From positions 3,162,001 to 3,226,000 of the forward strand of contig JBLDXI010000007.1 of the NCBI GenBank assembly GCA_047495785.1: a stretch of DNA of 64,000 nt, in the 5' to 3' direction. The notes beneath the pieces were generated by a model, which saw only the letters and a list, made by a program, of their open reading frames with translations, had not been told where the DNA came from and searched no databases. Positions 1 through 64,000 of the stretch are shown here, piece after piece; within the stretch, counting starts at the first letter, position 1, and every line of letters begins with the position of its first letter. Origin of the DNA: Lepidodermella squamata (lineage: Eukaryota > Animalia > Gastrotricha). A program made the translations under genes and the position numbers.

Positions 1-663
1 GAAATTGCACGCACATTGATTATTTCGGCCTAGTGCAAGCAGTAAATGTCCTCTCTCTTTTGCTATTTGTCTACGACTATAGGACAGAATGATGATGACA
101 TGTCGCAAGTAAGAATCAACAAGTGTGCACTGAAGCTCTTTGTTTCGATTTAATATACAGAACTGCTTCATATCGACTCGAGCATCGAGGCCCATTTTTA
201 GCGTCCTTATTTCGATCTAGAATGATTACGCTACTAGCATAACAGCCACGTAGCATCGCACTGATGAATGAGAATAAGCAATTTGTTGCATATTTGTTGT
301 TGTTGATATTCACGTCAAGTGATCGTAATTCGGATAAGTTTAAAATTATACATTAAGGCAAGTCTGTTCAAAACCTTTTATTTTACCCAACAAATAAATA
401 AAGAAAATGCCGAGTTTGAAGTTGTAATTTTTTAAATATTTTTTTAACCTAGCCAGCCGGACGTCGTGGCCCTAATTTTCAGTTTATTTCTAGATTTCAC
501 GTAGCTCTCAGCTGAGAGTCTTCCGTTAAATAGAGCTCAAATTTTAGTGAAACTTACGCGACTGATTTTTCGCAGAGCTTCCTAACTTGATTATAAAAGT
601 GTCTCTTTACCTTTTGCATACCTTGCCTATAATTCATCTCGAAGTGAATGATAAATGATAATA

Positions 664-2844
664 CAGGGTGTTCAAGAAATAATGGTTGGGCTATTTTTAG
701 TGATGAACTTTGGCCAGACGCCACGCGAATTGTATTTTTTCAAGCACGAGCTGAGCGTGAAAATTTTTTGATCGAGTTCGGCGCTAAATTTTGTCTTGAC
801 CTTGATTTTTTGTCCATTTTCGTTATATGGACAATTGTGGAATGAATGAAATTTTGAATGAAAATGATCGAGAAAAAAGAGCTGAAATTAAAGGAAAAAA
901 ACCTCATTTCTTCCAAGTTCCAAGTTTATGTTTTTCGAGACTCACCTTCATTCCTCTCATCTGTGAATTTCACGATAAGACTCGTGAACAGCAGCAATAT
1001 TAAAAAGTTCATCACATAAACTATGGCGTAAATCTCTCCCGATCTTAGTAACTGCTTATCAGGTGATTCATAATTCATGAAAAAACGCAAGTGGATTCAA
1101 AGTTAATATTATTTATTTGATTCCGTCTTCATCATTGCTCGTCACAGAAAGAAAACTGATTTGAAAAAAAATTTAAGATCGATATTTGGCCTTAAGCCTT
1201 TCATTTATTAACATCTGCTGGGCTTTGTGGCAGATGGAAGATCCATCGCGGCAGGGCAATCGACGCAAAAATTTGGGGTCGCCGCCTTTCCCTAGCGGGG
1301 TCGCGCAGTAGAGGTCGAGCGTATATGTCGTAGCGCTTCGGCCCAGTTGGCGGCAGAATCGCACAAAATAGCTCAAGACTATCTTTTCTTTAGGACTCCA
1401 AGGCTGTTTGTGACGACCTGAAAGCAAAGGCAACAATTTTTTTAAAGGCTGAATAATAAATAATTGATTAATTTTACTCAATTCAAGAATTTGAGCAGAC
1501 GATAGTGGTTCAGGAGGTGGGCCAAGGTCGCTTGATTCCATTTCGTTGTCGTGGGTGGCGATTGGTTGCTCGTTCGACATCTTTGATTTTTTCGTATTTT
1601 TGTGTATTGTTTGTAATGCTCGTTTAATGGAACGGCTTCTAAGATCTAGAAGAGGTGTATTGCTACTAAGCATCAACTTACTAGACTTACTAAAGTTGGG
1701 ATTTTCGATAGATTCGCTTATAAAGGCCAAGGACAACAGCTTGTTACTGGCGGGAAACACGGCGGACCGGCGTTAGCTCGAAACCTTCTCTCTTCAGCAA
1801 GCGTCTGAGGTAGCTTCTCGGGACGAATGCAACAGAGTAAACTTTTTGTTGAATCAATCTCAAGCTAATGCGTGGATTTTCAGTCACCAAAGTCAAAGTG
1901 ATCAGTGTAATAAGGCGACGCTGGTCTACCGTCAACATTTAATCAACATTGATCCTTACTGTCAACAAACCAGTTAGGGTTAACAGGGGACCACCAGCGA
2001 TAGTTTTGATGGTTAGTGAAACCATCTAGGCGGAAGAGCGCTTCATCGCCCACGAGAATTTTGTTGAGAAAATCTTGAAGCTCGTCCTCCATGCCCAGCA
2101 GCCATCGGCAGAAATTCATCCGCTTTTCGAAGTCATCATGTTGTAGGGCTTGTGTATATATCATTTTATACGGATGGAAATTGTTGAGCGAAAGTATGGT
2201 GTGAATAGAGGTTCGACCGATGAGTAATGTTTTACTGGAATCAGTTAATGAGCTTTTGGGCCACTGAGCAAAGTAATTCAGAACCCGCTCGATGTTTTGA
2301 TCGGTAATGACATTGGCTTGACGACCAGGTGCTTTTCGATTTGAGCAACTACCCAATCGATCGTGTTTGCGCCACTGATATTTTATTGTTTTATAAGTAA
2401 CATTCGGATATTGAGGATAAGCCAGTTTGAAAGCTTCGGCAGCCTTAGTAGCGTTACGCTGGTTTTCAAGGTAAAAAGTAACCATTTTACCCCGAATATC
2501 ATCGGGGTATTCAAAACTCGCCATTTATTGGTTACAAAATAAAATTAGATTAAAAAACGGATCGATGTTTGAGAATTTGTTGAAAAAACTTTGAAACCAA
2601 AAAAGGTTTTTCAATTTTATTTCAATTTTTTCCACTTCTTGTTGTCCAGCACGCGATAGGCGAGACGGAAAAAGCGTCGCTCGCCGATAAAGAAAAAAAA
2701 TCAAGCGTAAAAGAAAAAGAAAATTTTTGTCCAGTTGTTTTGTCCAGGTCAGGGTTCAGTAGCCAGGTTGCCGTCAGCTATCGCGTGTCGTCTGGTCAAA
2801 GTTCGAGTGTAAAAATAGCCAACTATTATTTCTTGAACACCCTG
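664..2844 (-). mobile_element. Tc1/mariner-superfamily DNA transposon, non-autonomous (truncated transposase plus extra ORFs)
   Basis: TIRs CAGGGTGTTCAAGAAATAAT... / ...ATTATTTCTTGAACACCCTG (imperfect match continuing ~60 bp), TA on both sides (662-663, 2845-2846); contains transposase N-terminus. Confidence 0.92.
1943..2524 (-). pseudogene. Truncated Tc1/mariner transposase (HTH domains and first catalytic Asp only)
   Basis: Motifs 'DDFEKRMNFCRW', 'ILVGDEALFRLDGFTNHQNYRWW' match the first-D region; stop right after, no second D or third D/E region recognisable. Confidence 0.85.
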
Positions 2845-3208
2845 TAGTTCATTACCTAATTATTTCGTCCCGTTATCACGAGCCTGTCACTAAATTCGGG
2901 AATCAAAACGATTTAACCTAATTCATCAAATAATAATTACGGACAACTTAAAATTAGACACACACACACACATGTCCCCAGACACGCCTAATTATTCATA
3001 TGCTTCATATATCCAGTTCTATTAACTTATCGAGGTCTTTATCGATTAGAGTTCTTTGCGTCACGTAGCACGAAACTTGGCGATACCTTACGGCTCATAT
3101 TTAACTCCCATTTTACTCTTTGTGCCATTAAGCAGGAATTCTACCTGTTTGATGTTGTTTGATCCAAGTTGAATGGGAGACAAAACTGGAATCCTCTTTT
3201 TTTAATAG

Positions 3209-4788
3209 ATGAAATTATCGGACGCGCCAGAATGTAAGGTATGCAGTCGCCCTGTACCACGTCGCACTTTGTTTCAACCGAGAACGTGTGCCGCTTGCCA
3301 GAAATTTTTTCGGCGCAATTGTGCAACATGGCAGGAGTTGAGGTGCAACCATGACACCGATGTTAAGGCCAAAGCTGAGGCGAAACAGCCCCGAAAAAGG
3401 CGCAAGTTTAAGTGTTCGAAATGCCGATTCGAAGCTTGCGTGCGGGCTGGTCTCAAAAGTAAGTGCATCATCTTCTGATTGCTATATCTAATGATTGTCA
3501 AAATTCATTAAACTTTTTTCTCAATTCAAATCAGACACACGCCAAGAAAAGCGCCTGTGAAAAAAGGAATATGAAACAAGCGTCATCTGTTGCTCAGACA
3601 TTCTTATCGGCTCTTTTCTTGGCGTGTCTCATATTCTCGTTTCTCAAGAAAAATGTATTTAAAATCAATACAATTTATATCAGAATAATATTAGCAAGTG
3701 ATTATTATGATAGGTAGGTATCTGTCGCCCCGTCCAAGCATCGGGGAACCTTCGCCGCACGGTTCCTCTGACTCTAAAGACCAAAGCAGCGATTTGCCGC
3801 TGATAAAAAATCCGCTGGCTTACAATGGCGAGGACGTTGAGAACATCATACGATTGGCAATAACAGCCCACACATACCTTCACCCTCTTGAATTTGTGAG
3901 TCTCTCAGTTTCCAAGATATATTTAATCACTGATCTAATTTTTCCAAGCTCCCGTTGAGGAAAAAAATTACCACGGAAGAAATGTCGAATCCTAGATTTG
4001 TGTCACGAACTATGCTAGAAAATATCAGTGAAATTATGCGAACAGGCTTCGAGTTCGCATCTTTCATGAAAGGTTTGCTTTATCCCTCGGCAATAAACAA
4101 GGTTAATACGCCAACTTGTTTTCAGATTCCTTCCATATCCCGGAAAAGGAAATTGCTGCGATGGTAGGTGCGGGCTGGAAACCGATAACAATAGCATACT
4201 CAGCATTGCCGTCAACCACTGGCCGAGTATTAGTGGGACCTGATAATTTGGAGGGTTTCCTGGCTGCTAATCCTGAAATGAAAGTTTGCTTTTAAGGAAA
4301 ACCTCGACCTTTTATACAACAATAGCAACAATTTCGCAGCATGTAGCTGAGGCTGAGGAACAGGTTTCGTTCGAAATGGGTAAATGGAACCCTTCGCTGC
4401 CTGAAATCGCAGTTTTGATGCTTCGGCTGTTTTTCAGAAGCAAGTTTTACGACTTTAAAATCAGACTATGCTTTGTCAATCATATTTCCCCAGATGAAAT
4501 GACTTTCATTGTTTTTCTCTTATAGAAGCGGAGACTGTTTCTGGTACATGTAGTCCTCGTTCCCGTCAGCTCATGCGCCGGATCGATACCGCTTTCCTGA
4601 TGCTTTGCTCGCGGCGATTCAGGTCGAACCGTAACGAAGCCGTGGCGAAGGTGAAAGCTATCGAGCGGCTGATCGCCATCGAAACTGATCTACTCGACAA
4701 GATAGGGGTGGCTGTTGCGGTGAGGCGACAGCTAGGCAACTCTTGCGAGAAAGATCGCGACGTCATCAAACTCACATTCAGCGCCTGA
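3209..4788 (+). CDS. Divergent nuclear hormone receptor (zinc-finger DBD + LBD), ~5 exons
   Basis: Exon 3209-3458 CKVC..CAACQKFFRR..CSKCRFEACVRAGL; splices to 3714; LBD-signature-like 'FEFASFMKDSFHIPEKEIAAMVGAGW'; last intron 4440-4525 is GC-AG and restores frame to the stop at 4788. Confidence 0.85.
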
Positions 4789-5872
4789 TATTTCTAGTTT
4801 CCAGCTGCTGATAACTGATCATTTTGAACTTTAAAACATTTCATATTGCTTTCAATTGACTGGTTGATTCCGCTTATTAGGCCATCTTTATTCGGTTTAA
4901 TATAACCGAGACTTTTGAGATGTTTTTCGAGTAAAATCAGCTTGATCAACAGCTTTTTCTTTCCTTTGATTCGGTATTGTATTCTTCATGAAGGCTTCAA
5001 TTATCTATCTTATTTTTACACTCCGACATTGAGAAGCGCGCGCGGAGACGCACCGGAAAATGCAGGTGCAGGTGGCAATCGACGAAAAATGTCGATTGTC
5101 TTCTCATTCTAGATTGTATTAGAGCGTGCAGACCGCAGACTGTACTAACAACGAATCGCTGTGCGCATACCTTGTTGTCACCTCTCAACTTGTCCAATAC
5201 TGACAGGAGCAAACTTGTCCTAGGTTTTCTTTTTAGGTGTCGCTCAAATATCATCGCGTAGACATTGCGAGTGATACAAAAAATATTGATGACAACATCG
5301 TAATGCGTAATGGAGCGTCAAAATGTATAGACAGCGGCCTTCGAGCTTGAGGTTGCTTGAATACCTCTTACCTCGATGTTTAACCTTCCAGACATTACAC
5401 GGAACCAATACTTAATGGTTCATGGAGTCGACAATAGCCAGGCTAAATCGTATTAGCCGAAAACATTTTTCATACTCATATCCAAGAAAGAAAGCGGAGA
5501 TTTTGAGTCTTGAAAACATTTTAATGGTTGATCCAGGCGGGCCAATTTTTTTACCACAGGTAGCAGCTTTACGTATCGCTAACGCTAGGTGAAATCGCCG
5601 GAGCGAAAGGCAAAAGAGCGCGGGACATAAGGGCGAAATACTTGAGGGCACAGACGATAAAAGGGCGCGAACTATTCAATAATTTTGTTTTTGGCCAAAA
5701 CAATTTTTAAGGTATAAGCTCACTTCGTTCGCATGGCCCTGATTTATTAATTAATATCGTGATTATAGGAATTAGGGTCTTACTTTTAGCGGAACCAAAT
5801 TTTGGAATTAACAATGGGCCTAAAACCACTTTTCGAATCTTTCAAGGATGTCATGATTGATTAACGTAAAAA

Positions 5873-6771
5873 CCCAAGGAAAAAAGTTAGGATAGATCGA
5901 CAGTCGATGTAGATGTCATTTAGATGTGATATTTTTTGATGCGAGGATGCATCTTAGATGTAACTTACATGAATCGTGGATGATCGCTAAGCTTCATGTA
6001 CAATTCATCCGAGCATCATCTTAACATGAAGCCATGATGATACATGGCCTTATCTACATGATATCTACACGACAAGTAGATGCGATCTACATGCCAAGTA
6101 GATGCGATCTACATCAAATCTATATGACAAGTAGATGCGATCTACATGACATGTAGATCTCATCTACATGGCACTACATAATTTGACAAAATCATGTCAT
6201 AAAGATGTCGTATCGATAAACACCTTAAGATTATGGGTAATTTTCAGTCGACATGACTTCTAACCCATTGAACTCTTAATTAGTATTATTAGTATTAAAT
6301 TGAAATAATTTCACGAGAAGCCTTGGGGCGACCCTTTAGGCTCTGGGTTACAATGGCGCTCCCCTCAGCTCGCGAAGGCAGGGAGTGAACGCTTAGGTTA
6401 TACTCACCCACGCCCAGTCTCGTCAAAAACCGTCTGAATAATATGAATTAATTGGAAATAATTTTGGGTTGACCACCTCTTTGAGTGAGAATTGAAACAA
6501 CAGCTAAATTGATTTGCATATGCACAATTTTGAAAATAATCAAATAAATTGCTGTAGAATTGGTTGCATCTAAGACACATATATACATCATGTACAATTC
6601 ATCTTTCATGATTCCTAAATGATGGAGTTGACATGTAAGATGCATCTTGTACCCATCTAGAACACTTGTTTGACATGCATCTTACATGTGTCTTACATGC
6701 AGCCGACATGTGACGGTCTCATATAGATGACATCTACATCAGGCCAGGATGATCCCTTTTTTTTCCTTGGG
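5873..6771. mobile_element. Non-autonomous CACTA/EnSpm-like element
   Basis: Termini CCCAAGGAAAAAA / TTTTTTCCTTGGG, 2-bp flanks AA/AA, subterminal ATCTACATG/CATGTAGAT arrays, GC-rich central cassette. Confidence 0.7.
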
Positions 6772-6829
6772 AAGCTGCATAAGACGCATTATTCACTATG
6801 GAATTCCTAGCGGAACCTAACGGAACCTA

Positions 6830-9707
6830 GCAGCGGGTTTTCATCAGCACCAACTTCCACTTATCCTGGAAGTCTCATCATTTGTTATGGATTGTTATGG
6901 ACCAATACTAGTTGGTAGAAACAAAAATTACATTTGCATCACCTTCCGTTGGCGTGCTGCCAACTTTTGCTGCCAAGTTCAACTTTTACACTGTAAAAAG
7001 GGTGCATCGATTTGGGACCCCATTTGTTATATCCGACAGCAGCACATAAAAAACGTGAGAATTTGTTATATAACGTAACAAATGACGCTGATTGCGATGG
7101 TGCTTTTTATTTTACCACCAGCATCACCTGGACAGGTGTGGATCGAAAAAACCAGGTATGGTGGCTTACCTGAGCAGGTAGGGTGCGTCCCATGACCTCG
7201 AGATAATTTTTTTCGGATTCTCCGTCGAAAATTACCATGTTTCATAAAGTATTGCGAACTTTCGATTCATATAACTCGAGAAATAAAAGCGAGTTTAACC
7301 AAAGTTGCAATTTCAATGTCGATTGTGGCAGTTTGCAATGAAAATTACTTGCTTGGCAGCGAAAGCTTGGATTATTTTACATCAACTTCACATTTTAATG
7401 AGTGCACTAGGGTAAAAAAAGATGCAGAAATTAACATCTCTATTGTCTAACGAATATAATTGACGGCTTGGCGGTTATAATTGACCACGTGATACGTAGC
7501 CGGCTATTCAAATTTAAAATGGGTCTGAATTGAATTAGATTACGATATTTTTTCAACTGGCAGCGCTACGTAACAAATGTGGAATTTTAATTCTAGAAGA
7601 TAAAAAGTAGCCCTGAAAACGTTGGTGATGTTGATTTTATTATTACCTATAATATTTTATTCTGTTAATATGACCTTTTCGTGCGAGAAAGTCAATAATA
7701 TTCGTTACCTTCTTTGAGGAATCATTGTTTAATTTGTTTATTGATACTCTTAAATTTTGGAATACTTAAGATCAGCAAGTGCTATGGTATATTCTGATTT
7801 CTGATACGAAAATTAATATCTATTTCAAAGATGTACCGTAAGGCGGTCTTACTTCGGACAGGGTAACTTCGGACACTTTTGACTTTGAACTGGAATTTCT
7901 CCTCAACCCCGGTGAATATAGAGACCGTTCAAATTGCAAAAGATAGCCCTGAGTCTTGGCTTTCAAATGACATCAGAAACATTGAAAACAGATAAGTATG
8001 CGAAGAAAAGTCCAACTTCTTGGCAGTCATGTCCCGCGACCCAAAATTGCTAACTTTTCACCAGGTAGGTATTTTTTGCTGGAGAGAAGCGGAAAAGATA
8101 GAGCACCATCGATTTAGTAATGCTGTCATGTTCAAACCAATTTTTAACGAAAACTTTGATCAGGAAATAATAATAGAAAACAAATTTTGTCCCGGGTAAG
8201 TTCGGACAGCTTCAAACTACGGGAAATTTAAAAATATGTCAATTGACCTTGACATTTTTTAAACTCCATATTTTATTGAGAACAGCACTAAGCTGCGTTG
8301 GGAGCACAATTCAATATTGAGGGTTCGAATCCCTCATCATGCATTTTAGTTTTTTTTTTTAGTTTTTTTCTTAAATCTGCTCACAAATTTTATCTCGCTT
8401 TAATGTGAACTTTGACCCCAATCTAAATATTCACATTGAGCTGTCCGAAATTACCCCAGTCGTGTCCGAAGTTAGCCGGACCAGTTTTCCTTTAATACCT
8501 GTTCGGGAAATTTTTTTTTTCCGGAGTTGATACTAGAATATGCAAACCCCAAAAACATGTTTTTGTCCGAAGTAAGACCGCCTTACGGTATGCCTATACT
8601 CACATTACTCACCTCGAGTTTCTTACTTTTCTTGCTCATCAATTTCGGAAATTCGGAAATTCGGCTACGACGGTTATGGAAACAAAACAAACATGTAGGT
8701 CCACTCGGCTTCTTTCAGGACATCGGATCAACATGTAGAACAACAGTAGAACCTCATAACTTCCATCAATTTCATAAAATTCAATAAAATTGCCTTGGAA
8801 TGAATTCAGAATAGAGTCTCACTATGATGCTCGCTGGAAGACACCTTACCTGTTCTTAGCAATCCTCACCTGTCCAGAAGGTGCTGATAGTAAAATAAAC
8901 ATCACCAGCGTTTTCAGCGCCAATTATTACCATATAGGACAAAATACCACGTTTTTTATGATGTGCTGACAGCTATAACAAATAGGTTAATATAATTCAA
9001 TTCGTACCCATCAGAAACTTGATAAAGCGAATAGGTCACGTGATCAATTAACCACGTAGCAATCAATTTTGTTGATTAGACAATAGCACGGTTGAATTCT
9101 GCATCATTTTTTACCCTGGTGTACTCATTGTTAGACACACGGGGCAATGTTGAAGAATCCAAGTTTCCGCTTCCAAGCGAGTAACTCTCATTATTGACTG
9201 ACATCAACAAATGACGGAAATTGCAACTCTGTGTAAGATCATTATGTTTCTCATTTCGTGAGTTATGTATATCAGAAATTCAAAAAACTTGGGGAATACC
9301 TGTAATTTTCGACGGAGAATCCGAAAAAAATTATCTCGAGGTCATGGGACGCACCCTACCTGCTCAGGTAAGCCACCATACCTGGTTTTTTCGATCCACA
9401 CCTGTCCAGGTGATGCTGGTGGTAAAATAAAAAGCACCATCGCAATCAGCGTCATTTGTTACGTTATATAACAAATTCTCACGTTTTTTATGTGCTGCTG
9501 TCGGATATAACAAATGGGGTCCCAAATCGATGCACCCTTTTTACAGTGTAAAAGTTGAACTTGGCAGCAAAAGTTGGCAGCACGCCAACGGAAGGTGATG
9601 CAAATGTAATTTTTGTTTCTACCAACTAGTATTGGTCCATAACAATCCATAACAAATGATGAGACTTCCAGGATAAGTGGAAGTTGGTGCTGATGAAAAC
9701 ACGCTGC
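6830..9707. repeat. Long inverted repeat / foldback containing a CACTG-terminated element (6989-9548)
   Basis: Arms 6830-7235 and 9302-9707 are near-identical reverse complements; weaker inverted similarity continues inward to ~7650/8880; CACTGTAAAAA at 6989 and TTTTTACAGTG ending 9548. Confidence 0.9.
7836..8588. mobile_element. pogo/Tc1-type MITE nested in the foldback
   Basis: Perfect 25-bp TIR CCGTAAGGCGGTCTTACTTCGGACA, TA flanks, subterminal TTCGGACA repeats. Confidence 0.9.
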
Positions 9708-10052
9708 CAAGTTCAAAGCGGTCTACATTAGCGACTCTCACTCATAATGAATGAAAATCAGGTCATTGCGGCCAATTTTAATTTTCAACCGAAATTAATT
9801 ATTTCTAGCTGGAATTTCAAGTTTTGTAGGGTAAATGAACTAGATAATCGATATTTGGCTCATTCTGATCCTAATAACAAATTTTACGGTATATTTGTGA
9901 TTTGTTTCTCATTGCGGTAGTCTTGCGGTAGTTACGAGGTACTTTGTCGGTAGAACACCCGAAAAACTACCGAATTATTCGTAATATGCGCTTTTGTCTC
10001 GATTTAGCGCCCTGATGACTTCGGTCCTGTCTTTCTGTCCTACCAGCTATTA

Positions 10053-10612
10053 GAGCAGTAATCCCTAATTTCGGCCACTGCATAAATTCGGCCGCTGCGA
10101 CCTAACTTCGCCACCAGCCGAAATTTGTTGCCCGTAACTCAAGAAATTCGCATTGTCGAGCCAATCTGTTTCGTGATTTTTCAAGCACGTGATCGCAATA
10201 AAATATTTCTAAATACGGGCGAGGGGGTCATGTAGCTTCTCGAGTGCTTTGTTCCCATAATTACCAGAGTTTCGAGTTTTAGGCATCACATCGTCAAGAA
10301 AGCTCCCAGGTAAAAGCAACAAAGGCGATTTCCACACGAAGCTTGCCGAGATGAATTTAACGGTATCAAACTTAATGTATTAGCGTAACAGGATGAGATG
10401 GCCGGAATTAGGGCACCCGGAGACAAGGTGACTTCAAAATTAGCCGTAAATCATGGTAAAATCGTCCGGACTAGCGGGAACTGGCATTCGATAGCCCAAG
10501 AACTCCTCTACAATTCTGTATTTGCCTAGTATTTTGAATATTTTCTACAAATTCACCTGGCGGGCAAAGTAGGAAAAACCCGAAAAGTGGCCGAATTTAG
10601 GGCGGGATGCTC
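10053..10612. mobile_element. MITE with imperfect TIRs
   Basis: GAGCAGTAATCCCTAATTTCGGCCAC vs reverse complement of GTGGCCGAATTTAGGGCGGGATGCTC; internal TTCGGCC repeats; no clear TSD. Confidence 0.6.
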
Positions 10613-10979
10613 CACTCGATTTCATTAAAAACCGTCGATTATTGTAATACCATGATTAATTCTTTTGTTCATTCATTGTTGCGTTATGCAACAAAGCAGT
10701 GTTATACAGGCGTCAAAGCAAAAGCAACGTATGATTGACATTTTCAGGCTGTAATAAAACCGCGGTATCACCGGTCTAGCCAACTGACCTAGTTGTAAAT
10801 CTCAACGTTGTTTTTATTACGAGGTCATTCATAAGACCGATTTTATTGCGAGCGAACAGCTAAACATCAAACATTATTATTACCACAGAACAGCGCTAGC
10901 AATAAAACGACCAAAAACTGCTTATTTCTACGCAATAAACGTTCTATTTCTAGAAATACCTCTCAAATCGTTAAAAATC

Positions 10980-12944
10980 ATGAACATGCTAAGATTTATT
11001 TACGGCAATGACGCCGTACCTGGCTCAAATCAACTGAACCAAAAACTCGCATCACTCTCTTCACCCGATGCTCGGCGAAAATTATTCGAAGAAATCGAAA
11101 TTCGATCAATAGGCGGGCAGAAAGAAGCGGATGCCATTAAAACCGAAATCGCTGTCAACCAAGAAGGCGCTGAATTTACCCTGGAATTCGGCGATTATAA
11201 CGAAGCTTTCATGTTCTGCCGGGAATGCGTGTCCCATTTCGACTTTTCGGCTGAATTATTCGAAAAAATGGCTCAAGCCGCTGTTAAAACGAACCAGCCA
11301 GAAGTCGCCATTGCTTGCACCTACCTCCGAAGCCTCGTTAAATCACCACCCTACGACGACGGCGGTAAAATTAGAAAGGAGGCTTATCGCCAACTTGGCT
11401 ACAAAATCACCGGTTCATCACCGCTGTTGGACGATATCGATTTCATTAATTGCATCGAAGGGATCACTGATTTTCCAATCGATTTCGACAGCTGGGACGA
11501 ATTTTCGTTTTTACTCATCCATGCCGCTCCTTACGCTACGAGAGACGTTAAAAACGGCGAGAAAATTTGGCAGGCTCTTCAAGCGAACAGCGGCTTTATG
11601 GCTTTTATCAACAACTTCGATTTCGACGTCGTTTCGCCGTATGAAATTCGATTTTTAGCCACATTTTTCGAGGTGATTAAATCGGAAAATCTCATCAGAG
11701 CGAGATTTAACCTTGAAATTGAATGGTTCGACAATTTTCTCGTCAAATTGCTCAAGTTTCTCGGCACAGAAAATGGCGTGAAAAAAGCAATTTCGATTAA
11801 GGAGGCTTTTTCATTTTTATTTTCAACCTTTGAAAGCCATGTTTACCTGCTGATCGCCAGGCACGACTCTGTTAACGATTTGAATTGGCTGATAAATTTT
11901 TCGGTTCTGTTGATTGTCATCGACAATTTCGGTCGAGCCACGCCTGGGCTGCAAATTTCATTTTTCAAGGCGGCCGAGGGGCAGTTGAAAAACGACGAAT
12001 CCCTCCCGATTTTCATCGAATTTGTGTCATTTATTGTCGCGAGTTTGAAACTGGCAAATGAAGACTGTTTAACCTATTTGATAGCCATTTCGTCGTTAAT
12101 CGAGGATAAGCAAATCTGCGGGATTCTCGCTAAGCAAAGGAGCCTGCCAATTTCTCTGGCTATCAGCATTTCAAACGCAGGCAGAAATCTTCGAAATATC
12201 TGCAGCATTTTAGAAAAATTCGCCGAAAATGATTGGTTCAATTTGGTGAATAACAAAATTTTTGTCGCTAAATTTGTGGAAGGTTGCGAAAAACTTGTGT
12301 CGGCCAGAGGCCATTTAGAAAGCTCAGTTGATTTTATAGAACTGATAATCACGCTGCTTGGAATTGTTCGCAACAAGCCGACAGATTCGCATTTTCGCCG
12401 CCAATTATTCGCCCGGGGGAATTCGCCATTTTCCAAGGCGCTTTTCAACGATCCTGATTGCGAACGAATCGATTCCGAACTGCCGCTAATGTTGGTTATG
12501 TTGAAAATTGCCGACGACGAGACGAAACGCCGGTGGAAAAATTTGTTTGAGAAAAATTCTTTCCCGAAAATTGCGATGGCTATGAAAAATTGTTTAATCG
12601 AGAAAAAATCTAATCAGGAAAATAATTTTTCTCGTCATGTCACGCTTTTGATTTGCCTCCGTAAAATTTTCGAAATTTCCCCGCGGGTCATTTCAGCTTG
12701 TGATTTCGGCGTCTCTGCCCTGGTGTCGCTGGCTGATAATTTGCGTAAAAGTTCGGAATTTCCGGATATTATTGTTGAACTGGCCTTCGGGAAGCTGGTA
12801 GCGTGTATTGCCGAGGGCGATGCAAAGATTCGAGGCGATTTGAAGCGGCATGGAAAAATTTTGAATCAAGTCATCCAGCGTACCCGCCATGCTATGCAGA
12901 TGGGCGTGGCAGAGTTCGGTGATAGAAAAATACAGCCTTTTTAA
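10980..12944 (+). CDS. Uncharacterised 654-aa helical-repeat protein (TPR-like N-terminus, ARM/HEAT-like remainder), single exon
   Basis: Long uninterrupted ORF, AATAAA just after stop, clear N- and C-terminal similarity to the gene at 15405-21709. Fold call is from amphipathic-helix pattern only. Confidence 0.8.
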   Translation: MNMLRFIYGNDAVPGSNQLNQKLASLSSPDARRKLFEEIEIRSIGGQKEADAIKTEIAVNQEGAEFTLEFGDYNEAFMFCRECVSHFDFSAELFEKMAQAAVKTNQPEVAIACTYLRSLVKSPPYDDGGKIRKEAYRQLGYKITGSSPLLDDIDFINCIEGITDFPIDFDSWDEFSFLLIHAAPYATRDVKNGEKIWQALQANSGFMAFINNFDFDVVSPYEIRFLATFFEVIKSENLIRARFNLEIEWFDNFLVKLLKFLGTENGVKKAISIKEAFSFLFSTFESHVYLLIARHDSVNDLNWLINFSVLLIVIDNFGRATPGLQISFFKAAEGQLKNDESLPIFIEFVSFIVASLKLANEDCLTYLIAISSLIEDKQICGILAKQRSLPISLAISISNAGRNLRNICSILEKFAENDWFNLVNNKIFVAKFVEGCEKLVSARGHLESSVDFIELIITLLGIVRNKPTDSHFRRQLFARGNSPFSKALFNDPDCERIDSELPLMLVMLKIADDETKRRWKNLFEKNSFPKIAMAMKNCLIEKKSNQENNFSRHVTLLICLRKIFEISPRVISACDFGVSALVSLADNLRKSSEFPDIIVELAFGKLVACIAEGDAKIRGDLKRHGKILNQVIQRTRHAMQMGVAEFGDRKIQPF

Positions 12945-13317
12945 ATTGCTTTAACCTTTCCGCAATAAAAATGCATTTACAAGTCGTTTTTTAAACAGTA
13001 TTCTCACTTTTGTTGTTAGACTTTTTAGACTTGATTAAAATCCGATTTTGATTTATTAATCGGAAATTCGGAAAAATATTTGTCGGCAAATTAAAAAGGT
13101 AAATTGAAGTTAATAATTATCTTTTGAAAGACCTTACCTTTTTTCTCCGTTTTACTCGCCTTATTTTTTGTGTTGAATATTTTTCAGATGAGTATTAATT
13201 AAAGCCCAAAATGTTTTCGGAAAATACTTTTATTTTCCTTTCCCTATTGACACGTGCTTTTCCGATAGAGAAAAATTCGGGGAGTAAGAATCTGAAAACC
13301 GCATATTTTTATCATCT

Positions 13318-13398
13318 ACCGTTATTGAGATATTCCAGTGTCAAGTTGTCACGTGACCTTACCTTTTGTCACACCTGGACGGTTATCTCAATAACGGT
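13318..13398. repeat. Small palindromic element (mini-MITE)
   Basis: ACCGTTATTGAGATA ... TATCTCAATAACGGT 15-bp inverted arms. Confidence 0.6.
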
Positions 13399-15404
13399 GA
13401 TAGATAGGAAGCCGCTCTCAAAGAAAAAGTTCATCAGCGTGATGAGATCTATCTAGAAATGCATTCAGTTAGGTCATAGGTGATACTTCGTGCAAAATCG
13501 ATTTTGATGACACTTTAGTGCAGTTTGGTGACAGTCCCAACAGTCCCAAGCCTTACGAGACACCGGTCATTTATCCGTTTTCCTCGAATTTATACGATTT
13601 CCCAGCGCGGAGATATGCCTTTAAGACACCCTGGGGTTGTAGTCACCCTGCATGATTTTTTAAATATAGGGTGGCAGGATAAGATGCCGTTGGGCTCTAA
13701 TGGGTTAAGTTCGCGGTGTTTCGAGTTGCTAATCAACTGAAAAATATTTGGAATAATCGGGGGTAATTTATCATCCTGATTAACTAAGATAAAAATGAAT
13801 TTTAAAGGCTTCACAATAATGAATAGGAAATTTGCCTCGTAGATTTTATTACGTGCAAGCTGGTATATTTTTCGGCTCGAATTCAAATTTCATTTATTGG
13901 TAAATGAGAGAGCTTTAATTTTAAATTCAAAACTAAATAGAAGGCTAGGTACTTGATACCTCATAGGAAACGTCGGTTATGGTTATCATTTGAACAGCGC
14001 AATTTTTGACGGTGCAGTTGCAGTATTGCAACTCGAAGCTGCAATTCATTTCTACTGACAAGATACTGATTAGCACCGAGAATATTATTAGAATTTTCCA
14101 ATCGATTTTCTATATCGATACGCAGCGTAAATTTCGTGGCACCAGTTGAGCCAATTATCGAACTTGGCAAATAATTGTGAAGCGCAATCACTTCGTCGTT
14201 TTTTAATCAGTTTCTCGTAATCAAGGCTGAGTGGTTTTTATCTTGGCAAACATTGCTCTTCCCAGCTTTCGGCTAATTCGATAGTTCTGTAAAGAAATTC
14301 CTCGCCCTATTTTTTGAAGTCGTTAACATTTTATAGACGTTTCAATAAGTTTTCACTTCACTTTCTAAAGTAAATTATTTATTTTTGATAAATACCCGAG
14401 AACAGCACATCCTATAAGGCGGCAGAGCAAAAGTTAAGTATAACGGACCCAAATAAAAAAATCATATTTTCAAATAATTTCAGTTATCATGATCGTGTCG
14501 CTTTCTGGCAGTGAAGACCAGGTTTTAGACAGAAAATCACAGAGAATTTCACTTAATTTATTTGGACTTTTTAAATTACCGTATTTGTTCCTATAGCGTG
14601 TCTCATAAGTAACGCAAGCAAAGAAAATATACACGGAAAAGGGTTCAGAAACTCTAAAATGAGAGACTTTAAATTTTTTTGAAAAATTGAAAAATACTAG
14701 AATAGTAATCAGGTATGACACTTGCTAAAGTCCGAAGAAATTTGGCCCAGCCGGGTAAAATACCGAAAATTACCGAACTAGTTACCATCGGGGTTTTTCG
14801 GGTTCTCTTCAGTAAATTTTGCATTTCTTCGGTGAAATCGCGGATAATATTCTGTCGGTAGGTGTAATCTAATAAAATTAGTTGAATTTCTTACAAAAAG
14901 TTGCCGAAATAAAAAACGGTCGCGCAACTTCTGGGCCACTCTCTTTATAATAACCCGGGCTACTAAAATTTCAACTTCGAAATTTTGAAAAATTTGAAAA
15001 TCAATTTTAGTTGAATCGTTCATTTTTTATGCCTTCGAACCGGCTTGACCTGTCAAACCTGGTCTACTATTAGTGATGGGCGATATTAGCAATGGATCAA
15101 ATACGGTAAAATCTTAATTTACAGAAAATCAAAAAAGGTCAGTTTTAGGTGGATTAATTATTTGAAATTTGTTTCCGACAATTTTATCCGTAAGAGACAA
15201 TTTTGGTTCCGCCAAAAATAGGTTTTCGGAATAAAAAGGTATATTTCAAATGATTTAAAAAAAATTAAAAACTTCTGTTTTGATCACATCCCCCTTGTCT
15301 TGGAATTAGTTTTTGCTCGTTCTTTGCTCCGAGATTTTTTGAAACTTGGTTATATTTTTCGTATAAAAAATTTCAAAATTTCAAATTTTAGAGAAATTAT
15401 TATC

Positions 15405-18400
15405 ATGGCGTTCGAATTTATTTTCGGCGAAAATGCGAAACCATGCTCAGCCGAGGTTTACAACAAACTGCTCACCCTGAAATCGCCGCAAGACATCGAC
15501 AACTTCTGCGAAGAAGTTCGCACGCGGGCAGCCGGCGGTTTCAAAGCCGTCGAAGACCGGCGAAAGGCCGCAAAAGCCCTCGAAGAAAAAGCCCACAACT
15601 ACCTGCACCTCGGCTTCACAAAAATCGGCTACGAAACCCTCGTCGCAAAACTCGATTTAATCGGCCAAGATTACCGACTACTCCACATCCTATCCAGAGC
15701 CGCCACCTCGATCGAACGATACGAAGAGGCGATTTTATTCGCTAGAATGGCTGCTCAGCACTACGAGGCGCCGGGCAATACGGCTGAAATCGTTGAAGAA
15801 CTATGCGGCATACCCTACATGGCGCTTGGCTATAGCGAGGTCGTCAAATATTTCGGTATAAAACCGAAAAAATCGGAAATTCCGGAAGATTGCAAACCAG
15901 CAATTCCATTCGACGATGCCGATTATCGGAATGCGTTTGAAAATATCGGAAAAATCGAATTCTCAAATTGGAGTCTGGACTCGTTCGAAAAACGCGCCTT
16001 CTACCTGTGCCACCTATCGCTGCATGGCAAATACCGAAATTCGCCGCAATTACCGTTTTTGACGATTCGAAATTTTCAAATTTTGCTGGATTTGTTGGCG
16101 AAAAATCAGTCGTTTCAGTCGTTTTTGCTTGAGCTCGATATCGCAAAATTGAACGGCGGCGAGTTGCGACTTTTCGCATTTTTCTTACTGCTCATCGGTC
16201 AATATGTTGAGAATTCGAAAATCAGCGCTATGCTAGCCGATCAGCCGTGGTTTCATTTGATGATGAATCGAGTTGCTACAACGAGTTTCAGCCGCGAGGG
16301 CTTGGCGAATCTCGCGAAATTCGACCCTGGTTCATGTTGCGATATTTTGATGAGTTATCAAACTCTGAAATCAATTCGGTCGAGTCTTTTCGAATTTGAA
16401 TTTTTGTGTAAAATCGCGACTTTTCCGGCGTTTTGTGGGCTCAAATATTTGACGACGCCAAGTGCGGTTGGTGCGCCGAATTGTTTTTCGATCTGTTTCA
16501 TGACTTTGCCGTTTCTGCTGCCGAATGCGATGGGTCTACCTGGTGTTCGGGCGCAGTTTGATTCGTATTCAAGGGACAAGTTGGTCAAAGATTTGGATGA
16601 ATTTCTGGTCTTGATGTTTATGAATTTTACGGAATGGAAGGCTGAATTTTTGGCGGACTCCAATTTTCCAGGTAATTTTTTAAATAATTTTCTAATTTTG
16701 AGTGAATTGTTTCGAACTTGTTTTTGGTTTGATATAATGAATATTCATGAATATTTATCGGTTTTTCGATCGAGAGTTACGTGAAAAATGTTATTATGAG
16801 GGGTGAAATTAGATAAATTGTTTGCCCTTTTGATATTCGAGCTAAACAATGATATATATATGATTTTTGCCGTTTTTCGGAAATTTATTATTTAATATTA
16901 ACGATTCGAAAATGTGACTGAAAATGTAACGAATTTCGCGATAAAATACAGCAGCATTCAAAATAATTTCGTGGATAAATAATATAGCCAGTAAGTAAGG
17001 GAAATTTATGTTCAAGTTTTTAACATTTCAATATGGGTGAAAATTAGAAGAGCAGCCCCTTCGAAATTTGTAACTCCTTCCTGAGTTTTCCTATAGTTGA
17101 ATTTATCATAAATAAGCTGAAAGTGGCATTCAACGTCATTCTTAATTATTTACACATTTTCTAAAGCTTTTCTTGATCATAGGTATTAGGAATTATTAAG
17201 TACATTATAGCCAGAAAATTCAGCCATAAATCGGCAGTTTTTCTGAGAAAGTCAGATCGGTTTGAAATCGATGTTCGAGTGGAAGTTGATTTGAGAAGTT
17301 GGAAGATTTAAGCGTGAAGGGTTGATTAGAGATTGATTGATTGATTTTCTGAATCGTCCTTTCAAATTGGTCATGCCAGATCTGTCGAAGGTTCAAATTC
17401 TCTCATCAGTAAAGCGAAATGCGGGTCGATTGAAATCAAGGTTCGAGTCATTATCAATTTAGTATCCCCTTCACATTTGATATATGCTGAAATAGTATGT
17501 TTTTAAGGACCTGAAATTGAATAAAACACACGTATGACATCAATCTTTTATTATTTGAATGAACGTGAACAGAAAATTTTCAAAAAATTCAAGGCAAATT
17601 GACAGAAAAATTGAAATATAATTTTACAAGCAGCCACAGAAAATTTCAAAAAAATCGAGAAGAATTCACAGAATATTTGAAAAAATTGAGGTCATCGGCG
17701 AATTTGTGTTGCACAGCGACAAGGTACTGGTCGATTGTCAACTGACCGTTTTCCAACCTTACCCTTAGCCTCTGGAGTCGGGCGTTGATTCGAACATACT
17801 TCGGTCGTTGCCGGTGTCCTAAATATGAAAAATTGAAATATATGAAGAGAGGAAAGGCATTCGAGTACCTGGAGCTCCGGCTGCGACAGGTAACCGCATC
17901 AGACGGTGATGGCGCTCATCGTCAACCAGTTTTTCCAGTAGCTTCCAAGCACCAGGGTGTCGAACAGCAACTTGCCGATTCAGGCGGTGATGGTAACCTT
18001 CAAAAAATAATAGATTATTGAAAGGGATTAATTATCGTAAGCAAGCCTTCAACGGCATTGTTGGTACGCGTGTCCCTGCCATACGCATTCCAGTGCGCAT
18101 GAGTTTTGACATTGTTCATATGCCATCGCGGCACGAAGTAGGCCTAGAAGTTTTCTTTGTCGGGAGTGTTTCCTTCGTCAATGACACGAGCCATGTATTC
18201 CTCGACCATATGGAGAGGCAGCAAGGCGTGTTTCGATTTAGGGCCTTATGTCGGCCTCGGCATCGATGTCGCCATTCAACATCGCCACGAACTCGGCTGC
18301 TGTAGCAGGATCTCTGTAGCAGGAGCCATTGAAGCTTTCAGCGCCCGATATTCCGGCAGTAACGATGCGCCCGCTTCTCCATGCTCATGAAGCAGCTGTG

Positions 18401-21400
18401 AAAAAGCAAAATTTGATTCCTGTTCAACATTATTTTTGAAATGCAAATACCTTCTCAGCTTCTTCATCGAAGATTGTATCGTGACCAGTGTTCCCGGTGG
18501 CTGCACGCCTGCGCATGTTATTTCCAGTGAAAATCTCGGCAACCTTTTCCGGGTTCGGCGGATGATTGTGTTCTGGCTCAGCTCCCTCAAATCCATTGGC
18601 GTTGAACCGAAAGTAATTGCCGCAACCGTCTTGAAGGCAGCGCCATGATTCTGTATCGAAACAAAAACCCTCATAGGAACTCAAAATTAATGAAAATTTT
18701 CAGAATTATCAATAAAAACCTGTATAATTTCAACGGCTTTCCCTTCGGCGAATTTAATTATTGACCAATTAAAGTCTTCAGCGTATCACAGCTGCGTTTT
18801 CAATTTCAGTTTCAATTATTCAATTATTTTTGAAATTTATTAGACAATTTTACTGAGCCCCGTCTTTTTTCATCTCCATTAACACTGAAATTATACTGAA
18901 TCTGAATGAGAAGCAAGAAAATAAAAAATAAAAAAAATGGCTTCATACATAACATTTTATTTCAACAAAATTTACTACGCCATATTCAAGTTGAGGCGAA
19001 GCGGAAAAATCATTTAGCGGAGATGTCATTCGGCGGAAATATTGATTAGCGGAAAGTGATCTCAGCGGAAGTGAAAAAAGCGGAATTGATTTTAGCGGAA
19101 GTGTCCTCTGGCGGAAATGTATCTTGGCAGAAATGATATCTGGCGGCAAATGCATTTAGCGGAAATGCTGAAGCGGAAAGTAGGGCCCACGGAGCGCCGA
19201 TAGATGAGCGTAAGTCAAAAGGGCGCAGGGCGAAAGGGCGCTGTGCATAAGAGCGGCGGACCTTGGGTCATCGAATCCATTGATTTGGGTTTTCAAAAAG
19301 CGTCCTCATGTTTCTTATCCTTCTACTATGATCCATTACGAATCTTTGATAAAACAAGCAACAGCAAGACTCGGTAATAAGATATTAGTGTTCTTTATTA
19401 TCAATTGATTATATGTATACGTAAAAGTATTGTGACAACTATGTGACAAGGGAAATGTGAATGATAAGACTAGGTATTTAGCATTCATAGCAAATTGTTC
19501 TGAATCAAGCAGACACGCTAAGACAACAAATCAAAAATAATCATTGAGTATAGTAAAATCAACAGAATTTGTCAATGATTTAAGGAATGCCAGATTGAAT
19601 CAAGGTAGGGGATCAAGTTGTCCATGTCAAAGTTGGCATCATCGGCTGGGACTAGGGCTTGGAGACGACGGTCGATGTGGCGGTAGATGGACTTTGTGCC
19701 TTGACGTGCCAAGCCAGCCCGATAACGCTCATTATGGACCTCCTGAGCATTCTGTTCGGAGAGGAATGCCTCGACCCCGCGGGGAATGTGAAAAGTTTCT
19801 TCACTCCCTTGCATTGAAAATGATATTAATCATCCTATTATCCTCACTTGGCCAGTTTTGATACAGATACAGCAAGACTAGTACCCACCCAAGCCGCACA
19901 TAACGCATGATGAGAAACAGCAGCGCCACTGCTGCCCAGCAAAAGTACCTTCTTCGGTCGGCTCCGATCAACGAACGCGTCGGAAATTGTCAGTGAATAG
20001 ATCACTGGCGAATCTGTCATGGTAAATGTTCTAAATCGAACAAAGCGCGGATTCATCAACTGCGATTCAACATCGTCGAAAAAAATCCTTCAGCAGTACA
20101 AGCCATCGAGAAGATGAAGTGCAAGAAGAAAAAGCACGGTCAAGGAAACAGTAAAATTAATCACGGAGAAAGCGGACACCAACGGGAAGTTATTCAAGAG
20201 CATCCAGGCCCATAGTAGTTTCGTCCGGCACGTCAGCGTCGGTTGCGCAATAGGAGACTCAGCGCAAAATGTCATGCAAAATGTCATTTTTGTGCCCTCT
20301 AGGAGGTGTTTCGAAAGCGGATTTTTCAATTTTTCTAGCAGTTCGCTAGTTAACAGCTCGTAAATATCGTCCATCCTATTGCTCAGCGAAATCTGTTTGG
20401 CGTCTCGGAAAGAGCTGCATGCAAGTAGCCGACGCCCTGCTTGTTGAGGCGCTTAGGGGATAGGGGATTTTGAAAGCATTCGCGCCATAGGTTCAAACAG
20501 GATTCTATGGCTTTGTCTTTGAATTCGCCGATTACTGCACAGTCGATGATGATTGAAGTCGGACTGCGATCGAAGTTGACGTTCACTACGATACTTCACT
20601 ACGATTCCGTAGACTTCGGAGGTTGGCTCCAAGCGTTTGGATTTCTCTGTGTTTGACTTTCGGAGATTAAGGTGGATTAGCTGAAGCAAGGGCAACGGGT
20701 GAAATTGGAACATTTATTTTCAAAATTCAATCTGAATTCCGAATTCCATTTTTAATTTAAAAGTCCAAATTTGCCTGTAAAAATTGAAATGATTCATTTT
20801 GATTTTTTTCTAGGAATGTTGGAGCGTGAGACAATAACGCCAAGGTGTATCACCACGCCAGTCATCAGCTTCTTCCTATCCCTAGTCGATCAGCACGAGC
20901 AAACGAAGCACATTTTCGCCAATCACACGACGCTTCTGCTATTTCTCGTCAACATTTTGGACTCGCTCAATGTAAAAAATGAAAAAATGTTGCTAAGTGC
21001 CGGCCATGAACTTGCTGAAAAATCTGTTAGATTTCTTGCTATTCTCATCAAAAATTCGAATGTTGTCAAAGACTTTGCGGAAAATCAGCAATTAGTCAAA
21101 CGATTGGTCCCGTTTTTCGAACATAACTTGCCGCGAAATAATCGATTTAATTCTGATTTATTCGATGTTATCGAAAAATTCCTTCTAGCCGGAGGAAAGA
21201 AAAGCTATTTCGCCAAAATGTTGTATCGAAGGGGCGAATCTTCTGCCGCGAAATACATTTTAGAATCTTGCAATCCGAACCGAGTTTTGGTAGCTTTACT
21301 TCTGAAAGGCGCCGACGTCGAGTGCCGCCGGCGGTGGTTGAAATTGTACGGGCAAAGCAATTTGTTCAAAAATATTGGCTCGAAATTATTGAATTATTCA

Positions 21401-21709
21401 ACCGAATCGCTTACTGCTAATGGCGTTGTTAATATCTGGCTTGGAATCCATGCAATATTCTGCGAGTTGCCACAACTCGCCTCCTTGGAGTCGATTTTAG
21501 TCGGCCATCCCAGCGCTCCAATTGTTGTTAAAAAAATAATTTCAAAATCACTGGCTGGTTGTTCGAATGTGACAAGTGATGTAGCACTTTTTATTGTTGT
21601 TGTGCTTATTAAATTAGCTGAAATTAGTCTCACGTTTCGACGCATTTTAAAAGGAAGTCACAGTTTTGTCCTGCTGAAAGATTTGTTGATGGGCTACTTA
21701 AGAGTTTAA
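15405..21709 (+). CDS. Paralogue of 10980-12944, ~720 aa, join(15405..16671,20814..21709)
   Basis: MAFEFIFGENAKPCS aligns to MLRFIYGNDAVPGS; LYRRGES..ADVECRRRW aligns to LFARGNS..ADDETKRRW; phase-1 donor CCAG|GTAATT and phase-1 acceptor TTTCTAG|GA join in frame. Confidence 0.8.
17690..19190 (-). mobile_element. MULE (Mutator-like) remnant with FLYWCH/WRKY-like finger, inside host intron
   Basis: WRCLQDGC...HNHPP finger (18430-18684), RTNNAVEG motif (~18045-18075), C-terminal 'RPKYVRINARLQRL..QYLVAVQH', GCGGAA subterminal array 18990-19180. Confidence 0.75.
19190..20713 (-). mobile_element. Second MULE-like remnant with frameshifted unknown ORF
   Basis: AAGGGCG subterminal motifs 19200-19260; 19572-19814 'IYRHIDRRLQAL..PYLDSIWHSL' resembles a MULE transposase C-terminus; upstream chained ORFs unrecognised. 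Confidence 0.5.
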
Positions 21710-21904
21710 TTCATTTGTGAGAGATTAAGAGATCGTTTTTGAGTTCGATATTGTTTTGGATTGGTTAAATAAAGCATTTCGTATGTGATTCCATGGCTTT
21801 GAGGTGTGTCGGAATATTGAATACGCTTTTTCATGCGATGTTTCTTTTTTAAATACTATCATTTTTTATTTGGGGGTTAGCCCAAAACGACATCGTATAG
21901 CGTC

Positions 21905-23815
21905 AATATCTACCGGACGTTTTTTGAAACCGGCTACTTTTGCGCATTCGACGTTTCCGCACAGATTTTAAATCATGGACAATAAATTTTTCTAAATTAT
22001 TCATTTGAAATTTGCACCCCGACTTGTTTAGGGTGGCTGAGCGAGCGTCGCAACAAAAGTGAGCGAATGTCGCAATGCCAAGTGCGTTGTAGCTTAATCG
22101 CGTCTCAAGTAGCTATATGCTCGTAACACGTCGCGTAAACGCGTGTAAAGCGCGTGCATCGTAGCAGTACGAGGCGTGACTTAGCAAAATAAAAGGTTGG
22201 TGTAGCAATAGTAATAAAATTTTATTATTTTGCAATGGATGAGAGCTTTTTTCCTTGGATGAGGATGACGAGGCTGAGGTTGAAGTAGAGACGAGCCTCA
22301 CGGCAGATAGCAGCAGTTCTTATGAATCGAATTCTGATAATGATGATGATGATGGCAATAAACGAAGGAGATGTGGACCTTGGAAAAACGGAAAACGGAA
22401 AACGGCATAACAGACGCAAGAGGAGGCAGAGGACATCAAGAAAATCTTGCTTCAAGTCAACAATATATCTGCGAAGAAATGGCCTCTTGACCGCAAGGCC
22501 TACGAGACCGACGAAGGTGAAATTCGCGATTATTATTGCCCCTGTGGCTTTGATGAAACTGAAAGACCAACAAATTACCGCCTATTCTATCAAGAAAAGT
22601 CAAGTCGCTTGGGCCATGAGGCTACTTGGGGCAGGTGGCCGTAATCGAAGCAAGTGGTCCCTGCAAGATTTTGTCGATTTCGCAAAACAACACGAGGCTA
22701 TACCGGCATCAAACCACGAGAGCTTCGTCATTGGCTGTGAATACAACACGAAACTGCTGCTTCTGCTTACCCACTCGCGGCTTTACATCACAGCCTTACC
22801 ACAGGATGTTGTGAATCTGTTCATCAATCTGTTAAATGGCATTTTCTTATGATTTTCTTATTCTCTCTATCGTATTGTCAATTGTCAGTCTATCTTGTAA
22901 ACATTTACCAGGATATTCTTCGAACAGCTTGTGTTTATCAGGCATGTGCTTAATAAACAAAACTTCAAACGGACTTTTCATGAAATCGGGTGGAAACAGA
23001 AAGTAGAACAGGCAGTGTAGGGTGGAATGAGGGCGGAACCAGTATTAGTAATGTTCCATGTAAACGCGCAATTGTTCCTTGTAATAGATTTACAGCTTGT
23101 TCCCTGGAGCCAGATGAACAGAGTTACCATGTAACATTCTGCCATGTAAAAATGTCGTCTTTCCACCCAGTTTTTTTCTGTGCGGGGAGGGAGCTCGCGG
23201 AGGCGGCCGATTCCGAAAAATGGTGCCAGGCCCGGGCTGACGAAAAGAGAAAAGCTGGGCTGGTTACGACGTATTATTGCTCGAATGGCGGCCGCACGCG
23301 ATGGGGCGTCGGATATCGCGCGTGCGATTAAAGAGGCTTTCGGCGCGGCTGTGTTCCAGATTATTTGCTGGGCGCACGTGGTGATGAATTGCGACAAGAC
23401 CAGGCCCTACAAGCGCATACCTACGGAGAAGAAGTCGGACGTGCGCGCCGATTACCAACTTTTACTGCTGCCTGAGACCTGAGACTGCCGACTGGGCGAG
23501 ATATTTCAATGACACCTGGGTCGATGGGCCGGACTGGCAAAAGACTTGGTACGAGGGTGTACGGCTACCGGCTTTCTGTCGAACAACAACCCGAACGAGG
23601 GCACCAATAACGAGGTAAAGAACATCTACACGACGCTAATTCAGTTGTTCTTGCGGAATCTCCTGGATGTGCAGTCTAGTCCCGTCCTGGTCGATTCGGC
23701 GAGATCCAAGTTCGGTCAACTGTCTTCAGAAATCGTAACTGAGACGTGGTGTCTAGCGAAACCCTGGTAAAGTCGGATCCATTCTACGGAAGGGCGACTG
23801 GCTTTTAGGCGACAA
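21905..23815 (+). mobile_element. Degraded MULE/MuDR transposase element
   Basis: 'DGASDIARAIKEAF..ICWAHV' (second D and CxxH) and 'SNNNPNEGTNNEVK' (E motif); acidic N-terminus; frameshifts. Confidence 0.8.
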
Positions 23816-24145
23816 CAGTGTTGGGGATTTCATTTTTCAGATTTCAAAATCAAATACGGCAGCAAACATCGTGGGGAAAATATTGAACCGTATGCGCAAA
23901 CTGTCGAGATAATCATAAGAAACTTCAGGTTTTATGGGTTTAAACCCATCCTGGTCAACAACTTCGTATTTGACACCAAAAAGTACCTAATTTTTAATGA
24001 TCCGAATAAAAACCTGTTAACGATGGAAACCTAAGTCCAAGTTTCGAGTAGCTGATGTCTGGGACATGTTCTCCCAGCGTTATTTGTGGTTGAATCCAGC
24101 AGATACATGATTTCGAAAGATTTCGACAATTTTGGGATTAGATTT
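23816..24145 (+). mobile_element. Truncated copy of the hAT MITE family seen at 32530
   Basis: Begins CAGTGTTGGGGATTT and shares internal blocks (AAACATCGTGGG, GGTTTAAACCCATCCTGG); right TIR absent. Confidence 0.75.
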
Positions 24146-24853
24146 CAGTGTTAAATTTGGAAATAAAGTGTTCGTCTTAACGTGTTACGTTCTCGTGCTT
24201 CGCACTTCTTGATTTGTGCTGCATCCATAATATAATCAATAATGATAAATAATAAAATGCGTTGCGCACTTATTGCGCTACACACACACACACTCATTCT
24301 GAGCTGCAGATTTAAAATGTGGGCTTCAATTAGGTTTCAATTAGGCGTGCAGAAATACTGTACTTCTACTGTATTTTCTATCCGAGATTCGAAAGAAAAT
24401 ACAAAAAAACAGCACTATTTAGCCTAAATCTGTAATAAAGCGAGTTCGCGATCAGTTTCGTATTCGTAGTAGGACGAAATTCAAAACGCATTCATCTTTA
24501 TTTCCAAACTACAATTTACGAGCACTAAAGGTAGAGCGTATAAGCCACTGATAATTAGATCCGATTATTTTTATATCATCTTCATTGAGAATAAGACTCA
24601 GACTCAATTTGAGGAAGTTCGAAGTTCTAATTTATGGGCAATTAATTGTTTGAACTAAACTGGATTAAGTATAAAATATGGCACACATTAACTTTCAGAG
24701 TTACAGTCACGATAAAATAAAAAGCAACAAGATTAGACATTCACTCAAACGCTATGACTTTACATTTTCAGCCTCATTTTCAGCTCCGCACTAATATTTG
24801 GTCATACGCCTTTGGATCCGGCATTCCGAGACTGCCAAGTTCGACGTTGGCAT

Positions 24854-25918
24854 TCAGAAAACAACAATGATCGCATATAGATTGATTGACAAGAAGCTGA
24901 CAACGCTAATTAAGAACGTGGCCATGTCAATCGCCCGTGCGCAGGTAACAGACGCCGAACGGACAGATATCACCCACCTCGTGTCATTCAAACGCGGATG
25001 GCGGCTGATCGCCGCAAACATAGCAGCCTCATACAGAACCAAGGCTGCTGTAAGACCGCAGAGGAACAAGATATACTCGGCCATGAGAACAGACTCAGAG
25101 GTTTCAGGTATCTGATCTAAAACACCAGATTGTGCGACAATTAAACTGAGAAGAATGGTCGCGGTGAAAACTGGTCTATCCGAACCATCTGGCTGGAATA
25201 AAAGGGAACCGAACACTAGAACCATCAAAATGAAACACGGAACTAAATTATTGACGATGTAAGGGTGCGGTCGTCGGGAAAAAGAGACTGTGAAGATTGA
25301 GAATCCTGACGTTGAATCGCGCCTTAGATCAGATGAGGTTATACCGTAGGTCGAAGAGGCTTTGTCCAATATCCACATCTCATTCTCGAAAGAGTCGCCA
25401 AATTCAAGGCGAGATCCCCCGAAACTCACAAATTTATCAGCTTCGTCTAGCTCGAACGTGAAATCGCATGTCTGCGAGTCGAACGGGAATTTTCGCAATT
25501 TCAACGAGCATTGCGATGTGATGACTCCGAATCGCATCCAGTGGAAAAACAGCGTTCGATTTGGAACTGTTGGATAGTAGGCAATGTGAATTCGTTCTCT
25601 CCACTTCAAAGCGTTCTCGAGATAGAGATCTGTAGTTGTGTTCGCGAATCTGAGACTTGGAAGCCATACTTGAGATCGTTCAGCTACGTAAACCCGATCG
25701 GCTTCGTTAACATTTGGAGCTGTGATTTCTTGTGGGCAGCTGTCAACCACCCACTGAACATTGATCAAAGTTCCAGCCGAAATCTCACGAGCCTTGGCGT
25801 TGATGTCGAATAATTTCTTGAATCGGAGGGTCATGAAGATCTTCGTTCCAACTGATGGAGCCCTTTGAAAAAATACTCCTATTAGTAGTTGTCCGACTTG
25901 GAGTGTCATTTGTAAACC
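24854..25918 (-). CDS. Cys-loop (pentameric) ligand-gated ion channel exon, copy 1
   Basis: WLPSL loop A, Cys-loop CSLKLRKFPFDSQTC (13-residue spacing), 'FSRRPHPYIVNNLVPC' pre-M1, four TM helices, short M3-M4 loop, no introns, no convincing signal peptide. Confidence 0.93.
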   Translation of the reverse strand, partial: GLQMTLQVGQLLIGVFFQRAPSVGTKIFMTLRFKKLFDINAKAREISAGTLINVQWVVDSCPQEITAPNVNEADRVYVAERSQVWLPSLRFANTTTDLYLENALKWRERIHIAYYPTVPNRTLFFHWMRFGVITSQCSLKLRKFPFDSQTCDFTFELDEADKFVSFGGSRLEFGDSFENEMWILDKASSTYGITSSDLRRDSTSGFSIFTVSFSRRPHPYIVNNLVPCFILMVLVFGSLLFQPDGSDRPVFTATILLSLIVAQSGVLDQIPETSESVLMAEYILFLCGLTAALVLYEAAMFAAISRHPRLNDTRWVISVRSASVTCARAIDMATFLISVVSFLSINLYAIIVVF

Positions 25919-25922
25919 CTAA

Positions 25923-25977
25923 ACCCTCATTAGAAACGGGCGCTCAATCTCAATCGGCGCCCATTTCTAACCGGGGT
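25923..25977. mobile_element. 55-bp palindromic Harbinger-like MITE (also 45876-45930)
   Basis: ACCC..TTAGAAACGGGCGC / GCGCCCATTTCTAA..GGGT flanked by TAA/TAA. Confidence 0.6.
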
Positions 25978-26139
25978 TAACAAATGTTCACTCCAAATAA
26001 GCAGTTTGAGACGATATAAAATGGATTTTAAGATGCAAAGTTTCAGTGGATAGCACCCAAGGAAATAGGCATTTATAATGAGGTGATCGTGGGATTTCAG
26101 TTATTAGAATTTTATCGATTTGTGGGTACTGAGTATTAC

Positions 26140-28661
26140 TCATGTCACCTCTCTACTTATGGTTGAAAACTCGCCATATTCATACTTATTCATTGTAGCT
26201 AGGTATTTGCAAGAATTGAGGTCTTGGATGTCAACAAGAGGGATAATGTTCCCGTCGATCAAATTTGGTATGTTGAATTCGGATGCATTCATCTTGAAGT
26301 CGTAAATCCGCATTGCCTGCGTAGTTGGCCGCCGCGTAGTTGAAGATGATGGCTGCAAGGACCACACATGCATATTCTTCACCGCAGCATCGGCGTTCAC
26401 ACCATCAACTCCATATATTTGGATCGTTGCGTTACCGCCGGATAATTGATCGGCACTCAACCCACTGATATTCACGTTGGAAAAGAGAACTTCAGCACTT
26501 GTGGCTACTCCGTCTGCTAATAGGGCTGTCGAAACCTGTTTAATGAGACATTTAGCCAATAAACACTGCGTAATCCGGACTTATCATACAGAAGCTGAAT
26601 CTCCAACGCTCTGGATGATAAGCCTGAAATCGGCGATTCCAGAACTGGTGTTTGAAGATTGCCTTTCCGCTCGATACACGAAGGTATCAACCATTGGACT
26701 GGATTCATATCGATAAGACAAAGGCACGGCTTGACTGTAAGGGTTGACCTTTGACTCATAGGAAAGGAAGGCTTTACCACCAGGTCCCATTTGCAGTGAC
26801 AGATGAAGACCATCATAATTAGTGAACGTTTGTTTCTTCCCAATCGAGTCGTATCCTTTTCCGAGTTAAAAATGAGAGCTATTATTTGTGAATACAAATT
26901 GATAACCTACCGACTACAGGTGGGGATTTTGCGATTCCAAAAACCAGGTATCCATATGAAGATGAGTTGTACCTTGATGTGATATCAATTTCGATGCGGA
27001 AACCCGTTGCCGCTATATTTCGATTCAGCGGTGTTTTGACGTCCACGTAGCCAAAGTCAATTGTTTGATAGCTGTTGAGTTGAACTCCAGCCGGTGTAAG
27101 GGCTGCTCCGGGTTGCAAGGCGAATGCAGCGGTAGCGTTTAGCGAAGCATTGATCACGTTAAATGAGTTCTGGCTGAGAAACATTGGATTACTTGTTGCC
27201 AAGTAAGGCAAACTCATCGACGCAACATCAGGATCAGGCACTAAGGATCCAGTGACTATTCTTGTGGTAGAAGATGTTCTCGTGGTAGACGATGTTGGCG
27301 GGCTAGTAGTTGATGTCGAGGTTTCAATCTTCGATGTTGTTGATGGTGTACTTGGGGTTGAAGCCGTTGTGGAGGTTGTACTAGGAGAACGAGTAGTAGT
27401 GGTCGTAGTCGCTGTTGAGGTTGAAGCCGTAGTCGTAATTGCTGACGTTGTGGCGGGAATGGTAGTTAGGGCTGTTGAAGCCGTTGCTGGGCTTGTATTC
27501 AATTTCCAAAATTTGAACGCTTTCACTGTGTAGTAGCCTAACAAGTTGAGAGGATAAAAATCGTTACAGTCAAGCAGCGTAGACAAATTATTACGAGGCT
27601 GGACTCTCAAGCCATTTCAATACTGCCGAAACGAATACAGTTTTAATTTAAAATTTCTCAAAACATCACGGCTTTTTAAACTTTAGAGCCTGCATCGCAA
27701 TTTGCGTCAGCTGAGAATCCAGAATGTTCACTGTAGGATTGATGTAGATTTTTATTGGTAGATTGGAGGTTTTTTAGGTTTTATTTGCTCGTTTTTTATT
27801 GGAAGCTAGAACATAGTGAAAACGCACCGGAATTACCGCACCAAGCTTGCCATCTAATCGCCCCGCTGCCACCACCGACATTTGATCCAGCACCTGTCAC
27901 TACTACATCACTAAAGCAGACTGAGGTTTCTTTCGTCCCGTTCGCCGGCAGCTCAGCAATGGCAACAGTTACTTTATCGCCGTAGACCTGAATGAACATT
28001 CGGTAACTGTGCGATCCGCTCGCCGAATTAAACAAGGTTGAGCTTCCGCAAGCGGATTGAGAGATCTGGTTCGGCGAAAATGGAATCGTTCCAACTCCAG
28101 CGTTAGTAACAGACACGGAAACCCGGCCGTTACTACCAAGTTCTTGCCAAACAGATAGCCCCGTTAAACCGGTACCGGTCATACTTGAATCGCAATTAAC
28201 TGATTCGAATTTCTATCATTAAAACTAGCTCACAATGGAAACTATGACCTACTAGTAGTTTGGCCGTAACTTGTCGAAGAAAACGTGATTCCGTAGTAAC
28301 CGAGACCTGTATAAACAGCATCGATGTCGATCTCTGCTCGGAAATCGTTGTCACCAGTTGGAAAGTAGGCATTTGAATACAGGCGCCCTATTTTAGTCGA
28401 ACCACCATTCATCTGGATTCCTGCTGAAGTTTGGCCAACAGCCGTAAATTGGCTGAAAAAGCTTGGTGATACAGTGGCCCCGTTGAAAGACACCGATGCC
28501 CGATATGTTGGCGTTCCGCCGTATAAATACGGCAGTGGTAGCGAAGCAGTGTCGGGATCTTGCGCCAAAGCTTCAAAAAAACCACACAATGCCTTGGCCT
28601 AACATGCAGCTCACGCATTACCTTGAACAATCAGGAACAAAATGACCTTCATAGCCTCCAT
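26140..28661 (-). CDS. Six exons: signal peptide, beta-rich repeat 1, Thr/Ser mucin stalk, beta-rich repeat 2; probable N-terminal extension of the channel, copy 1
   Basis: MEAMKVILFLIVQ|ALA-QDPD signal peptide; repeats DPDTASLPLPYL..FRAEIDI..YRMFIQVYGD and DPDVASMSLPYL..FRIEIDI..FRLIIQSVGD; all introns phase-compatible GT-AG. Confidence 0.82.
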
Positions 28662-29249
28662 TTTGTCCATGCGAATCGTGCGAGCAAACTCCCCAAATGA
28701 AAACCTCTCACAATTGTGGGCGAGCCCTGAAGCCATCCTCATGAATTATGCACTTGCCTGCAAACATTGAGAGCGTTACTCGGCGAGTAACCACTTAGCA
28801 TTCATTAAGCGTTGAAAGAATAAAAACCGAACATGCAATAGTCGGGTGGAATGCTTCTGTAAAATGCCGCTCGTTCTCTGTTAGGCGCTATCCTGGCGAA
28901 CACGCCATCGATGTTTTTGAACTAAAATGCGCAGAACCTGACGCGCCGTGGGGGTGTTTTCCATTGACATCCTCTGTAAGAGCTAATCCTCTGTCCTGAA
29001 AAAATGGACCTCCTAATGGGTGTATTCTTTTATTCCCCACCTCGCCCGAGGTCGCCCGCCGGATTTCACGGGAAAACAATAAACAAACCGGGCTGGGCGG
29101 GCAATGAACACATTTTTTTATTCGCCCGTCTTTTTGTGGCGCTGTAGTGCATTCAGCAATACACGAGCATCTTATGCTGTAAATTTCATTGATATCAAGT
29201 ATGCTTTTTTATCGAACAGTCCTTCGTCTGATAGCAACCCAGTCGAATA

Positions 29250-30004
29250 CCGTATTTCTCGAAAATTTACCGCGGGCTATATTTATGAACAAATGATTTT
29301 TGATTCGGGTTGTATTAGGGAGTGGGGATATATACGGGTGTGCTGTTTAATTGCGAATCATCACAAAAAGCCGCGAGCAATTCGTATTAAGACGACGTTT
29401 TTAGATTGTTTTATTTGTCGATTCAGTGAAAAGGAGACGATGACGCTTTTCCATGCCAGCGAACTGTAGAATCAGCAGCTGTTGGTGATGTTGTAGCCAT
29501 TCCTTGACGCATCGACGATCGACCTTGAAGACTCTCGAGGCATCGTTTGCTGAGATTGCTTTTGCATGATCAGCCACGCGAATTTTGTATGCGAGGGAAT
29601 ACTTGCGGTGCCGCTTTCGCTTGTCTTCTTCGGACACCTGGACGGAATCTTGAAGACGATCAGGAGAGCCAGCCATCATCGATTCCAGAAGGTTAAAACG
29701 ATTAAGAAGGATATGAAAATGTTAAAATAAAACTCTGTGTCTCAGCTAGTGAATTTTCTGCTGGCTTATGAATGGTGCCAAGATCAGACGTTGCGAAGCT
29801 GCTTACGCGATAGCTAATCACTGATTACGATAATGCGTCATTAATAAGGCTTTTCTTTTGTTCCAACGCATGCTTCGCCCAAATTAAAATAGCTGTGGTA
29901 CAATTTCGAGGCCTGGGTTAAATATGAACAAACGATTTTTTCGTCGGGTTGTATTAGGGAGCGGGGATATATACAGGTGTGTCGTATATTTTCGAGAAAT
30001 ACGG
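29250..30004 (-). mobile_element. pogo-family deletion derivative retaining Brinker-type DNA-binding domain
   Basis: TIR CCGTATTTCTCGAAAAT / ATTTTCGAGAAATACGG, TA flanks; ORF 29401-29679 'RKYSLAYKIRVADHA..ASRVFKVDRRCVKEW'; no DDD domain. Confidence 0.88.
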
Positions 30005-30369
30005 TAGTTTGTTCTAAGTTGATTTTCAAGGCGGAATTTCGGATTTCGATGATACTAGAATACATAATTCTGCTGATTTTACTGCGATTATAGTGAGATA
30101 AAAGATGATCAAACTTTGGCTCTGTTTGGATCTTGAATAGCGCTTTCCATTTATCATCCTCAGATAACGATCAGCGCGTTTTCGTACCCACGGAAAATTC
30201 GAAATATTAATTCATCGCAAATTTAAACTCGGTATCCGGTGATCGCCAAGCCATCACAACTAGGTAGTTTTGATGATTCATCGCGTGTTCAAATTTCAAA
30301 CTTAGTCATCGCGCTATTGTCGTATGATTTTTTGTCAATTTTTCGCTGTGAAATCACATGTCCATTAAC

Positions 30370-30878
30370 TTTTTGCTTCATCGCCCGGCGTCGCCCGGTC
30401 TCAAAAGGCCGGGCGTTACGAGCTGGCCGAGAAGTGCGGGAGATATAATTGCTGAATGCTCTGCGGACGACACGTGCGAATCGGGCTGTGCGGGCAGAAT
30501 AAAAAAATGTACATGGGTAGTGCCCGGCTTTTTTGCGTTCGCACTAGTGGATCTACTGTATTTATTTGTCTATGATTATATATCGCGGTGTGGCCGACAG
30601 AACGACTTGACTGAACTAGAAACAAATGGCATACAACTATAATTTGCATCTCCGCTAAGTCAGTCGCGAGCCGGAAAACTGAGCGCCAGCTTTTTCTGTG
30701 AATCGAATGCCATACGCGTTTTGTTTCTGTTTTAGTCAAGTCGTTCTGTCGCCCACACCGCGATTTATTAGTGACTGCGCGCCTATGACGCATATGCGAG
30801 TGTGCGCGACCACGCGTATTGGCGAATGACTTCATATATTTATTTATAAAACGCCCTCAGCGTCAGGCGGCGGGCTAG
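30370..30878. mobile_element. Helitron-like non-autonomous element
   Basis: 3' hairpin CGCC-N10-GGCG then CTAG|T at ~30875-30879; CCCGGCGTCGCCCGG hairpin near 30384; internal ~40-bp inverted repeat. Confidence 0.45.
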
Positions 30879-31870
30879 TTTGAGCAGCGTTGTGCGGGAT
30901 AATTTTATCGGGGATATCACTGATGGAGGTTGAGAGGATCGCTATTTTCCCTGTCCCAATTATTATTTCATTAGTCCATTCTTATTATTCTTGCGAGCGC
31001 TCGTGACAGCAATATCACGTGACGTATATCATTATAACTCATCTAATTTGGCGTCTTCTTGGCTATAGTCTAATCGCTGCTGCTAGTTTTCCCCGAACCA
31101 GGTCAGGGATATCAACCCTTCACTGGCGCCGAGACCGGTCGATCACTATTAATCGTTGCCCCCTTATAGGTAAGTTAAAGAGAAAACAGTGGTAAGCTGT
31201 TACTGACAGTTGAAGGAAGTTCCAGTTGCTAAGTATTTGTGACTGAGGGCAATTCCAGTCGATTTTTTTCCGATTTTGCTCATTGAGCTCAAAAAAATAT
31301 TATCAATCGTGAGGACTCTGATACTGATGATGAGCACATTTCTAATAGCGAGTTGAAACTTCATGATAAAGTACAAAAATTCAATCCAGGGGCGTAACCA
31401 GCCTTTCACGGTTGGTGGGGCCTGGCTCATATTTTCAGGGATCAAGGAGCAAGGATCAAGAGGTCAAGGAGCTATGGCATTCAATCAGTCATCAATTCAA
31501 TTCGTCCTTTGTCAGTTTGTTAGACACGCACATTAAAGTTCAATTGTATCATTGTTGTTATTCAACCGAGAAACCGACGCTTGAACTTGTTGACCGCGAC
31601 ACCATTAACATTATCCATTCATACTGAAGTATAAATACCTACAAAAGGATAAAATAAATTGAGTCAGATACATTTCAGTCGTCTCTTCAACATCACCAGG
31701 AAACTCATCCCTTAATTACTCATCTATGAGAGCGAAGCGAGCTTCAACCACCGGTATTTCTCAACAATTCGAGCTGAAAATAGTGTAAAAATGATTCTAA
31801 ATGGCAGGCCTGTCTATAAATTTGTTTTAAAAGTTAAAAGTGATACTTTTTTCCTGCGACTTCGATACTC

Positions 31871-33800
31871 GTGGCGGTTGTTACTCCTTTACACAAAAGC
31901 GGCCCTTTTAACGAAGTCAGCTACCGGCCTGTATCGATCCTCTCACCGATTCTTCGAACCTTTGAAAGGGTCATTGTCGAACAGATCAAGTCTCATCTAC
32001 AGATAACACGCTTCTTTTCGCCCAGTCAGTTTGGATTCAGGCGATATCACTCATGCGACACCTGCCTGCTCAAAATTACGGAAGACTGGCGCCTGGCACA
32101 GGAGAAATATATGAAAGTCGCAGCCGTATCAATTGATCTGTCAAAAGCATTTGACACGCTACCCCGTTGGGAGTCGAAGCTTCTTTGACAAACGCTGGTT
32201 TTGATGATCACGTGAAGCTAATGGGAAGTTTTCTTTCTGAAAGATATCAAATCACAAAATTGAATGGCTCTATTTCGTCCAGCAACAGAATAGCGTATGG
32301 TGTCCCTCAAGGTAGCGTCATTGGCCCGCTTTTGTTTACCATCTACGTGAACGACATCGCCGCGGTTGCACTGCACTCAGCGATCATTCTATACGTGGAT
32401 GATACGACCATCTACTGTGCCGACCGCGATCTATCAGTCGCCCTAAACAAGTTACAAGCTAATATCGATAAGGTCAGTAAATGGCTGGGCAACAACAGCC
32501 TGATGGTTAATGCAAAGAAGTCTCAGCTTCAGTGTTGGGGATTTGATTTTTCAGATTTTAATTTTCACGATTTTAGACCTTTTTTAGTTGTGATTTGATT
32601 TCAGGATTTGATTTGAAAGAATAGCGATTTGATTAGCGCAAAAAATATTGATTTTAGGGATTTCAAAATCAATTGCGGCAATAAACATCGTGGGAAAACG
32701 TCGTAGGAAATGCGCAAAATGCCGGAATGATCATTTGGTTTAAACCCATCCTGGACAAAAAACGTCTTTTTTGACATCATAGGAAACCCAATTTCAAGTA
32801 ATAAACTTCTTGGACATGTTTTCCCTCGCGTTTTTTTGTGGTTTAATCTAGCATACATGATTTCCAGAGATTTCAACGATTTTGGGATTCTCAATGAGAT
32901 TTGATTTTGGGAAAAGGAAATGATTTTAGAGGGAGCGAGATTTGATTTTGATTTTGATTTCAAATCAAATCCCCAACACTGCTCAGCTTATGATACTCGG
33001 CGAAGAAGTCGTGACAGGTCTCAAGATCTCAACGAAGCGGTGCTATTACCTTGCTATTACCAGCTGAAAAAATGGAAATTCTCGGATTTGTTCTTGACTG
33101 AAAGCTTCTCTTCAAAGAGCAAATTAATGCGATTAGAAATCGAGCGCGTCGCGGCTTGTATGCACTGAAACTGGCCTCCAAATACATGGATAGAAATACT
33201 CTGAAAATGATGGCGAACGGCAATGAGTTACCTAGGATACGCTGACAATGTCATGGCTCAATCAGCTGACACGAACTTGAAACCACTGAAAACGATACAA
33301 GATCGATCAATCAGGATTATCATGAAAGCTCCGAAACACGCAGACGTCGAACCGCTGCGCAAGAAGTTACGATGGCTCCCGATGCCCCAAAAGCGCAACG
33401 TACACCTATCAACTTTGGTCTGGCGGTGCGTGAACGGTGAGGCTCCCGAATATCTGTGCGAAATGTTCGTCCGGAAAGAATTTGACCCAGACCAACCAAT
33501 GACGCGAAGCGTGTTCAACAACACCCTCGTCGTTCCATGCCTACGATCTAAGCATGGGCAGAAAACACTGGCATACCGAGGCGCAGTGCTCTTCAACAAC
33601 CTGTCGTGGGAAACACAGAACGCTAAAACGGCCAACAGCTGCCGACAACTAACATACAATGAACTGCTTGATGCGCCTATGTGTTTTTCGAACAAAGTTT
33701 AACGACCTCTGAAACGGCTCCGAATGACTATGGCTCTCTGCACGAAAACTAGCGGCTGCACTTTTTTTTCTCTTGTAGAGCTTCCAAACCTGGATATCAC
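31871..33800 (+). mobile_element. 5'-truncated LINE (L2/CR1-group) reverse transcriptase pseudogene
   Basis: YRPVSIL, QFGFR, DLSKAFD, GVPQGSVIGPLLF, YVDD, C-terminal 'APEYL..YRGAVLFNNL'; frameshifts; interrupted by hAT MITE. Confidence 0.92.
32530..32981. mobile_element. hAT MITE inserted in the LINE
   Basis: TIR CAGTGTTGGGGATTTGATTT / AAATCAAATCCCCAACACTG; perfect 8-bp TSD CTCAGCTT. Confidence 0.95.
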
Positions 33801-33804
33801 CATT

Positions 33805-34374
33805 ATAGTCCGGATATGCAGGATCAAAGTCCAACTTATTAATAGAAACAAGTTCGTGATTCCGTCATTTCGTCGTCATCGTTAATCTTTAAAAAAAGTA
33901 AAATATAAAAAAACTAGCCCAATGGAGTCGGGCTCGAACTATGGATCTTCTGAGATAGCGCATCACCGCTAACCACTACGCTACCATGTTCGGTTGAGAA
34001 TAAGAGCTGTGAATTGATGGGAATTCGTAATATCTCACCAATTATTTGATTTAAGTTAAATGATAGAGGGTGACTATGCACATGCAAGTTTATCAATGAC
34101 TTATTGTAACTTATTATTCTAACTTGGGTATAAATAGTTGGTGAGATATTACGAATTCCCATCAATTCACAGCTCTTATTCTCAACCGAACATGGTAGCG
34201 TAGTGGTTAGCGGTGATGCGCTATCTCAGAAGATCCATAGTTCGAGCCCGACTCCATTGGGCTAGTTTTTTTATATTTTACTTTTTTTAAAGATTAACGA
34301 TGACGACGAAATGACGGAATCACGAACTTGTTTCTATTAATAAGTTGGACTTTGATCCTGCATATCCGGACTAT
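33805..34374. repeat. Foldback element, 237-bp arms, each with a tRNA-like cassette
   Basis: 33805-34041 is the reverse complement of 34138-34374; 96-nt spacer is itself weakly symmetric. Confidence 0.93.
34191..34272 (+). ncRNA. tRNA-derived Pol III-type cassette (not a canonical tRNA); mirror copy ~33907-33988 on minus strand
   Basis: A box TAGCGTAGTGG, B box AGTTCGAGCC, T7 run immediately downstream; cloverleaf stems do not pair. Confidence 0.55.
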
Positions 34375-35640
34375 CCGTGACGGTCTTTAAATACTTAAAT
34401 AAAGAAGTAAATAAACTTCCGCGGCCCTATTCCAAGTCACCCGCGATTCCGCAAATATAATCTCTTAAATCTGAAACTGGAATTTGCTGTATAAAAAAAG
34501 AGTAACTATAAATGAAAAAGTCCACTATTTTGTAACGACAAATGTCACGTTACAATGTTACGTTTCAAAAGGTCGGATTTTCCCACGCAGCGGCTTTATT
34601 GGTAACGCTTTCTTTTTCTCTCACTCTCGGTTTCGCGCCAAACAGCCGTTGAGTTTAAACGCACTTAGGCGTTTGATCACAACAGCTAAGCTGGACGTGA
34701 CACCAAAAGAGGGAGAAAACATCAGAATTTTCAGAAATAAGAGAAATTAGAGATCACAAATGATGATAGATAAGGCGATGGGAGCGATGAGAGATAGCAA
34801 CAATATATCTTCATATATATCTTCAAATACTGCAACACGAGCTTAATAGATGCGAAATAGACAGCGGAAATGACAAGAGACGAGGCATTCGCGATTGATG
34901 ACATTGAAAACAGAAATCACAGCATCTCACAGATAAGTACAGATAAGTGCACATATATGTAGATCCATTTTGCATTTAGCCTCGCTTGCGAAACCCGACT
35001 TCAGGCAATCGCGGGTCAAACCAAACACCGAGCGGTCAGGCGGCTCCAATCAACAGCTTCTGTTCAAATTAAGAAAACAAAAAAGTTTGAGCGCATTTAG
35101 CAATGACTCAAATATTACCTCCAATCGAGATCAGCCAAGATCTCAGGATCCGATCAGCATCTGACCAGAAAAATCCATAGAAATCGTCGATGTGAATAAT
35201 ATTGCCTACTTACATTGATCTTGCAAAACAAGGCAGCGTTGGTAGGAAGTACCGGTTGACAATTGTAACCGATTCTGAGCCTTGCTCCGCAGGGGTTGAA
35301 AAACAATGACATGGGAATTGTAATAAGAATGCTACTCATACCTCGCATATCACCTCGATTGCATTCTATATCATTATTGGAGGTAACGTAGATATTTCTG
35401 TTCAAGGAGAATCATCTGCTCCTAAGCAAAAAAATAAACATTGAATATGGCATAGATAGAATAGAACAATAGAATATGGAACATTGAAGATTCAAGATTA
35501 GTTTGAAGATATACACTTTCGAGTCTATGTTTGTCAAACAGGATAGAAATCCCACAAAAAATGCGCTCTGCTCATGAAGTTGTAAAGCGTAGAACTAAGT
35601 ATTAGTGTTCGTTTCATTCACAAAAACCATTCCACACAAC

Positions 35641-36030
35641 CATAGAGAAAAAATGACCAGAGAAAGCACTCAAGCTAAAATTTCTAAATCCTCATTTTAA
35701 TTCAAAGTTGACTTTCTCTACCAAATTTTGCATGCCTATAGAACGCGAGCTGCTCTTTCACGTGGTATAAGATTTGAGGTGGGCAACACAACCGTTGTTT
35801 CGATACAAAAACCTCGTTTTCACTATTTTTTCATTTATTTTGATGAGATCAAGACTGAGCAGCAATTGCCCACCTCAAATCTTATACCACGTGAAAGAGC
35901 AGCTCGCGTTCTATAGGCATGCAAAATTTGGTAGAAAACGGAGATGATATCCGTTTTGAGAACGCACTTCTATAATAATGGAGATCAATATTCTAGCTTG
36001 AGTGCTTACTCTGGTCATTTTTTCTCTATG
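35641..36030. mobile_element. P-element-like (CATAGAG) foldback MITE
   Basis: TIR CATAGAGAAAAAATGACCAGAG; 8-bp TSD CACACAAC; inner perfect 70-bp arms 35717-35786 / 35866-35935. Confidence 0.88.
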
Positions 36031-36329
36031 CACACAACATGAGATCCCGTAACACCGACTTGCAAGAAATATCGCCGACTGCAACAAATTTTCATTTCGG
36101 TGACGGAAAGTACTAACATTGCTGCAGGGATACGCTAATATTTTACGTAACGTGGCAATTTTACGTTTCTTTTGAAAGATGTAACGTATCTTCGGCTCCG
36201 AAAGGGTTAATTTTACGTTATTTTGAAAGGGCACTGATCTGCGACATGAAGGGCAAGTCACACTTACTTTTAGTCTCGGCACAAAAAGCTGAGAGACATC
36301 TTTATTATCGCTAGCACGGTCTTAAAGGA

Positions 36330-37005
36330 TACCATTATTCTAGGCCGCACATTTTTAAAAAATAAAAAAGCAATCACTGAACATAAAAATGGCAATATGA
36401 AATTTGAAGACGATGACAAAAATACTGTGGTGTATAAACATGCCCAAAGTATCGATCGGCTTTTCCAAAGGTAAAATTGTGTTGTGGTCGGTGAAACTCC
36501 AACAGATTTCTAACACTTGCCGACATACTTAACTGAAAATGGTTCATCCCTTCCTGTAATCGCCTATGACAGCAAGCAGTGGTTTAATGACCTCGAAGAT
36601 GGATTCTGTAATAAAGAGGACATTGATCGCATTTGTGTTCTGCAGTTGCGCGAGAAGGAATTTGATTGGGCTCAGTTTCTGAAAGAAACGATGCCAGACA
36701 GCTCGGTCGAGGAGAGAGTGAAGATAATGAATCTTATTGATGATTACCCATGCTTTTCTAAGCGCGGCGAAGTGGCGCGGCGAAGTAAACATTTGGGCCG
36801 ATACTATCGAAGAGACGTTGGTAAGGCTAAGAGAAGTCCTGTCTAGGATTCTCAAGTCAGGAATGCTTTTGAAACCTCAGAAATGTCGATTTCTTGTAAA
36901 AGAGGTCAAATTTCTTGGAACAGTCTAATTTCTGAATCAGGTTTAAGTAGCCGCTGATCCGAATAAATTGAGTTCAATCCGAAATTGTGAACCTCCTCAA
37001 ACGAT
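36330..37005 (+). mobile_element. Ty3/Gypsy pol fragment (protease end and RT)
   Basis: 'ILGRTFL' protease motif; 'VRLREVLSRILKSGMLLKPQKCRFLVKEVKFLG' RT motif. Confidence 0.8.
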
Positions 37006-37199
37006 CAACCTTTTTGGCTCTGGCAAATCGTTCGTGTTGCGACGTAAGGAACCGCCAGTGCTAGCACATATTTCTATATATCGTTATACCGCTTTATTGC
37101 GGTTGTATATAACTGGGGAGCGGTTGCATCCCGACGAACGAACGAAAAAAATCTTTTTTATTGTCCTTATCCGACATGTACAGTTAATAAATTTAAAAG

Positions 37200-38260
37200 C
37201 AAAATAAAACCAACAACAAACAGACACGACAAATAAGGCGCCGGCACAACGGGGACACGCGCTTGTCTTAGACAGTGCACGGACTACACTATTGGGGAGG
37301 CATATGAGCGAAATTATCGGCTGCGTAAGGTTTAACGGTCAGGGAGAAGGTGAAGGATAAGAGGAATGCTAGTGGCAGATGAGGTGAGAAGACAGAAAGA
37401 AACTTGAAGCACGGCGGAACAGGAGACCGCAGACAGGAATTATAAGCGGATATAACATAAACAGATAGAAAAAAAACGGAAAGAAAAGATGGTAACATAA
37501 GGACTGTAGCGGAGAGAAGGAGGAGAGGGAGATTAAGTCACGAAGACAGGGAGCGGGCTCGACGACAGGCGGTCATGGAGGACAACGACTGGCGACTTCA
37601 TCGTCGTCGGCGGACGTAAGCGGACGCTTTCGATTTGCTCGCGAAGTGGCAGGACATATCTGCAAGCATTCTCTGCGTAGCGGGCTTGAACCTGGCAGAA
37701 AAACTCTGAAAGGCTAGGCAGGCGACACCGCCGCTCGAGTTCGGTGATACGAACACGGTCAGCGAGGCGTACGTTAAGCATGGCGCACAGGCACTTATTC
37801 TGGAGGACGTCGAGGCGGCGCAACTGATGCTTGGCAGCGGACGAAAAGGCGACGCAGCCGAAGGAAGCGTTGTGTGGTACCAAGAAAGATTTTGCCCGCA
37901 GCGGCTCAGAGTACGGTCCATGTGGGGCTTCCACGAGAGCTTGGCGTCAAAGTGAATGCCTAAGACGCGCAACAATTCGACCTGAGGGATAGCAGAGCCA
38001 TTGAGCGACAAATGCAAGACTGGTGGCTGGCGCCCGAAAGCGAGCGCTTCACTTTTAGAGGCGTTGAACTGTTGGCGCCAAAGCCGGGCCCACGAAGACA
38101 CTCGGTCGACTTCCGCCTGTACCCGGGACTCAGCCTCCAGAAACGACACACCGGTACCGAGGACGGTCAAATCGTCAGCGTAGGCGTCAAGGACGCTACC
38201 ACGAGCGCTAGAGGCACCTAGGAGATCCGCGGTGAATAAGATGTAGAGCAGAGGCGACAT
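37200..38260 (-). mobile_element. 5'-truncated LINE (Jockey/I-like) RT fragment with 3' UTR
   Basis: 'SPLLYILFTADL..AYADD..FNASKS..LGIHFDAKLSWKPH', 'LDVLQNKCLCAML'. Confidence 0.88.
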
Positions 38261-38881
38261 CTACGGTTCAAGGGCTATAAAATTGCCATCAGCTGCGATT
38301 GCTATCATGCGTTCTTGGACTCTTGAAGAGAAAAGAGAAATTCAGCTTCTTCGCCTATCTACACGTTTTCTCGCGCTCTTCAGGAATTCGATTGAAGATT
38401 TTTCAGGTATCAAAAACAAGCTGCCGTGACCTATGAATCAGTTTTATTATCCGTGACCCGGTTCCGTCTTTATTTTCAGCGCAGCGAAATAATTGAAAAT
38501 GAACAAAGGAAATGAAACCTAGAGAATAATTCATCACAGATAGTTCATCAAGATAATGATTGTTTCAACAGAAATGGCGATAACAGGTTGAATGTATCGA
38601 AAGAGCCAGCACTCAGCAATAGTATAGTAGCTCCCATTAGCCAGAATTTTCCATTTCCGATTCCCAAACAATATCCAATATCCAATCAGCTATAACTAAA
38701 GTGGCGAATTCGTGTAAAAGTACAGCAGCTAATTGGATGTACTATTACTAAAATAGCTTCGAATCGATGAGGGTGATACTCCATTGGTTATCTAACCAAC
38801 TAACCAACTAACGATAACTAAATTAACAAGCCACAGAAATGGGAGCGTTAGCGGCGTTGAATAACTTGGATTTGGGCTTTG

Positions 38882-39759
38882 CACAGTAAAAAATATCTCG
38901 GTTTTCACCCAGTTGGAAAAACGGAATTTACCGTGCAGCGTTTACGGAACCCGGTAAATACCAGATGACAACCGAGTTTTTGCTACTTTTCGCAGTAACC
39001 GACCTAGTGCAACCCAGTAAGAACCATGCATCTACAAAATATCGGTTATGAACCTGGTTTGTACCGACTTTGTACCGACTTTGCCGCATTTTTACAGAAA
39101 ATATTTCTAAGTCCCCATTCCTATTGGATCGCATGATGAATTGCACTCCCCCTCGAAAATTAGGTAGGGTATGCAGTGGGCAACTTCATACAGCTGGCAT
39201 ACAGTTCGCAAGCGCTAATTTGAAAAAATTGGAAAAATTCATGAAAAACTTAAGAGTCGTTATTAAGGTCATGTGTAGAAGTAGGAGCCGTGGTCTAGTG
39301 GTAACGCGCGCGCTGTATGATGCCAAGGTCCCAAGTTCGAGCCTCGCTGGTGACGTAAGTTAACTTATCATTTAATTTGTTTAATATTCTTTCAAATATT
39401 GTTTCTAATCGATATTAGGCGTAATCTGGGTTACAGATGCCAATATCGATTAGAAAAATCGATTTTTCATTTATTATCGATGATTTTTAATAATCGAGGT
39501 GTCGATACTCGGTAAATACCGAGCTCACAGCTATATCGGTAAATACATATCCGAACGCTGAACGGGTTATTACCGTGTTTTTCGAAGCTCGGTTAGTTCC
39601 AACCCTGTTTTAACCGTGTTCGATGGAACCCGGTAAAACTCCAAAACCCGGTAATGACTGTATGTGCACAAGGTTTTTTCCCTTTTTGATTAACATGTAA
39701 ACTGGTTATTACTGGGTAGCTTATTTGGCACGGTAAGCACCGAGTTTTTTTTTACTGTG
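38882..39759. mobile_element. Non-autonomous CACTA/EnSpm element with central tRNA-like cassette
   Basis: Termini CACAGTAAAAAA / TTTTTTACTGTG, 2-bp TSD TG, subterminal CCGGTAA/TACCG motifs. Confidence 0.88.
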
Positions 39760-40877
39760 TGGGCTTTTTCACGTCAGTTGCAAGATGACTAGTGACAAGT
39801 AAAAGGTAATAGCAAAGTTTTCATGTGAATGAAGAGGGAAGCAGACTTGTCACCCGTTTTGTAAAATATACTTCTGTGCATGATTGCTTTCTTTGATAAC
39901 TATTAGTCCGTAGCATTTTGCTCTTTGGCGGTGGGCTCAACACCTTCGGACTAAATGCGACATAGTATTTCATTAAGAAGTCCGCGCAAAAATCGCGAAG
40001 CCCAACTTGAATGGTGGGTCAGGTTTGTCGTATACGAATTGTGCCTGGCGAGTTGCATGTCAAGCATTTCTCGAATACGGCGGAATCGTTGCTTATTGCT
40101 AATCATTATTCATCGCTGAATCGCTAACCAGATCACATTACCAAGACCCTTGAATCTTTGAGTGAGGTTTGTCGATACGGCAAGCGAGTTTCATGGTAAG
40201 CATTGCTCGAATATGGCGGGCTCATTGCTAATCATCGTTAATCGGATCATATTGCTATAGGAAAATTTAAAATCTGCAGGGATGCAGCGATACAAGCCAT
40301 GCTTCGCATTCTCGAATGATAGGAATTTTATTATTTTCGTTAATTTTGTGCGATTCTACTCATGAGCTTCTAAACCCCTAACACTTAATACGTGATATCC
40401 GTGAGAGAGGCTCCCCAAGTTGGGTCGTCCACCGCCCGTTTTTAAAGGGTCCCACTCATGACAAATGGTCGCTCGTTTCGCAAGCTAAAAATGGCGTAAC
40501 GTTAATTGGTGCAGTTTTCACGTGCTTCGACGCCGCGTGGTTGTCACTCATTAATAAATTTCGACAATAAGTTCCTTTTTCTCTGCAACATCTCTCGAAA
40601 CATTTAAGATTGCTTCGTTAACTGCTATTTGAAAGAAAAGCCATGCTGATGATACCGAACCCAGTATCTCATCAGCGAAATCACCCAGGAAACTGGTCAA
40701 AGCTGTGCCCATAGTCTCGTATCAACATGAGACATTCTTGATAAAACATGAAATGCGATTTATTTTGTGATGGGAAAAAAATAAGTTATGATTTTTCCGA
40801 ATTTCCGAATTTTTGCGGGCCTGCTTTCGATCTTGTATTTTACTGAAGGGGAACAACCATCTGCCCATCAGTAGCCA

Positions 40878-40902
40878 GTAGTAGTAGTAGTAGTAGTAGT
40901 AG
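40878..40902. repeat. (TAG)n microsatellite
   Basis: About eight tandem TAG units. Confidence 0.9.
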
Positions 40903-41029
40903 TGATCAGATATCACTTTACCGGATGATCATTTGCGGAGGCTGGGTAATAAAGATGCAATCGGTAATATTACTACATATACTTATATTACGATTCTGTG
41001 TGCTGTGGGTTCCCTACGTCGCAACACGA

Positions 41030-41980
41030 ACGAAATTTCCTAAGGACCACGTGCCTGACTACACTGAATTAGTCTCACCGTTAACCAGAGCTTTGGATTT
41101 GATTTGATTTGATTTACAGGCTAAATCACAGACCTCTTTCAATCAATCAAAATCAATCATTGTCCCAATTTTTCAGGACTAAATCAATCAAATCAAATCA
41201 TCGACACCCATAAATCACAATAAATCGCGAATTATCGGGATTTTCAGGAAGCTGGGGGCTTCGAAAAGACATGAAATGGATTAAATAACGCGAATCAGAG
41301 CTGGAAAACGTGCAAAATTTCCAGCTAACCATTATAAAAATTTCCTAAAAATAGCACTCGCTCGCTCGCGCATTCAACTATCCTATTTTTTGCTTGGATT
41401 TCCTGTGCTCTTTTCCGTGGTCATTGTCGGTGTTCTTACCTCAGTTTATGCGTGTAATGCTACTGCTCACAAAGCCGCGGGTGTAAGTCCTCATGATATG
41501 GTCTTCGGGCGAAAGCTCAAGGATCCACTTAATCTCATGTGCGGTGACAACAAAATTACCCAAACCACCTCTCCATCGGAGTATACTGAAGAAAAAATTA
41601 GAATAATGTCAAACATCTGGAAAGAGGCTCAAACAAGGGCCAAGGCTGACTTCGAATCGCGAAAGAAACGCGCTGATGCCAATTTGAAACTGATTTTCTT
41701 TAAGGTGGGTGATTTGGTACGAAAAAAGGTCATTGACCGAGACGGTAAATTTAGTGACCGCTTCGCGGGTCCATTCGAAATTATTGAAATCTTTCCGGAT
41801 AATGCCAATATTGTCAGGCTGAAGTTCGGCGAATCTAATTCAGACAATGTAAATGTCTCAAAAATCGACTTGATCTACCACCCCACCGAAGTAGTGACAG
41901 AAGAAGGAGAAGAAGCTATCGACGATTCCATTCCGAATAAAATGGCTACTGATGGGAAGATGGATGTTCCCCTTCAGTAA
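41030..41980 (+). mobile_element. Ty3/Gypsy pol fragments (RT connection, integrase C-terminus), interrupted by a hAT-like fragment from 41086
   Basis: 'VPDYTELVSPLT'; 'NATAHKAAGVSPHDMVFGR..FKVGDLV..FAGPFEI' (GPY/F module); CAGAGCTTTGGATTTGATTT at 41086. Confidence 0.8.
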
Positions 41981-42159
41981 AATACAAGATCGAAAGCTAG
42001 AAATACTGATGTAAATAATCTTGTCATCGAAAATAAGGATGTTGGGGCCCGAGTCCGAATTCTGCCGTACGCGTTCGGGCAGGCCCGTGCGCAGACGGGT
42101 AAGAATTATTTGCCGCTCCGCGCTCAGGCCGATTAAAAACATGCCCGTATGCGACGGTT

Positions 42160-42512
42160 ACTGTAAATTTAACAAATTCGAAAGAACCACGCTTCACCGC
42201 ACACGGGCCGGCCAAGGTGTTGGCCCGAGCACGGCGGAGAACAATAGGAATCAGCGCTGTTGTTAGGCGCTCGCGCGCGCCGTACTCGGGCCGCCGGGTT
42301 CGGGTCGGGACTTGATACAGTGGTCGGGTAGGGCGTTGGTTGTAGGATGACCCAATACCGGCGACCCAAGCCCGACGGCCCGATTCTCGAGTACGGCGCG
42401 GGCGCCTAACAATAGCGCTGATTCCTATTGTTCTCCGCCGTGCTCAGGCCAACACCTTGGCCGGCCCGTGTGCGGTGAAGCGTGGTTCTTTCGAATTTGT
42501 TAAATTTACAGT
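42160..42512. repeat. GC-rich foldback, ~125-bp arms
   Basis: 42160-42288 is a near-perfect reverse complement of 42389-42512. Confidence 0.88.
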
Positions 42513-44805
42513 TGATTTTAACGAATTGATGCGATTTGAGACGCAAAAGCATATACACCTTTTTTCCTTTGCAATTTCAATGTTTTATTAACGAAACACG
42601 CGTTTATTTTTTCATGATTCTTCATTTTATTCATTTTCTTACTTTTTTCTATCTAAGGATTTACTCGATCTTCGAAGGTTCGTCGTATGCGAATACGAAA
42701 CCTGAATTGGATGAATTATATATCAAATTGAAGCTAGATATATAATCTTTTCAAATATGCGAACAGATCGACAAAATTACTATGTGTTTCGCAGAAACTA
42801 AGGAGTAAGTAGAATGAACTGCAAAGATGTTTTCCTTAGGTAGTTTTTATATTTTATAGGTGTAAGGCCCCTCCCTCCTCCCCAAAAATGATTAGAACAA
42901 TCAGGCAAAGGTGATATCTCGAGTAGAAGCGGTATAACCTCAAAAACTTAGGCTTCAGTAGCATCGACATTATATTAAAGATTGTTTAAGATTCTCATCA
43001 GTCATTCCAGTTATTCTCGGCGCTTCAGTCACCAATCGACGGCCATTCCAGCATAGTCTGCCAATCCAGCATAGTCTGCCTGAAAAACAACGGGAATATA
43101 CATAAACGCTCAATTTATGGAGAAATTATCGCTAAATTAAATGTGGAAAAATTAGCACAGTTAAGTAGCATGGAACGAATTCGTAAAAAAATTTCAATTC
43201 GACCTCTCCATCAGTTTCAGTAAATTCAAGACGTCGCGCGAAATTGAGGGTCATAGCGGGTTTATTTTCATCAGTGTTCCAAGTCATTGTCAGTCAGATC
43301 GAGACGTGACACTGGTGTAGCTTAACGATCAAGTCACCAAACCACAGCCATTGCTGCCAATCCATTTCCCATTTCCTGAGAAAACAAGGAGATAGGGAAA
43401 AAATATTTTACCATATTTTATCCGATATTTTCTAAAATAGTAACCACAATTTATTTGAAAATAAAAGCACGACAAATTAGCGAATATGAGCGAATATTAG
43501 CCAATATTATATTAATTTTAATAACAGGCGACTTCGAGTCGCCACGTCCATGGTTTCATGTAATATGTCTACGAAAATTCTACAAAAATGTCTAATAATG
43601 CCCGAGAATCACTTGAGAAAAAATGCATGATCGAAGGTTGAAGTTTCGCTGAAAAGTCGGTCAATGAGTGGGAAACAAATTATCGAATTTTTCAAAATTA
43701 TTGCTACGTCCGGATTTGTTTTAAAATCAAACCTGAATCGTGTGCAATTATTCTGGCATGCGGTCATCACGGATGCCAAATGCGGATAGATTCGTTTGAA
43801 GACTCGGTAATAGCCTCTAAAATTGAACAATTTCTTGTATTCTTTAACTATAATTCTTTACTATAAGCCGGCCGTTAACCATGAATAAAGGTCATGACGA
43901 CATATTGAAAGATTATTTACTAAACAAATAAATATGCGGACAATAAAATCAAAGTGATGGGTGATGGGCAGAAAATCGCCGCCGAGGGTATCCATGATTT
44001 CTGACGGCTTGATTGCAACTCTTCCGATTGTGACCTTGAAATCGGGCGCTGTCGAAATCGGGAATTGCTTTATAAAATTCTCCAGAGGGGGTTTTATTCG
44101 CTACAAAAAAACTGCCACAGCTACAATTTTTTCATTTGACAATCGATACAGAAATATGTACTGTATTTCTCCTGTACATATTTTCTATGGATTCGAATAA
44201 AACATAAGTACAGAAAATACAGCACTATTTCCCTACATTTGTAATGGAGCGACTTCACCATCAGTTTGAGTATTCGAACTAGGAAAAATTCAAAACACAT
44301 GTCGCGCTTTCATCTTTATTAACAAACTACAAATTACGAGCACGAAAGGTAGAACGCATAAAAAGCTAGGGGAAATCATCAAATACGGTACAATCCAAGA
44401 TTCATTTATGCGTAATTACTATAATAGTGAGAATTATAATCTAACTCACGTGTGCAAAGGCATTCACAATATTTAGGTACTTGCCACTGATAGTTAGATC
44501 CGATGATTTTTATGTCATCTTCATTCAGAATAAGACTCAGAATTTGAGGAAGTTCTAATTTATGGGAAATGAATTGCTTGAACTCAACTGGATAATGTAT
44601 AATGTTTTATGTTACAAATTCACTTGCAGAGTTAGTAGGTCACGATAAAATAAAAAACAACAAGATTAGACTTGTGACTCTAGCTTCTCATTCACTCAAA
44701 CGTTATGACTTTCCATTTGCAGCCTCATTTTTTAGCTCCGCACTAATATTTGGTTATACGCCATTGGATCCGGCATTACGAGACTGCCAGGTTCGACGTT
44801 GGCAT

Positions 44806-45871
44806 TCAGAAAACAACAATGATCGCATATAGATTGATAGACAAGAAGCTGGCCACGCTAATTAAGAACGTGGCCGTGTCAACCGCCCGTGCGTAGGTAA
44901 AAGATGCCGAACGGACAGATATCAACCACTTCGTGTCGCTCAAATGTGGATGGCGATTGGTCGCCGCAAACATAGCAGCCTCATACAGAACCAAGGCTGC
45001 TGTAAGACCGCAGAGGAACAAGATATACTCGGCCATGAGAACAGACTCCGAGGTTTCAGGTATCTGATCTAAAACATCAGATTGTGTGACAATTAAACTG
45101 AGAAGAATGGTCGCGGTGAAAGCTGGTCTATCCGCAACATCTGGCTGGAATAAAAGGGAACCGAACACTAGAACCATCAAAATGAAACACGGAGCTAAAT
45201 TATTGATGATGTAAGGGTGCGGTCGTCGGGAAAAAGAGACTGTGAAGATTGAGAATCCTGACGTTGAATTGTGCCTTAGATCAGATGAGGTTATACCGTA
45301 GGCTGAAGAGGCTTTGTCCAATATCCACATCTCATTCTCGAAAGAGTCGCCGAATTCAAGGCGAGATCCCCCGAAACTCACAAATTTATCAGCTTCGTCT
45401 AGCTCGAACGTGAAATCGCATGTCTGCGAGTCGAACGGGAATTTTCGCAATTTCAACGAGCATTGCGATGTGATGACTCCGAATCGCATCCAGTGGAAAA
45501 ACAGCGTTCGATTTGGAACTGTTGGATAGTAAGCTATGTGAATTCGTTCTTTCCATGTCAAATCATTCTCGAGATAGAGATCCGTAGTTGTGTTTGCGAA
45601 TCTGAGACTTGGAAGCCATACTTCAGATCGTTCAGCTACGTAAACCCGATCGGCTTCATTAACATTTGGAGCTGTTATTTCTTGTGGGCAGCAGTCAACC
45701 ACCCACTGAACATTGATTAAAGTTCCAGCCGAAATCTCACGAGCCTTAGCGTTGATGTCGAATAATTTCTTGAATTGAAGGGTCATGAAGATCTTCGTTC
45801 CAACTGATGGAGCCCTTTGAAAAAATACTCCTATTAGTAGTTCTCCGACTTGGAATGCACATTTGTAAACC
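44806..45871 (-). CDS. Cys-loop ligand-gated ion channel exon, copy 2
   Basis: Same motifs as copy 1; frame open upstream of ATG 45786 as VYKCAFQVGELLIGVFFQRAP to acceptor at 45872/45871. Confidence 0.93.
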
Positions 45872-46105
45872 CTAAACCCTCATAAGAAACGGGCGCACAA
45901 GCTCAATCGGCGCCCATTTCTAACCGGGGTTAACAAATGTTCACTCCAAATAAGCAGTTTGAGACCATATAAAATGGATTTTAAAATGCAGAGTTTCAGT
46001 GGATAGCACCCAAGGAAATAGGCAAATAGGCATTTATAATGAGGTGATCGTGGGATTGAGGATGTCAGTTTGCATTTTATCGATTTGTGGGTACTGAGTA
46101 CACAC

Positions 46106-49100
46106 TCATATCACCTCTCTACTTATGGTTGAAAGCTCGCCATATTCATACTTATTCATTGTAGCTAGGTATTTGCAAGAATTGAGGTCTTGGATGTCAA
46201 CAAGAGGGATCATGTTCCCGTCGATCAAATTTGGTATGTTGAATTCGGATGCATTCATCTTGAAGTCGTAAATCCGCATTGCCTGCGTAGTTGGCCGCAG
46301 CGTAGTTGAAGGTGATGGCTGCAAGGACCACACATGCATATTCTTCACCGCAGCATCGGCGTTCATACCATCTACTCCATATATTTGGATCGTTGCGTTA
46401 CCGCCGGATATTTGATCGGCACTCAACCCACTGATATTCACGTTGGAAAAGAGAACTTCAGCACTTGTGGCTACTCCGTCTGCTAATAGGGCTGTCGAAA
46501 CCTGTTTAATAAGACATTTAGCCAATAAACACTGCTTAATCCGGACGTATCATACCGAAGCTGAATCTCCAACGCTCTGGAAGATAAGCCTGAAATCGGC
46601 GATTCCAGAACTGGTGTTTGAAGATTGCCTTTTCGCTCGATACACGAAGGTATCAACCATTGGACTGGATTCATATCGATAAGACAAAGGCACGGCTTGA
46701 CTGTAAGGGTTGACCTTTGACTCATAGGAAAGGAAGGCTTTACCACCAGGTCCCATTTGCAATGACAGATGAAGACCATCATAATTAGTGAACGTTTGTT
46801 TCTTCCCAATCGAGTCGTATCCTTTTCCGAGTTAAAAATGAGAGCTATTATTTGTGAATACACATAACCTACCGACTACAGCTGGTGATTTTGCGATTCC
46901 AAAAACCAGGTATCCATATGAAGATGAGTTGTACCTTGATGTGATATCAATTTCGATGCGGAAACCCGTTGCCGCAATATTTCGATTCAGCGGTGTTTTG
47001 ACGTCCATGTAGCCAAAGCCAATTGTTTGATAGCTGTTTAGTTGAACTCCAGCCGGTGTAAGGGCTGCTCCGGGTTGCAAGGCGAATGCAGCGGTAGCGT
47101 TTAGCGAAGCATTGATCACGTTAAATGAGTTCTCACCGAGAAACATTGGATTACCTGCCGCCAAGTAAGGCAAACTCATCGACGCAACATCAGGATCAGG
47201 CACTAAGGATCCAGTGACTGTTCTTGTAATAGAAGATGTTCTCGTGGTCGACGATGTTGGCGGGCTAGTCGTTGATGTCGAGGTTTCAATCTTCGATGTT
47301 GTTGATGGTGTACTTGGGGTTGAAGCCGTTGTGGAGGTTGTACTTGGAGAACGAGTAGTAGTGGTCGTAGTCATTGTTGAGGTTGAGGCCGTAGTTGTAA
47401 TTGTTGACGTTGATGGCGTGCTTGTGGTGGTGCTACTTGTTGTTGACGATGTGGCGGGAGTTGTGGTTATGGCTGTTGCATCCGTTGCTGGGCTTGTATT
47501 CAATTTCCAAAATTTGAACGCTTTCAATGTGTAGTAGCCTAACAGGTTGAGAGGATAAAAATGGTTACTGTTAAGCATAGACAAATCATTAAGAGCAGAG
47601 CTGTGTCAAAGGAAAAAGGCCAATACCGAGACCAATACAAATACAAGATCAAGGACAGTGGCTCCTGTTTTGAGACTTGTATTGGTCTTGGCCTTTATGT
47701 TTGGGTGGTCTTGCCATAGCCTTGAAAACCTGAGTGACAGTTTCAGACGCAAGTTTACAATTTTAGACGCTGGCATTCAGATTTGTGCAAACAATAGCAC
47801 CAGGACGGATAAACATAAGCTTTCCGCCAAATTATTTATTTTATTTTAGTAGCGATTACAGCATATGGTAATATTTTGGATAATATTAAAATATATCAAC
47901 GGCGCCTCACTGACGAGGTAAGAAATTTACTATAGTCAGACGACAAAATGGCAATCTTAAATTTGTTAAATCTACAATTAATAGTTTCAAGCTTCAAAAA
48001 ATTCCAAAAGTTGATACATCTTCTATGGAACGAAAACTTTTCACAGTCAATACGGCTGTTCAATGGCGTTTCAGACTTTATTAAGACTTTAATCATTTGA
48101 TTATTAGCCAATGTTCACAGCTACAATTATAAAGAAGAATTGTTCAGATGTTCTGAACTAGCAGCTAAAATGAACATACATTTTTGTTGCCATTCTGAAT
48201 GCATATGCATATGCAAATGATTCGAGTGGTTTAGATCAACCTCACTTTTCGGGGTGGTTTTTTGTTTTTTTTTCCATCCAAACAGCATTTGCAAGCCCAA
48301 CTTGTTTTCTCAACTAACATATCCGCGTATTCAAAGTATTGTGTGTAAAGTATTGTTCACCTAACTTGGAGGTCTGGTATTTGATATAGGCCTTGGTCTT
48401 TCAAAATTTGGTATGCCTTGACGAAGCCTTGGTATTCATCAAAATAATTGTCCTGTCCTTGGTATTTGTCTTTCACAAAAATAAATTGAAGGACACACCT
48501 CTGATTAAGAGGCTGGACTCTCGCGCTGTTTCAATACTGCCGAAATCATTAACATTTTTATTTAAAATTATTCCTCATGTAAATTGTCAAGCAATTTTTC
48601 GAATTTTTCGAATTTGAGGCCTCACTTTGTACTGCCGTTGCAACGACATTTTCATCGGTATTTGAGGAGCCGTAATCATGAAGGGCAGAAGCTCACGCTC
48701 AATCCGAACATCTAAATCTCAAACTTTGAAGCCAGGTCATTCAAATTTCCCAAAAAATCTTTTTTAAACTTGCATCGCAATTTGCGTCAGCTGAGAATCC
48801 AGAATGTTCACTGTAGGATTGATGTAGATTTTTATTGGTAGATTGGAGGTTTTTTAGGTTTTTATTTGCTCGTTTTTTATTTGAAGCTAGATCATAGTGA
48901 AAACGCACCGGAATTACCGCACCAAGCTTGCCATCTAATCACCCCGCTGCCACCACCGACATTTGATCCAGCACCTGTCACTACTACATCACTAAAGCAG
49001 ATTGAGGTTACTTTCGTCCCGTTCGCCGGCAGCTCAGCAATGGCAACAGTTACTTTATCGCCGTAGACCTGAATGAACATTCGGTAACTGTGCGATCCGC

Positions 49101-49750
49101 TCGCCGAATTGAACAAGGTTGAGCTTCCGCAAGCGGATTGAGAGATCTGGTTCGGCGAAAATGGAATCGTTCCAACTCCAGCGTTAGTAACAGACGCGGA
49201 AACCCGGCCGTTACTACCAAGTTCTTGCCAAACAGATAGCCCCGTTAAACCGGTACCGGTAATACTTGAATCGCAATTAACTGATTCGAATTTCTATTAT
49301 TAAAACTAGCTCACAATGGAAACTATGACCTACTAGTAGTTTGGCCGTAACTTGTCGAAGAAAACGTGATTCCGTAGTAACCGAGACCTGTATAAACAGC
49401 ATCGATGTCGATCTCTGCTCTGAAATCGTTGTCACCAGTTGGAAAGTAGGCATTTGAATACAGGCGCCCTATTTTAGACGAACCACCATTCATCTGTATT
49501 CCTGCTGAAGTTTGGCCAATAGCCGTAAATTGGCTGAAAAAGCTTGGTGATACAGTGGCTCCGTTGAAAGACACTGATGCCCGATATGTTGGCGTTCCGC
49601 CGTATAAATACGGCAGTGGTAGCGAAGCAGTGTCGGGATCTTGCGCCAAAGCTTCAAAAATAAACAGTAAATCATACAATGCCTTGAGCTAGCATGCAGC
49701 TTAAGCATACCTTGAACAATCAGGAAAAAAATGGCTTTCATAGCCTCCAT
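46106..49750 (-). CDS. Signal peptide, beta-rich repeats and mucin stalk exons, copy 2
   Basis: MEAMKAIFFLIVQ|ALAQDPD; same exon phases as copy 1; longer mucin tract; intron 3 expanded by insertions. Confidence 0.82.
47596..48503. mobile_element. hAT non-autonomous element containing a CR1-like LINE 3' fragment (47896-48111, minus)
   Basis: TIR CAGAGCTGTGTC / GACACACCTCTG; 8-bp TSD ATTAAGAG; empty site in copy 1 near 27590; 'FSFHRRCINFWNFL..FK..DYSKFL'. Confidence 0.9.
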
Positions 49751-52700
49751 GTTTTCCATTATCAATTGAGCGAACAAAATCACCAAATGAAAACCTCTCA
49801 CAAGTTTTCGGGCGAGCCTCCAAGCTATCCTCATGATTTATGCACATGTCTACGAACATTGAGAGATTACTCGGCGAGTAATCACTTAGTCATTATTATT
49901 AGAATTCACTTAGCATTGAAAGAATAAAAGCTGAACATGCACTAGCCGGCCAGAATACTTGTATAAAATGCCGCTCGGTCTCTGCTCGGTCCTGGCGAAC
50001 ACGTCATCGATGTTTTTGAACTAAAATGCGCAGAACGCAGAACCTGACGCGCCGTGTGAGTGTTTTCCTCTCACCTCATCTGTATGAGCTAATCCTGTGC
50101 CCTAGAAAAATGGACCTCTTCATGGGTGTATTGATTATCCCCTCCTCGCCCACGCTGAATACGATGCTGCATGCCAAACTGCCGTACATAGAACATTCAG
50201 AAGTGATGAACCGAGTCTTAATATGAACTGGGTATGCCTACTTCGAGCCAAAATTTCAAATTTCTCGAGATATTATACTCAAAAGCCCTCCGAGAGGCCT
50301 GGACCATAAGATAGGGCACATCCCAAACTTTTATTTCTGAATATCGCAGCCAACCCCTGACACTTTATCAAGATATAAGAGCGTGAAGTTTCGCTATATA
50401 GAAAAATATAAATTCGAAAAATTGGTATTACGCGATCACAGATAGGTATAGTTTGCTTAGGTGCATTGGCCTGATCTCTGGTAAATAAGTCGGAATGTGG
50501 TAACTGTTTGCATCCTTTCAAATTGGTGTATGATTACTTCCCCAATCATTGGAACCATTCGATAATTTTGAACGGTTTCACGGTAAAAAAGGTTGCCTTT
50601 TGTTCTCCTAAACTTGTTCAAAATTCACGATTTCGCGGTGCCTCGCATGCGCCGGTTTCTGATTTGCTGGAGCTTTCCTTGTTCAGCCTTCTCCCAGTTC
50701 ACTTGAAGTTGCGATATGTTATCCTGAATTTCCAATTTATTTCATGTCGTTAGAGATGGAGAAATTCTACTGGTTTGTAGGATCTTAGAGCCTCATAGTT
50801 GGTATTACTAATCCTGCCGAATGGCTTGACTGAGTTGCGGTGGCCTGGCGATTCTCTAGCCAGAATTTGCCGCCGACATGTGTTTGATTTCAAAGACCTT
50901 GTAGCTCAGGATGACTGTTGAACGTGAAGATTCACAAAATCTCCCCATCTATGTTTACCGCTGCTGAGTATAATGAGATTTTATTTTCAGTTGATCAAAT
51001 GTTTCCTGATTTTCAAGCAGATTTCGAGATTTCCACTAACCAATAATAACATTATTTCCACCCGTGTTCTGGCAATTTAAAACGTCGTTGGTTGGCACTC
51101 TCATTCTCTTAGCTAAATGCCTTTAATTATGAAATGTTGACATTCTCAAAATGGATGACACGTTCGTTGTTGGTTCTTTAAATCGAAACATTTAAAATTG
51201 TTAACTGTCCGAAATAAGGTGCCAGTGTTTCATCGTCGGATTTCTTCAGGGGAATTACCAAACAAATCGGCTTTTTATTAACAAATGGTAGATTATTGAA
51301 GAGATATTAGGGGAGCACGATCGATAACCACACAGCTTGTACTTATTATAGTTATAGTTATCACACTGAATATAAACATCTGGGGCATGGTAGGGTTGAA
51401 CCTAACAACTAGACGAGTTTATTACACCAGTGGGACGATAATTTTAGCACTATCCTGGCTACATCTCATTCCACATTCATCGTTTCCAAGCCATCTCCCT
51501 AAGGAAGAGCTGTGTTGCCCAGCAAATCACGCTAACGCAATAAATGATCAAGTTGTTCAAATAAGCGCAAGCCGGCAATTAGCGCCCAATTTTCAAACCT
51601 CTGGCCGTGACCCAATACTGTTCGAACGACGAATTATTACGGAATTATTACGGAATTATTCATGCTTGCTTATTGGTAACATTTGCCGATCGGGATTTCG
51701 AATATGCCGCAGGCTTCAACTAGGCCAACGCTCTCAAACTTGGAACTTGTAGAATGTAAGTCCATCCACCGCCGACAATTTATTTTTCTTCATTGGTAAG
51801 CACTGCTGAAATGCATTATGCTTTCCACGTTTTTCAGGTCAGTATAGTAAATTCATAATACTGCCGCAAAGTCATACTTTCACAGACGAAATAATGATGG
51901 AAAAGCAGGGAATTATTTTGCTGAACGCAGACTATGCTGCTTATTCGATAATGAAGGCATACTTCGCATGCTTCTATGAATTGGGTGGTCAAAACGGGAG
52001 CACATATGCCTATTGGTCCCAAGTGAAAAATCTACGCTATGCGCTATGCGATATGCCATCGCGTTGCATGTCGCGTCTCGTTAACAGCGCCTAGCGCGTC
52101 ACCGGACCAGGCTGCATGACTGAACAGCGCGGAAACTTGGCCGCTATTGATAATTTCGTTTTCGCCATTCATTATTATCGTCTGCATAATCACATTACGG
52201 GACTTAATCCTGTGTGTAATATCCTTAGTATTTTATGTGAATGGAAAATCTACTACGAAATATCAAGGAAAAATACTAATGGATGATTGCAAGATTTCCA
52301 ATGTTACCTTTCCGCGTTCATCTTAATTGTTGTTTTTCTCTCTCGAACGACAATCAATATCACTATCGACTAAGATAAATAACGACGCAGCTCTATAAAA
52401 TCTATCGATTTCTCGGTTCAGATTCGGATGAGATTAGTCTTATAACGCGTCATTGGTTGAAAATAACTGAATCAATTTAGTGGATTTTTTAGTATCTTTT
52501 CAATTTGATCACGTGAAAAGCCTTATTTGTTAGCCTACGTTTCCTGACCCATATATATCGAGGTTTACCTTTAATGAACCTGAAGGAAGGACGAAAATAT
52601 CGAGAAACAACTTCTCCATTAGCTATAACACAACGCTATCCAACTTCCCCGCAATTACGTCCTTGTGATAGTTTTTCATCCGTGCTGATTTTGTCCTGAC

Positions 52701-53235
52701 CATTAGATCAACTTCAAACCGGTACCATCAAGTCATACAGCTCCTTTTACGGTCGATGTCTGCGTTTTATGAATATAAACAAACGGCGACTCATCTCGAT
52801 GGTTCCATCCATCGATTTGACACTTCGATTCGAGACCAGCACTACATACTTCAGGCGTTCATTTGCGCGATTAAATTATTAATGAATTCGCCGTAGCCCC
52901 ATGCCTGATGTCGTGCACTATATCTTGCATTTGACCGAAGGCTACAGTATCAGTCGCGGAATCTTTGATTGAGTAAGATTTTCACACTAGAAGAATGAAT
53001 TATTAATGTCTATGAGCCGTATTGGAAATGCGAAGCCGTGATTGAGTGCTTATTAACTATCTAGAAATACTCATGGCATACTTTAAACGTTTAAATTACA
53101 AATAGGCCAAAATGTTGCTTTTATCTTGTAATACAGAACAAATCACTTATAACCTCCGCGCATTGAGTAGGTTATAAAAGGCCGTCGTAAAATCTTGCTA
53201 ATTCTTATAGGCGAATGAATCATTTTCAAAAAATA

Positions 53236-55098
53236 ATGAGAACACTTCTATTGACAATTTGCTGCTTCATTTTTCTTGATGTTCTGCCTTCCGTTCACTC
53301 AGCCGGCGGAGATAACATAGCTGCTCTTCTCGGTCGCAAAGCCTGCGACCAAACATCAGGCAAGTTATAAGTTAACATCCTTCAGTCTAAAATAGATCCG
53401 TTTATTACAGCATCAGAGCGAGATCTCCGGGAGTATTTGTGGCAAAATTACTCGGTCGAGGATAGGCCGAGAAAAATCCCTTCAGCTGTGGTTAACGTTT
53501 CATTCGGCCTCGTAATTGAATCTATAAAAGAAGTGGCACTGAAGGAGCGAGAAATCGCAATTCAAGGCTATCTCTATGTGGTTCGTTTCCAATAGCTAAA
53601 ATACACAACTGTGTAGAAACATTTGTCTTGAAGAACTGGTACGATGATTACTTGGCTTGGAAAGGACTTTCCCAATTCGACTGCATTTCTCTCCTTATAA
53701 TTCCTGGTTAGAGGCATAACTTGGACAATAGAGAGCTAATTATATCATTTTATTCAGCGGACAAAGTCTGGCTGCCGGATATAGCTTTGATGAAAGCGCC
53801 ACACAAGTATACGTTGTTCAAGACAGAGGGCGAAAAGGTTCGAATTTATAACGATGGCTACGTCCATTTCAGGCCAGGTGGACTCTTCTCAGCTGGCTGT
53901 GAATGGGATTTGAAGTAAGCCAATAATTAACTGTAAGTGAAGCTTAAATAACTAACCTTTAATTCCACCAAGGTATTTTCCATACGACGAACAGGTTGGT
54001 CAAATTTGAATGGGCCCACTGTAAATTATCGATTTTACATACAGACGTGTACATTATCATTTCAAAGCTGGCTTTATCTCAATACTTACATGGCCATCAA
54101 ACTGGAGGCAGTTCCAGTCTCTCTGGCTAATTGGGAGGAAAATGACGAATGGGAGCTGATCGAAAAATCAGCCTATACGAAAGTTGTCCACTATTCAAAC
54201 CCGGCTCACCCTTATGATGCTGTAAAATTCACGTTAAAACTGCGTCGAAGAGTCGGATTCTTCATTATGAACGTCATTATTCCAGCTACGATCATATCCT
54301 TGGTCGAGGCTTCGACTTGGATGTTGCCGTCTGATGAAGCTGTGAAGCTGCACATCTCCTTTACGTGTTTACTTGCCTTTGGAGTTTTCCAACTGATGAC
54401 AGTTCCCGAGCTGCCCATGTCATCTCTTCACACCCCTCTCCTCGCCATTTATATTTGCTTAGAGATGGGTAGGTAGTAATAATTCCCTCATTCAGCAATT
54501 TGAATCCTTTTCTTCTAGCCTATATTGGTCTTGCGATTTTTGGGCAAGGTTTCGTCTTCTTAATGCTTCACCACTCGAATCGGAAAACATCTATCCCGAT
54601 AACTATGGTTAAAATTTGCGCGTTTCTAGCTCCGGCATTCTTCGTTTCACAGCCGCAATTGATTGGAAAGGAGGAAAACGATGAAGACGAGAGACATCCG
54701 CGCGACACAGTGGTAAGAATCCTCCTTAACATTGAACGCTAGAGCAAGTGTTTTCGCTTCATCAGGTTGTAGAGGGAAATCACTACCGGAAGTTGACTGA
54801 TGTTCCTTTGCGACACCAAATCGCACATAGCGACAGTGAAAGCGAAGCGTCTAGGTACACATTCGGCAATCTGTATGACAGCACAGCCGGGTTTCCGGAG
54901 TTGGCCAAGCTGCGCGATGATACAATGAAAAACGAACGATTAATTGCAAGGAACAACGAAGTTTTGTGGCATTTTGTCATTTCGGTGATTGATCGATTGT
55001 TCCTATGTTTGTACATGACGCTTGTTATATGTACGCCCTTGATTTTGTTTCTCATTATTCCCGGAGTCGGGCTGGGAATGGTTCGTACTCTGCTGTGA
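53236..55098 (+). CDS. Nicotinic-acetylcholine-receptor-like Cys-loop subunit (no vicinal Cys), paralogue 1
   Basis: Signal MRTLLLTICCFIFLDVLPSVHS; NYSVEDRP, WYDDYLAW, VWLPDIAL, Cys-loop CEWDLKYFPYDEQTC, QSWLY, LRRRVGFFIMNVIIP, VIDRLFL; many ~50-60 nt introns. Confidence 0.9.
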
Positions 55099-55399
55099 AC
55101 TTTGTATACTTATACGAAGTAAAAATAGGATGTTTCTCAGCTGTGCTATGAACATTCTGGCGGAATGTATGGATTTTTTATAATAATAAATTGCCAACGA
55201 TGGAATTATCTACTATCGATTAATCACGTAGAAGGGGTTCTTGGGGTAAATTGCGATTCGAAGATTACCTTCGACAATTGCAGTCGAGAAAATTATTGTA
55301 CTCGAATATTCGCCCACATTCGCCCACCAAGTCTCAAAAAGCTCACATTTTTGGTATTTTTTCATCCACTCAGACTTCCAAAATTGAAAATTCGATAAA

Positions 55400-57261
55400 A
55401 TGGCATCTTACTTCTTACTTCATATCGGCTCTCTTACTCGTTACAATGGCTATCCGTGAAGGAAAGTGCTCAAGCAGCGATAACATAGCAGCCTTATTCG
55501 GCCGCGAATCTTGCGGAAAAGGTGGAGGTAAGTTGCCACACTTTTCACTCACATTTTCGCTTCATCGATTGCAAGTAACATCAGAAAGAGACTTGCGGCA
55601 TTACCTATGGCAAAACTACTCCGTTTTGGATAGGCCGAGAAGAGAGCCGACTTCAGCTGTGAACATTACAATTGGTCTCGTAATTGAATCGATCAAAGAA
55701 GTCGTAAGTAAATAAATATAAGAGATCCGGTTCGATCCGATAAAGCCTTTTAATTTTCAGGATCTGAAGAAACGCGATATTTCTCTTCAAGGATATCTTT
55801 ACATAGTGAGTTTCCTTAATCGCCGGCTGATCTTCTAAATCAGTTCGTTTTAGAACTGGTATGATGACTATCTCTCCTGGAAGGGATGGCCTCAATTCGG
55901 TTGCATTTCACTGCTGGTAATGCCAGGTCTGTCAGCCCCGCGAGACAAAACTATTGCATGATAGCCCACCAATTTCCCCCACAGCCGACCAAGTTTGGAT
56001 ACCAGACATCGCGCTGATGAAAGCTCGAGAAAAATACGCATTATTCACCACTCATGGAGAGAAAGTTCGTATTTACGACAATGGCTACGTTCACTTCAGA
56101 CCAGGAGGCGTTTTTTCAGCTGGATGCGATTGGGACCTCAAGTGAGTCAACTTATGCTAGTTTCATTCACCAATAGAATATATTGTTATTCAGGTACTTT
56201 CCATATGATGAACAGGTTTGATACAAATTAACCTTAAAGAATGTCATAATACGATTTCTCAAGCTCAGACTTGCACGCTGACATTCCAAAGCTGGCTGTA
56301 TCTCAATACCTTCATGAGTATCAATTTAGATCCGGTTCCGATAGCTTTAGCAAACTGGGAGGAAAATGACGAATGGGAGCTCATTGGAATGTCAGCCGAG
56401 AGCAAAGTTGTTCATTACGCGAATCCAACCCACCCCTACGATGCTGTAAAATTCACGCTAAAATTGCGTCGAAGAGTCGGATTTTTCATCATGAACATAA
56501 TTATCCCTGCCACTATCATTTCACTGGTGGAAGCTTCGACGTGGATGCTACCGGCCGATGAAGCTGTGAAGTTGCACATATCTTTCACTTGCTTACTAGC
56601 TTTCGGAGTTTTCCAACTCATGACTGTGCCTGAGCTGCCAATGTCATCTCTTCACACCCCTCTTCTCTCCATTTACATTTGCTTGGAGATGGGTAGGTAG
56701 TAATAATTTCATCATTCAGCAATTATCTCTCCCTCCTACAGCTTACATTGGTCTCGCAATATTCGGACAAGGCTTCGTGTTTTTAATGCTCCACCATGCA
56801 AATCGCAACACTGCTTTTCCTCCGAAATTGTTTCAGATTTGTTGGAAAGTTGCGCCTCTCCTGCGAGTATCCCGACGAGAAATCAAAGTCGAAATTGAGC
56901 CGAAACAGGTGAAGGTTGAATTTGAAAATATCAACAGATACCGTTACTTTATCTCTTTCAGGCTAGTAACGACAGTAATGTTAAACCAGAGAGCGAAAAA
57001 AGTGTCCAGGCCTTGCAACTGTCTATCGCGAAACTTCGGGAAACTTACCTCGCATTCCCTGAGTTGGTGAAATTGGAAAAAGCAGCAAAATGCAATGGCA
57101 ACATATTCGAAACACATGACTCTGAAAATTGGAAGTTCATCATCGAGGTCATAGATAGATCAATGCTGATTTTATACATGTTTCTCGTAATTTCAACCCC
57201 ACTAATATTATTCCTCATTATACCCGGAATCGGTCTGGGGGTTGTTCGCACCCTGGTGTGA
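55400..57261 (+). CDS. nAChR-like subunit, paralogue 2 (signal-peptide frameshift; possible pseudogene or null allele)
   Basis: Colinear with paralogue 1; ATG 55400 is out of frame because of a TCTTACT duplication at 55406-55419. Confidence 0.8.
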
Positions 57262-57380
57262 GGAGTTAATAAAAATCTCAGTTATGCTGGGCTCTGGCTA
57301 CAACCAACTATTTTTTTTTATTAGATAAATAACTCGCGTCAACAAATTACGCTAAATCAAAACGTAACGATAAAATGCCA

Positions 57381-58365
57381 TCAGCTTGATAAAGTTTCGC
57401 TTCCATCCGCCCATTCCGCATAAAAAGTTTCCTAATAATAAAGAAGGATCGATTCTAAGGCATGGATTAAAACATATTCGATGTAGCGCCAATAATATAT
57501 CAACAATTCCTGATGCTGCTTTGTTGATGACGTCTTGTTCCGTGAGATAATCGTCTCGCCAATCATCCAAAATTTTTGAAAATTCACAAACTATCAAGGC
57601 ATCATGTTATGAAACATTGATATGGCCACGGCAATAACTTACAGCATGGAATGTGTAATAGCTGGTCAGGAAGATTCCCCAGCCCGGGAATCTCGGATTG
57701 TTCATAGCTTTGCCGCGGATCAAACGACCCATGTCGTCGACAATTGTTGAGTAAAATCGCAGGACCTCTTCAGCAGAGTTGCCTTCGGGAGATTTCCTGC
57801 TCTCCCGTTGAGCTTTGACGGCATTTCGAACTGCAGCGATCGAAGAAAGATTCTCGCGTTGCTTCGAGGAGAGGATTGAAAAGTCGGTCGGCCAGCGATC
57901 TATATATAGGAGTTTCTACAGCAGAAAAAATGCCTTTGAATTATTGGGATAAACAGGAGGAAGACCTACCCCGTCCACTCTTTGAATAGCGAATTTGGTC
58001 TTTTCGTAGTAAACTTCGTAAGGGCCACTGCTGTAGTAGTATGCCGGTATCATCTCATCCGAAAGCAGAGACATCATCGCCCATATATTCTCGGCTTCGT
58101 GATCGAATTCCTGAATGTAAAAGTATTCGATTCATGGGAGGAGCACTTAACAAAAAGCTGGAAACCGACCCGAACAAACTTAGGCATAATTCTTCTTAGC
58201 GCAAATTCATTCATATCGCCAACAAACTGATATACAATGGCGGCGATCGCGAATAAGGAAAAGACGATGCTCTAAATAACGGATAATTCAAGGCGAAAAT
58301 TCGTCTTCGTGTAAAACTTACTGGAGCAATATTTATCCGCAAGTCGGCATCCGCATGATTATATC
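57381..58365 (-). CDS. Internally deleted paralogue of the NIT-like receptor cyclase (TM1, partial NIT, last exon); start codon uncertain
   Basis: Exons match the gene at 58976-61181 up to YWRYIEY, then jump to a homologue of its last exon ETFYAEWAD. Confidence 0.7.
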
Positions 58366-58975
58366 TGATTTGCGTTTTGTTCAACAACAACAACCTACTT
58401 ATTTGAAGAGTGCCGGTCTTGCGACAGCATCTTAATGCGCGCGATCAATGAGGTCTACGGCTCAATGAAGTGACGCATTTGTATGCCGTGGCCAATTCAA
58501 AAAATTAGTGAAGCTCACAGACATATGAGAAATAATCTCTTCGACTTTCTTTAACGGTTGTTCAAAACAATACAGCGCAGCATCATTTTCAGTTGACTTT
58601 CTTTCGAAGAATAAGTCGGCTTATCCCGGCGAATCGATTTTCTTTCGCTATTATTGTTGCCATATCATCCATACGTTTTAGTATTTATATAACGATACAG
58701 TTCATTGTCATTCCAAAAAGCCCAGCAATTCTCGAGGGGTATCGTGACACTAACTGGACACTAACTTCAATATGAGAGATGCTCATTGATTCGGCGGCGA
58801 TTGGATGCACCATAAAAATCGTGAGCTAAATTCTTCCTTCAAACTCTTTTTTATCTCAAACGTTGAGACTAGAGACTACCCGTTCTCCATGTCATAAAAC
58901 ATCAAGTTAAAAAATAAGTTTGTCCAGCAAACATTGAACACTAAGTATACTGCTATCTTGCATGAATTTAAAGCG

Positions 58976-61181
58976 CTAAATGCTAGCAGCCGAACTGCCA
59001 TCATCCTTTGCATTCATGGTGTCATCCGCCCATTCCGCATAGAACGTTTCCTAAAGAAAGTTTGATAAAATGGGAAAAAGATTAACATTCATTACCTCTG
59101 AAATCTGAAACACAGCTGATCGCTCAAGAAAATCGAACTGTTCCGAGTCGTTAGCTTTCAAGGCTACTGCTTTCGACACGTGAACTCGATGCGGCGAGCA
59201 ATTCGCGCACAACCGCGAAGCCAAACGTGGGAGATTGCTAATAACCATAATTTGAGGGACTTTCAGCATGACAATAGAGGCGTAACAAGATCCGGTCTCA
59301 ATTCCGAAGCAAAAATGTGGGACAAAGTTTATATCAGCCGGACGGCTGTTAGCGAGCTCTTTCAATAAATCACGAAGTTGAAGAGCGAAATCGAGGAGCC
59401 ACGCCTGGTTGCTCGACATAGGTACTTGATCTCCTAAGCCAGTCGCAAGCGTCAAGCCGCTTCCTAGGAGAAATTCTAGCATGGAACATAGATTAATGGC
59501 TGGGGAACTCACCGAATACGGCAATTTTCGCCATAGGATAGCTGACTAACAGCAATTCTATGCATTCGTTAAATAGCTCCAACATTAGAACGAATACGTC
59601 CTGATCTAACAGCTGGTAAAGGAAGCTAACGTTGACCAAGTCGATGGCTAGAATAGTGACGTTTCTGTATATTCTGGGTGCAACATAGCTGCCCCCGAGC
59701 TTCAGGGCTTCTCTGCTCGGCATCGGTAGGTAATCATAGTACGCCGTTAAAGCCTGAGTAAAAAGAAAATGAGTATCATTGAGTTCACCTGAATGCGCCT
59801 CACATGCTCGATCACTACTAAAGATTCGGTTAATTCGTTGTAAGCCAGCAAAATTGTTCTGTTGAAGTAGGCGTTCATAAATACAAATACGAAAACCATA
59901 GCCAGCATGATGACAGCTGAAAAATCGAAGTGATTAGAATTTTAAGTTTCACGGTTGCGAACATTTGGGAAGCTAACATATAACTTCGGCTGCATTCCAC
60001 GTTGTAACCATCTTCGCATTTATCCGCTTGTTTATTGCGCGAAAGTCGTAGAATATCCACATTATGTTATCACCGTGATGATGCATCGAGCGCTCCCAGC
60101 TTTCTAGATCAATCAAATGGATACTCATATTCGTTACCTAAAAGACAGCCATCATTAGAGCAATGAACATTTATTCGAGTTGGCAAGCTACCTGATCGTA
60201 AATACTCTCCACAGCCTTCGAATAATCATGATCTGTCAAATTTTTCATCGCTTTCCGCCCGGCTGGAGTGATAACGGACACCATATTCACATATTCGATA
60301 TAGCGCCAGTAGTAAGTTAATAGTTCGTTCAACTCTGAGCCGTATGCCGATTCGTTTCGCATTATGACTTTTTCGCCGATCATCCAGAATTTTTGGAAAT
60401 TAACAAACTTTTAATGCAAAGCTATTTATCTGCTCTGGGGTACATAGGAATGTGGCTTACGGCATGGTAGGTGTAATAGCTCGTCAGAAATAGGCCCCAG
60501 CCTGGAAATCTCGGATTGTTCATAGCTTTGCCGCGAATCAAACGGCCCATGTCATCGACAATTGTTGAGTAGAAGCGCAAAACCTCGTCCGCGGAATTCC
60601 CTCCTGGAGCCTTTCTACTATCCCGTTGAGCTTTGACTGCGTTTCGAACGGCAGCTATCGATGACAGGTTTTCACGCTGTCTAGATGAGAGGATCGAAAA
60701 ATCACTCGGCCAGCGGTCTATATGCAGTAGAGTCTTTGAAGATTAATCATCAGTTTTCAGAATTATATGAAAGTGAAAGCCAAAATCAAGTACCCCATCA
60801 ACTTTTTGCATGACGAATTGCGTCTTGTCGTAGTAAACATCGTAAGGCCCACCGTTGTAGTAGTACGCTGGCACCATTTCGTCCGATAGTAAAGACATCA
60901 CCGCCCAGATATTTTCAGCCTCATGGTCGAACTCCTGTCATCATGATATGCATTGATAAAGCTTGATGTACAAATTTTATACCAACCCGGACAAAATCTG
61001 GCAACCGGCTTCGTTTCGACAGTTCCTCCATATCGCCAACAAATTGATAAACAATAGCCACAACTACGATCGCGGAAAGGGCTATGCACTGTAATTAAAC
61101 TCCGTCGGTTAGGAAAAGGCAATTCAAAATACAAAAGGATCCGCATACCAAGGCGATATTTATCCGCAAGTTGATATCCAT
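58976..61181 (-). CDS. Receptor guanylyl-cyclase-like protein: TM, NIT-like domain, TM, degenerate class III cyclase domain
   Basis: TM1 INIALCIALSAIVVVAIVYQF; helical domain with NIT-like pattern (KVDGTLLHIDRW, EVLRFYSTIV, WGLFLTSY); TM2 VISVIMLAMVFVFVFM; cyclase blocks YLP..LKLGGSYVAP..VTILAIDLV, GIETGS, LKVP, ASRL, VHVS. Confidence 0.82.
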
Positions 61182-61775
61182 CTCTCAGGTATGAGAATGC
61201 AGAATGAAACATTCGACGAAAACAGCCGCCTTATCTACAGAGCTTAGCCCAAGTCATGATCCGATTTATACTTGAATGCGGTCATTAATGTCGGCTTATA
61301 GCTCTAATTAGATGATTAAATAACGGACGATTCTCTTACAAAGTTCATTTTTGTTTCTACAGCGCATCCTAATCCTAATCTCCCTGAATGCTCCGCCCTA
61401 TTCCTAATAACCCCTAATAATCCGTGATAAACAGAAAAACCTGCGTCATTCGTCGAAAGCTCGTCAAACTGATCTTTCTTGTGATTCAGGCGATGTCTGA
61501 TCCTGATTACTGATATCTGTTTGTTGCCACTTCAGATCTAGATTAGGTATGACGGCACTCAGCCCTGAAAGTCGGCTCCGCAGTGTAATTTTAGAAGGGT
61601 TAACAGCAAGCCCTTGGCTAGTTCACGAGAATTCACTCCATTCAAGCCATGTCTACCTGAGATTCAAGAGGCAAGAAAGGAGAATATCTTCATAGCTCAT
61701 TCAATTTGGCTCAGTTTTTTAACAAATCCAATTTAACTGGATTTTACTTATATGATCAGAGGTTCATCAAAATTA

Positions 61776-63234
61776 TCACCAGTCATTAAATTCACACGTA
61801 TTGCGATTATAGCTGTCTTTGCTCAGCAACCGGGTTTCCGCCAGAGTTGCTTTATAAGCGGCTTCTCCGTCCCCGCCAGGCGTAGTCATCAGCATATCCA
61901 TTTTCGACAGCATGTAAAAGTCGATGAATTTCGCAGCGTTCGCCGCCCAATTATCGTCTTTCCCAAAGCAATTGGATTGCGAAGAACTTTGACTCGTTAT
62001 AACTCTGACATACGTTTTAGCGATACGGCCATGTGACAATGCCGTAACCAGCTGTTGCGGGAATTCTTCGCTACACAAAGAAGAATTGGCGAGGTAAATT
62101 GTAACATTTCTTGTTGACAGCTCTAATTTATGCTTGTCGGCATATGCTGCAATTTCGTCCAGGAAACAGTTGCAAAGCCGATTTGGACTTCCTGTTTTCA
62201 GATAGTAGAATTATTTCATGTGCTCATCGAATTCATTACTCACCTGATAAACCTATATTCGCAATATGGATGCCAATTTTGCGAGATTTCTCCCAAAACT
62301 TCATTCCCATTGTTGAATTCAATATGCAATCCAGAGCATCATCGAATTTCTCATTTGGGGTTGCGAAAACCACCTGAGCAGTAGCAGCCAAAGCTATATC
62401 AGGTTCGATTTTCCCGAATTGTGCGAAATTATGCTTAAAGGCTTCATTCTGAATAACAGATTGCAAACTCAAAAAATCATCTGTTGCAACAAGCCAGTTG
62501 ACAAATTTCCGATTATCTTCGCTTAAATTCTCCGACATTAGCATGGGGTTGTACCCCCGATCTGAGATTCTAGCTTGTTGGTGAAGCATCCACTTTGTAT
62601 TACCATCATTCGGATTATTTTCAGCCAGTCGTTGCTCGTAATGGGAGTCAGTAATCCCGTAAAAGTGCTCGTTGACCAGAAAAACTTCACCAAGGTTCAT
62701 TGGATCAGGCCAGTCGAGGCGAAATAGCCGCCCAGAACCGATTGCCAAGAACAGGGAGGTAGCTAGGCCTATAAGGCGTTTATTCAAGTCACCGCAACTT
62801 GGCCGAGCTCGAACTGCACACTTTTTACCGTTTTTGTTTATTGATGGGAAAAACTGGTCATAGCAGGCTTTTTGAGGTAGCTGAGGAAGTTCGCACGTTG
62901 CCGTTACCAACTGAAGGCCTACTCTGTCTTTTTCTAGTTTTTTCGATTGCTTGGTGAAGTAGGTGGACCAGATTGACTCAGCGAGAACTTTGGCCGATTG
63001 CTGCCGTGCCGAGAGTTTCCTCTCGTAAGAAATAATAATTTCTTCTGTAGGGAACTGCCAGCTTGTGGCTGCATCAATCGCACCAGGGCTTGATGTTACA
63101 TCTTTTTTGTGAAGTGATGGAATTATTGGTTTTGAAATTGAAGATTTCAGGAAGATTCGGATGGATAATATCAGAACAATGAGGGTTAGTATCACAGCTA
63201 AGACTTTGGTCACCCTTCTTTGCAGCGAAATCAT
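61776..63234 (-). CDS. Type II membrane fucosyltransferase-like protein (GT37/GT23/GT11 superfamily), 2 exons
   Basis: N-terminal signal anchor; 'GDLNKRLIGLATSLFLAIGSGRLFRLDW', 'KIGIHIA', 'IYLANS', 'IDFYMLSKMDMLMTT'; phase-1 intron from 62243 joins the two ORFs. Confidence 0.75.
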
Positions 63235-63688
63235 GGCAGTACGAGGCAATAAACAACAATGCACTGACACTTGAGGTAGCAATGGTTGATTGATATTAGA
63301 AGTAGCTCAATAGATCGATATTATGCATGCTTAAATCATGAGGCCGATGCTAATGCACTGAGAAAATGCGAGTATTAAAAGAACATTAGGATTACGGTAC
63401 TTGGGCATAGCAGGAGAGAACCTTAAATAAATAGCGATTTACAACAGAAATTAGGTTAAGATGTTCAGATTTTCAACCGTCAACACAGAACTCAATTCAG
63501 GACCGTTATCGGAACAATTTGAGTAAACTGCCAGAGTTAGAATAGATTATTGCTTCTTTATTTCAAACAAATTCCTTCACCATTCATATTTTTCTTAGTA
63601 TTTGATGCTGTAGAATTACGGCTGCAGGACAACAGAATCTGTACCGGAAAAACAATGCAAACCAAGAGGCAACATAGATAGAAATTTC

Positions 63689-64000
63689 CTAACCTTTACC
63701 TTTGGAGGAACTTGCTGTTGTAGACTCTTTCGTCACAGTCGTCGTAGTTTCCGGTTTTGTTTCATCCTTCGCCTCAGGTGTGGTAGCATCCGACGCAGTT
63801 GTCTCAGCATTCAGTTCCATCGCTCTCCACTTGGTCTTTGGAGTCGCTGACTTGTTCTTCCTGCTCCTCCTCTTCTTCTTCTTCTTTGTCTCACTTCCAA
63901 CATCGCCGGAATCAGTTGTTGCCTCGTTCTCAGCAGTGGTCACATCGCCTTTATTCGTAGCTTCAGTAGTCGATTCCTTCTTACCACCGACTTCGTTCAG
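63689..64000 (-). CDS. Partial Thr/Glu/Lys-rich low-complexity exon of a gene extending beyond the window
   Basis: Open frame with TTE/TTA repeats and KKKKKRRSRK, ending at candidate donors (GTAAAG/GTTAGG). Confidence 0.5.
   Translation of the reverse strand: MNEVGGKKESTTEATNKGDVTTAENEATTDSGDVGSETKKKKKRRSRKNKSATPKTKWRAMELNAETTASDATTPEAKDETKPETTTTVTKESTTASSSKGKG

What the first reader, a model, noticed from the sequence alone, without database searches (positions are those of the whole stretch)
24854..28661. Putative pentameric ligand-gated channel fused to two lectin-like domains and a mucin stalk
Seen: six phase-compatible exons encode a signal peptide (MKVILFLIVQALA), a ~240-aa beta-rich repeat, a ~70-aa Thr/Ser tract and a second repeat. 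They end ~230-270 nt upstream of an intronless Cys-loop channel exon that has its own acceptor (TTTAG|G, 25919/25918) and no convincing signal peptide. The whole unit was duplicated as one block. Known: animal Cys-loop subunits normally start at the ligand-binding domain; extra N-terminal jelly-roll lobes are known in prokaryotic pLGICs such as DeCLIC. Inference: the repeats (DFRAEIDI, YRMFIQVYGDKVTV, GAIRWQ..YTVKAFKFWKL) resemble ConA-like/DUF1080 beta-sandwiches. This would give a ~1000-aa subunit and a pentamer displaying ten candidate glycan-binding domains, i.e. a possible contact/glycan-gated or tethered sensor. The channel lacks loop-C vicinal Cys and loop-B Trp, so ACh is an unlikely ligand.
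Basis: partly seen in the sequence, partly recalled or inferred. Interest (0 to 1): 0.92.

Follow-up and report, generated by a model that had tools for sequence, protein, structure and literature searches.

The report
Lectin-headed Cys-loop channel gene, duplicated
Two neighbouring copies of one seven-exon gene in a small, unidentified invertebrate each encode a nicotinic-receptor-type ion channel with two lectin-like domains and a sugar-coated stalk on its outer end, an add-on that the channel literature I could search describes only in bacteria.

Summary

**The junction.** An RNA-like run has a contig that joins 26186 to 25862 on the minus strand. The intron is GT..AG and 323 nt long. It is in frame with the channel ORF, and the stop at 26140 lies inside it.

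**Both copies.** Copy 1 is at 24854-28652 and copy 2 at 44806-49741. Both keep the splice sites and read open through seven exons (987 and 1000 aa, 94% identical). Every indel that is not a multiple of three lies in an intron.

**Uninterrupted relatives.** In 19 environmental relatives inspected, the segment encoded at the end of exon 6 (a helix with a conserved Cys) runs directly into the channel domain.

**The channel.** It is a cationic, nicotinic-type Cys-loop subunit with a very short M3-M4 loop. It lacks the loop-B Trp and the loop-C Cys pair.

**The repeats.** They are 26% identical to each other and have no Pfam, PDB or database match. The fold is inferred from a relative. Its repeat gives a weak model whose best matches are all legume-type (L-type) lectins, and its protein-language-model features also point there. 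Sugar binding is untested.

The scan has flagged the same architecture on other pieces of this genome.

The parts
28622..28652 (-). Copy 1 exon 1: start codon and signal-peptide core (MKVILFLIVQ; ALA|Q cleavage motif is completed in exon 2). Further in-frame ATGs lie just upstream.
   Evidence: donor CAAG|GTAATG; the RNA-like run X1 covers 28536-28672 and not 28673-28800.
28253..28570 (-). Copy 1 exon 2: first half of lectin-like repeat 1 (the DPDxASLxLPYL and FRAEIDI motifs). Alternative end at 28249.
   Evidence: The preferred donor A|GTAGGT is phase 1, the same hexamer, phase and position as in repeat 2.
27837..28199 (-). Copy 1 exon 3: second half of repeat 1 (TGLSVW, YRMFIQVYGDKVTV and CFSDV motifs; two conserved Cys). 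Alternative start at 28183.
   Evidence: It aligns collinearly with the N-terminal domains of relatives. X1 depth is 10-12.
26911..27537 (-). Copy 1 exon 4: last strand of repeat 1 (VKAFKFWKL), the 86-aa Thr/Ser/Pro stalk (27242-27499) and the first half of repeat 2. Alternative end at 26918.
   Evidence: The stalk is 74% T+S+P. Copy 2 has a 39-nt in-frame insertion here.
26590..26855 (-). Copy 1 exon 5: middle of repeat 2. Alternative starts at 26835 or 26771.
   Evidence: There are no RNA contigs here, so the boundaries rest on frame, splice consensus and the repeat 1/repeat 2 analogy.
26186..26535 (-). Copy 1 exon 6: end of repeat 2 (to 26350), a short T-rich linker (26263-26349), then a family-specific helix before strand beta-1 with a conserved Cys (codon 26209-26211).
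   Evidence: The donor AATAA|GTATGA is used in an RNA contig. The helix and Cys are conserved and contiguous with the channel domain in 19 relatives.
25863..26185 (-). Copy 1 intron 6 (323 nt, GT..AG).
   Evidence: X1 joint 25861->26185, 'skips 323, CT..AC (cut +1)'; X1 depth is 0 over 25933-26069. Copy 2 differs here by several indels that are not multiples of three.
24854..25862 (-). Copy 1 exon 7: channel ECD (25262-25861; Cys-loop 25466-25510), M1 25196-25261, M2 25115-25177, M3 25007-25090, 22-aa M3-M4 loop, M4 24857-24940, stop 24854-24856.
   Evidence: Pfam Neur_chan_LBD 1.4e-8. The nearest PDB chains are nAChR subunits, 8e-16.
44806..49741 (-). Copy 2 of the whole gene: exons 49741-49711, 49651-49334, 49280-48918, 47538-46873, 46821-46556, 46501-46152, 45814-44806 (1000 aa, open). 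Intron 3 carries an extra ~1.08 kb.
   Evidence: All splice sites are conserved. The protein is 94% identical to copy 1. dN/dS is about 0.45.

Best explanation
What it is (shown): each copy is one seven-exon gene. From N to C it encodes:
- a signal peptide;
- beta-rich repeat 1;
- an 86-99-aa Thr/Ser/Pro stalk of the kind that is usually heavily O-glycosylated;
- repeat 2;
- a short T-rich linker;
- a family-specific helix with a conserved Cys;
- a Cys-loop extracellular domain;
- four membrane helices with a very short M3-M4 loop.

The pore-lining M2 has the cation-channel signature: acidic at -1', Leu at 9', acidic at 20'. The gene belongs to a lineage-restricted clade of nicotinic-type channels whose members carry one to three ConA-like heads (L-type-lectin-like or LamG_3-like), usually on Thr-rich stalks.

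How it works (inferred): five subunits would form a cation channel crowned by ten beta-sandwich domains. Repeat 2 would sit directly on the ligand-binding domain, and repeat 1 would be held out on the stalk. The heads most likely act as an accessory recognition or modulatory module. They would capture or sense a macromolecular ligand or matrix component and bias gating, by analogy with the N-terminal lobes of the bacterial channel DeCLIC.

Odds: architecture about 0.9; the heads being ConA-like/L-type-lectin-like sandwiches about 0.75; the heads modulating gating about 0.45.
For: 1. RNA. Run X1 has exon-limited depth. One contig joins 26186 to 25862 across a GT..AG intron, and by direct reading of the sequence this is in frame with the channel ORF.
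2. Conservation between copies. Under the same exon chain both copies are open (974/987 aa or 987/1000 aa, depending on two internal splice choices). All twelve splice sites are conserved. All indels that are not multiples of three lie in introns, which are 51/59, 53/53, 299/1379, 55/51, 54/54 and 323/337 nt long in copy 1/copy 2.
3. No conserved separate start. The in-frame ATG at 25909 that could start a stand-alone channel in copy 1 is out of frame in copy 2.
4. Uninterrupted relatives. P0151 (812-aa ORF; 910 aa with its signal-peptide exon) has two repeats, a T-run and the channel in one exon. BLASTP to the model gives 34% identity, E 8e-69, and the alignment runs straight across our splice junction. 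All 19 relatives inspected carry the helix and Cys before strand beta-1 that the window encodes in exon 6.
5. Channel type. Pfam LBD; nearest solved chains are nAChR subunits at 8e-16, with M2-M3 aligned.
6. Heads. Repeat 1 against repeat 2 gives E 1e-11. The window repeats align collinearly with the relatives' domains: hhalign pairwise E 5.8e-5, but probability only 38% (alignment).
7. Fold of the relative's repeat. The AF2 model of P0151 repeat 2 has pLDDT 53 overall and 60-84 in the core. Its 50 best PDB matches are all L-type lectins, Z 7.6-8.3. Atlas shape and feature searches also return Lectin_leg-like and Lectin_legB clusters.
8. More distant clade members P0028, P0023 and P0019 carry Pfam Laminin_G_3, with E 6e-16 for P0028.
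Against: - Only one RNA contig carries the junction: depth 5.6, with 30 nt on the shorter side.
- The run is only guessed to be RNA and is labelled a different organism from the DNA-like run.
- No RNA contigs cover exon 5 or the 5' part of exon 6.
- The repeats have no Pfam hit at E<=10, no PDB sequence hit and no database homologues.
- The window's own repeats could not be folded, because a spliced sequence has no reference.
- The proxy model is low-confidence, and its Z scores sit at the level the tool calls 'middling'.
- dN/dS of 0.4-0.5 between the copies shows only mild constraint.
- Nothing here tests ligand binding, assembly or conduction.
Confidence: 0.8

Rival explanations
1. Two separate adjacent genes: a secreted lectin-like mucin protein ending at the stop at 26140, and an intronless stand-alone channel starting at the ATG at 25909.
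For: In copy 1 the channel ORF has an in-frame ATG followed by a mildly hydrophobic stretch. The upstream frame reaches a stop at 26140 if the donor at 26186 is ignored.
Against: A spliced contig bridges the two parts, and X1 depth in between is zero. In copy 2 the ATG is out of frame. A stand-alone channel would lack the helix and Cys before strand beta-1 that all 19 relatives inspected have directly ahead of the channel domain. Relatives encode both parts in one exon.
Confidence: 0.05
2. The fusion is real, but the heads serve to anchor or localise the channel, for example to matrix, cuticle or mucus, or as a mechanical tether. They would not sense a ligand that modulates gating.
For: The long Thr/Ser/Pro stalk and the variable number and type of heads across the clade resemble adhesion or tethering modules. 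No sugar- or metal-binding residues could be established.
Against: Repeat 2 sits only about 45 residues from the ligand-binding domain, a position comparable to the gating-modulating lobes of DeCLIC (PMC12664993). There is no direct evidence either way.
Confidence: 0.25
3. Alternative isoforms: besides the fused mRNA, retention of intron 6 gives a soluble two-repeat protein ending at the stop at 26140. This does not exclude the main explanation.
For: The retained-intron frame runs 15 codons to a stop, so a secreted form is possible.
Against: X1 depth is 0-0.9 over the intron. There is no canonical AATAAA near 26140 (direct reading).
Confidence: 0.15
4. One or both copies are recently duplicated, decaying genes with no function.
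For: dN/dS is 0.4-0.5, and the copies are young (dS about 0.06).
Against: Both copies keep about 3 kb of open frame across seven exons, with all splice sites. The only coding indel is in frame. RNA-like contigs cover most exons.
Confidence: 0.05

Closest known systems
DeCLIC and other prokaryotic pLGICs with an N-terminal domain (Hu et al. 2020, as cited in PMC12664993; PMC9897478)
   Same: The same polypeptide carries two beta-sandwich lobes N-terminal to the ligand-binding domain. There is essentially no intracellular domain. In DeCLIC the lobes modulate gating.
   Different: DeCLIC is bacterial, has no Cys-loop disulfide, and its lobes are 8-stranded jelly rolls that bind calcium. Here the channel is an animal-type cationic Cys-loop subunit. 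The heads look L-type-lectin-like, one is held on a mucin-like stalk, and the gene has spliceosomal introns. Homology between the two kinds of head was not tested.
Nicotinic acetylcholine receptor subunits (nearest solved: Torpedo beta, 2bg9_B)
   Same: Cys-loop with FPFD, M1-M3 aligned at E 8e-16, and cation-type M2 with 9' Leu.
   Different: There is no loop-B Trp and no loop-C Cys pair. The M3-M4 loop is 22 aa instead of 100 aa or more. An extra ~650-aa N-terminal region is present, and there is a family-specific Cys in the first helix.
L-type lectins (legume lectins, ERGIC-53, VIP36; Pfam Lectin_legB and Lectin_leg-like)
   Same: They are the best and only consistent structural match for the repeat of the nearest uninterrupted relative, and they match its language-model features. 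The size is similar at about 230-260 aa.
   Different: No sequence-level match to any lectin family. Sugar- and metal-binding residues are not identifiable. The fold was not predicted for the window's own repeats.
Plant L-type lectin receptor kinases
   Same: The logic is the same: an extracellular legume-lectin-like head is fused to a membrane signalling module, in large lineage-specific families. One such cluster and one Arabidopsis entry appear among the fold matches.
   Different: The output module there is a kinase, not an ion channel. The lineages are unrelated, so this is an analogy only.

Membership tests
Pentameric ligand-gated (Cys-loop) ion channels | Ligand-binding-domain profile match above the curated cut-off | tested here: met
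   Pfam PF02931, 34.9 bits against a cut-off of 26, E 1.4e-8.
Pentameric ligand-gated (Cys-loop) ion channels | Cys-loop: two Cys 13 residues apart around the invariant Pro | tested here: met
   C-x13-C with FPFD at 25466-25510. C118, C132 and P126 are invariant in alignment A1.
Pentameric ligand-gated (Cys-loop) ion channels | Four transmembrane helices with a pore-lining M2 | tested here: met
   M1-M3 align to Torpedo beta at E 8e-16, and M4 is present. Pfam PF02932 alone is below its cut-off (17.5 against 28.1 bits).
Pentameric ligand-gated (Cys-loop) ion channels | Pentameric assembly and ligand-gated conduction | not testable with these tools
   Needs expression and electrophysiology.
Acetylcholine-gated nicotinic alpha subunits | Loop-C vicinal Cys pair and loop-B Trp | tested here: not met
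   There is no Cys between the Cys-loop and M1. Counted by hand against the Torpedo alpha-1 sequence recalled from memory (the alignment is to the beta chain), the loop-B Trp position falls on Asp.
L-type (legume-like) lectin domain | Sequence profile match (Lectin_legB, Lectin_leg-like, Lectin_L-type_dom) | tested here: not met
   No Pfam hit at E<=10 for any exon of either repeat, nor for the relatives' heads. A profile of the domain finds nothing in PDB sequences.
L-type (legume-like) lectin domain | Two-sheet ConA-like beta-sandwich fold | tested here: inconclusive
   Tested only on the relative P0151, repeat 2. The model has pLDDT 53. Its top 50 PDB matches are all L-type lectins at Z 7.6-8.3, aligning ~150 of ~235 residues. 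Foldseek best E is 0.018. Atlas TM is 0.45-0.50. The window repeats are linked to it by hhalign E 5.8e-5, probability 38%.
L-type (legume-like) lectin domain | Conserved metal- and sugar-binding residues; carbohydrate binding | not tested
   No reliable residue-level alignment to a lectin was obtained. Binding needs a glycan array.
   No hit at E<=10.
pLGICs with an N-terminal accessory domain (DeCLIC type) | Extra folded domains N-terminal to the ligand-binding domain in the same polypeptide | tested here: met
   Spliced junction, frame conserved in both copies, and single-exon relatives.
pLGICs with an N-terminal accessory domain (DeCLIC type) | Homology of the accessory domain to the DeCLIC NTD lobes | not tested
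   No direct comparison was run. The folds reported differ (8-stranded jelly roll against an L-type-lectin-like sandwich).
Mucin-like stalk | Long tract dominated by Thr/Ser/Pro | tested here: met
   86 aa at 74% T+S+P in copy 1; 99 aa at 79% in copy 2. O-glycosylation itself is not testable here.

The most novel reading that the evidence does not exclude
These genes define an animal class of ionotropic receptors in which binding of a glycan or another macromolecule to lectin-like heads, rather than a small transmitter in the classical pocket, opens or tunes a pentameric cation channel. That would be a direct electrical read-out of surface or particle recognition, for example of food, microbes or mates.
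Probability: 0.2. Interest if true: 0.9.

Novelty: new variant of a known kind. Interest (0 to 1): 0.75.

Why it matters
Reviews and structural papers on this channel family treat N-terminal accessory domains as a prokaryotic feature, and the intracellular loop as the eukaryotic add-on (PMC12664993, PMC9897478). Seven full-text searches found no paper that describes a eukaryotic Cys-loop channel with lectin-like heads.

This locus adds transcript-level evidence that such a protein is made in an animal-type genome. Relatives in environmental eukaryotic contigs carry one to three ConA-like heads, so this is a clade and not a one-off.

It gives a testable system for how large extracellular modules couple to pLGIC gating. 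It is also a candidate receptor family for macromolecular cues.

Tried and rejected
**Rejected**
A 1-nt indel between the copies lies inside the proposed exon extension, and the RNA joint uses 25863/25862.

**Led nowhere**
- Pfam at E<=10 on every repeat exon and on the relatives' heads.
- A profile of the domain against PDB sequences.
- Two database searches, one with P0151 residues 1-440 and one with the domain alignment.
- Atlas feature search on exon 3 alone: best score 0.77, uninformative.
- AF2 on P0151 repeat 2 without an alignment: pLDDT 31.
- Rfam on the whole window: no hits.
- The metagenome scan with the channel alignment returned only distant pLGICs at 21-30% identity, and none helped with the heads.

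**Not identified or left undecided**
- Organism. The closest relatives are all unnamed ENA metagenome proteins. The best named hit is a clam protein at 29% identity.
- Fold of the window's own repeats. A spliced sequence has no reference, and I did not paste it.
- Introns 2 and 4. Alternative in-frame splice choices could not be separated. I prefer the pair with GTAGGT donors in phase 1 at equivalent positions in both repeats, which gives 53- and 55-nt introns.
Full report
**1. What is at the coordinates**

The window is eukaryotic, about 41% G+C. The largest ORF in the region, on the minus strand at 24854-25909, matches Pfam Neur_chan_LBD (E 1.4e-8, above the curated cut-off) and, more weakly, Neur_chan_memb.
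- It has a canonical Cys-loop, two Cys 13 residues apart around FPFD.
- It has four hydrophobic segments and only 22 residues between M3 and M4.
- Its nearest solved relatives are nicotinic receptor subunits. Torpedo beta scores 8e-16 and aligns from strand beta-1 through M3. 5-HT3A and GABA-A chains are far weaker, at about 3e-6.
- In that alignment M2 has an acidic residue at -1' (SDR against GEK), Leu at 9' and an acidic residue at 20'. That is the cation-channel pattern.
- There is no Cys between the Cys-loop and M1. By a hand count against the alpha-1 sequence as I recall it, the loop-B Trp position is occupied by Asp.

Upstream on the same strand lie short ORFs that chain through GT-AG introns.

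**2. Duplication**

The block 24544-29047 recurs at 44483-50151 with 91-94% DNA identity. The base-by-base alignment shows that copy 2 has about 1.08 kb extra inside one intron and a 39-nt in-frame insertion in the Thr-rich tract.

**3. The fusion junction**

I laid two public runs on 24700-28800.
- Run X2 has even depth of about 100-470 across the stretch and behaves as DNA.
- Run X1 is flagged 'RNA?'. It has depth only over the predicted exons and the 3' end. Depth is zero over 25933-26069, 27577-27713 and upstream of 28672.
- One X1 contig skips 323 bases between 25861 and 26185, with ends CT..AC (cut +1).

On the minus strand that skip is a GT..AG intron from 26185 to 25863. The donor is AATAA|GTATGA and the acceptor is TTTTTTCAAAG|G. 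Reading the sequence, exon 6 ends after two bases of a codon (AA), and exon 7 supplies a G and then continues in the channel ORF's frame (…MNK|APSVGTK…). The stop at 26140 that closes the upstream ORF is therefore intronic.

**4. Independent support from the second copy**

Mapping the exon chain onto copy 2 gives an open frame with all donors and acceptors conserved.
- With my first choice of internal sites the proteins are 974 and 987 aa.
- With the preferred model they are 987 and 1000 aa, and 94% identical.
- Intron lengths in copy 1/copy 2 are 51/59, 53/53, 299/1379, 55/51, 54/54 and 323/337 nt. Every length change that is not a multiple of three falls in an intron.

With the RNA-backed site they need the same phase. 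The same insertion puts the ATG at 25909, the only candidate start for a stand-alone channel, out of frame in copy 2.

dN/dS between the copies is 0.40-0.53 in every part, at dS of about 0.06. That is mild constraint and not decisive.

**5. Independent support from relatives**

A full HMMER scan with the channel exon found 1849 relatives. The best are only 33-44% identical and all come from unnamed ENA metagenome assemblies. In my local re-scan, 16 of the proteins held by then (14 of the 150 listed plus two cluster members) carry 150-770 extra N-terminal residues.

One cluster member, P0151, is an 812-aa uninterrupted ORF with two repeats, a run of Thr and then the channel.
- BLASTP of my spliced model against it gives 34% identity and E 8e-69.
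- The alignment starts 33 residues before our splice junction and runs straight across it.
- Its contig has an upstream exon with a clear signal peptide, separated by a 63-nt GT-AG intron. It is therefore eukaryotic, and the full protein is 910 aa.

I aligned the 60 residues ahead of the channel domain in 19 relatives. All show a conserved motif (…IP.v…D[LI]l..C[DEK][HFY][FLI]…) followed by the first beta-strand. In the window that motif is encoded at the 3' end of exon 6. The channel exon alone would lack it.

The Cys in this helix (codon 26209-26211) and an invariant Cys in the ECD (C42 of alignment A1, codon 25736-25738) may form a family-specific disulfide. That is an inference.

**6. The N-terminal part**

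The order is:
- signal-peptide-like start;
- repeat 1, about 237 aa;
- a stalk of 86 aa with 74% Thr+Ser+Pro (99 aa and 79% in copy 2);
- repeat 2, about 261 aa;
- a 29-aa T-rich linker.

The two repeats are 26% identical over about 240 residues (E 1e-11). In the preferred model each is split at the equivalent position by a phase-1 intron with the donor GTAGGT, as expected from an internal duplication. Introns 2 and 4 have other in-frame options, and no RNA contig covers them.

**7. Fold of the repeats**

There is nothing at the sequence level.
- No Pfam family at E<=10 for any repeat exon or for the heads of P0151, P0012, P0006, P0018 or P0005.
- No PDB sequence hit with a profile.
- No database homologues.

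The heads of clade members are linked only by a web of weak matches. A MAFFT alignment nevertheless brings the same motifs into register: F[QD]GL[AS].W, a conserved Cys.IQ[YIV]..D..T[IV]A, C[FY]S[ND]V, and F..FKL. Profile-profile comparison of the window's repeats with the others is collinear over 207 columns. The pairwise E is 5.8e-5, but the probability is only 38%.

The window's own repeats are split by introns, so they have no reference and I could not fold them. As a proxy I folded repeat 2 of P0151.
- Alone it failed (pLDDT 31).
- With an 8-row alignment it reached pLDDT 53 and pTM 0.54, with a beta-rich core at 60-84.
- Foldseek against the PDB gave no hit below E 1e-3. The list is dominated by legume lectins, Emp46p, ERGIC-53 and VIP36, with a best hit at E 0.018 and probability 0.99.
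- On re-alignment the top 50 entries are all L-type lectins, Z 7.6-8.3, with about 150 aligned residues spanning nearly the whole lectin chain. The tool warns that Z values under 8 can be background.
- The Atlas shape search again returned Lectin_leg-like, Lectin_legB and other ConA-like clusters at TM 0.45-0.50.
- The language-model feature search on P0151 1-432 returned legume-lectin clusters at 0.88-0.92.
- More distant clade members carry Pfam Laminin_G_3, from the same ConA-like superfamily: P0028 at 6e-16, P0023 and P0019 weakly.

I read this as probable (about 0.75) ConA-like sandwiches, nearest the L-type lectins. Membership of any lectin family is not shown, and carbohydrate binding is untested.

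**8. Literature**

The papers I could search describe N-terminal domains as a feature of some prokaryotic pLGICs. DeCLIC is the only one characterised, and the intracellular domain is treated as the eukaryotic counterpart (PMC12664993, PMC9897478). The broad inventory of the superfamily (PMC4795631) does not contain the terms 'N-terminal', 'additional domain' or 'lectin'. Searches combining the channel with lectin, ConA or LamG terms found nothing relevant. Absence from this library is not proof of absence.

**9. Earlier notes of this scan**

The same architecture has been flagged on several other pieces of this genome, including intron-free genes followed up by other agents. I could not read that DNA. 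What this locus adds is a spliced version with a transcript-level junction.

**10. Mechanism and verdict**

Shown:
- one gene, two copies;
- an animal-type cationic Cys-loop subunit with about 650 extra N-terminal residues, made of two related beta-rich domains and a mucin-like stalk.

Inferred:
- a pentamer with ten heads, repeat 2 seated on the ligand-binding domain and repeat 1 tethered on the stalk;
- the heads act as a recognition or modulatory module, about 0.45;
- pure anchoring, about 0.25.

The fast-evolving, variable heads on a conserved channel, in tandem lineage-specific arrays, fit an environmental or surface-recognition receptor family better than a synaptic one. That is an argument from pattern, not a test.

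Noticed in passing
window 10980-12944 (+) and 15300-16784 (+): Two large ORFs (654 and 494 aa) have no Pfam match. Their N-termini look related to each other (…IYGNDA…KL..L.SP… against …IFGENA…KL..LKSP…). They may be a lineage-specific paralogous pair.
   Followed up: partly
window 47539-48917 (copy 2 intron 3): Copy 2's intron 3 is 1379 nt against 299 nt in copy 1, which is about 1.08 kb of extra sequence of unknown origin.
   Followed up: no
window 26209-26211 and 25736-25738: A Cys in the helix before strand beta-1 (exon 6) and a Cys after the second strand of the ECD (exon 7) are conserved in all relatives inspected. They may form a family-specific disulfide that bridges the two exons' products.
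   Followed up: partly
window 24854-28652 against 44806-49741: Synonymous divergence between the copies is uneven: about 0.03-0.04 in the two repeats, but about 0.09-0.11 in the stalk and channel. This may reflect partial gene conversion.
   Followed up: partly
window 25357 / 26255 (run X2): The DNA-like run has one contig joining 25357 to 26255. It skips 897 nt, has GG..CG ends and only 26 nt on the shorter side. It is probably a paralogue or an assembly-graph artefact.
   Followed up: no
window 37598-38260 (-) and 29401-29679 (-): A reverse-transcriptase fragment (Pfam RVT_1, 2.4e-5) and an ORF that I judged by eye to resemble a pogo/Tigger-type transposase N-terminus lie between the two gene copies.
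   Followed up: partly
proteins P0004, P0017, P0028 (relatives): The heads vary across the clade. P0004 has a small Cys-rich domain plus a Thr stalk, P0017 has an EGF-like module, and P0028 has three LamG_3-like units. The channel seems to accept many kinds of N-terminal module.
   Followed up: partly
L002 280-3075: An environmental eukaryotic contig encodes a 910-aa orthologue-like protein. A signal-peptide exon and a 63-nt intron are followed by a single exon that holds both repeats, the Thr run and the channel.
   Followed up: yes
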